Part shown: piece by piece, positions 1-64,000 of the stretch
Layout: each line of letters starts with the position of its first letter
Numbering within the stretch: position 1 is the stretch's first letter
Source: a bacterium
GTDB lineage: Bacteria > SAR324 > NAC60-12
Reading direction: 5' to 3'
NCBI GenBank assembly: GCA_965205865.1
Contig: CBDBHR010000010.1
Coordinates: 1-64,000 of the forward strand
Length of the DNA: 64,000 nt
Program-made: the position numbers and the translations under genes
Notes under the pieces: generated by a model
Databases searched by the model: none
What the model was told of the DNA's origin: nothing
Seen by the model: the letters and a program-made list of their open reading frames with translations, nothing else

Positions 1-556
1 AAATGGCAGGAGCCCGAAGGTTATGGAGAAACCCTGGGCTTGCATGACGATACGCGATTGTATGATGGGCCTCTGCCGGGAGTGGTGCCTCACACTTTCA
101 ATTGCAATTGGATTCTCACGGGACTATACCAAAGAGAACGGCGCCTTTTGTATCGTACCCGGCTCCCACAAACTTTGCCGGCACCCCAAACCTGGGGAAG
201 GCGTCGAAGACGCGATCCCGGTGGAAGCGCCAGCCGGTTCCGCCATCGTCTTTCACGGCAACGTCTGGCATGGCGCTTTTCCCCGTCTCACTCCAGGCAT
301 CCGCTTATCGGTCAATACCTATTACTGTGGCCCGGCATTTCCGTTGTCAGGAAAACTTTCAGGGCCGGATCACTGAGGAAATGCTGGCACGCAACGATGA
401 GCGGTTTCGCGTCCTGGTGGGCTATGAAGATGTCTGGGGATGGACCGATGAACGGGGCCCCATTCCCTACTACCTCCGTGGGACCTGGGGACACCATGAC
501 GGAAAATGAACGACAGGCCGTCTTTGACGATATGCGAGAAAAAACGATCTTTATAA
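1..556 (+). pseudogene. PhyH-family (phytanoyl-CoA dioxygenase-like) Fe(II)/2OG dioxygenase, 3' part, broken by four +1 frameshifts (may be sequencing errors)
   Basis: Stitched frames give LHDDTRLY...FNCNWILTDYTKENGAFCIVPGSH...HGNVWHG...MREKRSL*. Nearly identical to the paralog at 21917-22534, which shows the extra bases lie in homopolymers (~121, ~331, ~490, ~543). Confidence 0.85.
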
Positions 557-568
557 GAAAGGGACCCC

Positions 569-1575
569 ATGATTACCCAAGACTGGAAAAAACCAAGCTA
601 AAAACCATGCCTTCGACCTATCAAGTGATCAGGGAACGCGGGCTCACCAAAAACCTGGAAGAACTCGATGCCTATGGATTGACCGTGATCACTCCAGGGC
701 AAATCGGTGAGCCAGACCTTCTTGAGCAATGCCGGGCAGCCGTTCTTCGGATTGCCGAAGAGCGCACTGGTGTCAAGCACGACCTGGAGACAGGGGCCCA
801 CGGTAACCTCGATATCATGGCCTCCTATCAGCATCAATATCTCCTGATGTCCATTCTCGAGGAAGATCCCGCCTTTGAAAAAATCATTCAACACCCGATG
901 ACCCTGCCCCTGGTAGAAAACTACTTGGGCCACACCTGTCTGCTCTCTTCCCTCTGTGCTTTCATCAAATGGCAGGATCCTGAGGGCTATGGGGAGAACC
1001 TGGGCCTTCATGCCGACGATCATCTCTTTCAAGGAACCTATCTGCCGGATCCTCCCCAGTGTTTCAACACCAATTGGATTCTCACCGACTACACTAAAGC
1101 CAATGGCGCTTTTTGTGTTGTTCCGGGCTCCCACAAACTCCGCCGTAAGCCCAAATCTGGTGAGGGGGTGAAGGAGGCGGTTCCGATCGAAGCCCCTGCC
1201 GGCTCCGTATTGGTGTTCCATGGCAACGTGTGGCATGGGGCGTTTCCCCGGGAAAATCCAGGATTACGGCTCAGCCTCAGCTTGTTTTTTGGCGCGTTCC
1301 ACTACCGTTTGCAGGAGAACTTCCAAGGCCGGATCAGTGATGAAATGATTGCCCGCAACGGTGTGCGGTTTCGTAAATTGCTCAACCTCGAAGATATCTG
1401 GGGCTACAGTGATACTCGCGGGGTGTTCCCCTGGCGTGAGCGCACCACTGAGAAGACATGGTCCCAACTCTTTGAGGAGCCGGTCACCATCCATGGGCTG
1501 CAGTATCGCATCGTGAAAGACCCCACCACCAAGGACCATTTGTATCTGAACTATGTCCCTGTGGAGGAGGCCTGA
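569..1575 (+). CDS. PhyH-family Fe(II)/2OG dioxygenase (start uncertain: ATG569 needs a frameshift correction, otherwise ATG607)
   Basis: HxD motif LHADD, NWILTDYTKANGAFCVVPGSH, distal His in FHGNVWHG, conserved Arg in GLRLS; purine-rich RBS before ATG569. Confidence 0.85.
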
Positions 1576-1610
1576 AAATGCATACCAGACTCCTTTTTAT
1601 TAATAAATAG

Positions 1611-1660
1611 TGAAAAGGGGTCAAATATAAAAAGACAATTTAATACTAGACCCCTTTTCA
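1611..1660. repeat. REP-like inverted repeat or terminator-like hairpin
   Basis: TGAAAAGGGGTC (1611-1622) and GACCCCTTTTCA (1649-1660) form a perfect 12-bp inverted repeat after the gene end. Confidence 0.6.
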
Positions 1661-1798
1661 AATCGGAAAATCACACGCTCCTAAGCAAGCTCAAGCAACT
1701 TTTTGCGAAAGCTGCTTATTTTGAGTGAGCATCACTCCTTGAAATGATTTGCTCTGCATCCCATACTTTTCGTTCCTGGAAAGGCAGGATTGCACAGT

Positions 1799-2060
1799 AT
1801 TTTCAAGGACAGACACAGAGAGCAGCGAGGATCAAGTCCTGGATGAGACAAGCACTCGCCCCTGAGGAGTGAAGAGGAGCAAAAAAAATCGATTGACCTC
1901 CTCTAAATATTTTTATACTGTGCTGGAAGGATGCCTTCGCTATTTTCAAGGACTGATACAAATAGGAGCGAGGATCAAGTCCAGGATGAGACAAGCACTC
2001 GCCACTGAGGAATTAAGGTGAGCAAAAAAAATCGATTGACCTCCTCTAAATATTGTTATA
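1799..2060 (+). repeat. Tandem 143-bp repeat (2 units) containing a sigma70-like promoter
   Basis: Units start at 1799 and 1942 with ATTTTCAAGGAC...GCGAGGATCAAGTCC...; TTGACC at 1893 and 2036. Confidence 0.85.
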
Positions 2061-2120
2061 TAGAGAGGATACTGAAGGGAAAATGAAATCTACCAGGATT
2101 TTGCCATCATTGTTCTTTTG

Positions 2121-2440
2121 TGATAGTTTTCAAGAAATCGCCTTGGGCTGACGGTTTTTAAGAATTTCGGCTTTTTTTCGTTTTCTTTTTTTGATAATTT
2201 TCAACGAAAACGCCTTTGACTGACAGAAGGGCAATTTTGATAGTTCTCACGAAATCGCCTTGGGCTGACGGTTTTTAAGAATTTCGGCTTGTTTTTCGTT
2301 TTCTTTTTTGATAATTTTCAACGAAATCAGCTTTGGGCTAATGGAAGGGCAATTTTGATAGTTCTCACGAAATCGCCTTTGGCTGAAGGTTGCTAAGAAT
2401 TTCGGCTTGTTTTTCGTTTTCTTTTTTGATAAATTTTTAA
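2121..2440. repeat. Tandem ~117-bp repeat (about 2.7 units)
   Basis: TGATAGTT.TCA.GAAATCGCCTT.GGCTGA.GGTT..TAAGAATTTCGGCTT recurs at 2121, 2238 and 2356. Confidence 0.85.
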
Positions 2441-2844
2441 AAAAATGATTGCTGCCACAGGGTTAGATTGAATGAGCTTCACTGAACACCCACTAAGATT
2501 CACTCAGGGAAGAGGAAGAAAAAAGAAGAAGAGCAGGATCAAGGGAGAATAAAAGTGAGAAAGAAAATGGAAGAATCAAAATCAAGAATATTGAAAAAGA
2601 AAAACGATTGCTGTTGCACTTCAGACTAATGGGGAGTATTGTACGTTGATACTAACTTTTTTGCTGCACTTTGTCAGTGCTATTAACAAATAATCAAATT
2701 TTACTTTTATTTTATAATTGGGCATGATATTTAGAGGGATAAGTGAATAATCAAATTATTCTTATCTTACCAAATGTCCGTAAACTCTTTAAAAACCATA
2801 AGAAAATACTCAATTATTAATGAATCATCTTTTTAAAAAATCCC

Positions 2845-2874
2845 TTGATAATAAGGTGAATATGAGAGTAATCT
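2845..2874 (+). promoter_or_regulatory. Putative sigma70 promoter
   Basis: TTGATA-N18-TAATCT, conserved as TTGATA-N18-TAAACT at 10352-10381, with an A/T-rich upstream tract. Confidence 0.5.
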
Positions 2875-2880
2875 TAAACA

Positions 2881-2933
2881 CCCAGTTCCCAGTTCCCAGT
2901 TCCCAGTTCCCAGTTCCCAGTTCCCAGTTCCCA
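2881..2933 (+). repeat. Heptamer tandem repeat (CCCAGTT)7
   Basis: Seven perfect copies plus CCCA. Confidence 0.97.
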
Positions 2934-3035
2934 TATTAAGTTATCAGTTCCTTGTTTCCAGTTTCCACTCTCAAGCTCTAAGTCAAAAGCCCCAAGCAAC
3001 GAGTTCCCAATCCCAAGTTCTACCCCCTTATCTTA

Positions 3036-3251
3036 TCTCGACATCAGGAGAGATCCTTGAGATCCCTCGTTCTCCGTTCCGGGAACGGAACGGCAATGGG
3101 GAATTTGGAAAATCATCGGCGCCTGAGTGCGTCGGTTTATGGTCCATTGCCCCATCCTGGAGGCAATGGATCGGTTTTTTGATCACTTGAAAATGAAGGA
3201 GACCCAATGTGTAGAGCAATCGTCGAGAACGTGCTTTCGGGAACGAAAGCA
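3036..3251 (+). ncRNA. Candidate structured cis-regulatory leader RNA, copy 1
   Basis: Long hairpin capped by GGAA (3082-3085), a hairpin followed by a T-tract (3141-3180), and a hairpin with GGAA loop (3232-3251). All are conserved in copy 2. Confidence 0.45.
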
Positions 3252-3305
3252 GGTTTTAAAGCAATCCTAAATTTTGTTTTTAATCAAAAAGCAGAAAGGA
3301 AAAAG

Positions 3306-5077
3306 ATGGATAATCAAAAAGCAAATCAACCTTCAGTGCAACTCTGTTGGCCCTCATCCTGATGGTGACCGCATTTTGGGTCAGCCCAGCCGTCGGGGCT
3401 GAGAAAAAGATGGTCAAAGATCCGAGCACTGGTAAAATGGTGAGTGCACCTGAGTATGGCGGGACAAATAACCGCGTGGATGGGCGCCGGTTGGACTAAG
3501 GCGCCTAGTGACCCCTATTTCGGCGGCGCGCCGCACTTGATACTCTCGGGTGTGAATGAGAAGCTGGGCATCCCGAACTGGGCAATAGATAGAGACGTAT
3601 GGGACCTTACCGCGGCCTACTACCCTCTGTCGGTCATGACGGGGAGGCTGGCGGAAAGCTGGGAAACGCCCGACCCACTGACGTATGTCTTCAACATCCG
3701 CAAGGGCGTTCACTGGCACAAGAAGGCACCAATGAACGGCCGTCTCTTGACGGCGCAGGATGTTGAATGGAACTATCACCGGATGTTGGGTCTGGGCGAG
3801 TTCACCGACGCCGGACCGACTGCCTTTGCCGCCCAAGTCACCGGCATCCCATTCGAATCGGTAACGGCCACCGACGATTCGACGGTTGTGATGAAGCTGA
3901 AGGAGCCATTCCTTGATGCGCTGGGGATTATGCTCGGCCACAACTCTACTTTCATAGTGCCCCGCGAGGTCATCGAGCAATACGGCGACATGCAGGATTG
4001 GCGGAACGTGGTCGGCACCGGGCCCTTTGAGCTGACTGAGGTTGTCGATGGGAGCAGTTTCACCTATGTCAAGAATCCTGACTACTGGGGCTTCGACGAA
4101 AAGTATCCGGAGAACCGCCTGCCTTACGTTGACGAGGTAAGGGTACTTGAAATGGGAGAGGAAGCAACAATTATGGCGGCACTACGCTCAGGCAAGCTTG
4201 ATTACATACACTATCTCATTAATCTGGACGGGGTACTGAGCCTCAAGCGGACTAACCCCGAAATCGCGGTGCACACGATTCTGAATCGGTCGCAGAATTC
4301 TTTTGCTCCAAACCTGCGCGTGCCGCCCTTTGACGACATCAACGTGCGCCGGGCGATGCAGATGGCGCTGGACAACGAAACTGCGGTAGCCTACGTTCTG
4401 GAAGGGTGAGGCAGATGCGACACCTTTCGGGTGGCAAGGGGTGAAAGGGTATCACATCCCCTTCGAGGAGTGGGACGAAGAGGTCAAGCAATACTACAGG
4501 TATGACCCGGAAGCTGCCGAGAAGCTCCTCGATGAGGCTGGGTATCCGCGCGGCGCGGACGGCACGAGATTCGAGACCGTCTTGAGTCAGAGCCAATATC
4601 ATGTCTTGGACTTTTCAGAAATAGCGGTCGCCTACTGGGCTGAGATTGGCGTCGATGTTGAGATTGAGGTACTTACCAACGCCGAATTTCAGGAAAATGT
4701 ACGGGCGTACTAATAAAGGCATGATAAGTTCGATTGGGGGCAGCCAGGGTGACCCTGTCCGTTACGTATACCACCTTCGATCGGATTCAACATGGAACCG
4801 CTGGTTACAGCAGTGGCCTGAGTTGGACGCCATGGTTGACGCCGCTCTGACCGCGACTACCCATGAGGAGCAGCAGCGGCTGATTGTAGAGGCAGATATG
4901 TACGTAATAGAGAAGCACTGGCAGATATGGGGTCCCAGAAGTCCAACTTTCATGGTGGCCCAGCCGTGGCTCACAGGCTATAGCGGTGAAATTGGCCACT
5001 GGGCGGTAGGCGACCAGTGGACCACCCATTCCCGCCTCTGGATTGATAGTGAGCTGAAGAAAGAGATGGGGCATTAG
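3306..5077 (+). pseudogene. ABC transporter substrate-binding protein, family 5 (peptide/nickel), four frameshifts
   Basis: Signal peptide, PEYGG, LAESW, GTGPF, KNPDYW, PFDDINVRRAM, RLWID motifs across three ORFs; shifts at ~3320, ~3467, ~4390 and ~4708. Confidence 0.85.
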
Positions 5078-5086
5078 GGATTTTCC

Positions 5087-6088
5087 ATGAGAGCCTATAT
5101 CATCAGGCGGTTATTGCTCATCATCCCCACCCTGTTTATATTGAGCATCCTGGTCTTTCTATCGGTGCGCTTCCTCCCTGGCGATGTCATAGACGCAATG
5201 TTGGGTAAGCCGGAATTCATCGGTCTTGAGCTAGACCGAGAAGCTGTTGAGCGTATACTGGGACTAGACGTGCCCGTCTACGTGCAGTATGGACGCTGGA
5301 TAGGAGTGTTGCCGACCCCTGATTGGGTTACCGGTGAGTCCCACTTGAAAGGTATCCTCCAGGGCAGCCTTGGCCATTCACTGTTTGGCGACCATATGCC
5401 GGTAGAGGAGAGGATACTAGGTAGACTGCCGGTAACCGTTGAGCTTGGCGTCATGGCAATCGTCATCGGGCTGGTGATCGCCCTGCCGGTCGGCATCTAC
5501 TCGGCGATTCGCCAGGATACCGCCGCCGACTACGCGGGGCGCTCCTTCGCCATCGTTGGTCTGGCAACGCCTAACTTCTGGCTGGCCCTGATGGTCATGA
5601 TCTACCCCACCATCTGGTGGGGTTGGACGCCCCCGTTGGAGTGGGTTCCTTTCTCAAAAGACCCGCTGGGGAATCTCTGGGGGCTCTTCTTCCCCAGCCT
5701 GATTCTGGGAACGGCCTCCTCTGCCGCCACCATGCGGATGATGCGCACCATGATGCTGGAGGTGCTCCGGCAGGACTATATCCGCACCGCCTGGTCCAAG
5801 GGGCTCAAGGAGCGGGTCGTGATCATCCGGCACACCATCAAAAATGCCTTCATCCCGGTGGTCTCCCTGATCGGCCTGCAGTTGCCGATCCTGGTCGGGG
5901 GCGCGGTGATCATGGAGGTCATCTTCAACCTGCCGGGGATCGGTCGGCTCCTGCTGCTTGCCCTCGATGACCGAGACTACCCGATGGTCTCCGGAATCAA
6001 CCTGTTTTTCGCCACCGGGGTGGTGCTGCTCAATCTCCTCATCGACCTGATTTATCCCTATCTGGACCCGAGGGTGCGCTATGAGTGA
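5087..6088 (+). CDS. ABC transporter permease, DppB/OppB type
   Basis: MRAYIIRRLL start, DYIRTAWSKGL EAA loop, LDPRVRY end. Confidence 0.95.
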   Translation: MRAYIIRRLLLIIPTLFILSILVFLSVRFLPGDVIDAMLGKPEFIGLELDREAVERILGLDVPVYVQYGRWIGVLPTPDWVTGESHLKGILQGSLGHSLFGDHMPVEERILGRLPVTVELGVMAIVIGLVIALPVGIYSAIRQDTAADYAGRSFAIVGLATPNFWLALMVMIYPTIWWGWTPPLEWVPFSKDPLGNLWGLFFPSLILGTASSAATMRMMRTMMLEVLRQDYIRTAWSKGLKERVVIIRHTIKNAFIPVVSLIGLQLPILVGGAVIMEVIFNLPGIGRLLLLALDDRDYPMVSGINLFFATGVVLLNLLIDLIYPYLDPRVRYE

Positions 6089-7016
6089 ATCCAAGCGATG
6101 GGGCCGGTTTGCGGATTTCTGCATCAGGCTGTGGCAGGAGAAGCCGCTGGGGACGATCAGCGGGCTCATCATCCTGCTCTTGATTGTGGTGGCCATCTTT
6201 GCCGATGTGTTGACCCCGTACCCCTATGATAAACTCAACTTGGCCGACCGGCTGCAGGGAGCCTCCGCCCGGCATCTCCTGGGTACCGACCAATTGGGCC
6301 GAGACCTCCTGAGTCGCCTGATCTTCGGGGCTCGTATTTCGTTAATTGTGAGTCTGGCTGCAACCACAATCAATGTTCTCGTCGCGCTCCTGATCGGCGG
6401 AACGTCTGGATTCCTGGGGGGGAAAGTGGACCTGGCAGCGCAACGCTTTGTCGATGCCTGGATGGCTTTCCCGGGACTGCTGTTCTTGTTAACCATCATG
6501 TCGGTCGTGGGGCAGGGTTTGCTCCAGATCATCGTGGTCCTGGGGATCGCTGGCGGCATCGGGGGCTCCCGAGTCGTGCGAGGGGCGGTGATCGGCATCA
6601 AAGAGAATGACTATTTTCTGGCCGCCCGGGCTGTGGGCACCCCCACGGGTCAAATCCTGATCCGCCATGTATTGCCCAATATCATGGCACCGATCATCAT
6701 CGTCTTCTCGATCAACATTGGCGGGGTCATCATTGCCGAAGCATCGTTGAGCTTCCTGGGATTCGGACTGCCCATCAAGGTGCCTAGCTGGGGAGGGATG
6801 CTCAGCCGGGAAGGGCGCCGCTTCATGGAGCAAGCCCCCTGGCTGGCCTTCTGGCCGGGGCTTTTCCTGACGATTGTCGTCTACTCCCTCAACATGTTCG
6901 GCGACGCGGTGAGGGACCTGCTCGACCCCAGGCTACGAGGTGGCCAAGGCAGTTATGGCGCCACGGGGAAACGCAAAAGAGGTCTCCTCGCCCGGCTGAT
7001 CAATCCTTTTAACTGA
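6081..7016 (+). CDS. ABC transporter permease, DppC/OppC type
   Basis: HLLGTDQLGRD, RHVLPN, EASLSFLGFG, PSWG, GDAVRDLLDPR. Confidence 0.95.
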   Translation: MSESKRWGRFADFCIRLWQEKPLGTISGLIILLLIVVAIFADVLTPYPYDKLNLADRLQGASARHLLGTDQLGRDLLSRLIFGARISLIVSLAATTINVLVALLIGGTSGFLGGKVDLAAQRFVDAWMAFPGLLFLLTIMSVVGQGLLQIIVVLGIAGGIGGSRVVRGAVIGIKENDYFLAARAVGTPTGQILIRHVLPNIMAPIIIVFSINIGGVIIAEASLSFLGFGLPIKVPSWGGMLSREGRRFMEQAPWLAFWPGLFLTIVVYSLNMFGDAVRDLLDPRLRGGQGSYGATGKRKRGLLARLINPFN

Positions 7017-7138
7017 TAAGCTCATAAAACTTGTCCTCGTGAAAACGGGGAGGAGACCGTTACTTTTTCCTTCCGGAGAATCGCTATTTTTTTTCTTCGT
7101 CAAGTTTGTACCATTGGGACATGCGACCTCTTGTCGCA

Positions 7139-7257
7139 CGCTAACGTCGAGGTGAGCCGCACCCACCATAAGCATCGCTCTTGCGACAAATTTTAAAACT
7201 ACTCTAAACTCCGAGCGAAGCGGCGTGGTGGGCGTCGATTCTACCGACTTGTCCTGC
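7139..7257 (-). mobile_element. Integron attC-like recombination site (degenerate R'' box)
   Basis: Minus strand reads GCAGGAC-AAGTCGGTAGAATCGACGCCCACCA...TGGTGGGTGCGGCTCACCTCGAC-GTTAGCG; an imperfect palindrome 18 bp downstream of the PIN gene stop. Confidence 0.7.
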
Positions 7258-7275
7258 GTCTGATTGCTTGGTGAC

Positions 7276-7695
7276 CTAAGTCTCACTTTTTAATAAGATC
7301 GTAAACCCTGCCTGCTCAAAATGATGATCCGTTGTAAAAATCTCCGTTATTTCTTGATCTTCCGCAATGATCATCCCAATACAGTCAACCAAACTCCAAT
7401 TTTTGTCTGACCTTTGCTTATAACGAACAAATCCTCGATTCATTAATGCATGATCGACTAAAATACGCTTCCATTTCTTTGACTGATTGATGGTTTCGAT
7501 TAATCTGATGGCTGTAGATCGTTGGTGGGATTGACTAAAATAACTGGCTAATTTCAATATGACGGCATTCGTCGTTATAAAATCTATTTGAGACTGCTTC
7601 AATTCATCTCTGACTCTCAAAGCTTTGTGATGAAACTGATCTCCTTTGTCTCCCATTGCAATTAATGCAGTGGTGTCTACGAATACGGAATTCAT
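7276..7695 (-). CDS. PIN-domain (VapC-like) toxin
   Basis: VFVDTTALIA, SLVDC, TTDHHFEQAGF. Confidence 0.9.
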   Translation of the reverse strand: MNSVFVDTTALIAMGDKGDQFHHKALRVRDELKQSQIDFITTNAVILKLASYFSQSHQRSTAIRLIETINQSKKWKRILVDHALMNRGFVRYKQRSDKNWSLVDCIGMIIAEDQEITEIFTTDHHFEQAGFTILLKSET

Positions 7696-7934
7696 CTTTT
7701 TGGGGTCCCGTATATATATTGATCGTGATTAATTGAACCATCTCCTCTCCCTGTATCTATCGCAATCTCCTCTAAATCAAGAGCATCCCAAGGATCAATC
7801 TCTGAATCGATTGCTGTGTCTTCTTCCTTTTGAAAGATTTCCGCCTCTTTTTTTAGGTTTGCTTCTATTTCTTTAATTCTTTGCCTCAACTGTTTGGGAG
7901 GCAAATTATCAGGCACCTCAATCGTTACTTGCAT
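7692..7934 (-). CDS. Putative antitoxin
   Basis: 80 aa, 4-bp overlap with the PIN gene, C-terminal SINHDQYIYG motif typical of PIN partners. Confidence 0.75.
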   Translation of the reverse strand: MQVTIEVPDNLPPKQLRQRIKEIEANLKKEAEIFQKEEDTAIDSEIDPWDALDLEEIAIDTGRGDGSINHDQYIYGTPKR

Positions 7935-8042
7935 TGTTACTTCTCCTTTTCATTATTCGGCTCCTCCTAATCGGAAATAGGAGCCCTTTGATTAATTTTC
8001 AATTTACCAAACCCCTCTCACATAATCAACAGTGATCCATAA

Positions 8043-8262
8043 TTGCCCCAAGCTATTCAGCAGGTTGCTCTACGCAAGTTGAGAATGCTTAATCGTGCCA
8101 CAAGGCTTAATGATCTACGCGTTCCGCCTGGCAACCAGTTGGAAAAGCTTACCAAGGATCGAGCAGGGCAACACAGTATCAAGAATTAATGATCAATGGC
8201 GTATCTGTTTTGTACGGAACAATGGAGACGCAATGAATGTAGAAATTGTAGATTATCATTAG
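8043..8262 (+). pseudogene. higB: HigB/RelE-family toxin, 5'-truncated and frameshifted
   Basis: Manual translation ALRKLRMLN...[31 protein letters not shown]...VEIVDYH*. Confidence 0.85.
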
Positions 8263-8294
8263 AGGTCACATGTCCCGTAGAAAATAGAGGTCAC

Positions 8295-8601
8295 ATGTCC
8301 CGTAGAAAATTAACTCCCATCCATCCGGGAGAAGTGCTATTGGAAGAATTTTTTCAAACCGATGGGCTTGAGTCAAAACCGTTTAGCCTTAGAGCTTGGA
8401 GTGCCTGCTCGACGCATTAATGAAATCGTATTGAAAAAGCGTCGAATTACTGCTGATACCGCATTACGACTGGCCCGATACTTCAGCATGTCTCCCCAAT
8501 TTTGGCTGGGCTTACAAATGGATTATGAATTAGATATAGCTGAAGATGACCTTGCTGACCGCTTGGAACAAGAGGTTCAGATTCATGCTGCTTCCGGTTA
8601 A
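8295..8601 (+). pseudogene. higA: HigA-family antitoxin with one frameshift in a T-run (~8355)
   Basis: PIHPGEVLLEEF followed by MGLSQNRLA...RRINEIV...ITADTALRLARYF...FWLGLQ. Confidence 0.85.
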
Positions 8602-9530
8602 ATCAGCCTACCTGCGGCAGACGATCAAGGATAACTTGCGTCTTTTCACACCTGAGATTCTCGATGAGATCAATCAGTTGGTTGTCAAAGCCAGACATGG
8701 GCTCTGCAAAAAAACTCATGAGCCAAATCATTCGCAGGGTGCGCTTCAACGAAACCATCCCTCATCATGAAAAAATCTTTTCCATCTTCGAGCCCCACAC
8801 CGAGTGGATCAGCAAGGGCAAGGCGGGAGTGCCGGTGGAACTCGGACTGAGGGTCAACATCATCGAGGACCAGCATCAATTCATCCTTCACCATCAGGTG
8901 ATGCGCAGGCAGAGCGATGAGAAGGTAGCCGTGGAAATCATCGAAGAAAGCAAAAAACGCTTCTCCGAGCTTGCGGTCGTGAGTTGGGACAAGGGCGCCC
9001 ACAGCCCACAGAATCAGCGTGAACTCAAAGCACTGCCGGATCTTGTCGTGCTTCCCAAAAAAGGCAAGCTGAGCCAAGTAGACCGGCAAAGAGAAGATTC
9101 CCGAGAATTCAAACTCCTGCGCCGCCAACACTCTGCGGTCGAATCCGCCATCAACGCTCTGGAAGCGCACGGACTCGACCGATGTCCGCATCATGGAATC
9201 AAGGGGTTCGAACGCTATCTCGCTCTGGCTGTGCTTGCAAAAAACATCCACCGTCTCGGCACCGTCCTGCGTGAACAGCAAAAAGAACGGCAGCGTCGTA
9301 AACGAGAACCCTACAAAAAAGCGGCCTGAACCAAAGGATGACTCCCCATTCTGAAACAAGAGGGGAGGCCGGGAGGAGAGGGCGAGTGTCCAAAAATAGG
9401 GGGGTAACAAAAAATTAGGGATCCCAAAGAAAAATAGCTTCAATTCTCTAAAATATGGCTTGTTCAAAAACAGATGTTCTCGAGGATTCTACACCCCTTA
9501 TTAGTAAAATTGTATTTTTCTGTCAGGCAC
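8602..9530 (+). mobile_element. IS remnant (ISNCY/IS5-like DDE transposase), 5'-truncated with an internal deletion
   Basis: EKIFSIFEPHTEWISKGKAGVPVELG and HSAVESAINALE motifs; probable right end TTCTGTCAGGCAC at ~9530. Confidence 0.8.
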
Positions 9531-10387
9531 TAAATATTTTTATACAACCCTGTACACAAGCAAGCTCAAGCAACTTTTTGCGAAAGCTGCTTATTTTAAT
9601 GAAAATTTTTTTTAGTGAAGATCTCACGCGTGCCGAGTGCCCATCAGTCCTTGAAATGATTTGCTCTGCATCCCATGCTTTTCGCTCCTGGAAGGGCAGG
9701 ATTGCACCGTATTTTCAAGGACTGACACAGAGAGCAGCGAGGATCAAGTCCAGGATGAGACAAGCACTCGCCATCTGAGGAGTTAAGATGAGCAAAAAAA
9801 TCTATTGACATCCTTTGAATATTTTTATATTGTGTTGGAAGGATGCCTTCGCTATTTTCAAGGACTGACACAGATAGGAGCGAGGATCAAGTCCAGGATG
9901 AGACAAGCACTTGCCATTGAGGAGTTAAGATGAGCAAAAAAATCTATTGACATCCTCTGAATATTTTTATATTGAGAGGATATTGAAGGGGATAATGAAA
10001 TCTACCAGGATTTTGCCATCATCGTTCTTTTGTGATCGTTTTCAAGAAATCACCTTGGGCTGAAGGTTTTTAAGAATTTCTGCTTGTTTTTCGCTTTCGC
10101 TTTTGATAGATTTTAAAAAAGAAAATTGATTACTGCTACACGTTAGTTTGAATGAGCTTCACTGAACACCACTAAGATTCAGCCAGGAAAGAGGAAGAAA
10201 ATAGAAAAAAGAAGAGCAAGATCATGGGAGGATAAAAAAATAGGGAATAATCATAATCAAATTATTCTTATCTTCCCAAATGCCCGTAAATTATTTAAAT
10301 AACCATAAGAAAATACTCAATTATTAATGAATCATCTTTTTAAAAAATCCCTTGATAATGAGGTGGATATGAGAGTAAACTCAAATA

Positions 10388-10435
10388 CCCAGTTCCCAGT
10401 TCCCAGTTCCCAGTTCCCAGTTCCCAGTTCCCAGT
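10388..10435 (+). repeat. Heptamer tandem repeat (CCCAGTT)6 plus CCCAGT
   Basis: Direct reading of the sequence. Confidence 0.97.
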
Positions 10436-10494
10436 AATAAGTTCCAAGCAACAAGTCACAAGTCCCCAATCCCAAGTTCTACCCCCTTATATTA

Positions 10495-10711
10495 TCTCGA
10501 CATCAGGGAGAGATCCCTAAGATTCCTCGTTACCCGTTCCGGAAACGGAACGGCAATGGGGAATTTGGAAAATCATTGTCGCCTGAGTGCGTCGGTTTAT
10601 GGTTCATTGCCCAATCCTGGAGCCAATGAATCGGTTTTTTGATCACTTGAAAATGAAGGAGACCCAATGTGTAGAGCAATCGTCGAGAACATGCTTTCGG
10701 GGACGAAAGCA
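10495..10711 (+). ncRNA. Candidate structured cis-regulatory leader RNA, copy 2
   Basis: Same hairpins as 3036-3251, with loops GAAA and GGGA and one compensatory C-G to T-A pair. Confidence 0.45.
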
Positions 10712-10759
10712 GGCTTTAAATCAATTCTTAATTTTGAACATGCAATCGAAAGGAAAAAG

Positions 10760-12538
10760 ATGGAAAATCAAAAAAGCAAATCAACCTTCAGTGCAATCCT
10801 GCTGTCCCTCACCCTGATGGTGGCCGCCTTCTGGGTCAGTTCAGCCGTCGCAGCTGAGAAAAAGATGGTCAAAGACCCGGCCACCGGGGAGATGGTGACA
10901 GTACCGGAATATGGCGGGACAATCACCTTCGCCCGAAAAGAAGAGATGCCGGGTCCTGACACCGTGGTCTCTGGTCCCTGGGCACAAGCTTATGCCGCTG
11001 GTGTTTCAGAGAAGCTGGCCATCGCGGACTGGACAACGCCCAGAGACAAATTTGACTTCCAGTTTCACAGCCCTCCAACTCACTCGAAAGGGCAGCTGGC
11101 GGAAAGCTGGTCGCAGCCCGACCCCCTGACGTATATCGTCAAAGTCCGCCAGGGCGTGCATTGGCACAAGAAAGCCCCATTGAACGGTCGAGCTCTGACG
11201 GCCCAGGATATCGTGATCAACTATCACCGTATGTTGGGGATAGGCAGCGGTTTTACCGAACCGAGCGAATTTGCTACTACCTTCAAAGGGATGCAATTTG
11301 AATCGATCACGGCCTCCGACAAATCGACGGTTGTTTTTAAGCTGAAGGAGCCACACCTCGATGCGCTGGCTGCTATCCTCGATGGCGGCATCGCTTGGAT
11401 ATATCCCCCCGAGGTCATCAAGGAACAAGGGGACGTTACGGATTGGAAGAAACTGGTCGGCACCGGACCAATGATGCTGACTGACTGGACCAAGGGCAGC
11501 TCGATCACCTGGGAGAAGAATCCTGACTACTGGGGCACCGACGAAAAATACCCGCAGAACCGCTTGCCCTATATTGACCGGTTAAGGTCCCTGATTATGC
11601 CCGAAGTGGCGACGGCGCTGTCGGCACTGCGCACGTGTAAGGTTGATTACGTAGGCCCGATCGGCGCAGCTCAAATGAGGACTCTGGACCAGGTAGAGAG
11701 CCTCCAGCGGACTAACCCTGAACTCGTGATTTGGCCGTATACCAATCGGTCAGATAACGGTATTGGCATGAACGTTCAGATAAAGCCCTTTGACGACATC
11801 CGGGTGCGCCAGGCCATGCAGATGGCCATCAACCTCGAAGAAATTAACAATGCCTTCTACAAGGGTTTTGCAGATGTGATACCTCAGGGGCAGACACACC
11901 GGTCTTTTACAGAGGTTGTCACCCAATTTGAAGAGTGGCCCGAAGAGGTCAAGAAAGTCTTTGACTACGACCCGGAAGGTGCCGAAGCGTTGCTTGATGC
12001 GGCCGGGTATCCTCGCGGCGCCGACGGCATTAGATTTAAGACCGAGTTGATGCACCTCGAGCGCTACGATTTGAACTATGTCCAATTAGTCGTTTCATAC
12101 TGGGCTGATATTGGCATTGAGGTTGAGATTGAAGTACAGCCCGCCGCTGTCTTTGGCCCTAGAAGAAGTGAGAGGAATTTCGTAATGATCAATGCGGAAG
12201 CGGCCGGAAGGTGGTTCGTATTGCCACTGCAAATGCGCTATACGCCGAGCGCACCATGGAACAGCTCCAATGTCAACGACCCGGTTTATACAGCCAAGTT
12301 TGAAGCCGGCGGAAAGGCTACCACCATCGAGGAGTGGAACAGGATAGCTGGAGAGTTGAATCAGTATGCGATCGAGAAGTTCTGGACGATATGGGGTCCG
12401 ATGGCCCCACAGTATCTGGGGATCCAGCCGTGGGTCAAAGGTTTTAACGGTGAAACGATTTTGGGAAATGGTCAATATAACACCGTCTTCACCCGCCTCT
12501 GGATTGACCAGGACCTGAAGAAAGAAATGGGTCATTAG
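10760..12538 (+). CDS. ABC transporter substrate-binding protein, family 5 (alternative in-frame start at 10667)
   Basis: Signal peptide ending AVA-AE, PEYGG, LAESW, GTGP, KNPDYW, PFDDIRVRQAM, RLWID. Confidence 0.93.
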   Translation: MENQKSKSTFSAILLSLTLMVAAFWVSSAVAAEKKMVKDPATGEMVTVPEYGGTITFARKEEMPGPDTVVSGPWAQAYAAGVSEKLAIADWTTPRDKFDFQFHSPPTHSKGQLAESWSQPDPLTYIVKVRQGVHWHKKAPLNGRALTAQDIVINYHRMLGIGSGFTEPSEFATTFKGMQFESITASDKSTVVFKLKEPHLDALAAILDGGIAWIYPPEVIKEQGDVTDWKKLVGTGPMMLTDWTKGSSITWEKNPDYWGTDEKYPQNRLPYIDRLRSLIMPEVATALSALRTCKVDYVGPIGAAQMRTLDQVESLQRTNPELVIWPYTNRSDNGIGMNVQIKPFDDIRVRQAMQMAINLEEINNAFYKGFADVIPQGQTHRSFTEVVTQFEEWPEEVKKVFDYDPEGAEALLDAAGYPRGADGIRFKTELMHLERYDLNYVQLVVSYWADIGIEVEIEVQPAAVFGPRRSERNFVMINAEAAGRWFVLPLQMRYTPSAPWNSSNVNDPVYTAKFEAGGKATTIEEWNRIAGELNQYAIEKFWTIWGPMAPQYLGIQPWVKGFNGETILGNGQYNTVFTRLWIDQDLKKEMGH

Positions 12539-12547
12539 AGGTTTCAG

Positions 12548-13507
12548 ATGAGAGCCTATATCATCAGACGGTTATTGCTGATCCTCCCCACCCTGTTTAT
12601 TTTGAGCATCCTGGTCTTTCTCTCGGTGCGCTTCATCCCCGGCGATGTCATCGACGTCTTGCAAGGGAGGATGCAATACTCAGAATCGGGGGTGCTTGAC
12701 CGGGAAGCGCTTGAGCGCCGTCTGGGATTGGACGTGCCTGCCTGGGTGCAGTATGGACGCTGGATCGGCGATATTCTCCTGCACGGCTCTCTTGGCAAGT
12801 CCCTGCTGACCAGTTACGCGGTAGAGGAGGTGATCTTAGAGAGACTGCCGGTCACCCTTGAGTTGGGTGTCCTGGCAATCCTCATCGGGCTTGTGATCGC
12901 GCTGCCCGTTGGCATCTACTCGGCGATTCGCCAGGATACGGCTGCCGACTATTTGGGGCGCAGCATCGCCATCATCGGCCTGGCCACACCGAACTTCTGG
13001 CTGGGAGTGATGGTGATGATCTATCCGGCCATCTGGTGGGGCTGGTCGCCGCCGCTGGAGTTGGTTTCTTTCACAGAAGACCCGCTGGGGAATCTGGCGG
13101 TGTTCATCATTCCCAGCCTGATTCTGGGAACGGCCGCTTCCGCCGCCACCATGCGAATGACGCGCACCATGATGCTGGAGGTGCTGAGGCAGGACTATAT
13201 CCGAACCGCCTGGTCCAAGGGTCTCAGGGAGCGGGTCGTGATTATCCGGCACACCATCAAAAATGCCCTCATCCCGGTGGTGACTCTGATCGGCTTGCAG
13301 TTGCCTATCCTGGTAGGAGGCGCCGTTATCATGGAGAACATCTTCAACCTGCCAGGGCTGGGTCGGCTCCTGGTGGATGCCCTCCAAAACCGAGACTACA
13401 CGATGGTCTCCGGAGTCAACCTGTTTTTCGCCACCGGGGTGGTGGTGCTCAATCTCCTGATCGACCTGATTTATCCCTATTTGGATCCGAGAGTAAGGTA
13501 TGAATAA
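12548..13507 (+). CDS. ABC transporter permease, DppB/OppB type
   Basis: Close paralog of 5087-6088. Confidence 0.95.
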   Translation: MRAYIIRRLLLILPTLFILSILVFLSVRFIPGDVIDVLQGRMQYSESGVLDREALERRLGLDVPAWVQYGRWIGDILLHGSLGKSLLTSYAVEEVILERLPVTLELGVLAILIGLVIALPVGIYSAIRQDTAADYLGRSIAIIGLATPNFWLGVMVMIYPAIWWGWSPPLELVSFTEDPLGNLAVFIIPSLILGTAASAATMRMTRTMMLEVLRQDYIRTAWSKGLRERVVIIRHTIKNALIPVVTLIGLQLPILVGGAVIMENIFNLPGLGRLLVDALQNRDYTMVSGVNLFFATGVVVLNLLIDLIYPYLDPRVRYE

Positions 13508-13509
13508 TC

Positions 13510-13690
13510 GCTGGCGCTCTGGCCAGGGGTTTGCCTGACGATTGTCGTCTACTCCTTCAACATGTTCGGCGATGCCATGCGGGACCTGCTCGACCCCAGA
13601 ATGCGGGGCGGTGAGGGCAGTTACAGCACCGCGATGGTGAAACGCAAACGAGGCCTCCTGGCCCGACTGATCAACCCTTTCAAATGGTAA
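13510..13690 (+). pseudogene. 3' remnant of a DppC-type permease
   Basis: LALWPGVCLTIVVYSFNMFGDAMRDLLDPR...LINPFKW* matches the end of 6081-7016; the rest is deleted. Confidence 0.85.
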
Positions 13691-13858
13691 GCGGACAAAA
13701 GGAAACCCTCCCTTTTACCTTCCTGAGAATCGCTGTTTTTTTTCTTCCTCAAGTTTGGGCCATTGGGAAGAATCAAGCTTGAGAGAATCTATTCCTTTAG
13801 ACCTGGATTATTTATAGTGCTAATTGTTGGGTGTCTTGTTTTATGAATACTAAACGTC

Positions 13859-14089
13859 TTAATCTGTATTGAGGAATTTTTCCAATTCTTCTCGACTGAA
13901 GGTTTCCTGAGTTCGCCTCTTCTCAATGAGTTTCCAAAATGAATGATCACGGCCCAACTCCAATTGTTCCTCGTCTATACCAATCACCAATGCTACGGGC
14001 TTACCTTCCCGCATGACAATGACCCGTTCCCGTTGGGCTTCAATCACGCAAGAATCAAGAGAGGTTTTTTCGAGTCCGATGGTTTTCAT
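13859..14089 (-). CDS. Phd/YefM-like antitoxin
   Basis: VIVMREGKPVALV motif; 4-bp overlap with the toxin gene. Confidence 0.75.
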   Translation of the reverse strand: MKTIGLEKTSLDSCVIEAQRERVIVMREGKPVALVIGIDEEQLELGRDHSFWKLIEKRRTQETFSREELEKFLNTD

Positions 14090-14385
14090 AGGATTTCCTC
14101 CGTTGTTTTATGTGGCGATTTATGCCGAATGGCGCGGACAATCACAACAGAAGTCCGCTCATCGACATCATAAAAGACACGATACTCGTCTAGGCGTAAT
14201 TCCCACACGGGTTCAATATATTCCCATGGAGGAATCAGTCCGACAAGGATTTTTCGTTTTTTGGTTTCGACAGTAGGTTCATGCATCAAATGTTCGTCAA
14301 TACTATCCAGGATTTGAGTGCGATCATATGCCCTCACGCTTTTCAAATCATCTGCAATTCCCTTTGCATACTCAATAGTAAACAC
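14086..14385 (-). CDS. RelE/ParE-family toxin
   Basis: WELRLDEYRVFYDVDE...VRAIRHK. Confidence 0.85.
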   Translation of the reverse strand: MFTIEYAKGIADDLKSVRAYDRTQILDSIDEHLMHEPTVETKKRKILVGLIPPWEYIEPVWELRLDEYRVFYDVDERTSVVIVRAIRHKSPHKTTEEIL

Positions 14386-14626
14386 CGATTAGACCTTTTT
14401 ATGGCTCGCTGTTTTCTAGAATTTTTTGGAGAGCCCCTCACATTCTTCTGCCTCGGTCACTGCTTTTTCAGCTTCGTTTTCAGGAACATGAAGGGGGACC
14501 CCATCCTCACCCACACTCCGTCACTCAAATCAGGGGCCTTGAGCGACGATGAAATTGGAAGAGGAACCACAAAATCCGGTTATTCGACTTGCTTTTGTGT
14601 CAAATTTGATTGCTTTGGAGTTCTGA

Positions 14627-14866
14627 TCAATGATTGTCAAGGTACTCTTCGACTGCTTTTAGGAGGAGCGTCGAGCGTTTTAATCCTTTCGCTTTGCGAA
14701 ATTCATCCACCCGTTCCAGAGCACTCAGTGGAAAAATGATAGAGATTCCTGCCAGGCGATCTTTCACGCGAATAACATCTTCTGCTAATTCCTCATACCC
14801 ATGTTCAGATATTTTGACATCTTTTTGATCCACCAAAGCGAGAATTCGTTCAAAAGTCCTGTTCAT
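14627..14866 (-). pseudogene. Chimeric TA remnant: DUF4258-like N-terminus fused to an RHH antitoxin-like C-terminus
   Basis: [14 protein letters not shown] followed by [36 protein letters not shown]. Confidence 0.55.
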
Positions 14867-14914
14867 ATTCTTCAGCAGGGAATGCTTGAGTGTTCATAAT
14901 GGCTAACAATGATT

Positions 14915-15400
14915 TCACGACGACATTTCTCTCAGAAAATGCAGAAAGCGATTCAAGTCGTTTTTCACCTCCTTATACGTTTTTTCCACCTTTTGAACGA
15001 GTCCTGACAGTTTATCACTATCGATTTCAAAACCATAAATGTTCCGGACGACATGACGAAAGGCCAGGTATTCGGATAGTGCTTTTTCGGTTTTGTGGGA
15101 CAACACCGGCGGCCTGATATTTTCTATGTCCAGCGTCATGCTTCTTAACAAGCGTTTGTGCCAATCCGGCGAGGTTGGCACATTCCCATTGATGTCTCCT
15201 GCTATTTTCTGAAATATTCTTTCATGGCCGGTATAAAAATTGTGCAATTTCAGCGCAAGACTTTCTTCATAGATTCGCTGCTCGCGTGGGGATTGAGGAA
15301 TATTCTGACCTGTCTCTTGAATTTCGGATACCAGCTTTTCCAATAAACGTAATTCATCTTTTATTTCCGCAATCAATTCAGGAAGACTCTCTTTTTTCAT
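14915..15400 (-). CDS. HEPN (HepT-like) ribonuclease toxin
   Basis: LHNFYTG, WHKRLL, Rx4H-type motif FRHVVRNIYG. Confidence 0.85.
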   Translation of the reverse strand: MKKESLPELIAEIKDELRLLEKLVSEIQETGQNIPQSPREQRIYEESLALKLHNFYTGHERIFQKIAGDINGNVPTSPDWHKRLLRSMTLDIENIRPPVLSHKTEKALSEYLAFRHVVRNIYGFEIDSDKLSGLVQKVEKTYKEVKNDLNRFLHFLREMSS

Positions 15401-15749
15401 ACAAAATCTGTCCTTCGGCAATATGGTCTCTCAGCAATTTTTCCATCTCTTCGATGGGTTTCAAATCCACCTCCCAGGGACTGGCCATCATCAGCCTGGC
15501 CAGTGCGGGAAAATATTCTTCCTTCGCCAATCCTTCGACTGCGATGTCAATGTCAGAATCTGCTTCAAAAGCACCTCTGCATAAGACCGAACCAAACAAG
15601 ATAATACGTTTTACACGAAATTCGTCTATGAGAATCTGCTTGAGCGTCTCAGCCTCTCTCAAAGCCGCCTGTCGGTGCTGTTCTTTCTCTATTTCTTTTC
15701 TGAAAAAGGCTTCCTCCCAGTGCTTTTTGTAAACTTGGAATGGTTTCAT
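15378..15749 (-). CDS. Minimal nucleotidyltransferase (MNT) antitoxin
   Basis: LFGS...SDIDIAVEG and VDL motifs; upstream of and overlapping the HEPN gene. Confidence 0.9.
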   Translation of the reverse strand: MKPFQVYKKHWEEAFFRKEIEKEQHRQAALREAETLKQILIDEFRVKRIILFGSVLCRGAFEADSDIDIAVEGLAKEEYFPALARLMMASPWEVDLKPIEEMEKLLRDHIAEGQILYEKRESS

Positions 15750-15911
15750 TGATCAACAATTTGGATGTGACGAATTCTAAGATTATGTTTTCAAGAAAAT
15801 ATGAATAATATTAGACTTATCACAATAGATTGCAATTCAATAACCGGGAAGGAAACGCTTCCATCAAGCTTTCGAAAAAAAACATTGAACCTTCGCGATC
15901 CAAGCAGCTCG

Positions 15912-16181
15912 AAGGAAAAAGATGGATCATCAATAAAGCAAATCAACCTTCAGTGCAATCCTGCCGGCCCTCATCCTGATGGTGGCCGCATTTTGGGTCA
16001 GTTCGGCCGTCGGGGTCGAGCAAAAAAATATATTGACCTCCTCTAAATATTTTTATATTGAGCTGGAAGGTTGCCTTCGCTATTCTGGGAGCGAAAGTCA
16101 CGTATCTCAGACACGTTTTGAAATATCGTCAGATGGTAGGATACTGAATGGCATAATGAATTCTATCAGGATTTTGCCATC
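15912..16181 (+). repeat. Remnant of an SBP signal-peptide region fused to part of the 143-bp repeat
   Basis: 15912-16020 matches 3295-3405; 16018-16085 matches 1877-1945; 16137-16181 matches 2066-2110. Confidence 0.8.
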
Positions 16182-16453
16182 ATAGGGTCAAAACATTGTA
16201 ACTTGTTGATATTATTACTTATAGTCAATTGCTAAAAAATTGGATACATCATAAAATATGTTTATTTATTTCCAGATAAATATTTTGACACTGTTCACTC
16301 ATCATTCCTAAAATAGGTTCAATCGAGCGCATATCTGTTTGATTTTATTGAACTGATAGAAATTTCAAATATTTTAAAATCTTTTAATCCTGAAAATCAA
16401 GCGGTCCGCACAGGCTCTTAAATCTGTCAGAAGTATTGCTTAGAAGGAGAATC

Positions 16454-17422
16454 ATGACTGAAACAACAATGAACGAAAAAGCCCAAATGGGCAGACAAAA
16501 CAACCGCACACACCTACAGAAGGTCAGGTTACCTGCCGGGTCGTTGTTTGATAATCCGGACAAAGCCGCTTTGGAGCAAACTTTCTCGGAGATTCATGAA
16601 TTGAATTTAGAGAGCAACCTGGCTGAATTGGAAGTCCAAGGGTACACCACCATCAAAGAGGCCATCCCCCCCGAGCAACTGAAACGGGCCAAGGAGACGA
16701 TTATTCGGATCAAAGAGGACATCACCGACAAAAAAGTGGATATCGACAACGAAACCGACCCCCTTTGGAGTGACACAAATGTAGTGTTTTACCTGCTGTT
16801 TGAAGACCCAGTGTTTGAATCCATCGTCCAAGCCCCCAAACCTCTGGCTCTGATTTCTTACCTTTTGGGTCGCAGTTGTAAGCTCTCCAGCCTGACCTGC
16901 CACTTCAAAGGCATGGGGGACAATCCGCTCCCGCTGCATTGTGATAATGGCAATGGCCAACCGCCCCCCTTTTCCACGATCTCCGAGGTGGCCAATGTAA
17001 ACTACGCTCTCACCCCCTATAGTGAAGAGGCGGGGGCCTTAGCCATGGTGCCCGGCAGCCACCGGCTGTGCCGCAAACCGCATGGGGATGAAATACAGCT
17101 TGGGGGGGATCATGGCAATCCCAATGCCGTGCCGGTCAATATGGCCCCTGGCGATTGCACCGTGTGGCATGGCAATACCTGGCATGGGTCGTATCGGCGT
17201 CAAGTTCCCGGGATTCGTATGAACCTCGCGGTGTACTTCTGTCGTCAGCACATTCAGACCCAAGAGAAGTGGGGGGAGGTGGTCCCCGATGAGATTCTCG
17301 AACGCCAGGCCAACAACACCCGTTTTCTCCAATTGCTGGGACAGACCCAAGTCTACCCCTATGCTGCGGCAGGTCCCGATCCGGAGAAATGGAAAATGAT
17401 TCCTAAGGGCCAGTTTGACTAA
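16454..17422 (+). CDS. PhyH-family Fe(II)/2OG dioxygenase
   Basis: PLHCD, GALAMVPGSH, WHGNTWHG; RBS AGAAGGAG. Confidence 0.9.
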   Translation: MTETTMNEKAQMGRQNNRTHLQKVRLPAGSLFDNPDKAALEQTFSEIHELNLESNLAELEVQGYTTIKEAIPPEQLKRAKETIIRIKEDITDKKVDIDNETDPLWSDTNVVFYLLFEDPVFESIVQAPKPLALISYLLGRSCKLSSLTCHFKGMGDNPLPLHCDNGNGQPPPFSTISEVANVNYALTPYSEEAGALAMVPGSHRLCRKPHGDEIQLGGDHGNPNAVPVNMAPGDCTVWHGNTWHGSYRRQVPGIRMNLAVYFCRQHIQTQEKWGEVVPDEILERQANNTRFLQLLGQTQVYPYAAAGPDPEKWKMIPKGQFD

Positions 17423-17668
17423 GAAAGGGGATTTAGGTGATTTCCCAAAAAGAGTTTACCAGAATCGCGTCGGATTTTTTTCTGTTGGAAATAATGGAAA
17501 ATGAACAGTCTCAATTTTTCCTCAAATACTACCCGGTTGCGGTCAGAAATCAATTGCCTGGCGGCTTTTATTCATTTTTTCATCTAGAAAAGGAGGTGCC
17601 CTATTTGGATTCATGAAAGTAGTTCGTTAAATCTTTTTTTCCAATTATTCTCTATTAAGGGAGGACAT

Positions 17669-19414
17669 ATGAGTACTATCAGTAAAAAAATGATGACCAT
17701 GTTGGTCGTGTTGTTGGTAGCAGGCGCCGTGTCTGCTGCGGAAATGGTGACGTTGAAGCTGAAGAAACTCGATGGTACGGAGGTCACTAAAGAAGTAGAA
17801 AAGCCGCAATATGGCGGCTCCATTACCGACCTCATGCGGGCCGGAACGACGACGTGGGACCAGTTGTCGGGACGTCACATCAGCCATACCACTACCCCGA
17901 TTTATGATAATATCTGGCAGATGGACTGGACGAGAACAGCAGCGGGGACCGGCGAGGCTCGCTTTGCCGACATCTGGCCTCATTATAAGTATATGACAGG
18001 AGGGATAGCTGAGCATTGGGAATTCAGAGATGGCAATAGCATGAGATTAAGAATTCGCCGGGGCATACACTTCTGGAATAAGGAGGATGTGGTCCAGCCT
18101 CATGACCAGTTGGCGACTGCTTACGGACGAGAAGCCGATGCCGAGGATGTCGCGTTTGCCATCAATATGCATAGTTCCCTTTGGGGCCAACCGTACAAAG
18201 CAGTGCCTCTGGATAAGCGGAACCTTATCATCCAATGGGACCCCGCTGACTATACCTCCATGCCACGGTGGTGGGTTTCTTTCTTTACGGCTATGTTACC
18301 CCGAGAACTCGGAGAACTGGACCGGAAAGATTGGAAAAATGCCTTGGGCACCGGTCCCTTCATCCCCACCGATTTTGTCAGTGGGGGGACGACCACTTTT
18401 AAAAAGAACCCGAACTACTGGGACTATGATCCCCTCCATCCCGAGAACCGGTTGCCTTATCTCGATGGCATGAAGATGGTCCACTTTTCCGGAGATTGGG
18501 GGGCTCAGGTGGCAGCGCTGCGAACTGGCAAACTGGATAAGATTGCCGTCTCGTATGGGGTTCCGACCGATTACGTGGTTGAACTGTCGAAAACCAACCC
18601 CGAGTTGCTGCACACCCCTTCCTCGCCAAATCAATTAGCCATGCCCGTACGGCAGGACTTGGAGCCCTGGAGCGATATCAGGGTGCGCCACGCAGCCATG
18701 CTGGCCATCGACCACCAGGGGATTGTTGACGATTTCTATCTTGGAAACGCGCAGATTGTGCACAATTTGACCTACAAGGAGGGATCAGATCCCTATTATA
18801 TGACCTTGGAAGAACTGCCTGCGGATGTTCGGGAACTCTTTGGCTATAACCCCGAAAAAGCGAAACAGCTCCTGGCCGAAGCCGGCTATCCCAATGGCTT
18901 TGACACCGAGATCGTGACGGCGATATTCCCCGAGGAGTCGGAAATGATTGCCGGTTACCTCGCCGCAGTGGGCATTAACGCCGAAATCAAGGTGATGGAT
19001 CTCACAGCGATGGAGAATCTGATGATGAAGCCAGAGCACTTGGGGATGGCTGTGAAAGACGCTGGCTCCCCCGGGTTGAGCCCCTGGCACTGGTTGGCAT
19101 TTGATATGAATGCCACCATGCCCCATGTTGGTATAATCACCGACGAATCTTGGGATGCCAACTTTCGGGACGCAAAGGCGACCGCCGATCCTGTGGAGCG
19201 GCTCAATAAATGGAAAGCGATCAATGTTACCGCGCTGCGTAACAGTTGGTTTTTGTTCTCAGTAGCGTATTATCCGCACAATTACTGGCAACCGTGGTTG
19301 AAGAACTATAATGGAGAACAGGGATTCTCGTTCAATTTCTGGCACACTAACAAGTTCCTCTGGGTGGACTGTGCCATGAAGAAAGAAAAAAGCGGCCGCG
19401 AGTGTAATGACTGA
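17669..19414 (+). CDS. ABC transporter substrate-binding protein, family 5 (orphan)
   Basis: Signal peptide, KPQYGG, GTGPF, KNPNYW, DIRVRHA, AKQLLAEAGYPNGF; RBS GGAGG. Confidence 0.92.
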   Translation: MSTISKKMMTMLVVLLVAGAVSAAEMVTLKLKKLDGTEVTKEVEKPQYGGSITDLMRAGTTTWDQLSGRHISHTTTPIYDNIWQMDWTRTAAGTGEARFADIWPHYKYMTGGIAEHWEFRDGNSMRLRIRRGIHFWNKEDVVQPHDQLATAYGREADAEDVAFAINMHSSLWGQPYKAVPLDKRNLIIQWDPADYTSMPRWWVSFFTAMLPRELGELDRKDWKNALGTGPFIPTDFVSGGTTTFKKNPNYWDYDPLHPENRLPYLDGMKMVHFSGDWGAQVAALRTGKLDKIAVSYGVPTDYVVELSKTNPELLHTPSSPNQLAMPVRQDLEPWSDIRVRHAAMLAIDHQGIVDDFYLGNAQIVHNLTYKEGSDPYYMTLEELPADVRELFGYNPEKAKQLLAEAGYPNGFDTEIVTAIFPEESEMIAGYLAAVGINAEIKVMDLTAMENLMMKPEHLGMAVKDAGSPGLSPWHWLAFDMNATMPHVGIITDESWDANFRDAKATADPVERLNKWKAINVTALRNSWFLFSVAYYPHNYWQPWLKNYNGEQGFSFNFWHTNKFLWVDCAMKKEKSGRECND

Positions 19415-19466
19415 TATCCCAACTCCCCCCTTTTTTTCAAAGGGGGGAATGGGCTGTCGGTCATAT

Positions 19467-19620
19467 CTCGAGGGGCGTTCTCTCCTGGCGTGAGCGCGCC
19501 ACTGAGAAGACCTGGTCCCAACTGTTTGAGGAGCCGGTCACCATCCATGGGCAACAGTATCGCATTGTGAAAGACCCCACCACCAATGACCATTTGTCTC
19601 TGAACTATGTCCCTATGTGG
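19467..19620 (+). pseudogene. 3' fragment of a PhyH paralog of 569-1575
   Basis: Matches 1415-1566 at the nucleotide level. Confidence 0.85.
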
Positions 19621-19695
19621 AATCGTTCCCACACTTTTCGTGGAAATGCAGACTAGTAGTCTAACAGGTTCAAATTGATGAACGTGTAGCGTGAA

Positions 19696-19738
19696 AAAAA
19701 TGGGGACATGTACTTTTTTGTTACATGTCCCCATTTTT
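19696..19738. repeat. REP-like 17-bp inverted repeat
   Basis: AAAAATGGGGACATGTA and TACATGTCCCCATTTTT. Confidence 0.75.
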
Positions 19739-19867
19739 GCCCTCTGTAAGAAGGGTCAATTACTTCCTGACAGCAGTACTGGGATGATCAAGGCGGGCGG
19801 CCAGCAGCCACTCAGAAAACATCCGCTCAGAACGTCTGAACGGACCAGAGAGAAAGGAAGAACGAAG

Positions 19868-21502
19868 ATGTCAAACAACACCAATAGCGCACACTTCGAC
19901 ACCGTTGTGATCGGCGCCGGATTTTCGGGGCTTTACATGCTCCACCGCCTGCGCGATGAGCTGGGCATGTCGACTCAGGTCTACGAAGCGGGCGACGGCG
20001 TCGGCGGCACCTGGTACTGGAATCGCTACCCCGGCGCACGCGTTGATTCCGAGAGCTACGTCTATTGCTATTCATTCGACGAGGACCTGCTCCAGGAATG
20101 GAACTGGAGCGGCAAGTTCCCCTTGCAGCCCGAAGTCCTGGCGTACCTCAACAAAGTCGCCGACCGCTACTATCTGCGCAGCAATACCCAGTTCAACACG
20201 CGCGTCACCGCCGCTCACTTTAACGAGGAAGACGGCCTTTGGGAGGTCGAAACCGATCAGGGCGACCCGGTAACGGCGCACTATCTGATCACCGCGATCG
20301 GCTGCATCTCGGCCGGTCAGATCCCGAATATTCCGGGTCTCGATACCTTCGCGGGTGAGTGGTACCACACCGGCGGCTGGCCCCACGATGGGGTTGACTT
20401 TAAAGGCAAGCGCGTCGGGGTCATCGGCACAGGCTCGAGCGGCGTGCAGGCGATCCCGGTCATCGCCAAGGAATCCGGACACCTGACAGTCTTCCAGCGT
20501 ACGCCCCAGTTCATGTGGCCGGCGCGCCACCACACCGTCGATCAAAAGTTCCTGGCGCAAGTCAAGGCCAACTACACCGAGATCTGGAACAAGTGCAAGA
20601 CCAATAAAAGCGGCCATCCCTACGACGAACCGGTGCGTTCCGCGCTCGAGGCAAGCGAAGAAGAACGCCGGGCAACGTATGAATCCGGCTGGGCCGAGGG
20701 CGCTTACAGTTTCATAGGGTCGTTCAGCGACATCACACGCGACCTGCGCGCGAACAACACGGCCTCCGAGTTCATTCGCTCCAAGATCCGCGAGATCGTT
20801 AAAGACCGGAAGACCGCCGAAAAACTGCTTCCCCGAGACCATCCCTTCTCTTCGAAGCGGGCGCTGATCGACACCGATTATTTTGAAACCTACAACCGTG
20901 ACAACGTCGACCTGGTGGACATCCGACACTTCCCAATCGAGGAAATCACGCCGACGGGGATGCGAACCGCAGACGACCAGGAACATGAACTCGACGTCAT
21001 CGTCTTCGCCACCGGCTACGACGCGATGACGGGCAGCTTCTTCAAAATGGACATCCGCGGCCGCGGCGGCCTTGAATTGAAAGAGAAGTGGAGCGAGGGA
21101 CCCAAGACCTACCTCGGCCTGGCAACCGTCGGTTTCCCGAACCTGTTCATGATCACGGGGCCAGGCAGCCCCTCGGTGCTGACCAACATGCCGGTTGCGA
21201 TCGAGCAGCACGTCGAGTGGATCTCCGGCTTCGTCGAGTACCTGCGTGAACGCGCGATCGACGTGGTCGATGTGGATCCGGAGGCCGAGGTCGAGTGGGT
21301 GGCTCACGTGAACGAGCTCGCTGAGGAGGGGCTGTTCTTGCTGGCCGATTCGTGGTACCTCGGGGCGAACATCCCCGGTAAGCCGCGTGTTTTCATGCCG
21401 TACAGCGGTGGTATGATAAACTACCGCGAGCGCTGCAAAGCGAGCGCCGCCGACGGTTACTCTGGCTTTGTGATGAACAAATCATCCAAGAGTGGCGGAT
21501 AG
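19868..21502 (+). CDS. Type I Baeyer-Villiger monooxygenase (cyclohexanone/phenylacetone monooxygenase-like)
   Basis: GAGFSG, GGTWYWNRYPGARVD, fingerprint FAGEWYHTGGWP, GTGSSG, SWYLGANIPGKPR. Confidence 0.95.
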   Translation: MSNNTNSAHFDTVVIGAGFSGLYMLHRLRDELGMSTQVYEAGDGVGGTWYWNRYPGARVDSESYVYCYSFDEDLLQEWNWSGKFPLQPEVLAYLNKVADRYYLRSNTQFNTRVTAAHFNEEDGLWEVETDQGDPVTAHYLITAIGCISAGQIPNIPGLDTFAGEWYHTGGWPHDGVDFKGKRVGVIGTGSSGVQAIPVIAKESGHLTVFQRTPQFMWPARHHTVDQKFLAQVKANYTEIWNKCKTNKSGHPYDEPVRSALEASEEERRATYESGWAEGAYSFIGSFSDITRDLRANNTASEFIRSKIREIVKDRKTAEKLLPRDHPFSSKRALIDTDYFETYNRDNVDLVDIRHFPIEEITPTGMRTADDQEHELDVIVFATGYDAMTGSFFKMDIRGRGGLELKEKWSEGPKTYLGLATVGFPNLFMITGPGSPSVLTNMPVAIEQHVEWISGFVEYLRERAIDVVDVDPEAEVEWVAHVNELAEEGLFLLADSWYLGANIPGKPRVFMPYSGGMINYRERCKASAADGYSGFVMNKSSKSGG

Positions 21503-21916
21503 CCACGAAATCATGGATTGCGAGTGATGGGCGAAAAGAAAATGAGGAAAGTCCCAAGACCTGTTGGAATACATGCGCTATGGACTGCAACAGGAAGAGG
21601 TTGGCGAGATGGTCGTGTCGGGCACTCGCGAGAACGCCGCGTACCTCCACACCCAAGACTGGAGCGAGGCCTTTGCCGACCAGTTCCAACGCCTACTGAA
21701 AGACTTCGAGTTGAAGGACTTGAAGCGGCCTCGGAAGAGGTGATTTTCAACGCAGCCGCTCGGCGTACCGAAGCTGTGGGGAATTAGACCTGATACTTCG
21801 CAATAAAAATTCAGGCTTAGTGGCTCATAGTCCAACCCCTTTTCCGGTTCCCGGCCCTTTGCTTCTGCTTCTTTATCTTCTCAAATCCATGTTCTCTTCA
21901 AAAGCAATCCTAAGAT

Positions 21917-22534
21917 TTGAACAATTTGGTGGAATACATTCTGGGCTCCCGATGCCAATTGTCCTCGCTGGTTTCCTTCCTCAAATGGCAGGAGCCCGAA
22001 GGTTATGGGCAAACCTTGGGCTTGCATGACGATACGCGATTGTATGATGGAATTCTGCCGGGAGTGGTGTCTCACACTTTCAATTGCAATTGGATTCTCA
22101 CGGACTATGCCAAAGAAAACGGCGCCTTTTGTATCGTACCCGGCTCCCACAAACTCTGCCGGCACCCCAAACCTGGGGAAGGCATCGAAGACGCGGTCCC
22201 GGTGGAAGCGCCAGCCGGTTTCGCCATCGTCTTTCACGGCAACGTCTGGCATGGCGCTTTTCCCCGTCTTAATCCTGGTATTCGCTTATCTGTCAATACC
22301 TGTTACTGTGGCCGGCGTTTCCGTTGTCAGGAAAACTTTCAGGGACAGATCACTGAGGAAATGCTGGCACGCAACGATGAGCGGTTTCGCGTCCTGGTGG
22401 GCTATGATGATGTCTGGGGATATACTGATGAACGGGGCTCCATTCCATACTGCCTAAGTGATGCATGGCATACGATGACGGAACGCGAACGACAGGCTGT
22501 CTTTGACGATATGAATGAAAAACGGTCACTATAA
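21917..22534 (+). pseudogene. 5'-truncated PhyH-family dioxygenase
   Basis: Paralog of 1-556; lacks roughly 100 N-terminal residues present in the other paralogs. Confidence 0.8.
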
Positions 22535-22539
22535 GCATC

Positions 22540-22977
22540 TCAAAGAGTTGTAGTCTCAAGAGTACTGCAATGAGGACAGATCCCTTCAATCTGCAAGCGA
22601 ACCTGTTTGAGTTGAAATCCTGAAGGGAGGGGTAAAGTGGCAATTTGCAGTGTATTTTTCTCAATACATGAAACACTGCCGCAATGTAAGCAACTGAAAT
22701 GGGAATGATTGACCTGGCAGTTGGCTTCCATGTGCGCTTCATACAACCGGCGCAGGTCCCAATGTTCAACGGTGGTGATCAAGTGTTTGTCTACAAAATT
22801 TTCCAGAATACGATATATGGTGACTTTATCGATGACCGTATCCTTCAGATTTTGAATGATCTCTTGAGTGAAAACCGGTCGATGGGCTTTGACTAAATAC
22901 TGAAGCACTGCTAAACGAGTGGGGGTGCATTTTAGACCACAATCTCGAATTTTCTTTTTCAAAACATTATTTTCCAT
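22540..22977 (-). CDS. Fur-family transcriptional regulator
   Basis: GLKCTPTRLAVL, TIYRIL, HSHFSCLHCG, GICPHC; RBS GGAGG before 22977. Confidence 0.9.
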   Translation of the reverse strand: MENNVLKKKIRDCGLKCTPTRLAVLQYLVKAHRPVFTQEIIQNLKDTVIDKVTIYRILENFVDKHLITTVEHWDLRRLYEAHMEANCQVNHSHFSCLHCGSVSCIEKNTLQIATLPLPSGFQLKQVRLQIEGICPHCSTLETTTL

Positions 22978-23083
22978 AGACCTCCGTAAAAAATACAGAT
23001 ATTCATTGGCATATTCATGCAAAGTAGTCTATACAAATTTGATCGACATTTCAAAACAACTATACTATTCATAGGAAAACCCC

Positions 23084-23581
23084 ATGAAAGTGTTGATCAC
23101 GGGAGGCGTGAAAAGTGGGAAATCGCAATTTGCTGAAAAACGCTGTTTGAAGTTGGTCGGCAAGGAGAAACCCATTTACCTTGCCACTTCAGAAATCGAT
23201 GATCCGGAAATGAGACAGAGGATTGCCGTCCACCAGCAGCGGCGCCAAAATCGATTCGTGACAGTGGAAGAACCGCTGGAATTGTTGCGATGCATGAAGG
23301 GGCGGCAGTCAACCGTCTTGGTCGAATGCTTGAGCATGTGGATCAACAATATGCTCTACCACCAAAGGAGACCGCAATCGATTTTAAAAGAAGTGGAATA
23401 CATCATGAAATTGACCATCCCCATGGTCTTGGTGATCAACGACGTGGGCATGGGGGTCATTCCAGACAATGCCTTGGCTCGACTGTTTGTCGATCTCTCG
23501 GGAAATGTTGCGCAATTAGTGGGACACTGTGCCGATGAAGCTCATTTTTGCGTGGCAGGCCAAGTGCTGCGGGTTAAGTAA
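23084..23581 (+). CDS. cobU: Adenosylcobinamide kinase / cobinamide-phosphate guanylyltransferase
   Basis: TGGVKSGKSQFAE, EMRQRIAVHQ, TVEEP. Confidence 0.92.
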   Translation: MKVLITGGVKSGKSQFAEKRCLKLVGKEKPIYLATSEIDDPEMRQRIAVHQQRRQNRFVTVEEPLELLRCMKGRQSTVLVECLSMWINNMLYHQRRPQSILKEVEYIMKLTIPMVLVINDVGMGVIPDNALARLFVDLSGNVAQLVGHCADEAHFCVAGQVLRVK

Positions 23582-23610
23582 ATCATGCAACCGTTCACAA
23601 GTTTTCTCTC

Positions 23611-24651
23611 ATGTTTCCGATACGGATTCCCCCGGTTTCTTTTGCCATCCGCAAGCACTTGCAAGACAAGATTGACAGCAAAACCAAGCCATCGGGAGCC
23701 TTGGGTAAATTAGAAAAATTGGCTCTGCGGTTGGGGTGCATTCAACAGACACTCAATCCGGATCTCAAAAAACCGGCAATCGTCGTATTTGCAGGAGATC
23801 ACGGAGTTGTCGCGGAAGGAGTGAGTGCCTATCCCCAGGAAGTTACCTACCAGATGGTAATGAATTTTTTAGTAGGAAGCGCTGCCATCAACGTCTTTAG
23901 CCGGCAGCATGGTATCGAGATTCTCATTGTCGATGCCGGTGTAAATTATGATTTTCCACCACAACCAGTCCTCCTGCAGGCCAAAGTGGCCAAGGGCACG
24001 CAAAATTACTTGAACATGCCCGCCATGACTCCGGAACAATGTGATACTGCCCTGAAAAGGGGGGCGGCTATTGTTGCTGAATTGTATGAAAAGGGGAGCA
24101 ACGTCGTTGGATTTGGAGAAATGGGCATTGGCAATTCTTCTTCTGCCGCGATACTGATGAGTTTGTTCTGCCAGCTTCCCTTGGAAGATTGCGTGGGTCG
24201 GGGCGCAGGTATGAATGATGCGGGTTTCGAGCGAAAAAAAAGGATTTTGAAGCAGGCAATCGCCGCCAATCAGGTAGACAAGACCCCTCTTTCCATCCTC
24301 TCCTCCTTTGGAGGATTTGAAATGGTGATGATGTGTGGCGCATTCTTACAAGCAGCTGCTTTGCGGATGGTGATTCTGGTGGACGGTTTCATCGCAACGG
24401 CTTCCCTTCTTGCAGCATCCAAGTTGGCCCCGGAAGTCTTGGGCTATTGTGTTTTTTCCCATCTCTCGGATGAAGCCGGGCATAGGCTATTGCTCGAGTT
24501 TTTGCATGCGGATCCCTTGCTCGACTTGAATATGCGATTGGGTGAAGGAAGCGGAGCTGCCATTGCTTTCCCACTATTGCAGTCTGCTATCAATTTTCTG
24601 GCAGAAATGGCTTCTTTCGATTCGGCAGGTGTCAGTGACAAAGATTCGTAA
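23611..24651 (+). CDS. cobT: Nicotinate-nucleotide-dimethylbenzimidazole phosphoribosyltransferase
   Basis: KTKPSGALGKLE, FAGDHG, GEMGIGN, MRLGEGSGA. Confidence 0.95.
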   Translation: MFPIRIPPVSFAIRKHLQDKIDSKTKPSGALGKLEKLALRLGCIQQTLNPDLKKPAIVVFAGDHGVVAEGVSAYPQEVTYQMVMNFLVGSAAINVFSRQHGIEILIVDAGVNYDFPPQPVLLQAKVAKGTQNYLNMPAMTPEQCDTALKRGAAIVAELYEKGSNVVGFGEMGIGNSSSAAILMSLFCQLPLEDCVGRGAGMNDAGFERKKRILKQAIAANQVDKTPLSILSSFGGFEMVMMCGAFLQAAALRMVILVDGFIATASLLAASKLAPEVLGYCVFSHLSDEAGHRLLLEFLHADPLLDLNMRLGEGSGAAIAFPLLQSAINFLAEMASFDSAGVSDKDS

Positions 24652-25417
24652 TGAATGGGACTCGTTTTTGATAGCGTTGGCCTTCTATACCCGCATACCC
24701 GTTTCGACTCCTTTTAAAAATTCAATTGACCAGGCGAGGTCTATTCTCTACTTTCCCGTGATTGGATGGATTGTGGGGGGAATAGGCGCCTTGATCTTCC
24801 AAATAGGGTTCTTCTTTTTTCCTCAGTCTGTAGCACTGCTCCTCAGTATGATCGGCACCATCCTGCTGACAGGCGCCCTCCATGAAGACGGGTTTGCTGA
24901 CAGTTGCGACGGATTTGGCGGAGGATGGACTCGGGAAGAAATCCTGGCCATTATGAAGGATTCCCGGCTGGGTACATTCGGCATATTGGGACTAGCACTG
25001 TTGTTGGCATTGAAGTACGTGACATTGCTTTCTCTGGACGCGGTTCAGATTCCCTTACTTCTCGTTGCCACTCACAGCCTGAGCCGCAGCGCGGCAGCTT
25101 CCTTGCTCTTTTCCCACGATTACGCGAGACATCCCGAAGAAGGGAAAGCGGGTATACTCGTCAAACGAATATCCGGAGGGGAATTGGGAATCATCTTATT
25201 GTTGGGAATATTACCCTGGCTGATCTTCATGGATGGGGTTTATTGGCTCATCGTTATTCCTCTCATTTTGCTGCAACAGTTTCTGGGGCACTATTTCAAA
25301 CGGCGTTTGGGAGGATATACGGGAGATTGTCTTGGTGCAGCCCAGCAAATAACGGAGGTGCTCTGCTATTTTTTTGTATTGGCTCTCTACCGGGCGGGTG
25401 TTGTTGAATTTTTTTGA
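24635..25417 (+). CDS. cobS: Adenosylcobinamide-GDP ribazoletransferase
   Basis: FYTRIP, GALHEDGFADSCDG, MKDSRLG, GGYTGDCLGA. Confidence 0.95.
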   Translation: MTKIRNEWDSFLIALAFYTRIPVSTPFKNSIDQARSILYFPVIGWIVGGIGALIFQIGFFFFPQSVALLLSMIGTILLTGALHEDGFADSCDGFGGGWTREEILAIMKDSRLGTFGILGLALLLALKYVTLLSLDAVQIPLLLVATHSLSRSAAASLLFSHDYARHPEEGKAGILVKRISGGELGIILLLGILPWLIFMDGVYWLIVIPLILLQQFLGHYFKRRLGGYTGDCLGAAQQITEVLCYFFVLALYRAGVVEFF

Positions 25418-25560
25418 TGGATTTCAGAGATCATTAACTCGGTATATTTGGGATCAATGTTGCTTGCTAAGACGGGCACAAGCGATAGTCGATTTCGGAT
25501 TTCATGATTTTCGTTTGAAATATTATCAGAATTGGGATAAATATTCATAACATCTCAAAA

Positions 25561-25636
25561 GCGAGAGTAGCTCATTCGGTAGAGCGCGAGCTTCCCAAGC
25601 TCGAGGTCGCGGGTTCGACTCCCGTCTCTCGCTCCA
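25561..25636 (+). tRNA. tRNA-Gly(CCC)
   Basis: Cloverleaf with anticodon arm CGAGC-TTCCCAA-GCTCG, GGTTCGA T-loop and CCA end. Confidence 0.95.
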
Positions 25637-26195
25637 ATGATTTCAATAAACTATACACATTTCAGAAATCCTCTGAACTTTGCTGTCGATTCGTAGACAA
25701 TGGGTTCCCCAATGTTGCCATTTTTTATTTTGACCAGATCCAGCGAGTTATTGGAACCGCTCCTGATAGACTCAGGAAAATATATTTGAGCAGTTTAGCC
25801 ACAAATGATCCGGACTCAACTCAATCACCACCGGAAGGCTCTGTTTCCGTCTGCAAATGAACAGCCTCTCTCAAAAAATCGCTCTGCGAGTGCGCGAAAG
25901 GTGTCCAACGATGCGCAGCCGTTGCACCTGTCCACGAACTCGGAAGTTATCTTGAATTATGAACGTCGTCGACCTTTTATTTTTGTTGTTGTAATGCAGG
26001 ATACGGATTATATTGAGAATTTAAGAATATCCTCAATATATAAATGAGGGATAGATTGAGTGATTGGGATTTAGGGCAAAATTTAAAATTTCACGAAACG
26101 CAGTTGCAAGTCAAAGAGTACTTGACAAATTAATCTGACATGGCCAGACTAGGAAAAAGATTCACATTCAAATGAAACCACTTAGAGGAGAAAAA

Positions 26196-27155
26196 ATGAA
26201 ATTTGGCGTACAAATTAGTTGTTATGTTACAACATGGGACGACATCCGCAGGTCGGTTGAGACCATGGAGTCAGGACGATGGAACAGTTTATGGTTTGCT
26301 GACCACTTCATTCCACCTTCACGTCCGCCCGAGTTGGAAAATCAAACAGCATTTGAAGGTTACACGTCCATTGCGGTGGCAGCAGGTATGACAAAAAAGC
26401 TCAAGCTCGGTCACTTGGTACTGGGCAACACCTATCGCAATCCGGCACTGCTTGCGAAGATGGCCACCACCTTGGATCAAGCCTCCAAGGGACGATTCAT
26501 TTTGTCGCTCGGCGCAGCCTGGTTTGGGCGCGAGCACGTTGCTTATGGTTGGGATTTTCCCACGATGAAAGAACGACAGGACCGATTTCAAGAAGCTTGT
26601 CAACTGATCCACATGCTTTTTACGGCAGAGGGACCTGTTGATTATAAAGGTCAGTATTACCAACTCGATCAAGCACCGCTTTCACCAGGTTGCTATCAGA
26701 AACCGCACCTTCCGATTCTGGTGGGAGGAGCAGGGGAACGTCGCACACTGCGCACCTTGGCGATGTATGGAGATATCATGAATCTCGATGGTTGGTCAGG
26801 TCATGGCATGTCTTTTGAAGTTTACCGCCACAAAGCCAGTGTGCTGGAGAGGCATTGTGAGGACGCCGGTCGCGACCCCACAGAAATCAAACACACCCTG
26901 CTCTGTCCCTTGAATATTAGCTATGACAAGCCTTCACCCTACTCACAATCACTACGCTTTTATAATGTTTCTTCAGAATACTTCCTCAAACATTTAGGCC
27001 CAGGCTCCTTCACCGGATCGACAAACTATATCATCGATCGTATTGGTCAGTTTGTAGACGCAGGAGTCGATGAAATTATGTTTGGCAATATTCCCACTGG
27101 GGACGTAGAAGCTTTGCAACGCGTGGAAGAGGAGATCGTCGCCGCCTTCGACTAA
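26196..27155 (+). CDS. LLM-class (luciferase-like) flavin/F420-dependent oxidoreductase
   Basis: LWFADHF, YRNPALLAKMATTLD, GRFILSLGAAW, PILVGGAGERRTLR. Confidence 0.9.
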   Translation: MKFGVQISCYVTTWDDIRRSVETMESGRWNSLWFADHFIPPSRPPELENQTAFEGYTSIAVAAGMTKKLKLGHLVLGNTYRNPALLAKMATTLDQASKGRFILSLGAAWFGREHVAYGWDFPTMKERQDRFQEACQLIHMLFTAEGPVDYKGQYYQLDQAPLSPGCYQKPHLPILVGGAGERRTLRTLAMYGDIMNLDGWSGHGMSFEVYRHKASVLERHCEDAGRDPTEIKHTLLCPLNISYDKPSPYSQSLRFYNVSSEYFLKHLGPGSFTGSTNYIIDRIGQFVDAGVDEIMFGNIPTGDVEALQRVEEEIVAAFD

Positions 27156-27288
27156 CTGTCGAAGACAAGCTGCAATACCCTATCAAAAGCAGATCGCAGA
27201 TCCTTTCTTTATCTTTACGGAGTCCAATAAATCAAGGGATAAGAGTTGGTTCTGATGCCCATTGCTTTCTTTCTTTGAGAATCCCGAC

Positions 27289-28992
27289 ATGAACTCATTC
27301 AAAGGTATAAACAAAGGATTGACGAATTATGGGGATCCTGATTTTTCAAGATACTTACGTCGTTCTTTTGCCTCTTCCATGGGATGGTCTCGAGAAGAAC
27401 TGGAACGTCCTATTGTCGGGATTGCCTATACAGCCAGTGGCTACAACAATTGCCATCGCCATTTTCCTGAGTTGTTACAAGCTCTCAAGCGCGGTGTGAT
27501 TGCGGCAGGAGGGCTGCCGATGGAATTTCCAACCATATCATTGGGAGAAGTTTTTTTAGCCCCTACCAGCTTGATGTTTCGCAATTTAATGTCGATCGAT
27601 ACCGAGGAGATGATTCGGGCACAGCCGATGGATTCCGTCGTGCTGATGGGCGGGTGCGACAAAACCCTTCCGGCCCAATTGATGGGCGCCTGTTCCGCGA
27701 ATCTCCCAACCATTGCTTTGATTGCAGGGCCAATGATCACTTCCCGTTTCCAAGGGGATCGCTTGGGGGCTTGTACCGATTGTCGTCGATTCTGGGCCCG
27801 CTATCGCGCGGGGGAAATTCCATCTGAGACCATCGATACCATTGAAAGCAGATTAGCCACTACTGCGGGAACATGCGCGGTGATGGGAACAGCGAGTACA
27901 ATGGCGTGTCTTGTTGAAACAATGGGCATGGCATTGCCGGGGACAGCCGCCATTCCAGCAGTTCATGCAGATCGATTGCGTGCTGCGGAAGCAACAGGAC
28001 GGGCTGCCGTCGCATTGATAAACAAGAATTTCACCCCATCTCAAATCATTACGGAACGATCGCTTGAAAATGCCTTGCGAATATTAGTGGCAATCGGTGG
28101 TTCGACCAACGCCATTGTACATCTGACTGCCATTGCGGGAAGATTGGGGATACGCTTGTCTCTGCAGCAACTGAATCGGATCAGTGAGGAAACACCGGTT
28201 ATAGTGAATCTCAAGCCGACAGGCCCCTATTATATGGAGGATTTTTTTGCGGCAGGTGGTATGGAAGCCGTACTGCTGGAACTGAAAGATCACCTCCACC
28301 TGGATTGTCTCACGGTCACCGGAAAAACCCTTGGTGAAACCTTGCAACAAACTTGCCTGTTTGATGTCGACCGACGTGTCATTGCTCCTTATCTCGAACC
28401 CCATGAAACAGTAGGGGGGTTGATAGCTTTGTTTGGGAATCTGGCGCCGAGAGGCGCGATCTTAAAAAGATCGGCAGCTGACCCAAATCTTTTTGAAAGT
28501 CAGGGAACTGCAGTGGTTTTTGAATCTCCGGAAGACTTGAGTCTTCGCATTGATGATCCGAATCTGGAAGTCACCCCCCATTCTTTCCTGATTTTGAAAA
28601 ATGCAGGACCCACCAGTCCGGACGCCATGCCGGAAGCGGGTTATTTGCCCATTCCTAAAAAATTAGCAATAAAAGGCGTGAAGGATTTGGTGCGTATTTC
28701 CGATGCGCGTATGAGCGGAACGGCCTATGGTACCATCATCCTGCATGTCACTCCGGATTCTGCTTTCGGGGGACCCTTGAGTTTGGTACAAAACGGGGAC
28801 CGGATCCAATTGAGCGTCCAAGAACGCAAATTGGAATTGTTAGTCGAAGAGGCAGAACTGAAAAAAAGAACATTGGAAAAACAAACGACTCCTCCTCAAT
28901 ACAAACGTGGGTACCGCCAACTGTATCAGCAATCCATTCTGCAAGCCGATGAAGGTTGCGATTTTAACTTTTTACAGGGATTTTCGGATTGA
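27289..28992 (+). CDS. IlvD/Edd-family dehydratase
   Basis: YNNCH, GGCDKT, GTCAVMGTASTM, GGSTN, SDARMSGT. Confidence 0.92.
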   Translation: MNSFKGINKGLTNYGDPDFSRYLRRSFASSMGWSREELERPIVGIAYTASGYNNCHRHFPELLQALKRGVIAAGGLPMEFPTISLGEVFLAPTSLMFRNLMSIDTEEMIRAQPMDSVVLMGGCDKTLPAQLMGACSANLPTIALIAGPMITSRFQGDRLGACTDCRRFWARYRAGEIPSETIDTIESRLATTAGTCAVMGTASTMACLVETMGMALPGTAAIPAVHADRLRAAEATGRAAVALINKNFTPSQIITERSLENALRILVAIGGSTNAIVHLTAIAGRLGIRLSLQQLNRISEETPVIVNLKPTGPYYMEDFFAAGGMEAVLLELKDHLHLDCLTVTGKTLGETLQQTCLFDVDRRVIAPYLEPHETVGGLIALFGNLAPRGAILKRSAADPNLFESQGTAVVFESPEDLSLRIDDPNLEVTPHSFLILKNAGPTSPDAMPEAGYLPIPKKLAIKGVKDLVRISDARMSGTAYGTIILHVTPDSAFGGPLSLVQNGDRIQLSVQERKLELLVEEAELKKRTLEKQTTPPQYKRGYRQLYQQSILQADEGCDFNFLQGFSD

Positions 28993-29202
28993 ACGATCTC
29001 GTTATCGCATGCTTTCATGACGCATTTTTTCTGAAAAAAGGTGTCGATCGTTCCAAAGAGGAATGATATTGCCAGGCAATTGGGAGTATTCTCGCGCAAG
29101 ACTTTGGAGAAGATTGCTTTGTTTTAAGAACGATATCCAAGACTCCGGGGAAAGAAGAACGTTTCACTTGAGAGTTTACATATTAGCTCTCATAATGACC
29201 GA

Positions 29203-30315
29203 TCATGATTGTTGTCGTGCTTGATTTTTTTTGATGCGTTGAATGATGTGTCGCACTGCATCAATCGATTCCAAAGGAGAAAGAGGCCGTCGCTGTTTTT
29301 TGAGTGCAAGACTTGGAATTCCTTCTTTTTTCGGCAAGGCGGACGGGGAGTCGTTTTGCTGAATCAATTGTTTCAGTCGTTCATAAATGGAAATTGGATC
29401 ATTGGCAGATTCGGCCATCAGAACTGAGGAAGTGCGGACCTGTTCCGGATTCATTCCTCGTTGCGCGATGAATCCGACCTTTTGAATGACAAATTGGATT
29501 TCAGGAAAAATGTGATAAATGCTGTCCAGCAATTTGCGGGAATGCATGGGGGTTTTCAGTAGAGCGTGCACTGCTGGATTGGAAACATAAATCATCAGGG
29601 TGGCGCCATAATAATTGGAACGCCGAACAAAAGCCGGTATGCAATGGCCCGCAAATTCCGGGCTGAGAAGCGTTTCCCAAACAGAGGCAAGCGCGCCAAT
29701 CCAAATTTGATCTTGATGTTTTTGTCCCAAATCTCCAACTTGACATTGAATCCGGTCGATTTGGAAATTGGCGAGGAGATGATTGATTTGTTTTAAATAC
29801 GAGGGCATTTCAAATTGAATCGCTTGGATGAAAGCTCCATCGTATACTACCAGATGGAGGATTGTTTCTCTGAGAGTGAAGTTGGCAGGAGCGAGTAGTA
29901 TTTTTTTTTCTTCAGGGGTGACCTTTCGCTTCAAGCGCTGACAAAGGAATTTGAAAAAATGGCTTGGCGTAAAATACGCATTTTCATGATTTTTTAAAAA
30001 TTCATGGAAACTGGGAGAGAGAGCAGATTCTTCTTTCAGAGTCTCTAAATACTTTGAAGTGATTTTTAAATCCCAAATTGCCGAGATACGTTGCGGATAG
30101 GCATGACGTGCTAGAAATTCATCGCTTTGCTCTAACCAATATCTTCGCAGTTTGATCAAATACAGCAGATTTTTTTGACCAGCAGCCATAAAAATATCGA
30201 CGATCGTGCCATCAAGAGTTGCTAAAATATCGGTCTGACGGTGGTAGTGAATCTTTTTTAAAAATTCACCGATTGCTTTTTGTGCTATTTGATTGTTTTG
30301 GATGTGACGACTCAT
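29203..30315 (-). CDS. Protein with two DciA/DUF721-like domains, the first carrying a ~62-aa insertion
   Basis: Pattern W...A.H..P...L.(I/L).V occurs twice (YWLEQSDEFLARHAYP...LHLVVYD...IDRIQCQVG; VWETLLSPEFAGHCIP...LMIYVSN). Start uncertain. Confidence 0.6.
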   Translation of the reverse strand: MSRHIQNNQIAQKAIGEFLKKIHYHRQTDILATLDGTIVDIFMAAGQKNLLYLIKLRRYWLEQSDEFLARHAYPQRISAIWDLKITSKYLETLKEESALSPSFHEFLKNHENAYFTPSHFFKFLCQRLKRKVTPEEKKILLAPANFTLRETILHLVVYDGAFIQAIQFEMPSYLKQINHLLANFQIDRIQCQVGDLGQKHQDQIWIGALASVWETLLSPEFAGHCIPAFVRRSNYYGATLMIYVSNPAVHALLKTPMHSRKLLDSIYHIFPEIQFVIQKVGFIAQRGMNPEQVRTSSVLMAESANDPISIYERLKQLIQQNDSPSALPKKEGIPSLALKKQRRPLSPLESIDAVRHIIQRIKKNQARQQS

Positions 30316-30405
30316 CTGTAAACCAGGGTCAATCGGAATGCGCAACAATAGCCTTACCATATGTGAGATGATAATTTTCTCCAACTATTTTGAAAGTTTC
30401 AAGGG

Positions 30406-30957
30406 ATGAATGAAGAAGATTTAACTCCAGGACTTTTGGTAGCAATGCCTGCTCTCAAAGATTCCTATTTTGAAAAAACTGTAATTTTGCTTTGCAATTA
30501 TACCGAAGAAAACGCTTTTGGTTTGGTTATCAACAATCCGTCATCGATTCGCATCAAGGATATAATTGCCACCGATTTGAAATTCAAAGATGATCTGACA
30601 GCTCCTTTGATGTTGGGGGGGCCGGTTCAGCAAGAGTCTCTATGGGCCATCCACTCACACGAATTCAGCTGCGATACCACCTCTGAAGTATCTCCTGCAA
30701 TCAGCATCAGCGCAATTCATGAGGTTTTGAGTGCGATCGCCCGCAAAGAAGGACCGGAAAAATATCTCTTAGGATGCGGGTATGCCGGATGGGCGCCCGG
30801 ACAGTTGGATCGAGAAATTGAAGATGGCGCCTGGTGGTTGACCCCCTTAGAGACAAAATATGTCTTGGAAATGCCTTTTGATGGACGTTGGGATGAAATC
30901 TTGAAGCAAATTGGCATCGATCCTCTCTCGAGTTTTTTTCATTCCGGAGAACTCTAA
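30406..30957 (+). CDS. yqgE: YqgE/AlgH-family protein
   Basis: LLVAMP, FGLVIN, GGPV, GYAGWAPGQLDREI. Confidence 0.93.
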   Translation: MNEEDLTPGLLVAMPALKDSYFEKTVILLCNYTEENAFGLVINNPSSIRIKDIIATDLKFKDDLTAPLMLGGPVQQESLWAIHSHEFSCDTTSEVSPAISISAIHEVLSAIARKEGPEKYLLGCGYAGWAPGQLDREIEDGAWWLTPLETKYVLEMPFDGRWDEILKQIGIDPLSSFFHSGEL

Positions 30958-31091
30958 TATCGATGACCTTGCTTGACCCCATTATTGCAACCATGGAACG
31001 TGTCGTCGTTTCTTTGTAAGAAATACAATTTTGCAAGGCTTACAAAAAAAGGTTTCGATTAACTCTTACAATCCATCAACGAATAACAATT

Positions 31092-31682
31092 ATGCAGTGG
31101 AAATTTGTTGACCGGATCACAGAAACAGATGGCATCACTCACATCAAGGGGAAGAAACGGTTTCCGCTCAATGAAGTATGGCATGAGGATCATTTCCCAG
31201 GAAGCGCCATTGTTCCCGGAGTTTTGCAGATTGAAGTGGTCGCCAATTTGGCAGGAAAACTGATTTTGTTGAGAAATCTAAAAGAATCAACGGAGTGGGT
31301 CGCTCCAATCCTATTGAAAACCGGAGAATGTCGCTTCAAAGACCTCATTCGTCCTGGAGAATTGATCAACGTGGAAGTGAGCATTGAAAAATACAATCGT
31401 CGGCTTGTTTGCTCCACAGGAACACTTTATGTGGACAACAAAGAACGGGCAAACATCTCCGTCACCTCCGCACGCATCCCCGTGGAGACCATCGGGGACC
31501 CTACAATCCTCATTCCTTGGAAAATCCGGGAAATTTTGGAAGTCTATCCGGATATGAGCGAGGAAATGCGAAACCGGTTGGAGCAGGAATTAGCCCAGAT
31601 TGAAGACACATTGAATTTCCCTGCGAAAATCAGCTTGCTGAAGCAGGAGGTGCCCACCGCATTCGATGAAATTAAGAAATGA
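31092..31682 (+). CDS. FabZ-like 3-hydroxyacyl-ACP dehydratase (hotdog fold) with C-terminal extension
   Basis: FVDRI, DHFPG..IVPGVLQIE, RFKDLIRPG. Confidence 0.8.
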   Translation: MQWKFVDRITETDGITHIKGKKRFPLNEVWHEDHFPGSAIVPGVLQIEVVANLAGKLILLRNLKESTEWVAPILLKTGECRFKDLIRPGELINVEVSIEKYNRRLVCSTGTLYVDNKERANISVTSARIPVETIGDPTILIPWKIREILEVYPDMSEEMRNRLEQELAQIEDTLNFPAKISLLKQEVPTAFDEIKK

Positions 31683-32988
31683 TCTTTCCGTAAATCAAAG
31701 ATTCCTCAAAATCATAATTTTTCCGTTTCTGCTGCGGCAATTGACTGGGGTTTGTTTCTTTGAAGCCATTTGCCGTAAATATATGGGAACTCTTTGTGGT
31801 GAGGGCAAATATCAGGGTTTGCTTGTCAAGCGCCGCCTGCTCTTGCGCAGCAACAATCAATTGTTTGCCAATACCTCGATTGCGGTATTCTTGTTTGACG
31901 GCGAGACTGGCAATCTCCATGGATTTGTTTTCTTCATAGAAAATCAACTCGCAACACCCAATTAAGCTTTCATCGATGCAAAAAACTAAAAAATTCTCAA
32001 TATGCTGTTCGAGATAAGTAGAACTTTTATGAACCAAGACGAGTTCGCTGACCGGTTTTACCAGGATCTGTTGGATGTGATGGATGTCAGGGAGCTTGGC
32101 AAAACGTATGTGTTCATAAGCGCTGTTGGTGAGCATAATCCCGGTTCCTGTAGAAGTGAGGATTTCTCCCAATATCGCGCCATCGATAGTGCTGTCCAGC
32201 CAATGACAGCGTTCCACACCTCGTTCACACGCTTCAATGAGAGCTTGCAACTGCAAACGGGGTTCACATGTCAAAAAGGTTGCCTGCCGGAGCCATTGCC
32301 GCATGGCTTCGGGTTTTGTTTCTCGAAGCGCATAAATTTCCTCAAAAGGGAAATTATCCCGGTGTTCCAGAATGATTAACTTACGTGCCCGCAAACGCGC
32401 AGCCACTTCCAAGGCGATCTGATTGGCTTCCAAAATCAGCAAGCGTCCATTTTCTCCAATTGCGAATGGTGCGATGATTGGAAGATAATGATGAGCGAAA
32501 GCCTCTTGCAAAGATTTAACATGAATGTCCTGCACTTTTCCAGTGCAGTGCGATGCGGAATCTTGAGAAAATGAGACTTTTTCTGCCCGCACGAAATGCC
32601 CGGAATATGGGAAAATATCGCGTCCATAACGGCTCAGTTTCGTAATCAGCTTCCAGTTGGTGCTGGCAATGGCTTGCTGGACAATGGGTAGGGATTCCAA
32701 GGGAACTCTAATCCGCCCTTCTACAATTTTCTCGTTATGTCCGTGAATTTGAAGGATCTCCCCGATCTGAGCATTGGCACCGTGCACAATGATGATCTTG
32801 ATGCCTATGCGATACAACAGGATCATATCATCCATAATACCGGACAAATTCTTCTGCCGGAGTGTGTTTCCACTGATTTTGACGACGAAAGTTTCGTTAT
32901 GAAATTCTTCTAAGTAGGGCAGAGCCCCTCGCAACCCATGAATGAAGTCTCTGAATTGTGACGCATCGGAGTCGGATTTTGCAGACAT
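31672..32988 (-). CDS. argA: Amino-acid N-acetyltransferase (N-acetylglutamate synthase)
   Basis: Amino-acid-kinase-like domain (IIVHGA, ACERGVERCH) plus GNAT domain (EIASLAV...RNRGIG, FALTT). Confidence 0.9.
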   Translation of the reverse strand: MSAKSDSDASQFRDFIHGLRGALPYLEEFHNETFVVKISGNTLRQKNLSGIMDDMILLYRIGIKIIIVHGANAQIGEILQIHGHNEKIVEGRIRVPLESLPIVQQAIASTNWKLITKLSRYGRDIFPYSGHFVRAEKVSFSQDSASHCTGKVQDIHVKSLQEAFAHHYLPIIAPFAIGENGRLLILEANQIALEVAARLRARKLIILEHRDNFPFEEIYALRETKPEAMRQWLRQATFLTCEPRLQLQALIEACERGVERCHWLDSTIDGAILGEILTSTGTGIMLTNSAYEHIRFAKLPDIHHIQQILVKPVSELVLVHKSSTYLEQHIENFLVFCIDESLIGCCELIFYEENKSMEIASLAVKQEYRNRGIGKQLIVAAQEQAALDKQTLIFALTTKSSHIFTANGFKETNPSQLPQQKRKNYDFEESLIYGKIIS

Positions 32989-33402
32989 GATTCATTTCAA
33001 GGATTGATGTGAATGTAAGAGTATACAGATTTTTGCGTCATTTCCATGTCCTGATATCCCAAGTTTTCAAGGATTTGCTGTGGGTGGGGTGTTACAAAAT
33101 GACACCCTGCAACCAACTCGTGGAAAATGGCGACAGAGGGCGTCATTCTTCGAGCAACCCGACAATTCGTAAAGTGTTTTGCTGCTATTATAGCAAACAT
33201 CGTATCTCTTTTCGAGAAGTTACAAAGTTAGTCTTTTGTTTGAGCTGGGTTTCCGGAAAACTTTTTATCAGAATTGAAATAATCTCACAAACCATGTATT
33301 TTTTATATTATCGAGTCATTTCCTGTAGACGGACTGGCTTGCTGTTATGCCTTTTTTTCAAGAAACGTCGTATTCCCAATATTGTTGACTGAACATCCAT
33401 CT

Positions 33403-34263
33403 ATGTTATCAAAATTCACAACCTATAAAATTTCAAGAAAATCATTGCATAAATTCAAAAAGCAAGGATTCAGCGAAGAGAGTCTCAACACCCTGGCTGC
33501 GCTTGAAGAAAAATATTTTCCTTCCATGGAACAATTCCTACTCTATTTGGAAAAGCTGCCCAACAACGTGGAAATCCTGGAACGGAAAAACATGATCCTC
33601 AAACACACACGCAGCTATTTCCGTATGGATGGATGGATCACCCACAAATCAATTCGTGAATGGGTAGAAGCCTTGATATTTGCGGTAGTGGTGGCCATGA
33701 TTGTCCGCACTTTTCTCTTTGCTCCCTTTCGTATTCCATCCGGATCGATGATCCCTACCATTCAAATTGGGGATCAAATCTTTGCCACGATGTTTAGTTA
33801 TGGGATTCCGATTCCATTTACCGATATCAAATTACTGCGCCAACCGATCCAACGGGGAGACATTTTGATCTTCCCCTCCCCGCCGAACCCTTCCATTGAT
33901 TTTATCAAGAGAACGATTGCTCTGGAAGGAGAAGTGATTGAAATCCGCAATGACGAAGTCTACATCAATGATAAATTGTTACCGGAACCCTATGCTTTTT
34001 TCGACCCTGACAGTCGATCCGCCTCCCGCTTGCGGAATGTGAGCAACTTCGGGCCAATTACCGTGCCCAAAGGGCATATTCTGGCAATGGGAGACAACCG
34101 CTATAACAGTCATGATGGGCGTTTTTGGGGTTTTGTGAATATTAAGAAGGTCAAAGGAAAAGGTCAGCTGGTTTATTGGTCCAAGGACCACCGTAAAGGT
34201 CTGTTAGGTTTTTTCGATTTACAATCCTATCGTGTGAATCGTATTTTACATTTCTTGGAGTGA
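33403..34263 (+). CDS. lepB: Signal peptidase I with an N-terminal ~63-aa extra module
   Basis: [12 protein letters not shown] (catalytic Ser), DFIKR (catalytic Lys), [15 protein letters not shown]. Confidence 0.95.
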
Positions 34264-34312
34264 ACTCCTTTGCCAAAGGCCTCAATTCGGTTGGTTCCAC
34301 ATCGATGAAATT

Positions 34313-35182
34313 ATGAAAAATATTGCGCGCAATGATCCTTGTCCCTGCGGGAGCGGGAAAAAATATAAAAAATGTCATCTCAAATTTGACCGCAAGAACC
34401 AACAGTGGGGCAAAAGCAACCGGTCTGGGATTATCGTCAAAAACCCGGAACAGGTGGTGGGGATTCGTCAAAGTTGTCAGCTGACCAGCAAAATTCTGGA
34501 TTTGCTGGAAGAGCAGATCCACCCGGGTATGACAACGAATGATATCAATGAGTGGGTTCATAATTACACCATTACGCATGGAGCTTATCCTGCACCCTTG
34601 AATTATCGTGGGTTTCCTAAAAGTGTTTGCACGTCACTCAACGATGTCATTTGTCATGGCATTCCCGACACAACCGTCATCCGTGATGGGGATATTTTAA
34701 ATGTAGATGTGACCTGTATCCTCAACGGTTATTATGGCGATTCGAATCGCATGTTTTGCATTGGGGAGGTGTCGGATGAGGCCAGCGCGTTGATTCGTAT
34801 TTCCAAAGAATGCCTGGAGTTGGGCATCGAGGAGGTCAAGCCCTTCAACACGATAGGGGATATCGGACATGTCATTCAACAGCATGCGGAACAGCATGGT
34901 TTTTCAGTGGTACGGGATTTTTGCGGACATGGCGTTGGCATCGAATTTCATGAAGATCCTCAAGTTCCCCACTATGGTGATCCTAAAAGCGGTCCCGTGT
35001 TGGTACCCAATATGGTTTTCACAATCGAGCCGATGATCAATATAGGGCGCTACGAAAGCCGGATTTTGGCGGACCGATGGACTGCGGTTACCCTCGATGG
35101 TTCCCTCTCCGCCCAATGGGAGCACACAGTCCTTGTCACGCAATCCGGTGTGGAGGTTCTAACGGCATCCTCATCGAATTGA
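34313..35182 (+). CDS. map: Methionine aminopeptidase with an N-terminal SEC-C motif
   Basis: [48 protein letters not shown]. Confidence 0.96.
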
Positions 35183-35264
35183 GATTTTTCCATGCCCTTT
35201 GCTATTGGCAATTCTACTCTGCCGCTTAGACAAACTGCTACATCACCCTTGGTTAAAGCAATAA

Positions 35265-35675
35265 ATGAAACAGAAAATTGTAAGCTGCGTTCTCATTTTG
35301 ACCTTTTTATTAGTAGCATTCGTGCTTAACGTCGCAGAAAAATCTGCCAGTCTCATAACCATTTCGGCATTGGAATCGGCTGCATTGATTGAGAAGAACA
35401 AAAACAATCCCGATTTCATAATTTTGGATGTGCGCACTGCCGAAGAATACGACGCGGTCCGTCTTATTGATGCAGAGATGTTGGATTTCCATTCTGCAAC
35501 CTTTACCGACGCGTTGAAGGAGTTGGATAAGGAAAAAACCTATCTCATTTACTGCCGGAGCAGGGTCCGTAGTAAAAAAATTCTCAGACTGATGGAAGAA
35601 ATGGGGTTTGAAATGGGTTACCATATGTTGGGAGGAATTTTGGCATGGCAAGCAGAGAATTTTCCGACCATCTGA
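35265..35675 (+). CDS. Rhodanese-like domain protein
   Basis: ILDVRTAEEY, IYCRS..RS, LGGILAW. Confidence 0.85.
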   Translation: MKQKIVSCVLILTFLLVAFVLNVAEKSASLITISALESAALIEKNKNNPDFIILDVRTAEEYDAVRLIDAEMLDFHSATFTDALKELDKEKTYLIYCRSRVRSKKILRLMEEMGFEMGYHMLGGILAWQAENFPTI

Positions 35676-35713
35676 AAATTGACGAGAGCAGTTCTATTCT
35701 AAGACAAATGGAG

Positions 35714-36163
35714 CTAAGGTCGTTTGGAAGCAATTTTGATTTTGCGAATGATTGACTGATGCAAGACAAGCACGGGCGGTCCTTGCGGGCGTCCCCAAAT
35801 CCAGGTGGCCAGGATCAATCCACCAAAAATCGTGTAACCCATACTGAAGACCCAGGGTTCTGCCTGGTAGAAGACGGTTTTGTGCAGCCAATAGGCAACG
35901 AAACTCCCGGAATAGGAAATCTTATCTGCCATCCCGCGTAGCTCATGTTCCCAGATCGTCAAAGGGCAAATAATACCCATCCAACTCTGGATGACGACAA
36001 TGCCGATTGCCAGTAAATGCGCGAGCCTGAACCAGAAACTACGTACCCAACGCCATTGTCTCAGCAAGCCCATCACAATCAATATCAGTCCAAACACCAC
36101 AAATGCAATGAAGCTCGTGTGAAGAATCAAAACAAAATCAGCAAGCAAAGAGTATGGATTCAT
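35714..36163 (-). CDS. DUF2784-like membrane protein
   Basis: LADFVLILH, FRLAHL, CPLTIWE. Confidence 0.8.
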   Translation of the reverse strand: MNPYSLLADFVLILHTSFIAFVVFGLILIVMGLLRQWRWVRSFWFRLAHLLAIGIVVIQSWMGIICPLTIWEHELRGMADKISYSGSFVAYWLHKTVFYQAEPWVFSMGYTIFGGLILATWIWGRPQGPPVLVLHQSIIRKIKIASKRP

Positions 36164-36215
36164 CTTGATTGGTCACTGTTTGAAAAAAGAACACTTCCCC
36201 CACATTTTCTATGCT

Positions 36216-37364
36216 TCAGGGGACGATTTGGTAAATGTTTCCCATCAACCCCACCACATAGACTTCTCCAGCTTCATCTTCTCCGAAACTGGAAATATTG
36301 ATGTTTGTATTTATCAATAGACTCAGGTCCAGCAGGCGACCATTTATTTGGGTCAATCCCCAGATTTTGCCTGATCCAAAATCCCCGTAAAGGTAGTTGC
36401 CCTGCAAAGATGGGATCGCCATCCCACGGTAGACGAAACCGCCTGTGACCGAGTAGCCTTCGCTGTGGTCATATTCAACTAAGGGACGCTGCAACCCCCT
36501 CTGGGAGCAACCGAATGACGGTGCATAGCAATGATCGCCTTCCATGATATTCCATCCGTAGTTTTTCCCTTTTTCAATCAGATTGATCTCTTCATAACGA
36601 TTTTGTCCCACATCGCCCGCATAAAGTTCACCGGTCAAACGATCGAAGCTGAAACGCCAGGGATTTCGCAGCCCATAAGCCCAAATCTCAGGAAGGATAT
36701 TTTGAAGGCCCACGAAGGGATTATCTTTAGGGACGGCATAAGCGGTTTTACCGCTTTCACGGTTGATATCGATACGTAGAATGGCTCCATGCAGAGTTCT
36801 TAAATTCTGCCCATTGCCCAAAGGATCTCCGCCTGCGCCGCCATCTCCCATGCCAATGTACAAGTAGCCATCGGGACCGAAGGCAAGTTGACCTCCATTG
36901 TGATTGCTGTATGGCTGTTCAATCTCAAGAATGCGAACTTCACTGTCTGCCATCGCCTGGTTCGGATTTTGGGAAAGCGCACGAAATTTGGAAATGACGG
37001 TACGCCGGGGCAGTCCGACTGTATAATTGACAAAGAAAATGCCATTTTGCAAGTATTGTGGATGAAATGCCAGGGAAAGCAAGCCTTCCTCATTTCCCCA
37101 GCTGAGGACTCGTTTGCGGATATCCAAAAAAACATGGGAGACCGTCCGTCCTGTGGCGGGGTCTCGGTCAATGACCTGAATCCTCCCTTCCTGCTCCACC
37201 AAGAAGATCCGGCCGCTTCCATCCCAGGAGGCCGTTAGGTGAACAGGGCGATCTAACTCCACAGTTTGAAATACCTGCTTCAAACCCAGGGCCCATGGAC
37301 CAGGATAAAAGCTGCAAGAGATGGAGAACCCCACCAATATGATTCCCTGAACGATGATTTTCAT
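36216..37364 (-). CDS. PQQ-dependent sugar dehydrogenase (glucose/sorbosone family)
   Basis: NHNGGQLAFGPDGYLY, AYGLRNPWRFSFD, SFGED. Confidence 0.92.
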   Translation of the reverse strand: MKIIVQGIILVGFSISCSFYPGPWALGLKQVFQTVELDRPVHLTASWDGSGRIFLVEQEGRIQVIDRDPATGRTVSHVFLDIRKRVLSWGNEEGLLSLAFHPQYLQNGIFFVNYTVGLPRRTVISKFRALSQNPNQAMADSEVRILEIEQPYSNHNGGQLAFGPDGYLYIGMGDGGAGGDPLGNGQNLRTLHGAILRIDINRESGKTAYAVPKDNPFVGLQNILPEIWAYGLRNPWRFSFDRLTGELYAGDVGQNRYEEINLIEKGKNYGWNIMEGDHCYAPSFGCSQRGLQRPLVEYDHSEGYSVTGGFVYRGMAIPSLQGNYLYGDFGSGKIWGLTQINGRLLDLSLLINTNINISSFGEDEAGEVYVVGLMGNIYQIVP

Positions 37365-37664
37365 ACCACTTTCATTGCAAAGGTGACCAGGAATTTTCCT
37401 ATCATACCATTTCTCACTTCAAATACCATCAATTCCCAACCCTTTTCTCCATAAAAACAGCCTTGCCCACACAAAGCGGATTCTAATCTTCGCAATGTTT
37501 TTTCCCCTTAAGGCGAATCTATGGTGCCTTAACGAAAACCTCATCCTCTTCATTTTTTTCTGGAATCGACAAATCTTACACGATAATATCGATTGATCAC
37601 ATCATCACGGATCAAAAGTAAAAACCCGCGATAATCTCGTGAAGAAAAAGACAGAAAGTAAATA

Positions 37665-38039
37665 ATGCCACAAGCAGCAAAGGAGATTTGGGTTACAATA
37701 GGCAGCGCGGACGAAATCAATATCGACCAAATCAAGGCTGTTCAAGTTGGACCGGTACGAATCATTCTCGTACGAACAGAAACAGGTTATTTTGCCCTGG
37801 ACAGCCTCTGTCCTCACCAAGGAGTGCCTTTGAAAGACGGCACCGTCTGCAAGGGCGACAGAATTCGTTGTGTCTGGCATGGCTATTTGTTTGATCTGAA
37901 TACTGGTAAAGGACATGGCAATGAGTACGAAGTGGAGACCTTCCAAATTCGAGAAAGTTATGGCACCATTGAAGTATTGTTGCCAAAGCAAATGCGCAGG
38001 TGGGACTCTCTGTTAAGTGGTTGCAAAGCCCTTCTCTGA
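37665..38039 (+). CDS. Rieske 2Fe-2S ferredoxin
   Basis: CPH and CVWH ligand motifs, FDLNTG. Confidence 0.9.
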   Translation: MPQAAKEIWVTIGSADEINIDQIKAVQVGPVRIILVRTETGYFALDSLCPHQGVPLKDGTVCKGDRIRCVWHGYLFDLNTGKGHGNEYEVETFQIRESYGTIEVLLPKQMRRWDSLLSGCKALL

Positions 38040-38053
38040 ACGATATCGAGACT

Positions 38054-38653
38054 ATGAACTCGCAGAATCCGGACAGAACTCGCTGGAACAAAAAATATTC
38101 TCGGAAAGGGATGGAAAGCTGGGAATCTCGTCCTTCAGACTGGTTGCGAAGCCATCATTCTCTTTTGAATGCGCAAAGGCGAGGAGCAGCGTTGGATGTG
38201 GCCTGTGGCAATGGGCGCAATTCATTTTTTTTGGCTGCCATGGGCTTTGAAGTGGATGCTGCCGACATTTCGGATGTGGCAGTCGTTTGGTTGCAGCAGC
38301 AAGTTGCTCAAAAGGTTGTGTCCATCCAACCCATTCAGATGGATTTTGAAAACAATCTCCTTGCCAAGGAAAAATATCAAGTAATCCTTTGTTTCAATTA
38401 CCTGGAGCGTGGTCTTTTCCCTGTCCTGCAAGACGCATTGCAGGCTGGAGGACTTTTGTTTTTTGAGACTGCCTATCGTGACGACATCACCATCTTGGGT
38501 AGCAGCATGAATCCACGGTATGTGTTGGATTACAATGAATTGCTGCGGGAATTTTCGGATCTGCGTATTCTTGAATATCAAGAAAAAATCGTTTATGTTG
38601 CGGAGCTTACTAAAAAGAAAGCCTTGGCCAGTATAGTGGCTCGCAAAATTTAA
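38054..38653 (+). CDS. Class I SAM-dependent methyltransferase (TehB-like)
   Basis: [11 protein letters not shown] motif I, FNYLER. Confidence 0.85.
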
Positions 38654-38673
38654 TCGACTGCGAGGAGAGCGAA

Positions 38674-39405
38674 ATGCCATTCCCCCACCCATTGAGACGC
38701 GCCACAAGGCTTGGTTGGATTCTGATATTCGCTTTTACAGGCTTGTGGGGAAATCCATTATGGAGCCAGGAGTGGCAGTCTGCGCGTCAGGAGATGGTAC
38801 GGGTTCAACTCGAGAACCGGGGCATTCAGGATCCTGCTGTCCTACAAACCATGCGGGAAGTACCCCGACATTTATTTGTTCCGAAAGAACTCGAATTCGT
38901 GGCCTATTCAGACCGTCCTTTACCAATAGGTTCAGGACAGACGATCAGCCAACCCTATGTGGTGGCCTTGATGACAGAATTGCTCGATCTGCGCCCAGGG
39001 ATGAAAGTTTTGGAAATCGGCACGGGATCAGCGTATCAAGCAGCAGTCCTTGCGACCTTGAATATGGAAGTCTATTCAATTGAGATCATTCCGGAATTGG
39101 CCAGAGGAGCGATAGCTCGCTTACAAAGCCTGCAATTTCCGGTTTCCGTCAAAAATGCAGACGGTTATTACGGCTGGTCGGAGCATGCCCCTTTCGACCG
39201 TATCATCATCACCGCCGCCGCCAATCATGTACCCCGCCCCCTCCTCAACCAATTGAAACCGGGCGGAAAACTCGTGCTTCCCCTGGGACCGACCCTGTTT
39301 TATCAAACATTGACGATTGTCACTGTGGATGAAGACGGTCAAACCTCGGTTGAATATTCCATCGATGTCCGCTTTGTTCCCATGACTGGCAAAGTCCGGG
39401 AATGA
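38674..39405 (+). CDS. pcm: Protein-L-isoaspartate O-methyltransferase
   Basis: [36 protein letters not shown]. Confidence 0.93.
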
Positions 39406-39410
39406 GCCCC

Positions 39411-41753
39411 TCATCCATTCAGGCGAAATGCTGACAGCCAGGCAACTGTATAACAGAGAGTAGCTGCAAGGAACAGTGAGGAGAGTCCGGCGAATTGGGC
39501 CAGTAACAATGCTCCGATGGGACCAATCACTGAAGCGCAGCCATTGAGGCACCATGCCACGGCAATACGATTTTTCGTGATTTCCGAATCGGGATCCCGA
39601 GCTGAAATGGCAACCACCCCACGGGGGAAAGGAATGCCCATCAAAATCCCCAACCCTCCCACCGCTATTACAGCAACTGCCAGGCGTACGGGGAAATCAC
39701 TACCAGCCAAGACGGACAAAAATTCAGAAAATCCAAAAAAATACGCCACCAGGATTACAAGCAGGAGCCCTTGACCTTGGTTGAGCCGCCGCACAGGCAG
39801 ATAGCGACTGACGAAGGATCCAATTCCGGATGTCAGTAAGAGGGTACTCAGCACCAGAGCCAAGGAATAGACCGGTTCTCCGAGAAACAAAATCAGTTTC
39901 TCAAACAAAGCGATTTCCACTCCCATAAACCCCAAGCCAATCCAAAAGAAATAGGACATCTTCCAGCTAAACAACGATTTTGTTTGACGATGCGCCAGGA
40001 ATGGCAACAACAGCAATACCAGTACGATGAGGAGAACTTGTAGCAGCAGAAGAGGCAACAACAGTCCTCCCTCTACCAGACCTTCCCATTTGCGTCCAAG
40101 GATTTCGTAGGTGTCGCTCAATCGGTCCCATCGCAGGAAATGAAAAAAGAAGGGCTTGTCATCGCTCACCGGAGTCAGATCGAACAAACTTTGTTCATGA
40201 AATGCGCGAGCATCCTGTAGCAATTGCCGCACGGCGTCTGCGTAAATCGGTATTGCAAAACGGTTGATCCGGTTGGCGTCTTCCTTTTTCATGTCGGGGT
40301 AGTAAACTGGAGTGTATCCACGCTGCTCACAGAATTGCACGAACAGTTTTTTATCCCTGTCTGACCATTTCCGGGCGGATCCCACAATCATCAGGGTGGA
40401 GATGGTACGAAAAATTCCCAGTTGCCGGCTGGGTTGCCAGTTCAGTTCTTTCATGGCGGCAATCAAAGTGGCGATCCAACGGAGTTCTCCCCTTGGAGGA
40501 GGCAATAAATAGCGATGCACGCCAAACCACCCTTCCGCTGTCAAACGCTGAAGCAGAGTCATGTTACCTTCCACGGTTTCCAGGGAGCTTTCCTGCAAGG
40601 CGTGCATTCCTGTGGAACCCGTAGGCAGGGCCCCTTCCAAGGAAACCAAAATACGATCATAGTGTTCTTCCGTGCGGGAAAGCAGCGTCCGTGTTTTTTC
40701 AGCAACAATGGTTATATGAGATAGATTGTTTTGCTCGCTCAACCAGCGGGCAATCAATTGGTTTTCGGTTTGTACGACGATTTGCGGTACTTTGGCGTTG
40801 ACCGCAGACAGCACTTCCTGGCCGCCAATCACCTGGAGGATCAACACATTTCCGGGAACCGGCGGAAGCTTATAAATCAGCCAAGAAGGCAGGTTTTGGG
40901 CATAATCCAAATGATCCACCTCCCACGAGCTGAAGGCCGTCAGTCCGTCTCCGTCAATGGTGATGCCGATTTGCGGAGGCAAGGATTCCCGGTAATTGAG
41001 ACTCAATCCGGGAGCGGTGCGGACTAAGGGACTTTGCAGCCAATCCACTCGTGATGCCGCATCCCATGTCGTTTGCAAAAGGCGGCTATTGGATAATTTC
41101 AGTGCATGAGGGAGACTCTTATAGGGACTCATCTTCCACTCCGGCAAACCAACGAAATGCCAATATCCCAGTAATCCTCCTGCCAGGCAGACCAGAAGTG
41201 CCCGTTGGGACCATTTGGACATCAGGCAACCGGTTGCCAATCCGCCAATCAAAGCAGTGAAAGCCAGCCACTCCATTTCAAGCCAGTAAGGTGCAATGAG
41301 AAAAAAACAGGCACAGCCGGCGCCTGCTCCAATGAGATCGCAACCATACAAGGAAAAAGTCTTCTGGGGGTATCTTCGCAGCAATAGATTGATCGTCAAT
41401 CCGCTGAAGAAAAAAGGGACTGCCAACAGCAGGAAGAGCACATACAAATATCCCCACTGCCAGGCGGCAAGCGTGAGCAGCACCGGATCAAAAGGAACTT
41501 GCTGAAAGAGCGCAAACAAGGGAAGAATCGTGACTGCAAAGAAAAGGGACGGCCAGGCAGGGTGGGAAGGCCTCTTGAAGAGGAGCGAATAAGTTCCGGA
41601 AAACGCATATCCCAACAAGGCGCAGCTGATGATCAAGAACGCAAAGTGATACCAAAACCGGATGGCCAGCAGCCTCGACAAGCCGATTTCAAACATCAGG
41701 GCGGCAAATGTCTGAAAAAAAATGCCGACGCCAATGCGGAGGGGCATCTTCAT
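39411..41753 (-). CDS. Multi-pass membrane protein with a spermidine synthase-like central domain
   Basis: YHFAFLIISCALLG, LYGCDLIGAG, PVSDDKPFF, LGEPVYS, AWCLNGCASV. Confidence 0.75.
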   Translation of the reverse strand: MKMPLRIGVGIFFQTFAALMFEIGLSRLLAIRFWYHFAFLIISCALLGYAFSGTYSLLFKRPSHPAWPSLFFAVTILPLFALFQQVPFDPVLLTLAAWQWGYLYVLFLLLAVPFFFSGLTINLLLRRYPQKTFSLYGCDLIGAGAGCACFFLIAPYWLEMEWLAFTALIGGLATGCLMSKWSQRALLVCLAGGLLGYWHFVGLPEWKMSPYKSLPHALKLSNSRLLQTTWDAASRVDWLQSPLVRTAPGLSLNYRESLPPQIGITIDGDGLTAFSSWEVDHLDYAQNLPSWLIYKLPPVPGNVLILQVIGGQEVLSAVNAKVPQIVVQTENQLIARWLSEQNNLSHITIVAEKTRTLLSRTEEHYDRILVSLEGALPTGSTGMHALQESSLETVEGNMTLLQRLTAEGWFGVHRYLLPPPRGELRWIATLIAAMKELNWQPSRQLGIFRTISTLMIVGSARKWSDRDKKLFVQFCEQRGYTPVYYPDMKKEDANRINRFAIPIYADAVRQLLQDARAFHEQSLFDLTPVSDDKPFFFHFLRWDRLSDTYEILGRKWEGLVEGGLLLPLLLLQVLLIVLVLLLLPFLAHRQTKSLFSWKMSYFFWIGLGFMGVEIALFEKLILFLGEPVYSLALVLSTLLLTSGIGSFVSRYLPVRRLNQGQGLLLVILVAYFFGFSEFLSVLAGSDFPVRLAVAVIAVGGLGILMGIPFPRGVVAISARDPDSEITKNRIAVAWCLNGCASVIGPIGALLLAQFAGLSSLFLAATLCYTVAWLSAFRLNG

Positions 41754-42157
41754 TGTTCGCGTTATTGACAATCTATAGACTTCTCGAAAATTTTCTTATC
41801 AGGAAAATAGGAGTCCGCCCCTCATCGCCAGGACCGGGACTGTCCTTCCATTTAATTGTTTGCCGGGAGGCTACAGTTGCGTGATTGGGTTATTTTTGTT
41901 TTACTAAAACAGCATCAATTTATATAGTACCTAAATCCTGCAATTAGATGACAATCAAACATGGAAATGGTAATATACTCAAATAGTTAACACCAGAATC
42001 AACATTTTAAGAGTAAATCAAATCAAAACTATCAAAGAAGTATGGAATCGTTCCCACGTTTTATGTAAGATTTTGTCGGTGGTCGGCATGCCGATTCGAC
42101 CGCTACGCGGTGGCAAGGGACGCAAAACGACGGACGAGGAGTCAGAGGAGAAAAAAC

Positions 42158-43000
42158 ATGCGCGCAACCTATATTTCAACCGCAGATCTGGCCCCCCATC
42201 TCCAGGACCCGGATTGGGTCGTGATCGACTGTCGATTCGTACTCGATGACAAGGAACAGGGACGGCGGGACTACCACAAAGGACACATTCCTCAAGCGCT
42301 ATATGCGCATCTGGAAGAAGACCTGTCGGCTCCTGTGGTTCCACAAAAAACCGGACGGCACCCTTTACCGGATCCTTTTGATTTTTCACGAATTTGTTCA
42401 TACTGGGGAATTGATGGCAAAGTCCAGGTCGTGGTTTATGACGACGCGATCGGTGCCTTTGCTGCCCGCCTGTGGTGGATGCTACGTTGGCTGGGTCATC
42501 ATCAGGTTGCCGTATTGGATGGAGGATGGCAGCAATGGCAGAAAGAGAATCGCCCGGTTTCCGATGATGTTCCCAGTCGGACACCACGGTCTTTTTTGCC
42601 CCTGTTGCGCTCCTGCTTGCATTTGAATGCGAATCAAGTCCTGAAATTACTGGAGGATCCCGATTACAGGCTATTGGATGCCCGTGGAGCGGATCGCTAT
42701 CGTGGAGAAAATGAAACCATCGATCCGGTGGCAGGACACATTCCCCATGCCCTTAGCGCTCCTTATATGGAAAATGCAAGCCCCGACGGCAGGGTTTTGC
42801 TTCCGGCTGCCCTGCAAAAACGCTTTCTTGCCATGTTGGGTCACGTGAAGTCTGAGCAAACTGTTTGTTATTGTGGTTCCGGAGTGACGGCATGCCACAA
42901 TCTTTTGGCCATGGCACACGCAGGTTTGGGAGATGGAAAATTATATGCCGGTTCCTGGAGTGATTGGATCACGGATCCCAAGCGTCCCATTGCCTGTTAA
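42158..43000 (+). CDS. sseA: Sulfurtransferase (3-mercaptopyruvate/thiosulfate, tandem rhodanese)
   Basis: GHIP twice, GRHPLP, ARLWW, YCGSGVTAC, YAGSWSDW. Confidence 0.9.
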   Translation: MRATYISTADLAPHLQDPDWVVIDCRFVLDDKEQGRRDYHKGHIPQALYAHLEEDLSAPVVPQKTGRHPLPDPFDFSRICSYWGIDGKVQVVVYDDAIGAFAARLWWMLRWLGHHQVAVLDGGWQQWQKENRPVSDDVPSRTPRSFLPLLRSCLHLNANQVLKLLEDPDYRLLDARGADRYRGENETIDPVAGHIPHALSAPYMENASPDGRVLLPAALQKRFLAMLGHVKSEQTVCYCGSGVTACHNLLAMAHAGLGDGKLYAGSWSDWITDPKRPIAC

Positions 43001-43165
43001 AATCCGCAAAAATTGGACTTGTCTTTTTTTCATGCTAAACTACCGACATATTATGAATCGTGGTGTTGACGAAACACGGCACTTGGAGCAAATCGCCGGT
43101 TCACGGCAGTAATTCAACCATCACTGGAAAACACCAGCAGTAAGTCATTTAGAAAAGATAGATTC

Positions 43166-46100
43166 ATGTTACAGTCCCTTTTGACTAAAAGCACTCGTTT
43201 GTTTGGCAATGAAAATGAAAAAAACCTCAAGCGCTACAAAAAGATCGTAGCGCAGATCAATGCGCTCGAGCCGGAGATGCAAAAGCTGAGGGACGATGAA
43301 TTCCCTCTAAAAACAGCAGCATTCAAAGAGCAAATCTTTGCCAATTCATGCTTCACCCTCACTGAACGGAGCTTGTTCCGCATGGAATCGGAACTCTCAT
43401 CAAAGACGGTGTGGAAACAACTGAGAAGTTTGAAAGGCAAGGAATTCCAATCCCGGCAAGAACTGCTTGCTGAAATTGAAAAGCGGGTGATCGAGGAAGA
43501 AGCCGAAGAGATCCTCTATGCTGCCAGGCGCCAGATTCAGCAAGACGCCAATACCGTACTCGATGAAATCCTACCGGAAGCATTCGCACTGGTGCGGGAA
43601 GCCAGTGTTCGCACTCTCGGAGAACGTCATTACGATGTGCAGTTGATTGGTGGCATGGCACTCCATGAAGGCAATATTGCCGAAATGCAGACCGGGGAAG
43701 GAAAAACGCTGGCATCCACTTGTCCGGCCTATCTCAATTCCCTCACAGGCCAAGGGGTTCATATCGTCACTCCCAATGACTACCTAGCCAAACGGGACAG
43801 CGAATGGATGGGGCAGATCTACCATTTCCTGGGAATCATAGTGGGACTGATCCAGCATGATAATCATCCGACACAGCGTCAGAAAAGTTACCGGGCAGAC
43901 ATCACCTATGGTACCAACAACGAGTTCGGCTTCGATTATTTGCGAGACAACATGAAGATGGATCTGGCCGATTATGCGCAGCGTGATTTCCACTATGCCA
44001 TCATCGATGAAGTGGACAGCATCCTGATTGATGAATCCCGTACCCCCCTGATCATCAGTGGGGCCACTGACGACAACATCGAAAAATACCGAATCGTCAA
44101 CAAACTGATTTACGACCTACAGCGTGAAATTCAAAAAATTGAAGTGCCATTGCTCCAGGATCACGAAGCTTATGACATTGATCCCGAATGGGAACTCAAG
44201 GAAGACCGCGACATTGTCCGTGAGGGCGATTATACGCTGGATGAAAAATCCCGGCATGTGGCCTTGACCGATCGTGGAGCTGCCAAAATTGAAAAGCGTC
44301 TGGCCGCCTTTGAAAGCTACCAACTCACAGATCAAGAAATCCAACAGTTGGAATCGGAATTCAATGAAGAGATAGTGATCCGGGCATTGAAAAGTCTGGC
44401 TAATATTGAATTCAAACAGCAAGACGCATTATTGGATACCCTGTCCGCTAAAATCGACGATGTCAACGAGCAGATCTCATTCCAGCTACCCTTCAAATCA
44501 CGAATCCTCCAGTTGGCCCACAAAGGCATGCTTTTGCCAACTTATCGACTTTCTCAGGATAGCCTCGAGCACTTGGAAGCAAATGCGGAGTTGGAATCTG
44601 TTTTACCGGTGCTCACCAGTCTCAAGGATTTGGAATATGAAACCGAAGAAGCATTTTTTGAAGCCTTGCAAAGCACTTTGGGCGCCGAAAAAGCCTCTCA
44701 ATTCCGATCCACGATTTTCGCTGAAATACAAGTTTTGAAAAGTTTGTTCGACCGGGTGAACACGCCGGTTTTGCACCACGTCAATCAAGCGCTGAAGGCC
44801 CATTTGGTCTTCAAAAAAGATGTGGATTATGTCGTCCAGAACGGACAGGTGGTCATTGTCGACGATTTCACAGGTCGACTGATGCCCGGACGTCGCTACA
44901 GTGACGGGCTGCATCAAGCCCTGGAAGCCAAAGAAAAAGTCCGCGTTGAAATGGAAACCCAAACCCTGGCTTCCATCACCTTTCAAAACTACTTCCGGCT
45001 TTACCGGAAAATCGCCGGAATGACCGGGACGGCTGAAACTGAAAAGGAAGAATTCAAAAAAATTTACAACCTGGGTGTGGTGGTGATCCCCACCCATCAA
45101 CCCGTGATTCGCCAAGACAAACCAGATGTGATTTATAAAACGCAAACGTCCAAATTCAACGCCATCGTCAAGCAAGTACAGTCGCTTCATGAGCGGAGAC
45201 AACCGGTCTTGGTGGGAACAGTCTCCGTGGAAACATCCGAACTGATCAGTCATCGTCTACAACAAAAAAGCATCGAACACCGAGTGCTTAACGCAAAATA
45301 TCATGCTCAAGAAGCGGAGATTATAAAAAACGCAGGTCAATTAGGATCGGTAACGATCGCCACCAATATGGCGGGTCGAGGAACTGACATCAAACCGGCA
45401 GCGGAAGTCTTGGAACTTGGCGGAGTTTTCATTTTGGGAACGGAGCGGCACGACAGCCGCCGCATCGACAATCAGCTCCGGGGACGATCCGGACGACAGG
45501 GAGATCCGGGCGAATCCCAGTTCTTCCTTGCAATGGAAGACAATCTTTTACGCATTTTTGGGGGTGAAAAGCTGGCCAAATGGATGGATCGCTTCCAAAT
45601 CGAAGAAGACTTGCCCATTGAACATGTGTTTGTTTCACGGGCCATCGCCAATGCCCAGAAAAAAGTGGAATCGATGCATTTCAGCGCCCGTAAAAGTCTA
45701 CTCGAATACGACGATGTCATGGAAAGGCAACGAAATATTATTTATGACAGACGCCGGGCAATTTTAAGCGATGATATCCATCATTGCTTTTTGGATATGT
45801 GCGCAGAGACTATCGAAAATCTGATGGACCAATTCTGTAGTGACAAATTCCAGGATCAGTGGAAGCGAGATGAATTTACCCAAGAATATTTTCATATTTT
45901 CAACTCACACTTGGATGAGTCGTGGGAAGATCCTTCACTGCGTCGGGAGGAGATTGTCCATAGGCTTTTTGAGATCACTGAAGATTGTTACCAAATTAAA
46001 ATCGATCGCTTCAAGGAGGAATTTTTCAATAAATACAATGAATCAGAACTGTTCGAAGTAGCGGGGATCTACCTGCATATTATTCTTCATGAAAACGCCC

Positions 46101-46729
46101 GCTCCGGCAATGCGGCAAACTGGGAGTTCCCACATCCTCAAATGCCGCAGGTCCGGCAATTTTTTGAAAATTGGCTCAAGCGCTTCGAAAGCTATTGCCG
46201 TAACAAACAGATGAATTCCCGAGTGGAAGCCATTGCACCCTTCCTCAATGAAATTCCTGATGATTACCGGCAACAGTTTTTTGCAAGGTATATGCAGTTC
46301 AAGCAGGAAATTTTTGAAACCCTCGTACTGTTAGTACAACGTCAGAATCTCTTGCTCACCAATGACGAACGCTGGAAAAACCATTTGTTGGCCATGGATC
46401 ATCTCAGAGAGGAAGTGGGCTTGGCAGGCTATGCCCAGAAAAAGCCCATTGATGAATACCGTCGCAAAGCATTTGTCTTGTTCGAAAACCTTATTTCGGA
46501 TATTGCCCGCGAGTCGACCACTCAATTTTTCCATCGCAGTAAACTGCCTCATCCACGTTATTTGTTCTTCCATGTAGATCCTCGCCAGGCCTCCGAAGCC
46601 GTTTATAGCCATGGGAATGAAGCCACATTGGTCAATAAACCCAAGCCCGCTGACCGGAAAAAAGTCTACGTTTCCAATCGGGAACGCAAAAAACAGCGTG
46701 CCAGACGCAATAAAGCCCTTTCGGTTTGA
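43166..46729 (+). CDS. secA: Preprotein translocase ATPase SecA, enlarged by insertions
   Basis: EMQTGEGKT, DEVDSILIDESRTPLIISG, GLHQALEAKE, TIATNMAGRGTDI, RIDNQLRGRSGRQGDPG. Confidence 0.98.
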   Translation: MLQSLLTKSTRLFGNENEKNLKRYKKIVAQINALEPEMQKLRDDEFPLKTAAFKEQIFANSCFTLTERSLFRMESELSSKTVWKQLRSLKGKEFQSRQELLAEIEKRVIEEEAEEILYAARRQIQQDANTVLDEILPEAFALVREASVRTLGERHYDVQLIGGMALHEGNIAEMQTGEGKTLASTCPAYLNSLTGQGVHIVTPNDYLAKRDSEWMGQIYHFLGIIVGLIQHDNHPTQRQKSYRADITYGTNNEFGFDYLRDNMKMDLADYAQRDFHYAIIDEVDSILIDESRTPLIISGATDDNIEKYRIVNKLIYDLQREIQKIEVPLLQDHEAYDIDPEWELKEDRDIVREGDYTLDEKSRHVALTDRGAAKIEKRLAAFESYQLTDQEIQQLESEFNEEIVIRALKSLANIEFKQQDALLDTLSAKIDDVNEQISFQLPFKSRILQLAHKGMLLPTYRLSQDSLEHLEANAELESVLPVLTSLKDLEYETEEAFFEALQSTLGAEKASQFRSTIFAEIQVLKSLFDRVNTPVLHHVNQALKAHLVFKKDVDYVVQNGQVVIVDDFTGRLMPGRRYSDGLHQALEAKEKVRVEMETQTLASITFQNYFRLYRKIAGMTGTAETEKEEFKKIYNLGVVVIPTHQPVIRQDKPDVIYKTQTSKFNAIVKQVQSLHERRQPVLVGTVSVETSELISHRLQQKSIEHRVLNAKYHAQEAEIIKNAGQLGSVTIATNMAGRGTDIKPAAEVLELGGVFILGTERHDSRRIDNQLRGRSGRQGDPGESQFFLAMEDNLLRIFGGEKLAKWMDRFQIEEDLPIEHVFVSRAIANAQKKVESMHFSARKSLLEYDDVMERQRNIIYDRRRAILSDDIHHCFLDMCAETIENLMDQFCSDKFQDQWKRDEFTQEYFHIFNSHLDESWEDPSLRREEIVHRLFEITEDCYQIKIDRFKEEFFNKYNESELFEVAGIYLHIILHENARSGNAANWEFPHPQMPQVRQFFENWLKRFESYCRNKQMNSRVEAIAPFLNEIPDDYRQQFFARYMQFKQEIFETLVLLVQRQNLLLTNDERWKNHLLAMDHLREEVGLAGYAQKKPIDEYRRKAFVLFENLISDIARESTTQFFHRSKLPHPRYLFFHVDPRQASEAVYSHGNEATLVNKPKPADRKKVYVSNRERKKQRARRNKALSV

Positions 46730-46738
46730 AACAGTCAA

Positions 46739-47059
46739 TCAGTGACTGCGCTTTCCTCCTCCCAAGCATTCCGGCGTGTCTCGAATGGCATGTGCGGAGT
46801 GTCCCCATTGAGTGGGTGTTTTGGCTTGAATGGATAAAGCGTGGATAGGACCTGCCAGTTCTTCCGCCAGCACGTGATTGATGAGTTGATGCTGCTGTAA
46901 AAGGCTTTTTTGCTCAAATTTTGCCGAGACAATGACAACCTTGAAATGCGATTCTGACCCTGGAGGAACATTGTGTTGGTTGCTCTCATTTTGCACTTGC
47001 AGAAAAACGGGGTCGAATGCCGATTGTAGTTTTTTTTCTATTCTTCCTTGAACTTGCAT
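46739..47059 (-). CDS. bolA: BolA-family protein
   Basis: NESNQHNVPPGSESHFKV, IHALSI, PECLGG. Confidence 0.92.
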   Translation of the reverse strand: MQVQGRIEKKLQSAFDPVFLQVQNESNQHNVPPGSESHFKVVIVSAKFEQKSLLQQHQLINHVLAEELAGPIHALSIQAKTPTQWGHSAHAIRDTPECLGGGKRSH

Positions 47060-47255
47060 AATTCTCTCACTTTGAATGGTTACCCTTTGGAACAGACTAC
47101 TGATTTTGCATATATATACAAGAAGAAAACGCATTTGCTCAGCATCACACCTTGTTTTTGACGTGGAAAAACGTAAAATTTCCTGGTTCTCTTTGCAAAG
47201 AAGAGTCGATTCTCTCGAACCAACTTGAATCATGATTCTTTTATTTTTCCTGAGT

Positions 47256-47331
47256 GCTCCTGTAGTTCAACTGGATAAAACAACGGATTCCTAATCCGTA
47301 GTTCTGGGTTCGAGTCCCGGTGGGAGCACCA
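47256..47331 (+). tRNA. tRNA-Arg(CCT)
   Basis: Cloverleaf with anticodon arm ACGGA-TTCCTAA-TCCGT, GGTTCGA T-loop and CCA end. Confidence 0.93.
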
Positions 47332-47353
47332 ATAATTTTAATCGGAAAATCCA

Positions 47354-47788
47354 ATGCTCGATATTAAAGCTGTTAATCATATCGGAATTCGAGTCCGTGA
47401 AAAGACGCGTTCCGTTTCGTTTTACAAATTACTTGGTTTCCAATTCACCTCAGATGTCGGTTTTGAAGAAGGCCATCCCATCATAATGAAACATCCCAGC
47501 GGCGTTGTTCTCAATTTACTGGGACCCGCGAATGGATCTTTCAATTCCAACATTCTGATGGATTCCGATGAAAAACACGCCGGAATCACGCACTTTGCTC
47601 TCACGGTCGAATCTATGGAAGAGACCAAGGAATTTCTGGAAGGGAAGCAGATTGAAATAACGGGATCATTCAGTTTTGGAGGAATGTCAGCCGTCTTTAT
47701 ACGGGATCCGGATCGCAACGTTATCGAACTCGATGCTTACGGACTGGATTGTAAGCAAGACATGGCCGAGTATTCCAGCCATTTATAG
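47354..47788 (+). CDS. VOC/glyoxalase-family protein
   Basis: NHIGIRV, THFAL, FIRDPDRNVIEL. Confidence 0.9.
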   Translation: MLDIKAVNHIGIRVREKTRSVSFYKLLGFQFTSDVGFEEGHPIIMKHPSGVVLNLLGPANGSFNSNILMDSDEKHAGITHFALTVESMEETKEFLEGKQIEITGSFSFGGMSAVFIRDPDRNVIELDAYGLDCKQDMAEYSSHL

Positions 47789-48078
47789 AGAACCGCCGAA
47801 TTGGTAGAGTAGTTCATTCACATATATACAGGTGTTATTTTCATCGGAAATTTTATGACTTTGCTATGATTTATTCGAAAGAAAAGAGAGAGGAGGAAGC
47901 ACAGGCATTGCTCAGGGGGCATCCCCGTGTTGGTTGGGTGGAATGCCGCGAAATTGAAGTCCACGAGTCTCTGCCACTACCGGGGTAACACTTCCATCCT
48001 CTCCTGGAGCGTTACCTGGAAAACAGCGCCGGTCCTACCACTGACACATCCATCCGACGCTGGGTGTTTCGCCCCACT

Positions 48079-49731
48079 CTAATGGGTGGTGTCCGGGGAA
48101 ATTGTCTCGCTGTCCTGCAGGGCTGCAAAATTTACCAATTTGTCCTCGAGACGCCTGGAATAAGTGACAAAGTTAGAGAGCGTACCAGCATCGCGTCGAC
48201 CCGGTTGTGCTAGCAAGGGTAGTAAATCCCTGTTGATATCGTCCAGCAATTCTTGGAGTTCTCCGGCTCTTGCCGTTACGTCCAACTGTCCTCCCACCAC
48301 AAGCGATTTACGGATGTCTTCGAACATGGCCAGCGTATGATTGGAGAGTTCCCTGACCATCAGCAAGAGGTCGCTCCTCAACTCGATATAGTGTTTATTC
48401 ATGGCTTTTTTCGTGTTGAAGATGTCATCTATTGAATCGTAAATCTGAAAGAGATAATCAAATTGCGTATTCATTCTCAGTAGTTCCCGAGATTCGTGTT
48501 CATGGCTGACGGAAGCGACGGCTTTTGAAAAATATTCCACATACTCTTTCTCCAGGAAATTGATGTACTCCATCCGTTTGGAGGACGCCTCAAAGATACT
48601 ACGATAGTTGGACTCGATACTCAGTGTCACCAGATTGTAACATTCCTGTAAAAAAATCAGCAGGTCCCTGAGGTTTTGGCGAAGTTCGGACTTCACCGTC
48701 TCAAAATCGGTTTGCTTATCAAAGGTTGGAATGACCAGTCTCTCGAAATCCATCTTGTCCTCCCCCAAAAGGACGTTGACAAGTCGAGTGAAGGGATTGA
48801 TCAATATTACAAAAATAACACTCGTTGCAGCGTTGAATACGAAGTGAATATTTGCCAGCACAATTGCAGGTTTGCTATCGAATCCATTCAACCTGTCTCC
48901 AAACAACAAGAGGACAGGCAGAGCAATCAGTACGCCACCGAAATTGAACATGAAGTGACTGAGCGCCGTCTTCTTGGCGGCGACGTCCATATTCAACATC
49001 GCGATCAACGCGGTTGCCGAAGTTCCGATATTTGCGCCTATGACGAGTGGAACGGCATTTTCGAGACTCAATAACCCTTGTTGCAAGAAGATGATCGCCA
49101 GCCCCGTCGTCACTGAGCTCGATTGCACCGCGGCCGTAAATAGACATCCTACCAGAATAGCGATTAGCGGATTTTGAGGCTGAATGAGGTAATTGGTCAG
49201 CGCCGGTTCACGCTGCAAAGGTTCGAGCGCGGAAGAAATCAGATTGAGGCTGAAAAAAACGAAACCAAAATAAAATATGGACTTGCCGAATATAGCAATT
49301 CTGGAGCGTATGAATGAGAGCGCAAATCCCAGAATGATGAACACGGGTGCAATCGCTGTGAGCTCGAATGCGACCAATTGGGCAGTAATCGTGGTTCCAA
49401 TATTCGCCCCAAAGATGATACCTACGCTGTTTTTGAACGAAAGCACTCCCGCATTGACCAGGCTGACGGCAATCACTGAAGTGGCAGAACTAGACTGGAT
49501 AACAGCGGTTACCAAGGCGCCTATCAGCATGCCTATTACTGGAATTTTCGTCGCCCTGGCGAGAAATTTGCGGAATCTTTCACCAGAAATTTTTTCAATC
49601 TCTGAAGAAAAATTTTCCAATCCAAAGATGAAGAGAATGATGGCGGTCAACCCAGCCATTATAATGTGGATATGTTCCATTGTTTCCTTACATCCGAGAG
49701 TATTGAGGCCTTCTGTCGTGTTTTCCGACAA
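48079..49731 (-). CDS. Na/Pi cotransporter family protein with PhoU-like C-terminus
   Basis: Two QSSS repeats, each followed by GANIGT. Confidence 0.9.
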   Translation of the reverse strand: MSENTTEGLNTLGCKETMEHIHIIMAGLTAIILFIFGLENFSSEIEKISGERFRKFLARATKIPVIGMLIGALVTAVIQSSSATSVIAVSLVNAGVLSFKNSVGIIFGANIGTTITAQLVAFELTAIAPVFIILGFALSFIRSRIAIFGKSIFYFGFVFFSLNLISSALEPLQREPALTNYLIQPQNPLIAILVGCLFTAAVQSSSVTTGLAIIFLQQGLLSLENAVPLVIGANIGTSATALIAMLNMDVAAKKTALSHFMFNFGGVLIALPVLLLFGDRLNGFDSKPAIVLANIHFVFNAATSVIFVILINPFTRLVNVLLGEDKMDFERLVIPTFDKQTDFETVKSELRQNLRDLLIFLQECYNLVTLSIESNYRSIFEASSKRMEYINFLEKEYVEYFSKAVASVSHEHESRELLRMNTQFDYLFQIYDSIDDIFNTKKAMNKHYIELRSDLLLMVRELSNHTLAMFEDIRKSLVVGGQLDVTARAGELQELLDDINRDLLPLLAQPGRRDAGTLSNFVTYSRRLEDKLVNFAALQDSETISPDTTH

Positions 49732-50219
49732 CCACGATTATCCCCAGCTAATGTGGTTTGTAGCAAAGGGGCTCTGATGAAACTGATTCAGTGCAGGCTG
49801 TTCTTGACATGTTCCGGACATCCATCGACTTCATCGTCAGTGAGTCCGTGGAGAGAGATTAGACTGCTGATACCAGCCTTTTCCAAGAGGCGCATGTAGA
49901 GTTAGTAGTCGAGTTTCCCCATCTCAACCGCAGGGAGAGCTTTAAGATTTCTCAATTTTTTTCGGAATGACAGTCTTTGAATGAGTAACACCTAAACCTG
50001 GAATTGAATATGATTGAGTTTCCCCCCACTCTTTGAAGGTTTTTTTAAAAAAGAATTTGAGAGTTGAATTGATCAGTCCTTGCTCATAAAGGTTTTTCCA
50101 AGTCCATGGAAGATAATCAATTTTGTGATGATCTGATACCCGCTTTCGCGGGCACAAGATTCAAGACGTACTTCTCCCTGGATTTGAAGGACTGATTTAC
50201 ATCTCAGCAAAATCTATCC

Positions 50220-51505
50220 ACTGGAGTGAAACAAATCCAAACCTCCAACAGCGACCCATGTCATCCCATTGAGCATTGTAAAGTGTTCTTTCCGGAACTC
50301 CGGTTCAATGTCAATCCACTCGTCCATTTTCCTGCCATTCGGACCGATAGGTGCGCATGGTGGCCGGTTCCCAACGGCGCGATGCGTTACCACTACAAAG
50401 GGCCATCCAGCGCAGCGTGTTGTAATGTATCCGCATTGGATCAAGGCACTTTTGGCCCAAAAATCGTCGGTTTTAATCTGAGCCAGCGCAGTTTGATTTT
50501 TTGCTTCCTCAATCCATGTCTCAAAACCGCCCTGGCCATACTCTTTGTGAGCCTGAATCCAGGGAGTGAGCGCATCAGTGAAAACATAACGAAAAATAAC
50601 GTACTCTTCATCTCAAAAGGGTGGCCATCCCTTTGAGTTCCTCCTCTTTCTCCCTGCGTACGGCCATGAATTTTCTTGACCTCCTATGTCACATTGGTGG
50701 GAAAACTCACACCCTTCCCAAGCGGGCTGCCCCTTCAGCCATTTTTGGGTTTCCAACAACGAAGACAAGCCCCTTGAGTTTGACCTTGATCAGAAGCCAT
50801 GGCGTTCTTGGTCCAGCAAATCCCCCACAAAAAAACTTCACTGTCTCCACGAAAGGAGTGCGGAGTCCGATTTGGAAGGGAGCGAGAAGTTGCGGCAGAC
50901 GCTCATTGCTGATAGACACTCCTTATCGCCAACCCTGAAGAATCTCCTTTGTCTCTCGCAAAATGCAGCAAGGAGATACGAAGCTGCACGCGTTTGTGGA
51001 TTATATCCGACAGACACTCCTTGCTGCTTGACGGATCGTAGGCCGTTTTCACAGTGGAGTCCACGTCAATCACAAGACAAACACCCCATTATTCTGCTTG
51101 TCCCACTTCGCAAGCGCCTTACGCCAGATACCACTCGAAACACGGTTCAAGCTCTCCATCTCATTGATGTTTTTCTGTGTGAAAGTACGCAGTATCCGGC
51201 CGAATGTGGTTTCATCCGGAATCCTCAGCCAACCGGCCACACGACTCAAAACATCGTTCCAAATGTCACAATCGAACGAATGAACGGGCGCCACCAACAA
51301 TGCCGATACCGACAAACTTTGACCTGTCCACCGGGTCATTGAGACCCGTGGCGACAACGCCGATAATCGCCTGCTCTGTCTTTGAAACAATCACCTTCTT
51401 TGTGAAAAAATTTGACAGCGGAATTGCCTGCTTGCGCGGTCATATCTGCCTCCCTGGCTGATATGGAGTTTTTGGAAAGAGACTTGCGCTACCTTTGTTT
51501 TTCAT
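50220..51505 (-). mobile_element. Heavily degraded IS1380-family transposase
   Basis: Fragments RIPDETTFGR, IDVDSTV, LIKVKLKGL and ETWIEEAKNQ in shifting frames. Confidence 0.7.
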
Positions 51506-51806
51506 GGTAATCGGTGAGCTCTTAATGTCTGATTCACTATCCGAGTATTTACCATTTCCATGTTTGAATGACACGTCTTTGAATGAGTAACAAGCTATCG
51601 AACCGCTTGTTCTCACAGGTCCACGCGCCTCAGCTCAACTAATTCATCCGGGCTTTGAAGACTATTGAACAATTCCTAAAATTCCGTTACTGTCAATTCA
51701 AATATCATGGGGCAGGTCTCCCGACAATGGGTTCATGTCAGGAAACATCAAACCTACCGGGAAAGTCCCATGGATTCATGCCCTTCTCAATTTCACGCAA
51801 ATTAAT

Positions 51807-52028
51807 TTAACCTGAGTTCGAGATAAGAATTTAATAAATTCAATATGTTATGGAATCTTCATATCTTAGAGAAACCTTGTCATTCCTGCGAAAGAAGGAA
51901 TCCGGAGGTATGCAGCCAGACTGAAATCCGGATCCCCGCTCCCCGCTTTTGCGGGGACAAGTTTCGCGAGGATGACATATGCACTAGGATATTCATATTA
52001 TTGAAGATTTATGTCGAACTCAGGTTAA
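51807..52028. mobile_element. MITE-like element with 20-bp terminal inverted repeats and an internal REP-like palindrome
   Basis: TTAACCTGAGTTCGAGATAA and TTATGTCGAACTCAGGTTAA (19/20 match); internal GTCATTCCTGCGAAAG...TTTCGCGAGGATGAC. Confidence 0.75.
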
Positions 52029-52411
52029 TTTATGCAATCGATGAGACGTCATTGACTGGTATTAAAACGCATGGAATGGATCTTTAGAATAAAAATAAAG
52101 GATGTCCACTTGGGTCTCGACTTTGAACATTTTATCCAACTTTTGGGTTTAATAAAATCAATGTCTTACGAATCTGTATTGGAATTAATACAGGTCGTAT
52201 CATCAAAAACGGAAAACAGTAACCTGTATTAATTTTTTACAGAATTTCAACCAATTGATATTATTGAATAATGAAAATTAAAAGAATAAATCGAATGTCC
52301 AAAGTCCAGCTTGGGTGATAATTGCTATAAAAAAGTGAAAGAAGGAATGAAACATTTCGAGACAAAACATGAGATATTGACAACTGGGAATTCGCAAAGG
52401 AAGGTTGAGAA

Positions 52412-53437
52412 ATGAGTGCAATGAATAAACAAATCATCCTGCGTCGCACAGTGCAGGGTATGCCGGTTCCGGAAGATTACGAACTTGTGGAAAATCCCAT
52501 ACCGCAACCGGGGGAAGGGGAGGTCCTGGTTCGTACCATCTATCTGTCCCTGGATCCTTACATGAGGGGAAGGATGGGTAGGGCCGAGGCGGTGGGTCAG
52601 GTCTTGATTGGCGGTGTGGTTGGCCAAGTAGTTGCTTCACGCAATGCGCAATTCCAAGAGGGCCAATTCGTTTGCCAGTACGTGGGAGGTTATGGATGGC
52701 AAAGTCATGGTGTGGCTGCAGGCCCCGAGTTGCGCGTCTTGGACCCGGACCTGGTGCCATTATCCACGACCCTTGGTGTGGCCGGTATGCCGGGGGTGTC
52801 CGCTTATTTTGGCTTGTTTGCGGTAGGGAAACCGGTCTCCGGAGAGACAGTCGTGGTTTCGGCTGCAGCGGGCGCCGTCGGCGCCGTCGTGGGGCAGCTT
52901 GCCAAAATGAAGAACTGTCGGGCGGTTGGCATCGCGGGCAGCGACAAGAAATGCGCCTACATCGTCAATGAACTCGGTTTCGATGCCGCCATCAATTATC
53001 GTACCGGAGACCTGGCTGCCGGGCTTGCCAAGAGCTGTCCTGGTGGCGTCGATGTTTACTTTGACAACGTCGGAGGACCCGTCTTGGATGCAGCGCTGGC
53101 GCAGATCAACTCCCGGGCGCGCATCGTGCTCTGTGGTTCCATTTCCGAGTACAACGAGCCTCTTGGCGGGCGACAGGGACCAAGCCTCAACCGCCTCTTG
53201 CAGGGAAACCTGGCCCGTATGGAGGGATTCAATCAGGGTCAATACCAGGACCGTCACGAAGAGGCCCTGGCTCTGCTCGCCTGGTGGGTGCGCAGCGGCC
53301 AACTCAAGTACAAGGAAGACGTCATCGTTGGGCTGGAAAATACGCCCGACGCGTTCATAGGCATGATGCATGGCAAGAACTTCGGCAAACTGCTGATTCA
53401 GGTTAGCGAGGATCCTACTCGCTCCAGTGGCGCGTAG
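52412..53437 (+). CDS. NADP-dependent oxidoreductase (MDR, prostaglandin reductase/CurA-like)
   Basis: LSLDPYMRGRM, VSAAAGAVG, YFDNVGG, GKNFGKL. Confidence 0.92.
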   Translation: MSAMNKQIILRRTVQGMPVPEDYELVENPIPQPGEGEVLVRTIYLSLDPYMRGRMGRAEAVGQVLIGGVVGQVVASRNAQFQEGQFVCQYVGGYGWQSHGVAAGPELRVLDPDLVPLSTTLGVAGMPGVSAYFGLFAVGKPVSGETVVVSAAAGAVGAVVGQLAKMKNCRAVGIAGSDKKCAYIVNELGFDAAINYRTGDLAAGLAKSCPGGVDVYFDNVGGPVLDAALAQINSRARIVLCGSISEYNEPLGGRQGPSLNRLLQGNLARMEGFNQGQYQDRHEEALALLAWWVRSGQLKYKEDVIVGLENTPDAFIGMMHGKNFGKLLIQVSEDPTRSSGA

Positions 53438-53619
53438 CGTTGGAGGAATGCATTCATTCCCGTCGTACCCCTGGTATGGCTGCAGATTCCTTTTCTATTA
53501 GGAAGTGCCGTCATCGTAGAGCAGGTTTTTTCCCTGCCAGGCAAGGGATGTTTGGTTCGATGCGTAAAAACAAAAAAGGATCAGGGTCAGCGCGATTTGA
53601 GAATTCGTGTTTAGAATTT

Positions 53620-54167
53620 TCTTATTTTGGCAACACGCCGAAGGCATTCTGCGTAGGGTGAAGAAAGACGAATCCTGGCCGCGCCAAATCCCTTCGATCA
53701 GTACAGCCAACGATGAACTCCGCGCTTTTTTCACAAAAAGTACGACTTCGATTTTGGGAGAAGATGAGGAACAGATAAAATTATGTATCCCACAGTATCC
53801 ACCGGTGGGAAAGCGGATGTTGATCGAGAATGGCTCTTGGTCGCGAGCATTGAAGCGGGAAAAAGTCCATTTTTCCAAATGCGAAATGCGCTGCATCCTG
53901 GGGTGTCTCAAATTGCTGCTGGAAACCGGTCACGCCGCTCTCGACTGCAAACAATCCGTCCATGACATTTACAACCAATGGGTGGACGAAGGGAATCTGC
54001 AAAGACCCTGGGGAGCGCCCCACATGAAAAGCTGGTCCAAAAATAGTAAAGGTCGGATGACCCAAAACTGGCCGTATACCTTGCTTGAGTTCTGGAACCA
54101 AACCCAAGCGCCCAAGAGATCGGATAACAACTTATTCTTTCACGACTGCGAACAAACTTTGAAATGA
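53620..54167 (+). pseudogene. Internally deleted remnant of a flavin-containing (BVMO-type) monooxygenase
   Basis: YPPVGKRMLIENGSW and SWSKNSKGRMTQNWP; no Rossmann motifs remain. Confidence 0.65.
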
Positions 54168-54174
54168 TTCCAAC

Positions 54175-55059
54175 TCAGTTGACCAGTCCCAGCGTTTTCA
54201 GTTTTTGAAACAGCTCGCTTCGTTCGGAAGGGGTCAAACTTTGATAGGGCGGACGGGGATCACCGCAATCGACACCAAGCCTTTCGCTGATCACCGCTTT
54301 GATGACGGCTGGAAATCGAGGTGTTTCGGCTAAAACTGCCACCTTAGCGCATTTTTCCTGCGCAGCAATGGCTTCTTTGAAGTTACCGGCCTGGAACGCA
54401 TCCCAAACCGCCACCCACAATTCGGGTGCCATATTGGGAGGACCATCGATACACCCTTGCGCGCCCACAGTGAGGGCAGGCAGCATCAAGCGACAATTTC
54501 CAATCATGCAGTTCAGTCCCATGTTGCTGAAATGGCGAACGAATCCCATGTTAAGTGCGGAATGTTTCAGTCCCTCTAGTTGGGGTACCTTATCCTGGAT
54601 CTTCTGTAACAATGCCGGAGTGATTTCCACTTGGGTCGCTTGGGGAAGATTGTAAACAAAAAAAGGCAAATCGGCAGCCCCCGCTACAATGCGGTAATGT
54701 TCAACAATTGCCTCGTCCGACTGCGAGTAGAAAAAGGGCGGTACGCAACAGATTGCGTCAACCCCGCATTTGGCAGCATGTTCCGCCAGCTTGGCTGAGC
54801 GGACCGTGGTCGGGGCGCCCACATGCATGATGTTTTTAATTCTCCCTTGTGCCAGATCTACTGCAATTTCCGCAATGCGACGATTTTCTTCATCGTCCAA
54901 CAAGATACTTTCCCCCGTGCCTCCGGCAACCCAGAACCCATGGACCCCGGCTTGGATGTTGAATTCCATCACTTGCCGAAAAATGGATTCGTTCAATTGC
55001 CCGTCTGCTGTCATAGGCGTGATCATGGCGGGATAAACCCCGCTGAATTTTGATTTCAT
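54175..55059 (-). CDS. DapA/NanA-family aldolase
   Basis: GGTGE, PPFFY, VYNLP, GLKHS (Schiff-base Lys). Confidence 0.9.
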   Translation of the reverse strand: MKSKFSGVYPAMITPMTADGQLNESIFRQVMEFNIQAGVHGFWVAGGTGESILLDDEENRRIAEIAVDLAQGRIKNIMHVGAPTTVRSAKLAEHAAKCGVDAICCVPPFFYSQSDEAIVEHYRIVAGAADLPFFVYNLPQATQVEITPALLQKIQDKVPQLEGLKHSALNMGFVRHFSNMGLNCMIGNCRLMLPALTVGAQGCIDGPPNMAPELWVAVWDAFQAGNFKEAIAAQEKCAKVAVLAETPRFPAVIKAVISERLGVDCGDPRPPYQSLTPSERSELFQKLKTLGLVN

Positions 55060-55273
55060 TTGATTCCTTTATAAGTAGGAGATTATGATCTCCCGAGTCA
55101 GAAAATCGCAAAATTTCAGGTAAATATTTACTACTAATTCAGGCAACTTCAGATGTCAAGTATATTTTTGCTCATTGCTTTCTCATGTAACTTCAACCTG
55201 TTATTTATTCGCCTTCCTGAAGGCATCACGTAGTTTGTTGCTCTGGAGGGATTTCTAAGGAAATTTGAGGAGA

Positions 55274-56047
55274 TCATTGCTCAAGACACAGGCGGAAACC
55301 AATGTTGCCGCTGCGAAATTCCGGTAAAAACTTATCACGATTCCCCGAGCGCAAGTAATTCGGGATGCTGTCCCAACTGCCACCACGAAAGACTCGGAAA
55401 AAGCCTGACTCAGTCCCCAGGGATTGGCCGCAAAACTCTTCACCGGTGCTGCTCTCGCATGCGCATCCTCGCAGGATTGTTTCCATTGCAAATCTGAAGA
55501 TTGGTCGGCCAAATTAGCCGATTGACAAATATCCGCTGTGCTATCGCCCCAATGGTAGATCGTCGTGCTACCTGCGCGTGCCGCATATTCCCATTCTGCT
55601 TCGCTGCACAACCGGTATTGCTGTTCAGTGGTCTGATTTTTTCAGGCAATATATGCCTGCGTATCATGCCAACTGACACACACCACCGGATGATCGACCC
55701 CCTGTGAAAAACCAGGATCCAGCCAGGTTTTCGTGGGATCTTTCTTCCAATTCTCTCCCGTATGGAAATAACACCCCTCTCCTGGGTCGGATTCACTGGG
55801 GTACCCGGTGGCCTCCACAAACTCCTGAAATTCCCCACAGGGTCACTTCATGGTCCGAAATCAAAAAGTGTTGGCTGATGTGGACGTTGTGGACGGTTAT
55901 TTCATCTTCATCATGCTCCAGGCCGCCCCTCTGGAATTTTTCCGCTTCGATCCGCACAAACGCTAACGGGACCGTTTCCCGGGCAGAAAGCCCGCTCGTT
56001 GACAGTGGCAGCAAAGCGATTATAAAAAAGAGAAAAAATTTTCTCAT
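55274..56047 (-). pseudogene. Formylglycine-generating enzyme (SUMF1) family, multiple frameshifts
   Basis: HEVT, HPVVCVS, SEAEWEYAARAG, ANPWGL, RVFRGGSW and IGFRL split over frames. Confidence 0.8.
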
Positions 56048-56287
56048 AATTTACTACCTTCAGCCCGGGTGGAGTTCCCCTTCAGCCTAAAATTAACCTT
56101 TGATTGCTCCGGCCGTCAATCCGGAAGCGAAATAGCGCTGCAGCCAGATGAAAACGGCCACGACTGGCAGAGAGACAAACAAAAGCCCGGCGGACATCGT
56201 CGAGTAATAAAGGTATAAGAAAAAACTTGCTTTGGCTCTCTTATTGAACTAAGGTTAGTTTAGTTTAAATCAATGAGGAGAAAAAAC

Positions 56288-56530
56288 ATGAGGTCGATCA
56301 ACATGCATGAAGCCAAAACGAATTTATCCCGCATTGCCGAGGAGGTGGCCGCGGGAGAAGAAATTATTGTAGCTAAAGCCGGGAAACCGAAAATGAAATT
56401 GGTCCCTTGGGATCATGGCAAAAAAAAGATAAAGCTCGGCGCTTTAAAAGGGAAGATCCGGATCAGTGAAGATTTTGATGAACCGTTGCCTCAAGAAATG
56501 TTGGAGGCGTTCTATGGATTCCGTCAATGA
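56288..56530 (+). CDS. Phd/YefM-family antitoxin
   Basis: NMHEAKTNLSR, IIVAKAGKP, DFDEPLP. Confidence 0.92.
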   Translation: MRSINMHEAKTNLSRIAEEVAAGEEIIVAKAGKPKMKLVPWDHGKKKIKLGALKGKIRISEDFDEPLPQEMLEAFYGFRQ

Positions 56531-56910
56531 GAGTGTTATTGGACACGCACATTTTTTTGTGGTGTTTGGCTGAAAGCAAGGATTTACCGAAAGAAGCCCA
56601 TCAGTTGGTATTATCTGCCGATGAAGTGTACGCCAGTACTGTCAATATTTGGGAAATCGTGATTAAGCGTTCGCTCGGAAAACTGGAGCTGACGTTTGAC
56701 ATTCAAGAATTGATGAAAGTGACGGCAGAAAGTGGTTTTGAAATGCTGTACATCCAACCGGATCATGCCCTAAAGCTAATGGATCTGGAAAATCATCATA
56801 GCGATCCCTTTGATCGGATGTTGATTGCGCAAAGCCTGGTGGAACCCCTGCATTTAGTGACCCGCGATGCCATCGTGGCCAAATACAATGCTAATATTAT
56901 TCAAGTGTAG
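56527..56910 (+). CDS. vapC: VapC-family PIN toxin
   Basis: LLDTHIFLW, WEIVIK, HSDPFDRMLIAQ. Confidence 0.92.
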   Translation: MRVLLDTHIFLWCLAESKDLPKEAHQLVLSADEVYASTVNIWEIVIKRSLGKLELTFDIQELMKVTAESGFEMLYIQPDHALKLMDLENHHSDPFDRMLIAQSLVEPLHLVTRDAIVAKYNANIIQV

Positions 56911-58585
56911 GTATGGGCCGTTGCACTTGGAGCAAGGTCCCGAGAGGAGGTTGATCGATGCGAGTAAGATGACCGTCCGGCCAAATCACTTCCAAATGCT
57001 GTATGTCGTTGGCTTTGGCGTTGCCCAAACCAAAATGGACGCGGGGCGGAAGGCTGGAGAGATAACCGCTGCTGAGGCGTACCTCACGATGCAGGATCCC
57101 CTGGGTGGTGCGCAAACGCAGCTTTGCGCCAATGGCACGACGATTGGGGGAGCCCTCCCAGTGCAAGGCGACTTCCAAGGCGCTGCCGCCACAAAGTCGA
57201 TTCTCGAACAGGACCGACGGCTTTGCGAGGTTGTTGACCACGATATCCAAATCCCCATCATTGTCCAAATCGGCAAAACTCATCCCCCGTCCGCTCTCGA
57301 TAGCCCCCAGGCCCCATTCCGGAGCTGGGATGAAGTGCCCGGTGCCATCATTGCGCAAGGCCTGGTTTTCTTGAACCAATTCATTTCCTGGAAAAGTTGC
57401 AAAGATAACCGGGTCGAACATGCCATTGACGACGTAGATGTCGACGGCGCCATCGTTGTCCAGGTCCCCGAATTGTAACGACCAGCTCCAGCCGGTGGCA
57501 TCCACCCCTGCCTCCCTGCCACGTTCGGAAAAGGCTGAAACGTTGCTGCGGCGCGACTGTAGGGTATTGGCGAGGAACTGGACCCCATCTCCAGACTGCA
57601 TCGAAACAGGGCCTTCCAATTCCGGCTGCCAAATGGGGTCTGCCAGGTAGGGCTTCATATCGGTCGCCATGATTTCAAATTTTCCGTCGTTGTCAATATC
57701 GCCTTCTGCGAAGCCCATGGTATTGGAGGTGGTGCGCTCGAAGGGAAAGGCATCCTCCCAGCCCTCCGGTTTGTTGAGGAAGGCCACGTCAGGCGGAGCG
57801 AAATCGTTGCCAACCAGAATATCCCGGCGTCCGTCGGCATCCAGATCAGTTAGCAAGATCGCCAGGGCTTCGGCGGAAGGGAAAAGGAGAAATGCCTTGA
57901 AGCTCCCCCTTTCATTGGTGTAGAGATAGATTCCTCCACCCACCGGAGTGCCAGCAAAAATAGAGCCTAGCCCGAGAGAGTTGAGTTCACGATCATAGGA
58001 GCCCCCAACCATGTCGAGATCCCCATCATCGTCCAGGTCTCCCCAGGCCATCACAAAGGGAAATTGCCGGTTGATGAAATCTTGTTTGGCGACGCGGGTG
58101 AAGTCAGGCTGCCTGGGATTCCCTCCCGCACGCCAGAAAGAAGGGCGGTTACCGGAGTGGGTGAACACCAAGTCGAGCCGACCGTCGCCATCCACGTCCA
58201 CCGCATTGACGGCGCGTGAACCGTCGGCATCCAGGGATTCGCTCTGAAAACTCAAGCCCCCCTGGTTCCACAGAATGTTCGATGGCACATGTTGCCCGGC
58301 CAAGATGATATCGATCTGGCCATCCTCATTGAGGTCCGCCAAAGCCACTCCGGCCCCATGGCCTTGATACAAGCCGATGCGTTCTTTGTCACTGCGGGTC
58401 ACATGAGGTAGGCGATGGGGCACGAAGGAACCGCTGCACTGACGTGAATCAATGGACAGGGGTTGAGATTCCTCCACGACGGAAGCTGACGGAGCGCCAG
58501 GCCGCATAGTGGTACACCCTGACAGTACGATTGCTAGACCGAAAAGCGCTATAATTCGACTTTCAATGAACGCGATTCCATCCAT
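56897..58585 (-). CDS. CRTAC1-family lipoprotein (FG-GAP repeats plus ASPIC/UnbV domain)
   Basis: Lipobox LSGC, repeated DxDxDGxxD motifs, NRRAIGA...GYLS...VHFGLG...WPDG. Confidence 0.9.
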   Translation of the reverse strand: MDGIAFIESRIIALFGLAIVLSGCTTMRPGAPSASVVEESQPLSIDSRQCSGSFVPHRLPHVTRSDKERIGLYQGHGAGVALADLNEDGQIDIILAGQHVPSNILWNQGGLSFQSESLDADGSRAVNAVDVDGDGRLDLVFTHSGNRPSFWRAGGNPRQPDFTRVAKQDFINRQFPFVMAWGDLDDDGDLDMVGGSYDRELNSLGLGSIFAGTPVGGGIYLYTNERGSFKAFLLFPSAEALAILLTDLDADGRRDILVGNDFAPPDVAFLNKPEGWEDAFPFERTTSNTMGFAEGDIDNDGKFEIMATDMKPYLADPIWQPELEGPVSMQSGDGVQFLANTLQSRRSNVSAFSERGREAGVDATGWSWSLQFGDLDNDGAVDIYVVNGMFDPVIFATFPGNELVQENQALRNDGTGHFIPAPEWGLGAIESGRGMSFADLDNDGDLDIVVNNLAKPSVLFENRLCGGSALEVALHWEGSPNRRAIGAKLRLRTTQGILHREVRLSSGYLSSLPPRVHFGLGNAKANDIQHLEVIWPDGHLTRIDQPPLGTLLQVQRPIPTLE

Positions 58586-58618
58586 GTTGCAGATAAACTT
58601 GTGGTCACGGCAACTATT

Positions 58619-60240
58619 TTAACCTTTTACCGCTCCAGATGTCAATCCGGAGGCATAGTATTTTTGGAATGGAATATAGATAATTGCGATAGGAATGATG
58701 ATTAAAAGCAACCCTGCGGACATAGTAGCGTAAAATGTATAATAATTAATGCTATACTCTCTTAAGAGTCCCATTGGCACCGTCAACAATGTCTCACGGG
58801 TATTGAGGATCATCACATATGTAGTGACCACGGGTTGTCAATGGAGAATGCTTCCCAAAGATTTTCCTCCTTGGCAAAGTGTTTATTACCACTACAATAA
58901 ATGGTGCAAGAACGACACTTGGTTCCTGATTCACCAGTTTCTCCATCGGCAAACCCGAATAGAAACGGGCAGAGCTCCCGAACCCAGTGCTGCAATGATT
59001 GATAGTCAATCCGTCAAAACCACGGAACTGGCTGATAGTCGAGGTTTTGATGGAAATAAACGAATCAAAGGGCATAAAAGGCATGTAGCTGTCGATATCT
59101 CGGGAATTCCTCTCATGGTTAAAGTCACTGATGCCAATGCCTCCGATTCCAAAAGTGCTTACGATCTTTTGGAATCGATGTTTAGCTGGTTCTTTTCGAT
59201 TCAGATGATTTGGGCCGACGGAGGTTATCGAGGGGAATTAGCCCAATGGTTATGGAATCGATTTCAATGTGAACTTGAGATCACTCTAAACCTCCAAGGA
59301 ACGGGCTTTCAGGTCCTACCGAAAAGGTGGATCGTCGAAAGAACCTTTTCCTGGTTTGGATGGTATCGAAGACTCAACATCGATTATGAAAGAAAAACAA
59401 AAAACTCTGAAAACATGATCTATGTCGCTATGATTTGCTTGATGTTAAAGAGAATTAAATGACTTTCAAACAGGTTCTTAAGAGTCCCATTGGCACCGTC
59501 AACAATGTCTCACGGGTATTGAGGATCATCACATAGAGCAAATGATTCCAGGAAGCCAGGAAGGAGAACAAGGCGACCGATGCGATGCCCGGCGTAATTA
59601 CTGGGACCACAATATTCCATAAGATCCGGAATCTTGATGCGCCGTCAATGATGGTTGCATCTTCAAGGTCTTTATCAATCGTATCACAAAAACTTTTTAT
59701 CATCCAAATTGAGAAAGGAAGCACTATCCCCGTCATAGCAATGATCAGTCCTGTATAGGTATTGAGCATCTTCAGGTTTCTTTACATGACATAAAGTGGG
59801 ACAACGATTGCGATGTAGGGGAACATCTGTGTATTGAGGGCAAGAACCATCAACGATATCCTGCCAAAAAACTGAAACCTTGAAAACCCATATCCTGTCA
59901 TGATTGCTAAGACTATACTCAAATATGTCACTGAACCTGAGACAATCAACCCATTAATCACTAAACCAATAAAAGGGGAGAAACTGGGCCATGCTGGTGA
60001 CTTGTTCATGACTACCTCACCAGTTGTTTGATTTTCAAAGCGTCCTATTAAAGGGTGTAAATAATTATCCAGCGTGAAACTCCTCGGCAGCCAATAAATT
60101 GGACTGATGATGGTTTCACGATTATCAATGAAAGAGGTTTTCAGAAGCCATAATACGGGAAACAGAACTGCAATCAGACCAGCCGTGAGCACAATTTTTC
60201 TGCTGGCTTCTGTTATTGATTTTTCAAGTTGTTGTGCCAT
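58619..60240 (-). pseudogene. Carbohydrate ABC permease (MalG-like), with a premature stop and interrupted by IS5
   Basis: GYGFSRF, LEDATIIDGA, FLASWN, GLTSGAVKG; TAA at 59782. Confidence 0.85.
58820..59477 (+). mobile_element. IS5-family (IS1031-like) element, left part missing
   Basis: TGCQWRMLPKDFPPWQSVY, IDSQSVK, WADGGY, KRWIVERTFSW; right end TTTCAAACAGGTTC followed by TTA. Confidence 0.9.
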
Positions 60241-60263
60241 CAGAACACCTTCATTGTTTTAAT

Positions 60264-60964
60264 TTAAATTACTGAAAAAACCATCAGTGTTAACAGCCAC
60301 ATTACCCCAAGGGCGCTTGTATATCCAAGATCCAGGTCCTTAAATGCCATTCTCTGAGCCAGGATGACCAGTGTTTCAGTTCGAGCATAAGGCCCTCCTG
60401 AAGTGGTAGCATAGATCAGGTCGAAAAATTAAATCCCCAAACGATGGAAAGTATGGTTGTGATAACAATAATATTTTTAAGAAAAGGAAGAGTAATGTAC
60501 CTGAATTTTGAAATTCCCCCGGCTCCGTCAATCATGGCAGCCTCCTCAATTTCCTTGGGTATGGTTTTGAGACCGGCAAGAAACATCGTCATGAAAAATG
60601 GAAAAGCCAGCCACGAAGTGACATTGATGATAAACCATGGAGCCAGCGTTGGGTCGACAAAAACATTTACGCTTTTTTCAACAATGCCAAACATCACCAT
60701 GAGTTCCACCATGACCCCCATCCTCTCATCGAACAAGTAGACGCACATGTAAGCAACACATACCCCCGGCATGATCCATGGAAGCATAAGGACAGATCCT
60801 ATCACTCTTGAACTTCTTTCCTCTCTGTTAAGGGCTAAAGCCATCATGAGGCCGAAAACAGCACCAAAAATTGTCCATAACCCCGTCATGAATATTGTAT
60901 TTGAAACAGCCCCCCAAGAAATAATCATCCGCAAACAGCTTCTCGTAGTTACCAAAGCCAATAC
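60264..60964 (-). pseudogene. Carbohydrate ABC permease (MalF-like), 5'-truncated and frameshifted
   Basis: IGFGNY, LPWIMP, EAAMIDGA, FRYITLP, TSGGP. Confidence 0.8.
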
Positions 60965-61048
60965 AAATTGAAGATATGATAAAAAATGGTATCTCTTTAA
61001 TTCCATTTTTAAGTGATAAAATTAAAGATTTTACTTTAAAGATATATT

Positions 61049-62800
61049 CCTAAGTTGAGCGATTCGTAATAAAAAAAGCTCCCAACCTTGGGAAAAATGT
61101 GTTATATTTCAGTGGTTAAAATAAAAAAATTCACAAAATCTAACACAACCCAACAGGTAGAGAGCTTTATGGGAAAAAATATAACAGTTCAGGATAAAAA
61201 GAAACAGATAATTGATGCCATTCAGCCAACCGATGAACACTTGACAAGTCGTGCCGGATTGGCCTTGTTTGCCCAGTATCTGCAAAGCATTCGGCTGATG
61301 CCGATCATCGAAAGGTTGTTTGGTTCGATGCGTAAAAATAAAAAAGGAATTGCTGTCTCTGATTTTTTTGTGCAGATCCTCTGTTTTTTCATGGACGGCA
61401 GCAGCCGTCATCTCAGTTGGTTCGATCACCTCAAAAGGGGCGAGGGTTATGCCGCCTTGCTGTCATGCAGTGAGCAAGACCTTGCCTCCTCGCATGCCGT
61501 GAAAAGATTTTTTGGAAAGTTCTCTTTTGTACGAGTCTACCTGTTTCGTCATCTGCTGCAGATACTGTTTATCTGGAGACTGAAGAAGACTTGTCCAACG
61601 GTGATTGTGTTGGGTCTGGATTCGATGGTACTTGATAATGATGATGCCCTGAAACGCCATGGTGTCCAGCCGACTTACAAGATGGTCAAAGGATTTCATC
61701 CCCTGCAGATGAATTGGGGTCGTTATATGGTTGACGCAGTTTTTCGCGGAGGTAGCAAACATTCGAATCACGGGAAAACTGTTCAGAATATGCTGGTTCA
61801 TATCGTGAAAAGGATTCGCCGCCAATACCGAGATGATGTACCAATCATGGTGCGCATGGACACCGGTTTTTTTGACGAAAAAATCTTTGAAACCTGTGAA
61901 CGACTGAACATCGGTTAGCTGAAGCGGAGGAAAGTCCTATGCCAATGTGAGGAATGCTGCGGAAGAAGCCACTGACTGGCAGACCTTCACTTCATCGGGC
62001 AAGAAGGAGATCTGGCAGTACACCGAGTTTAAGAGCCAGCAGGGGACATGGAAGAAGGCTCGTCGCACGATCTACAGCCGCTTGATTGAACACGATAGCC
62101 AACTCTCTTTGCCGGGTTTGGATCATGATGGCGTGATCATTACGAACCTTGGTATGGGAGAGGCCATTGATGGCCAACTCAGCCAAGCCGCTGAAGAAAA
62201 GCGCATCGATGCTCATAGCATCCTTGGCTCGTACCACGGACGGGGAAAGGATGAACTGGCCAACCGGGCGCTGAAAAACTTTGGTCATCAACAACTTCCC
62301 TTCAAGGACTTCATTTCCAATACCGCATGGTACTATCTGATGCTGCTTGGCAATAACCTCTTCGAATCCTTCAAAGAAGATGTCAGCAAGCCAGTGATTG
62401 CGGTAACGATGTATGCTGATACCTTCCGGCGCCAGTTTCTTGATACGGCAGGCAAACTGCTTCGTCATGCCGGAAAACTGATCTTGAAAATACCAAAAAA
62501 GACCTTTGAGCGCTTGCAATTGGACCAACTATTTGCCACCTGCCAGCACGCATTGGCGCCAATCTGATCAACGGGTTTCGCTTCAATTAAAAAACAAAAA
62601 CATTAAAGTTTAAGGGGATAAGTGCGTCCAAAACATGAGAAATGAAGACCTTCCACATCTGAAAACAGCATTTTGATGCTCATTCTCACTCAAACATCCA
62701 TGGATTTGATGATCAAAATCTGATTTCAGAATGATTGCCTTTCTCAGGCAAAAAAATCATCTTGAAAATCTGATCCTTTTTTAGAATCGCTCAATTTGGG
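61049..62800 (+). mobile_element. IS1380-family element; transposase 61169-62567 broken by a stop and frameshift at ~61916
   Basis: Inverted repeats CCTAAGTTGAGCGATTC and GAATCGCTCAATTTGGG (15/17); LTSRAGL, LDSMVLDND, VRMDTGF, YHGRGKDE. Confidence 0.9.
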
Positions 62801-62801
62801 A

Positions 62802-64000
62802 CAGTACTTGGTTGACCGGGAAATAATAGGTGAACAGGAGTTTCAGGATCATTGTGATTCTTCTAATTTGCCAGATGTGCTGCGTGATCGTACAGCTACG
62901 GAGAAATTGTTTACATGGCTCAGCGAAACTTTTAATGGTGACATGTTCCTTCCGGCTGCTACGGTGACACCCGAGGCTAACCATCTCAGCAGAGTAGCAG
63001 ATTTTCTGGAAGCGGTGGATCCGAAAACCGGACAAACCACGTTTTTCCCGTATCAGTTTGACGTAATTCCGGTCGAACTTCTCAGCGCCATTTACGAACA
63101 ATTTGTGCATACGGAAGAGAGACAGAAGGCAGACAACGCCAGCCATTCTAGTGCCAGACAGATGGGTGTCTATTACACCCGTTTGCCGGTCGTTTCCCTT
63201 GTGATTGACGAAGTTATGAATGACCTGACAGGAAAAGAAACCGTACTCGATCTTACTTGTGGGTCGGGCGTTTTTCTTGTCGAAGCTTTACGAAAACTTG
63301 TTTCCCTCAAGTCGAGAGATTCGGTGCGGAGCAGTGAAATGATTAGAACAACGCTGTACGAACAAATCTATGGTGTGGATATCAGCGAGAACGCGGTGCG
63401 TATCGCAGCATTCAGCCTTTATTTGGCAGCATTGGAACTTGACCCTGATCCGAAACAGCCGCAGGCCCTGAAATTCGAACCATTGCTTGGCAAAACTCTT
63501 TTTGTAGGTGATGCACATGATGTTGAAAACACGTCTGATGGAAAAAAGATTTTTGCCACAGGAACTGGTCTGAGAAAATTTGACATCATCGTCGGCAATC
63601 CGCCATGGAGTTTCAGAGGAAAAAAGGGCACAGATGTACGCCGAAACCGAAACTTTAATAACCCTCTGCAGCCTCGCGGTGAAAGTCTAGATTTTGTCAT
63701 GAGAGCGAAGGAATTCTCTCATGACGATACGCGCTTTGGCCTCATACTTAGTGCAACTCCATTTTTTTCGCGTAGCAGGACAGGCTTGAATGCTTCACAA
63801 CAAGTTGTCAAGAAGCTCTCACCCGTAACTTTGGTTAATTTATCTAAGCTTTCTTCCTGGCTGTTTCCAGAGGCCAATATGCCGGCAGTCGCATTCTTTG
63901 CGCGCCACCGTGCCCGGCAACCTGCAGATCAGATAACTCTTGTACATATTCCGTGGTCACCAACCGGAGACCAAAGTCATACTTTTAAGATTGCGCGTAG
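62802..64000 (+). pseudogene. N6-adenine DNA methyltransferase (type IIG/Eco57I-like RM), 5'-truncated by the IS and running off the window
   Basis: Open frame not in the ORF track: FNGDMF, IPVELLSAIYEQF, GVYYT, VLDLTCGSGVFL, IYGVDI, IVGNPPW. Confidence 0.85.

Follow-up and report, generated by a model that had tools for sequence, protein, structure and literature searches.

The stretch of DNA analysed here (the window) comprises 64,000 nucleotides of a SAR324 bacterium and carries two copies of a multi-hairpin leader, which the earlier note had placed ahead of two family-5 binding-protein genes. Each of these leaders forms the middle of a longer cassette of 0.45-0.6 kb, the parts of which are given below; the transcription start of copy 1 is placed from its promoter sequence.

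2845-2874, forward strand: promoter of copy 1, predicted from sequence (-35 TTGATA at 2845-2850, -10 TAATCT at 2869-2874; 18-nt spacer with the conserved ATGAGAG at its end)
2881-2929, forward strand: heptamer array of copy 1, (CCCAGTT)x7, beginning about 7 nt past the -10 element
3036-3136, forward strand: variable 5'UTR of copy 1, with TCTCGAC (3036-3042), rod (apex 3074-3093) and hairpin X (3115-3136)
3141-3180, forward strand: hairpin ii of copy 1, terminator-like (stem-loop 3141-3172, GG, T6 at 3175-3180)
3196-3209, forward strand: Shine-Dalgarno (SD) sequence AAGGAG (3196-3201) and AUG1 (3207-3209) of copy 1
3207-3362, forward strand: extension frame of copy 1, 51 codons, with GTCGAGA (3222-3228) and hairpin iv (3232-3251) inside
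10352-10381, forward strand: predicted promoter of copy 2 (TTGATA at 10352-10357, 18-nt spacer, TAAACT at 10376-10381)
10388-10429, forward strand: heptamer array of copy 2, (CCCAGTT)x6
10495-10596, forward strand: variable 5'UTR of copy 2, with TCTCGAC, rod and hairpin X
10601-10640, forward strand: hairpin ii of copy 2 (stem-loop 10601-10632, T6 at 10635-10640)
10656-10669, forward strand: SD AAGGAG (10656-10661) and AUG1 (10667-10669) of copy 2
10667-10759, forward strand: in-frame extension of copy 2, 31 codons (MCRAIVENMLSGTKAGFKSILNFEHAIERKK), with hairpin iv (10692-10711) inside
10760-12538, forward strand: family-5 solute-binding protein of copy 2 from AUG2 (PF00496, E 5.3e-64), with a classical signal peptide

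The four hairpin elements (i-iv) that had been described were found in place in both copies. The rod (element i) indeed changes its loop from GGAA in copy 1 to GAAA in copy 2, the apex of copy 1 being formed by CCGTTCCG (3074-3081) and CGGAACGG (3086-3093) around GGAA. Likewise, hairpin ii is followed by T6 in both copies and its C-G versus T-A double change is genuine, while TCTCGAC (3036-3042 and 10495-10501), GTCGAGA (3222-3228) and hairpin iv (3232-3251 and 10692-10711) are all present. The stretch of copy 1 folds at -105.4 kcal/mol (z -5.56) and that of copy 2 at -88.1 kcal/mol (z -3.19), and in neither case was any of 200 shuffles as good. Both copies are enclosed by a larger duplication (about 2745-3420 versus 10250-10880, mean column identity 89%), which also takes in the promoter, the run of (CCCAGTT)n and the 5' part of the gene. 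The term leader suits a structured and conserved stretch; however, an open frame runs from the ATG at 3207 and at 10667 onward. Similarly, copy 2 does precede a family-5 gene (10760-12538), but the gene of copy 1 is broken and is recovered by tblastn as four pieces in frames 1, 2, 3 and 1. The extension of copy 2 continues in frame into its binding-protein gene, the ORF from AUG1 spanning 10667-12538 (623 aa); that of copy 1 lies in another frame than AUG2 (3305-3307) and is followed by a decayed gene.

No family of Rfam matches the leader, in agreement with what the earlier note had found for the classes that it listed. In the window, only two tRNAs reach the gathering score of Rfam 15. When matches with E up to 10 were admitted for 2600-3500, four were obtained at chance level (14.5-20.1 bits against cut-offs of 41-70), and nine related loci gave none.

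The two copies of the window, both real, belong to a much larger set, as the genome holds 66 matches to the leader, of which 20 are near full length (at least 190 of 231 nt) and dozens are partial; this genome is a metagenome assembly in 30 contigs, where so common a repeat could cause local mis-joins. Modules stand 5' of 48 of the 140 family-5 binding-protein matches, always in the same orientation, and the last module ends 22-73 nt (mostly 38-47 nt) ahead of the start of the family-5 match. The SD/AUG1 motif occurs 29 times. The 29 ORFs with cassette signal peptides (200 aa or longer) are without exception family-5-like, so that the cassette was found before no other gene family in the window's genome. 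Over the same 18 loci, the core of hairpin ii, SD and AUG1 has a mean pairwise identity of 0.94-0.95 as against 0.3-0.8 in the coding region, and no non-coding block of the cassette is better conserved than the one that contains hairpin ii.

A sigma-70-type promoter is predicted at 47 of the 59 anchor matches in the genome (at least 5/6 of TTGACA, a spacer of 16-18 and TAnnnT), about 290-330 nt upstream, or about 190 nt in the relative genome G023. The heptamer arrays follow it closely. CCCAGTT arrays of at least three units number 22 in the genome, and all 22 fall within the cassette, with 3-15 units each; when any heptamer is counted, an array of 3-21 units begins no more than 25 nt from the -10 element at 30 of the 59 anchor matches. 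Some of the metagenome copies carry tracts of G8-10 in the promoter spacer. In all three of the orthologue pairs that could be aligned here, the repeat unit and its number differ, while the coding regions are 93-97% identical. The arrays thus have the marks of a simple-sequence contingency locus, namely tandem short repeats in the 5' region whose number differs between relatives.

Hairpins ii and iv are the elements for which the comparison of homologues speaks. Among 59 distinct cores, 93.4% of the cells pair as compared to 92.8 +/- 0.1 after shuffling (none of 500 shuffles as high), and four pairs are changed on both sides (1 of 500 as high), while slid partners pair at just 26-52%. Hairpin ii has G-U as its second pair in 53 of the 59 cores, and in hairpin iv UA becomes UG in 19 and GC becomes GU in 24. 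Such a wobble pattern favours an RNA helix on the sense strand. The covariation is weak because the sequences are 92% alike, and the combined 59-core alignment was fitted to the model; in the pelagic set alone, three pairs show double changes and 103 of 500 shuffles are as high, i.e., not above shuffles. The covariation that the earlier note had proposed to test among homologues is faint but consistent for hairpins ii and iv, and it is absent for element iii. This last element, the pairing of TCTCGAC with GTCGAGA as an alternative fold, gained no support, as no double changes were seen and one pair is broken in 6 of 22 copies.

The layout of hairpin ii recalls an intrinsic terminator, though an imperfect one. 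With its 3' flank, it folds at -23.2 kcal/mol in copy 1 and -14.5 kcal/mol in copy 2. Its stem counts 9-10 pairs, or as many as 13 if bulges are allowed, and GG and T6-8 come next. The loop and spacer are atypical for a terminator: the simple stem encloses a loop of 12-14 nt (the alternative being a longer stem with bulges), G-C pairs are few and 2 nt separate the stem from the U-tract. A simple terminator scan of 2600-3400 returned no site and missed hairpin ii. Terminator-like sites in 32001-52000 number 30 against 21.2 +/- 4.3 expected, an excess too weak to be decisive. Hairpin ii lies between the predicted promoter and the start codon; its spacing to the SD is constant in all 37 distinct cores, and the AUG comes about 25 nt on. 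The ligand-responsive terminator of the earlier note is borne out for a terminator-like hairpin and U-tract in this position, but not for the sensing of a ligand. We regard it as possible, though tentative, that hairpin ii works as a terminator or attenuator.

The same hairpin may be viewed quite differently. It may not terminate at all and may protect the mRNA, possibly after processing, while the U/A-rich stretch up to the SD serves as a binding platform by which translation is enhanced; the cassette would then be no more than a strong leader for expression. Ribosomal protein S1 is known to bind AU-rich leaders, and a hairpin at the 5' end can make an mRNA more stable, as in ompA. The UUUUUUGAUCACUUGAAAAUGA and perfect AAGGAG that come after hairpin ii, the fixed SD spacing and the poor quality of the hairpin as a canonical terminator all suit this reading. 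So do contigs from RNA libraries (four metatranscriptome runs) that bridge the T-run of copy 2 at 10593-10706 and 10604-10713; DNA carry-over is possible in these runs, since one of their contigs extends over DNA ahead of the promoter as well. On the other hand, a hairpin with U6-8 right behind it is how a classic terminator is laid out, and at two loci of G023 (L129 and L050) the hairpin and U-tract stand with no SD within 100-250 nt. Taken together, a purely protective and translational role has a modest chance of being right. A 'fourU'-like helix between the U-tract and the first SD was also considered and set aside, as it is 95.2% paired but nearly all invariant, with one pair open in 12 of 37 copies.

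The cassette reaches beyond the start codon. The extension, 31-70 codons long, contains hairpin iv and shares its frame with the signal peptide that follows. AUG1 leads into an ORF of 620-673 aa in 19 of 29 copies; in the other ten the frame is interrupted, and five of these ten precede intact-looking genes when sorted against the tblastn matches. Among 36 sister-genome loci examined, all eight that bear the motif have the frame open, as have 23 of the 28 assessable metagenome contigs, while AUG1 reads ATT in 2 of 30 contigs. Within unique units, stops occur in 1 of 83 in frame 0 versus 32 of 83 in frame 1, and the alternative start contexts MKLIIR, MKFIIR and MERIIR leave the frame unchanged. 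Protein-like selection on the extension was not seen (codon-position differences 179/205/166; synonymous share 0.159 against 0.267 expected). Nor was a sorting motif found in it, PF13018 or other, in Pfam at E up to 10 or NCBIfam at E up to 1. It seems probable that the extension is translated from AUG1.

Outside the window's genome, the structured leader with hairpin and U-tract was found in two more genomes, three in all, and in 30 metagenome contigs. Its distribution is narrow and patchy, with strong matches in 3 of the 45 genomes of the family; across the genome collection, the exact motif turned up in the record of just one other species. Marine metagenome contigs have the leader, extension and signal peptide fused to SBP_bac_5, SBP_bac_1 and Peripla_BP_4, which are unrelated families of binding proteins. 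In G023, the hairpin and U-tract also stand 5' of genes for a short-chain dehydrogenase and a Gfo/Idh/MocA-type oxidoreductase (products judged by eye). A search of the literature on solute-binding proteins of sponge SAR324 yielded no paper, and for their ABC transporters the available part of PMC9031357 is silent on leaders.

Such patchiness is also what a selfish or neutral modular repeat of the BOX or Correia kind would show, carrying a promoter by chance and having structure without a regulatory role. The variable unit numbers of its modules, the other repeat families inserted within the cassette itself and a turnover between orthologues that exceeds that of the adjoining coding region are in keeping with this proposal. 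Nevertheless, in the window's genome the cassette keeps one orientation and a fixed distance 5' of binding-protein genes, its frame is kept open and its wobble pattern is strand-specific. The core is about 80% identical between genera, where intergenic DNA normally would not align. A repeat of this kind is thus an improbable account.

It may further be asked whether the unit from promoter to U-tract (about 190-330 nt) is a multi-copy small RNA gene, with the binding-protein mRNA made by read-through only. The strong predicted promoter, the three to four stable hairpins with a U-tract (z -7.9) and the stand-alone units L129 and L050 of G023, 100-250 nt from unrelated genes, speak for it. Against it, every copy in the window's genome is fused to an SD and AUG 25 nt downstream, and a conserved single-stranded seed region is not visible, which makes such a gene very improbable.

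The region upstream of hairpin ii behaves in another way than the core. The pairs of the rod apex are formed in 83.9% of the cells, and 6-7 of 22 copies have a broken apex; the rod itself consists of heptamer-like repeats, and in 6 of the 20 full copies heptamer expansions have destroyed it. Pairing reaches 97.7% in hairpin X, where all changes are one-sided. For the approximately 90 nt ahead of hairpin ii, the copies in the genome fall into at least two unrelated sequence classes (A and G), and the class is swapped even between orthologues of two close species. In five orthologue pairs with coding regions 93-97% identical, the cassettes differ in heptamer unit and number; the class of the mid-region differs in two pairs and the entire upstream part is replaced in one. 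The number of hairpin units also differs in relatives (G023). As the stretch upstream of hairpin ii is unlike between orthologues of close species, there is no conserved aptamer. A conserved antiterminator was likewise not found: the alternative GGCAATGG/CCATTGCC appears in a partial fold of copy 1 and is absent in copy 2, and the leaders of class G and of G023 showed no counterpart.

Three further candidates in and around this region were dropped. A 28-codon frame over hairpin ii, from the ATG of GGCAATGG to a TGA past the T-run, exists in class A leaders only and not in those of class G or G023. The minus-strand ORF at 3028-3219 lacks a start codon, and many copies retain just 9-35 codons of it. 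Concerted evolution within the individual genomes was considered with a tree of 37 cores, in which the two genomes are interleaved (8 label changes versus about 10 in shuffles); this tree is uninformative, given that their orthologous coding DNA differs by only about 3-7%.

A metabolite riboswitch, in which the rod and adjacent hairpins would be an aptamer switching the hairpin ii terminator, is hardly credible in view of all this, for although the stable multi-hairpin fold, the terminator-like hairpin in the 5'UTR and the GNRA-type loops on the rod and hairpin iv resemble one, and the lack of a match to any known RNA family means that it could be a new class, the presumed aptamer is broken, swapped and varied in unit number as described, pairing iii shows no covariation, hairpin iv (like GTCGAGA) sits inside a frame that is kept open, and the genes behind the leader comprise over 40 diverged paralogues and span three families of binding proteins, unlike what one transported ligand would require.

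The preferred reading, a portable 5' cassette, can be set beside several known systems. Leader attenuators with an intrinsic terminator are known from the trp, pyr and bgl type, from ANTAR targets and from the expression platforms of riboswitches. The cassette shares with them a sense-strand hairpin with U-tract between promoter and SD, preceded by further hairpins. However, it lacks a conserved sensor or antiterminator and is present in dozens of copies per genome, and its hairpin has a large or bulged loop, a 2-nt spacer and no Rfam match.

The pneumococcal BOX elements (boxA-boxB(n)-boxC) and the Correia elements of Neisseria are modular, dispersed repeats of 5' regions that are co-transcribed. 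Similar to these, the cassette is multi-copy, hairpin-forming, modular with a variable unit number and lineage-specific, and it can bring promoter or terminator signals. Unlike them, it has a fixed orientation and distance to one gene class and reaches into the coding region with a start codon, extension and signal peptide; terminal inverted repeats or target duplications were not noticed in an informal look. In Borrelia burgdorferi, the upstream homology box (UHB) gene family, related to ospE/ospF, encodes host-interaction lipoproteins. Here too, a conserved and recombined upstream region is common to diverged genes for secreted proteins, and the cassette spans three binding-protein families; in contrast to UHB, its proteins bind nutrients, and structured hairpins and a terminator-like element are present.

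Autotransporters offer another parallel through their extended signal peptide region (ESPR, PF13018). The cassette, in its predicted translation, similarly adds an N-terminal segment before a classical signal peptide, but its peptide is barely constrained, has no match to PF13018 and belongs to another cargo class. In Haemophilus influenzae, the promoters of hmw1A and hmw2A contain heptanucleotide repeats, and more repeats generally go along with less transcript, according to the part of PMC2424069 available. The cassette likewise has a tandem 7-bp array between promoter and gene, with a number that differs between close relatives. It differs in having about 30 heptamer loci per genome, with the unit sequence varying as well.

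We are confident that the locus holds a portable cassette that combines promoter, leader and export signal, and that it is no metabolite riboswitch. The order of its parts is as follows. A predicted sigma-70 promoter is succeeded by a heptamer microsatellite, which would open the 5'UTR, and by one to three related imperfect hairpins, of which the rod is one. Next comes hairpin ii with U6-8 and, about 25 nt on, the strong SD and AUG1. The last portion is a frame of 31-70 codons with the GNRA-capped hairpin iv (sometimes tandem-duplicated), a second SD with AUG2 and the signal peptide. Recombination would shuffle this cassette among dozens of diverged binding-protein genes, and the whole transporter set would thereby get a common promoter, leader and export signal. 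Comparison of orthologues indeed suggests that the cassette turns over faster than the adjoining coding region. On the sense RNA, hairpin ii and its U-tract may form a common attenuator, either a leaky terminator or one under a trans-acting factor, with read-through set jointly for all genes. AUG1 would be in use, which would account for an open frame despite a barely constrained peptide sequence. The whole reading, with the recombining cassette, hairpin ii as the shared attenuator and AUG1 in use, is the one towards which we lean, if only somewhat.

A bolder proposal, which we hold to be speculative and with a small chance of being true, is that of a contingency 'rheostat' for nutrient uptake. 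Some 30-50 binding-protein genes would each have a hypermutable repeat at the transcript start, heptamer arrays in the window's lineage and poly-G promoter spacers in pelagic relatives, and would share one attenuator hairpin, while cassette and signal peptide would move by recombination from one unrelated binding-protein gene to another.

The case also carries a caution for RNA-motif searches, as a multi-hairpin fold, GNRA loops and one compensatory change mimicked a riboswitch, and these features could be traced to a repeat-built, partly translated leader. The core of hairpin and U-tract, about 120 nt, is in itself a clearly delimited candidate for a cis-regulatory RNA of a new kind. In uncultured marine bacteria such as the present one, the sets of transporter binding proteins are very large, and the cassette, if the reading is true, would be a simple way to bring new transporters into one regulon. 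The heptamer arrays past the -10 element could, in addition, make uptake genes individually variable; to our knowledge, variability of such kind is so far known mostly from the surface antigens of pathogens. If the rheostat were real, a clonal population would consist of cells with different transporter repertoires, with one trans-acting factor setting the overall level.

The earlier note had described the leader as two copies, at 3036-3251 (copy 1) and 10495-10711 (copy 2); both lie on the forward strand. This proved to be an undercount: positions 3030-3260 (231 nt), used as a query, have 66 matches in the genome from which the window comes (30 contigs totalling 4.74 Mb). Of these, 20 cover 190 nt or more of the query with an identity of 82-100%, and the remaining ones are partial, occurring as modules of the query (1-104, 110-231 and 182-231). 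The leader is part of a larger cassette, which comprises a predicted promoter, a heptamer array, mid-region hairpins, a hairpin (ii) with a U-tract, a Shine-Dalgarno (SD) sequence with a first ATG (AUG1), an extension frame, and a second ATG (AUG2) with a signal peptide.

This cassette is linked to binding-protein genes. The copy-2 protein is a family-5 solute-binding protein (PF00496), and tblastn finds 135 matching pieces that are 300 aa or longer, which indicates a very large gene family in this genome. Leader modules lie 5' of 48 of the 140 family-5 matches, always in the identical orientation, with 22-73 nt (mostly 38-47 nt) between the last module and the start of the match. For 22 module matches, no family-5 match of at least 250 aa could be assigned, and several of these precede truncated genes. 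In this genome, each of the 29 ORFs (200 aa or longer) that carry the signal peptides of the cassette is family-5-like. The proteins behind near-identical leaders share a mutual identity of only 45-70%. In an 18-locus alignment, the mean pairwise identity is 0.94-0.95 over the span bounded by hairpins ii and iv and 0.3-0.8 over the coding region, one 30-nt bin being biased because the loci were picked by their SD-ATG motif. The binding-protein gene of copy 1 (3305-5077) is itself a pseudogene, recovered as four tblastn pieces in frames 1, 2, 3 and 1; the two permease genes 3' of it (5087-6088 and 6081-7016) appear intact.

The layout 5' of the leader was obtained by aligning the 420 nt 5' of AUG1 from all 29 copies. 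An A-rich stretch precedes a sigma-70-type promoter, and 47 of 59 anchor matches have a predicted promoter with at least five of the six TTGACA positions, 16-18 nt and then TAnnnT. The corresponding features of the window are as follows.

Predicted promoters and heptamer arrays of the two window copies
2845-2874, (+): predicted promoter of copy 1, TTGATA-18-TAATCT
10352-10381, (+): predicted promoter of copy 2, TTGATA-18-TAAACT
2881-2929 and 10388-10429: tandem heptamer arrays (about 30 more loci in the genome)

The tandem array begins about 7-10 nt 3' of the -10 element, at or adjoining the predicted start site. All 22 CCCAGTT arrays of at least three units in the genome (3 to 15 units each) fall within the cassette; the leader motif follows 21 of them, and the 22nd leads into the cassette's TTCTACCCCCTTAT stretch instead. 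Further loci carry other units (CACCCGG, CCGACAC, AAGTCCC, CCATATC, CCAGCTC and CAGTTCA; 3-21 units); at least eight different C-rich units are present overall. The mid-region falls into at least two unrelated classes, class A being a long rod plus a second hairpin at 3115-3136, and class G/T a different stretch of about 90 nt. The rod is composed of GTTCC-type heptamer-like units and is destroyed by extra units in 6 of 20 full copies. Only the core, made up of hairpin ii, the U-tract, AAGGAG and an ATG, is common to all copies; a conserved hairpin and U-tract stand between the predicted promoter and the SD. Some leaders have a G+C-rich insert of 25-95 nt right after the TCTCGAC-type motif, as seen upstream of the ATGs at C28:378149, C28:509648, C29:644064, C30:644372 and C24:41566; the motif is TCCCGAC in one of these copies.

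The four structural elements claimed for both window copies could be read in the sequence. The rod apex CCGTTCCG-GGAA-CGGAACGG lies at 3074-3093, with a GAAA loop in copy 2. Hairpin ii lies at 3141-3172, followed by GG and T6 (3175-3180), and at 10601-10632 with T6 at 10635-10640 in copy 2; the compensatory C-G to T-A double change between the copies is present. TCTCGAC (3036-3042) and its proposed partner GTCGAGA (3222-3228), forming pairing iii, were located as well, as was hairpin iv, TGCTTTCG-GGAA-CGAAAGCA, at 3232-3251 and 10692-10711. The predicted folds have energies of -105.4 kcal/mol (copy 1; z -5.56 vs dinucleotide shuffles) and -88.1 kcal/mol (copy 2; z -3.19). The absence of an Rfam match also held: two tRNAs are the sole gathering-score matches in the window, and a permissive scan of 2600-3500 gave chance-level matches only.

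The proposed helices fared unequally when checked for covariation. Among 37 distinct cores (alignment A2), paired cells make up 93.4% vs 92.9% when shuffled (10/500 as high), and four pairs are changed on both sides (1/500). Among 22 full-length leaders (alignment A3), double changes are found at two pairs of hairpin ii and one of hairpin iv; the second mid-region hairpin of class A (hairpin X, 3115-3136) has one-sided, pair-keeping changes only. In the same leaders, the outer rod is invariant and its apex is paired in 83.9% of cells, and pairing iii has no double change, with one pair broken in 6 of 22. In 28 distinct cores from metagenomes and G023 (a genome of another genus in the family), double changes are not above shuffles (103/500), but the covariation score exceeds nearly all of them (9/500). 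When 59 distinct cores were combined in an alignment of close kin fitted to the model, all five measures beat nearly all shuffles (0-2/500), and slid partners pair in 26-52% vs 93.4% for the actual structure. Of the 59 cores, 53 have G-U as the second pair of hairpin ii; in hairpin iv, UG replaces UA in 19 and GU replaces GC in 24. As this wobble pattern is one-sided, a sense-strand RNA helix fits better than a DNA palindrome. Thus, hairpins ii and iv are modestly supported by sequences too similar for proof, and the rod and pairing iii gain no support.

A perfect AAGGAG ends 5 nt before AUG1 (3207 and 10667). The frame opened by AUG1 spans 620-673 codons in 19 of 29 copies, continuing across AUG2 and the signal peptide to take in the binding protein; it is interrupted in the other 10, five of which precede intact-looking genes (as sorted against tblastn matches). 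It is also open in all 8 motif-bearing loci among 36 examined in the sister genome, and in 23 of 28 assessable metagenome contigs, with stops in five and two more running off the contig; ATT replaces AUG1 in 2 of 30. The hairpin-iv unit is duplicated in tandem at many loci with the frame kept, and genes without an MCR start have an in-frame MKLIIR, MKFIIR, MKRIIR or MERIIR before it. Stops occur in 1 of 83 unique 60-nt extension units in frame 0 and in 32 in frame 1, the consensus offering 6 and 15 stop-making single changes, respectively; the copies being related, this count is no formal test. The long form is called in 59 public proteins, all PF00496. We infer that AUG1 is used; ribosomes probably start there, and the extension frame must therefore stay open. 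Several observations count against a constrained peptide: differences from the extension consensus are spread over codon positions 1, 2 and 3 (179, 205 and 166), the synonymous share is 0.159 vs 0.267 expected, third positions within the hairpin iv stem hardly vary, and AUG1 is replaced by ATT in the two contigs mentioned. The constraint would thus act at the nucleic-acid level. Hairpin iv and the 3' partner of pairing iii, taken earlier as leader RNA, are present but lie inside probably translated sequence.

A second kind of N-terminal frame, with units like IIKKLVASFVGLNPAG and RFAPCRVNRSQNPQF, precedes the signal peptide of other binding-protein genes of this genome (C26:249940, C26:257851, C27:112217 and C30:885768). 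The hairpin iv pattern also brought up a separate dispersed repeat, TGCTGTCAGCAACGAGAGCA, at 24 places (e.g. C6:2599, C23:14373 and C30:1015) within an identical 31-codon frame (MSMLSATRADSLFSMLKFEWFSMKSWTILIF).

When 45 genomes of the family were scanned with a covariance model built on the core, three had strong matches (own genome 64, sister species 47, G023 7) and five more had one weak match each (E 1.3e-4 to 8e-3). An exact 28-nt motif from hairpin ii has only one other record in a 185,579-species collection, and a hairpin iv motif led to 30 marine metagenome contigs. Leaders of G023 and the marine contigs share the layout logic and differ in parts: a predicted promoter (TTGAC(A/G)-17-TAnnnT), a tandem run of three or four related hairpins, each unit about 38 nt long, and, in order, the last unit, U6-8, SD, ATG, extension and signal peptide. 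Their fold z is -7.9, and Rfam has no family for them either. The leader, with its extension and signal peptide, occurs in fusion with proteins of three families, SBP_bac_5, SBP_bac_1 (locus L170) and Peripla_BP_4 (L174), which shows the cassette, export signal included, to be portable among unrelated genes. In G023, hairpin and U-tract also precede genes for a putative short-chain dehydrogenase and a putative Gfo/Idh/MocA-type oxidoreductase (both read by eye). At L126 (G023:C84), the extension stands as a frame of its own (39 codons, MLRSILDNVLAGMKASFK...), whose stop overlaps the start of a putative TauD-like dioxygenase gene (read by eye), a layout shared with coupled upstream ORFs. Five metagenome contigs of pelagic relatives (L152, L164, L171, L181 and L166), three of them near-identical, have G8-G10 tracts between -35 and -10 of the cassette promoter, as in phase-variable promoters; the tract is interrupted in the close homologue L153. 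Binding proteins 43-68% identical to those of the window occur in assemblies labelled Spirochaetia and Dehalococcoidia (L061-L063, L079 and L082); these loci lack the extension motif, which suggests that binding-protein genes were exchanged without the cassette.

The cassette is rapidly reshuffled. Five genes have clear sister-genome orthologues (coding DNA 93-97% identical, next-best match 72-81%), and their coding regions are 96-100% identical per 50-nt window, with the cassettes far less alike. In the three pairs alignable there, the arrays agree neither in unit nor in unit count (CACCCGG in about 10-15 copies vs CCAGTTC or CCCAGTT; or none vs nine units). Two pairs show a swap of the mid-region class, another sequence has taken the place of the entire upstream region in one pair, and the 5' arm of hairpin iv is lost from one copy. 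Paralogous leaders are therefore alike through exchange and not as frozen loci, in a metagenome assembly whose repeats may be mis-joined. In a tree of cores, sequences of the two genomes do not form separate groups, which fits their closeness.

We favour a shared attenuator-type leader. Transcription would start at the strong common promoter, and the transcript would have to pass hairpin ii and the U-tract, where any termination would leave read-through to set the level of the whole transporter set. Such read-through may be partial at all times, being constitutive, or its extent may be controlled by a protein or RNA that acts in trans through recognition of the repeated hairpins. Since contigs from RNA libraries span the U-tract, read-through forms probably exist. 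In the chief alternative there is no termination, and hairpin ii, together with the A/U-rich stretch, would instead stabilise the mRNA and promote its translation; the poor fit of hairpin ii to a canonical terminator and its distance to the SD, fixed at 25 nt, favour this, but free-standing copies of hairpin and U-tract in G023 speak against it. The ligand-responsive switch proposed earlier is unlikely, as a conserved sensor is absent, the cargo genes are too many and different, and membership tests placed the leader in no riboswitch class.

The attenuator-type cassette would work like terminator-type leaders, is built like modular dispersed repeats, and in its spread resembles upstream regions that families of secreted proteins have in common. 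Literature searches on SAR324, sponges and transporters or solute-binding proteins turned up no description of it. Three parts lend themselves to testing: the core, the export cassette as a portable unit, and the heptamer arrays that follow the -10 element, which could point to a variable expression of uptake genes.

Follow-up and report, generated by a model that had tools for sequence, protein, structure and literature searches.

A 62-residue module in SecA, signal peptidase I and a DciA-like protein of a SAR324 bacterium is probably derived from a translated MITE-like element

Rickettsia palindromic elements (RPEs) are short repeats that lie in frame within unrelated genes, including housekeeping genes (Ogata et al. 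2000, as presented in the available part of the review PMC10969869). In bacterial MITEs such as ERIC, QMITE1 of Coxiella and the Anabaena MITEs, open reading frames can fuse in frame to host genes, as described in the available part of PMC10969869 (see also PMC5896051). Also relevant is a part of Cas7-11 of Desulfonema magnum. The depositors of the structures 7ZOQ and 7ZOL describe this region, in the available text of PMC9935389, as the insertion-1 "tail" of the Cas7.4 domain, consisting of Cas7-11-specific coiled coils whose role is not known. That text treats insertion-1 as specific to Cas7-11, and not as a dispersed family or a mobile insert.

We analysed a stretch of 64,000 nucleotides from a SAR324 genome, in the following called the window. 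An earlier note had claimed that one module occurs in five segments of three housekeeping proteins of the window. The five module peptides were found exactly at the coordinates given there. Three of them lie in the gene of SecA (43166-46729, plus strand, 1187 aa). Module 1 (43352-43525, plus) is located in NBD1, between the residues aligned to positions 52 and 56 of B. subtilis SecA. Module 2 (44318-44518, plus) and module 3 (44543-44728, plus) are the first and the second of a tandem pair in the preprotein cross-linking domain, placed between the positions that correspond to 273 and 276 of B. subtilis SecA. The gene of signal peptidase I (LepB; 33382-34263, plus, with Peptidase_S26 at aa 91-266 of the listed ORF) carries one copy (33424-33609, plus) in the cytoplasmic N-terminus before the membrane anchor; a database protein of 286 aa (P0157) provides a 100% match to this LepB module. 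The fifth copy, which is diverged, lies in the gene of a DciA-like protein (29203-30384, minus, 393 aa) at 29884-30069 on the minus strand. It corresponds to aa 106-167, upstream of the DciA domain (aa 226-293). Pfam and NCBIfam recognised the host domains in all three proteins, and no family of either collection matched any of the five module segments. Homologues had been said to lack the segments, and 45 of the 49 SecA sequences examined are indeed without the module. Compared to module-less SAR324 SecAs, module 1 appears as a clean insertion of 69 columns and modules 2 and 3 together as a clean insertion of 138 columns.

The HMM search proposed in the earlier note was carried out with a model built only from the five window copies; its target was a set of 44,104 six-frame ORFs from this SAR324 genome. 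It found new copies in an ABC exporter (E 2.6e-7), an M16 peptidase (E 4e-4) and an LptA-like protein (E 8e-4), and converged at 9 copies in 7 ORFs. Leave-one-out HMMs recovered each of the 9 copies with E-values from 1.8e-10 to 4.9e-4, for example 3.8e-6 for the LepB copy and 1.7e-8 for SecA module 3. An external HMM, built from 395 copies in proteins of other organisms only, recovered 8 of the 9 copies (E 6.4e-10 for LepB, 9.2e-14 for SecA module 3). It added two partial copies, one in an ArnT/PMT_2-like protein and one in LptD, such that 9 full and 2 partial copies were found in the SAR324 genome. The pairwise identity among the window copies is 16-26%. The DciA-like copy was the weakest, with an E-value of 4.9e-4 in the leave-one-out search, 0.2 with the external HMM and 0.008 in hhalign against the single sequence. 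Aligning 25 DciA-like orthologues and comparing them to the module profile resulted in an hhalign probability of 96.5% and an E-value of 8e-10 over all 62 columns (aa 106-167). Since the orthologue alignment matches the full module profile, the DciA-like segment is a diverged true copy. These data confirm that the five window segments are homologous and constitute one real protein module, as had been claimed.

Among 1.84 billion representative proteins, 663 matched the module profile at E<=1e-3; of these, 103 reached E<=1e-10 and 5 reached E<=1e-30. The 150 listed proteins of these 663 contain 395 copies, with 1 to 17 copies per protein. The module often occurs in tandem, in arrays of up to 17 copies among the proteins listed. 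Its conserved positions are core hydrophobics together with T4, P17 and G47; position 1 is F or Y and position 62 is A or T, each in 99% of the copies. Among the module copies we saw neither an invariant polar residue nor a polar surface that is conserved.

The only solved structure that contains the module is that of D. magnum Cas7-11 (7ZOQ), where three tandem copies occupy aa 1073-1258. The match was obtained in three stretches, with an E-value of 6.3e-9 for the own-genome profile and of 1.3e-19 for the wider profile. Structure predictions, which had also been proposed, were made for one old and one young copy. The AlphaFold models of the LepB copy (87% identical to its counterpart in the congener G001) and of the young copy had pLDDT values of 88.3 and 93.0, respectively. 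Both models matched residues 1138-1199 of 7zoq_B best (Z 7.3 and 7.5, rmsd 1.9 Å, 61 of 62 residues). In a structure search over 48,161 chains 7zoq_B came out on top in both runs, with runners-up at Z 5.3 and 5.2. By itself a Z of 7.3-7.5 is modest for helical models, and the case for the fold is made by Z and sequence match together. According to the models the 62-residue module is a compact self-folding domain with a short beta-bridge and four or five helices. Insertion-1 of D. magnum Cas7-11 is homologous to it, has three tandem copies and shows the same fold as the models, while no sequence match was obtained for Cas7-11 of D. ishimotonii or of Scalindua. The description of the module as unrecognised is accurate for Pfam and NCBIfam. 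However, the module was already present in 7ZOQ, where the repeat family went unnoticed in the available text on that structure.

The uncharacterised family DUF2795 (PF11387) shows a weak likeness to the central helix-turn-helix of the module, mostly below threshold, with module residues ~8-35 of 62 corresponding to profile positions 20-50 of 54. The DUF2795 model does not extend to the module's conserved N-terminal strand or to its C-terminal helix. Only three proteins pass its gathering cut-off of 25 bits: P0004 (30.4 bits) and an array protein of genome G007 (30.1 bits) by summed score, and P0139 (29.0 bits) by a single stretch. None of the 9 own-genome copies matched the model even at E<=10, and no match over the cut-off was obtained in 41 related genomes. 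By this score threshold, membership in DUF2795 was rejected.

Much younger copies of the module are found elsewhere. Ten proteins of the representative set carry modules that are 78-88% identical, with the similarity beginning at residue 1-2 and ending at residue 62. When the modules were masked, only one pair of these ten hosts was related. In a word-based search 52 of 127 candidate proteins were found at E<=1e-8, with modules being 56-92% identical. Hosts of young modules include FtsA, DnaK/MreB-like proteins, TonB receptors, MinD/ParA and ExbB/D, as well as YidC-like proteins, TolB, a tail sheath protein, a caspase and a cytochrome c. The 52 near-identical modules in unrelated hosts, counted over proteins and not per genome, represent a lower bound.

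The anatomy of the element at the DNA level was obtained from three young copies, which lie in an RpoB gene, a BrkB-family gene and a HEAT-repeat gene. Over exactly 186 nt they are 83-87% identical, which is above their amino-acid identity of 71-79%, while the 60-nt flanks are only 27-38% identical. Two of the young copies, at 83% DNA identity, are located in one metagenome-assembled genome. The differences are distributed over the codon positions as 10/7/12, 8/7/10 and 12/10/9. The dN/dS of the young copies is 0.40-0.60, which shows some selection on the peptide, compared to 0.16 for the old copies. At the ends we found terminal inverted repeats of ~15 nt, in which 13, 13 and 11 of 15 positions are complementary (control mean 3.9). 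Flanking direct repeats of 8 nt agree at 8/8, 7/8 and 4/8 positions, the last value (copy L125) being unconvincing. To approximate target duplication from protein sequences, we looked for a duplicated tripeptide flanking the module. It was present in 12 of 41 modules with at least 50% identity to the young type versus 3 of 243 control offsets, and in 5 of 63 older modules versus 6 of 374 control offsets. This target-duplication signal is suggestive and statistically clear, with the DNA evidence coming from three copies. The RpoB copy is a clean insertion of 66 columns with respect to 8 of 8 usable orthologues.

The unit of the element is 193 nt long and contains no transposase gene. In each of the three young elements one of the six frames is open, and this sole open frame encodes the module of 62-64 residues. 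The element does not adopt a palindromic fold (z -0.56; equal or better fold energy in 57 of 200 shuffles), and its termini alone pair. No intergenic untranslated copy was seen in our protein-based searches, which are biased against such copies.

The copies in the SAR324 genome look different. At the DNA level each own-genome copy matched only itself at E<=1e-3, with just 8-15 nt words shared between copies, in agreement with the lack of nucleotide-level similarity reported before. All of the 8 copies tested occupy the same sites in the congener G001. For the old copies a dN/dS of 0.16 was obtained between the window genome (G000) and G001, at a dS of ~0.9-1.0, i.e. near saturation. Such selection at the amino-acid level implies that the module is translated. 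The inverted repeats of the window copies have decayed, with 3-8 of 15 end positions being complementary. For 41 older copies at the DNA level, the flanking 8-nt repeats agreed on average at 2.2-2.8 of 8 positions (background 2.0-2.1). Their residual end complementarity of 6.5-7.3 of 15 positions (control 3.6-4.0) is explicable by the conservation of the terminal residues. The DciA-like orthologue with its module copy is present in all of the 24 family genomes, while triple copies in SecA occur in four genera or lineages and LepB copies across the family. The window genome and G007, which belongs to another genus, have a common set of hosts. The five window copies in SecA, LepB and the DciA-like protein are old and, in our reading, immobile and translated, and the earlier idea of an old, protein-level conservation holds here. 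We infer a transposon origin of these copies solely from their homology to the young copies.

We consider it probable (about 0.72) that the module is the product of a MITE-like and RPE-like coding element, which survives via an autonomous mini-domain and is later fixed under protein-level selection. The element would be a small non-autonomous DNA transposon of ~193 nt with terminal inverted repeats of ~15 nt, presumably moved by a DDE-type transposase and duplicating 8 bp of its target. Together 193 nt and 8 nt give 201 nt or 67 codons, such that the reading frame of the host would be kept. The one open frame of six would encode the 62-residue self-folding domain. Upon insertion in the open frame and orientation, at surface loops or termini, the host protein could continue to work, and such tolerated insertions could become fixed even in essential genes. 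A fixed copy would then lose its DNA signals while its fold would be kept by purifying selection, and tandem duplication would locally increase the copy number. The old copies would have arisen by the same route as the young ones, with tolerance and not benefit accounting for their retention. For the family as a whole, the proposal of a selfish coding element in tolerant loops is supported by the near-identical, sharp-ended modules in unrelated genes, the inverted repeats in 3/3 and the 8-bp target-site-like duplications in 2/3 young copies, the excess of duplicated tripeptides and the clean RpoB insertion.

With MITEs the element shares the small size, the lack of a transposase, the terminal inverted repeats, probably the target duplication, and the occasional translation within the host protein. 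It differs in that the copies found are all intragenic and in the sole open frame, to which our searches are biased, in that the peptide is a conserved autonomous domain that has long been under purifying selection, and in that no parent IS is known. RPEs, which the earlier note had named as precedent, are an apt comparison with respect to the in-frame insertion in unrelated genes and the conserved peptide that is tolerated by the host protein. The comparison fails for the hairpin-forming palindrome, since the module element has no long palindrome. Further differences from RPEs are the MITE-type inverted-repeat ends with 8-bp flanking repeats, a domain with solved structure, the occurrence in several phyla and the tandem arrays, which hold as many as 17 copies.

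A mobile origin is compatible with a second reading, rated as a separate question, in which the module serves in SAR324 as a domesticated interaction or scaffolding tag that is retained for a function such as self-association. We regard this as possible but doubtful. The long retention of the DciA-like, SecA and LepB copies and the low dN/dS agree with it, although an insert that misfolds would harm an essential host, so that purifying selection on the domain is to be expected in any case. The hosts in G000 and G007 form functional sets, namely SecA with LepB, DciA with DnaE, and an LptA-like protein with LptD, the ABC exporter and the ArnT-like protein. In Cas7-11, moreover, three copies are packed into one "tail", as far as described in the available text. 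Against a tag stands that the conserved positions are residues of the buried type, with no conserved polar surface. Signal peptides and membrane segments, read by eye, place copies on both sides of the membrane, and the hosts are very diverse; for these two reasons it is unlikely that all copies have one ligand or partner in common. An extension of the tag idea appears speculative and rather improbable: a transposon with its own "landing gear" domain, whose fixed copies in SAR324 were exapted as self-associating adaptors linking functionally connected machines within each compartment. If true, such adaptors would join SecA and signal peptidase at the cytoplasmic face, DciA and DnaE at the replisome, and, in the periplasm, the LptA-like protein, LptD, the ABC exporter and the ArnT-like enzyme. 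By placing the same "velcro" on many partners, a mobile element would have rewired the protein-protein networks of its host, and the self-folding domain would be what makes an intragenic insertion survivable for the transposon.

An ordinary promiscuous domain, spread without transposition through duplication, recombination and fusion of genes, is an unlikely alternative to the MITE-like element. The young near-identical copies would here be a recently expanded multigene family or a product of gene conversion. Such an origin would fit the lack of DNA signals in the old copies, and no transposase partner was found. Also, the recent amplification that is directly visible is tandem duplication: within one array of G007 the repeats reach up to 89% DNA identity, whereas dispersed copies in that genome show none, and module pairs within one protein reach 90% amino-acid identity. 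It is, however, at odds with a similarity that stops exactly at the module edges in otherwise unrelated hosts, with the inverted-repeat ends and 8-bp flanking repeats, with the duplicated tripeptide in 12/41 versus 3/243 cases and with a DNA identity that exceeds the protein identity. The insertion unit is furthermore constant, at ~67 codons, in RpoB and SecA.

It is very improbable that the module is excised after transcription or translation in an intron- or intein-like manner, leaving canonical mature hosts, and no evidence supporting excision was found. RNA-library contigs run unbroken across SecA module 1 with both flanks (record 9) and across SecA modules 2 and 3 (record 7), where DNA carry-over is possible. 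A single RNA-library joint, from 43587 to 43898, skips 310 nt and coincides with no module. The module is moreover visible in the cryo-EM model of purified Cas7-11. With F/Y at position 1 and A/T at position 62 the nucleophiles of inteins are absent. An intein identity is ruled out, as there is neither a nucleophile at the first residue nor a C-terminal His-Asn and the module is retained in a solved protein. A chance likeness of amphipathic helices, for which only the low pairwise identity of the window copies could speak, is refuted with near certainty by the significant leave-one-out and external HMM E-values, the 663 database matches, the profile-to-profile E-value of 8e-10 for the DciA-like copy and the agreement of the predicted fold with a solved homologue.

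The distribution of the module is patchy and extends over several bacterial phyla. Within SAR324, 73 of 88 genomes have it, among them 63 of 63 from the order of the window genome, and in a Desulfobacterales-type order 29 of 201 genomes do. One Entotheonella genome has 5 copies, and the source names of module proteins also mention Methylobacter and Poribacteria. The module is absent from all 40 relatives of the metagenome-assembled genome that holds two young copies, such that the two contigs carrying these copies could be mis-binned. In the genomes G093 and G000 we found no autonomous element whose ends match. The only intact IS of G000 with similar ends belongs to the ISAzo13 family. It has 13 of 15 end positions in common with the module element and makes a duplication of 5 bp, compared to 8 bp for the module element.

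In the window the module, a domain of about 62 aa inserted in frame, is carried by the genes of SecA (43166-46729, plus strand, 1187 aa; three copies), signal peptidase I (LepB; 33382-34263, plus strand) and a DciA-like protein (29203-30384, minus strand). All five peptides were located in the window at the coordinates that an earlier note had assigned to them, and none of the segments had a match in Pfam or NCBIfam when these databases were searched. We then searched a hidden Markov model (HMM) of the five copies against 44,104 six-frame ORFs of G000, the genome of the window. It picked up unmodelled copies in an ABC exporter (E 2.6e-7), an M16 peptidase (E 4e-4) and an LptA-like protein (E 8e-4). 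Iteration added a copy in a Na+/H+-antiporter-type membrane protein, and the search converged at nine copies in seven ORFs. When each copy was left out in turn, E-values of 1.8e-10 to 4.9e-4 were obtained. A profile from foreign proteins alone recovered eight of the nine and added two partial copies, in an ArnT/PMT_2-like protein and in LptD. The DciA-like copy was the outlier, with E 0.2 for the foreign profile and, as a single sequence, an hhalign E of 0.008 against the module profile. For an alignment of 25 DciA-like orthologues, the module profile matched all 62 columns (aa 106-167) with a probability of 96.5% and E 8e-10. Together with the leave-one-out and foreign-profile scores this match shows that the five window copies are all homologous, as the earlier note had claimed.

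The copies of the window are old, fixed and constrained. DNA comparison confirmed that they share no nucleotide similarity. In G001, a congener of G000, all eight tested copies occupy identical sites, with identities of 61-91% for the modules and 70-90% for the host proteins. Between the two genomes dN/dS was 0.16 over 501 module codons versus 0.10 over 3420 host codons, at a dS of about 0.9-1.0, i.e. close to saturation. The supposition of old, protein-level conservation thus holds for the window copies. Three-module SecA was found in 4 of the 49 SecA sequences compared and also occurs in two further genera. In alignments with SAR324 SecAs that lack the module, the inserts show up as clean gaps of 69 and 138 columns. 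In B. subtilis SecA coordinates the first lies in NBD1, between residues 52 and 56, and the second in the preprotein cross-linking domain, between residues 273 and 276. Two other insertions that distinguish this SecA from the B. subtilis protein, aa 320-348 (window 44123-44209) and aa 957-1041 (window 46034-46288), do not match the module profile.

Contigs from RNA libraries cross all three SecA modules, and no joint excises a module. Separately, in contigs of two RNA libraries, both from the same study, secA position 43587 is joined to 43898, which skips 310 nt. This joint lies between two highly conserved secA motifs, has an anchor of only 30 nt on its shorter side and is probably a chimera with secA of other organisms. 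Judged by eye from signal peptides and membrane segments in the sequences, module copies occur on both sides of the membrane.

In G007, which belongs to another SAR324 genus and has 33 module matches, most of the hosts recur, namely SecA (three copies), LepB, the LptA-like protein, LptD, PMT_2, the Na+/H+ antiporter, M16 and DnaE, and G007 has further ones. In the DnaE-type DNA polymerase III alpha subunit of G001 (L089, C1:3836500-3841500) and G007 (L102:1479-5222) the module sits between the finger and HHH_6 domains. In the assembled part of G000 there is only a 31%-identical DnaE paralogue without module; the assembly is 92% complete and may lack the module-bearing orthologue for this reason. 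G007 also encodes an 836-aa protein (L091:3035-5542, C214) in which 9-10 modules in tandem make up most of the length. Between alternate units DNA identity reaches 89%, a sign that a two-unit block has recently been duplicated.

The module was present in 40 of 41 relatives of the window genome and in 73 of 88 SAR324 genomes overall: in 44/44 and 19/19 genomes of the two families of the window's order and in 9/24 of other SAR324 families. In more distant SAR324 genomes it lies within mono- and di-haem cytochromes c, Pal/OmpA lipoproteins and other proteins. In one SAR324 family (L110-L113, L115) it directly follows the CxxCH haem motif of a cytochrome c of about 200 aa and separates the two haem domains of an adjoining dihaem cytochrome of about 320 aa, a gene pair that is conserved in at least four genomes. 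Outside SAR324, an Entotheonella genome had five copies. No module was seen in five Desulfobacterales and Thiotrichaceae genomes chosen via SecA loci; a wider sample of the Desulfobacterales-type order was positive in 29 of 201 genomes (1-18 copies each). Dispersed copies within these genomes are only 68-72% identical in DNA over 80-123 nt, and young pairs are therefore absent there. The relatives of SecA identify the lineage of the window as the SAR324 cluster, and the sequencing runs that contain the stretch include sponge metatranscriptomes.

Among 1.84 billion representative proteins the nine-copy profile matched 663 at E<=1e-3 and 103 at E<=1e-10, which defines an uncurated domain family of at least 663 representatives. 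The best 150 of the 663 hold 395 copies, with one copy in 49 proteins, two in 46 and up to 17 in the remainder. A word-based protein search with the wide module profile returned only nine proteins. In the consensus, FxxTxxSLxxLxxExxPxxxLxxLxxLKx(9)FxxxLxxxIGxExxxxYKxxILxHA, hydrophobic residues as well as T4, P17 and G47 are conserved, and no polar residue is invariant among the copies. Weak likeness to DUF2795 was seen for the central part. Only P0004, P0139 and the G007 array protein exceeded the DUF2795 threshold; none of the nine G000 copies reached it, and the 41 related genomes yielded neither a match over the cut-off nor a canonical DUF2795 protein. We found no description of the family in the openly accessible articles searched.

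The sole solved relative is Cas7-11 in 7ZOL/7ZOQ, where three tandem modules span aa 1073-1258. The published description identifies this protein as Desulfonema magnum Cas7-11 and assigns the region to insertion-1 of Cas7.4, regarded as a "tail" that only Cas7-11 possesses (PMC9935389). The module family supplies an origin for this unexplained insertion. AlphaFold predicted a short beta-bridge and four to five helices both for the LepB copy (pLDDT 88.3) and for a young rpoB copy (93.0). Among 48,161 chains both models fitted best to 7zoq_B 1138-1199 (Z 7.3 and 7.5, respectively; 1.9 Å over 61 residues). Foldseek against the PDB gave nothing at E<=0.001, and in the ESM Atlas the best score was 0.85 with no family assigned.

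A young subfamily of the module has a transposon-like anatomy. Ten of the 150 representatives, which by construction share less than 50% overall identity, carry modules that are 78-88% identical from residue 1-2 to residue 62; with the modules masked only one related host pair remained. With one young module as the query, 52 proteins were matched at E<=1e-8 and identities of 56-92%. Among them are FtsA, DnaK/MreB-like proteins, TonB receptors, MinD/ParA, ExbB/D, a YidC-like protein, TolB, a tail sheath, a caspase, subtilisin and cytochromes, with source names such as a deltaproteobacterial MAG, Methylobacter and Poribacteria.

The DNA anatomy was obtained from three young copies, two of them from one MAG: L124 in rpoB, L122 in a BrkB-family gene and L125 in a HEAT-repeat gene. 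They share 83-87% DNA identity over exactly 186 nt, with flanks at random level. Amino acid identity is lower (71-79%), the DNA differences are even across codon positions and dN/dS is 0.40-0.60. Each copy ends in inverted repeats (L124: GGTAAGTTTCAAAAT / ATTTTGAAACATGCC), whose arms encode the N-terminal F-K-I and the C-terminal I-L-K, the 5' arm beginning 7 nt before the first codon of the module. An 8-nt flanking direct repeat is perfect in L122, matches at 7/8 positions in L124 and is not convincing in L125. The element of 193 nt plus the 8-nt duplication amounts to 201 nt, i.e. 67 codons. One of its six frames is open, and no element-wide hairpin was found in a fold test. Eight usable orthologues show the rpoB copy to be a clean insertion of 66 columns, a ninth (L180) having been excluded as a wrong-frame ORF. 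As a protein-level proxy for the target duplication we counted duplicated flanking tripeptides: 12 of 41 modules that share 50% or more of their residues with the young type had one versus 3 of 243 control offsets, compared with 5/63 versus 6/374 for older modules. In 41 older copies with DNA the flanking repeats are at background, and in the window copies the inverted repeats are gone while the terminal residues are retained via synonymous codons.

The simplest account, to which we assign a probability of about 0.7, is a MITE-like element with just one open frame, which codes for an autonomous mini-domain. It would insert in frame into loops or termini where the host tolerates it; some insertions would become fixed, with selection then keeping the fold, and tandem duplication would produce arrays. 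For the old copies we infer the transposon origin from homology. The grouping of hosts into Sec, Lpt and replication may hint at an acquired function in SAR324. The life cycle is visible in young copies with DNA signatures, old copies under protein-level selection and tandem arrays.

For selfish DNA inserted in frame into genes there is essentially a single textbook example, the palindromic elements (RPEs) of Rickettsia. A 2024 review regards comparable protein evolution through MITEs in other prokaryotes as no more than "conceivable"; RPEs are the closest precedent for the module element and ORF-bearing MITEs a looser one (PMC10969869). Unlike RPEs, the element lacks palindromic structure, has MITE-type ends and duplications, encodes a domain of solved structure, spans phyla and forms arrays. 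It is arguably a second, cleaner system of this kind: a transposon-like unit, found in several phyla, with a peptide that forms a true structural domain and can be seen in a cryo-EM map. It is inserted in genes that rank with the most conserved of all, namely secA (three times), rpoB, dnaE, ftsA and lepB, and alignments and phylogenies can be distorted where marker genes carry such inserts. Protein engineering could draw on them for a natural catalogue of sites that tolerate insertion and for an insert that is portable and well tolerated.

A tblastn search with the young module gave no match in plasmid and phage collections, a 19-nt core word hit 29 stretches of a species-genome collection, of which only the two already known were real, and a scan of metagenome contigs gave one locus. 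Protein-based searches revealed no intergenic copies. G093, a MAG with two young copies, stands alone among its relatives (module in 0/40 genomes). We sought an autonomous element by the end motif in G093 and G000. The motif was enriched (30 matches versus 11 in the control and 37 versus 3, respectively), and no autonomous partner was found in either genome by this search. Three candidate end pairs in G093 were mutually unrelated; the G000 matches examined were ends of other dispersed repeats or of one ISAzo13-family insertion sequence, which duplicates 5 bp and not the 8 bp of the element. The ends and the 8-bp duplication presumably resemble those of IS6-, ISL3-, IS256- or IS1595-type elements.

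The ISAzo13-family element (G000:C29:302256-303540; L243:457-1741) is an apparently intact single copy with a 402-aa transposase, 25-nt inverted repeats and a 5-bp flanking direct repeat; 13 of the first 15 bases of its end match the end of the module element. As a by-product of the BLAST comparisons, two abundant families of short dispersed repeats (about 58-61 nt and about 160 nt) were seen in G000, each with dozens of copies that are 90-100% identical, and one such copy lies in the window at about 51969-52029.
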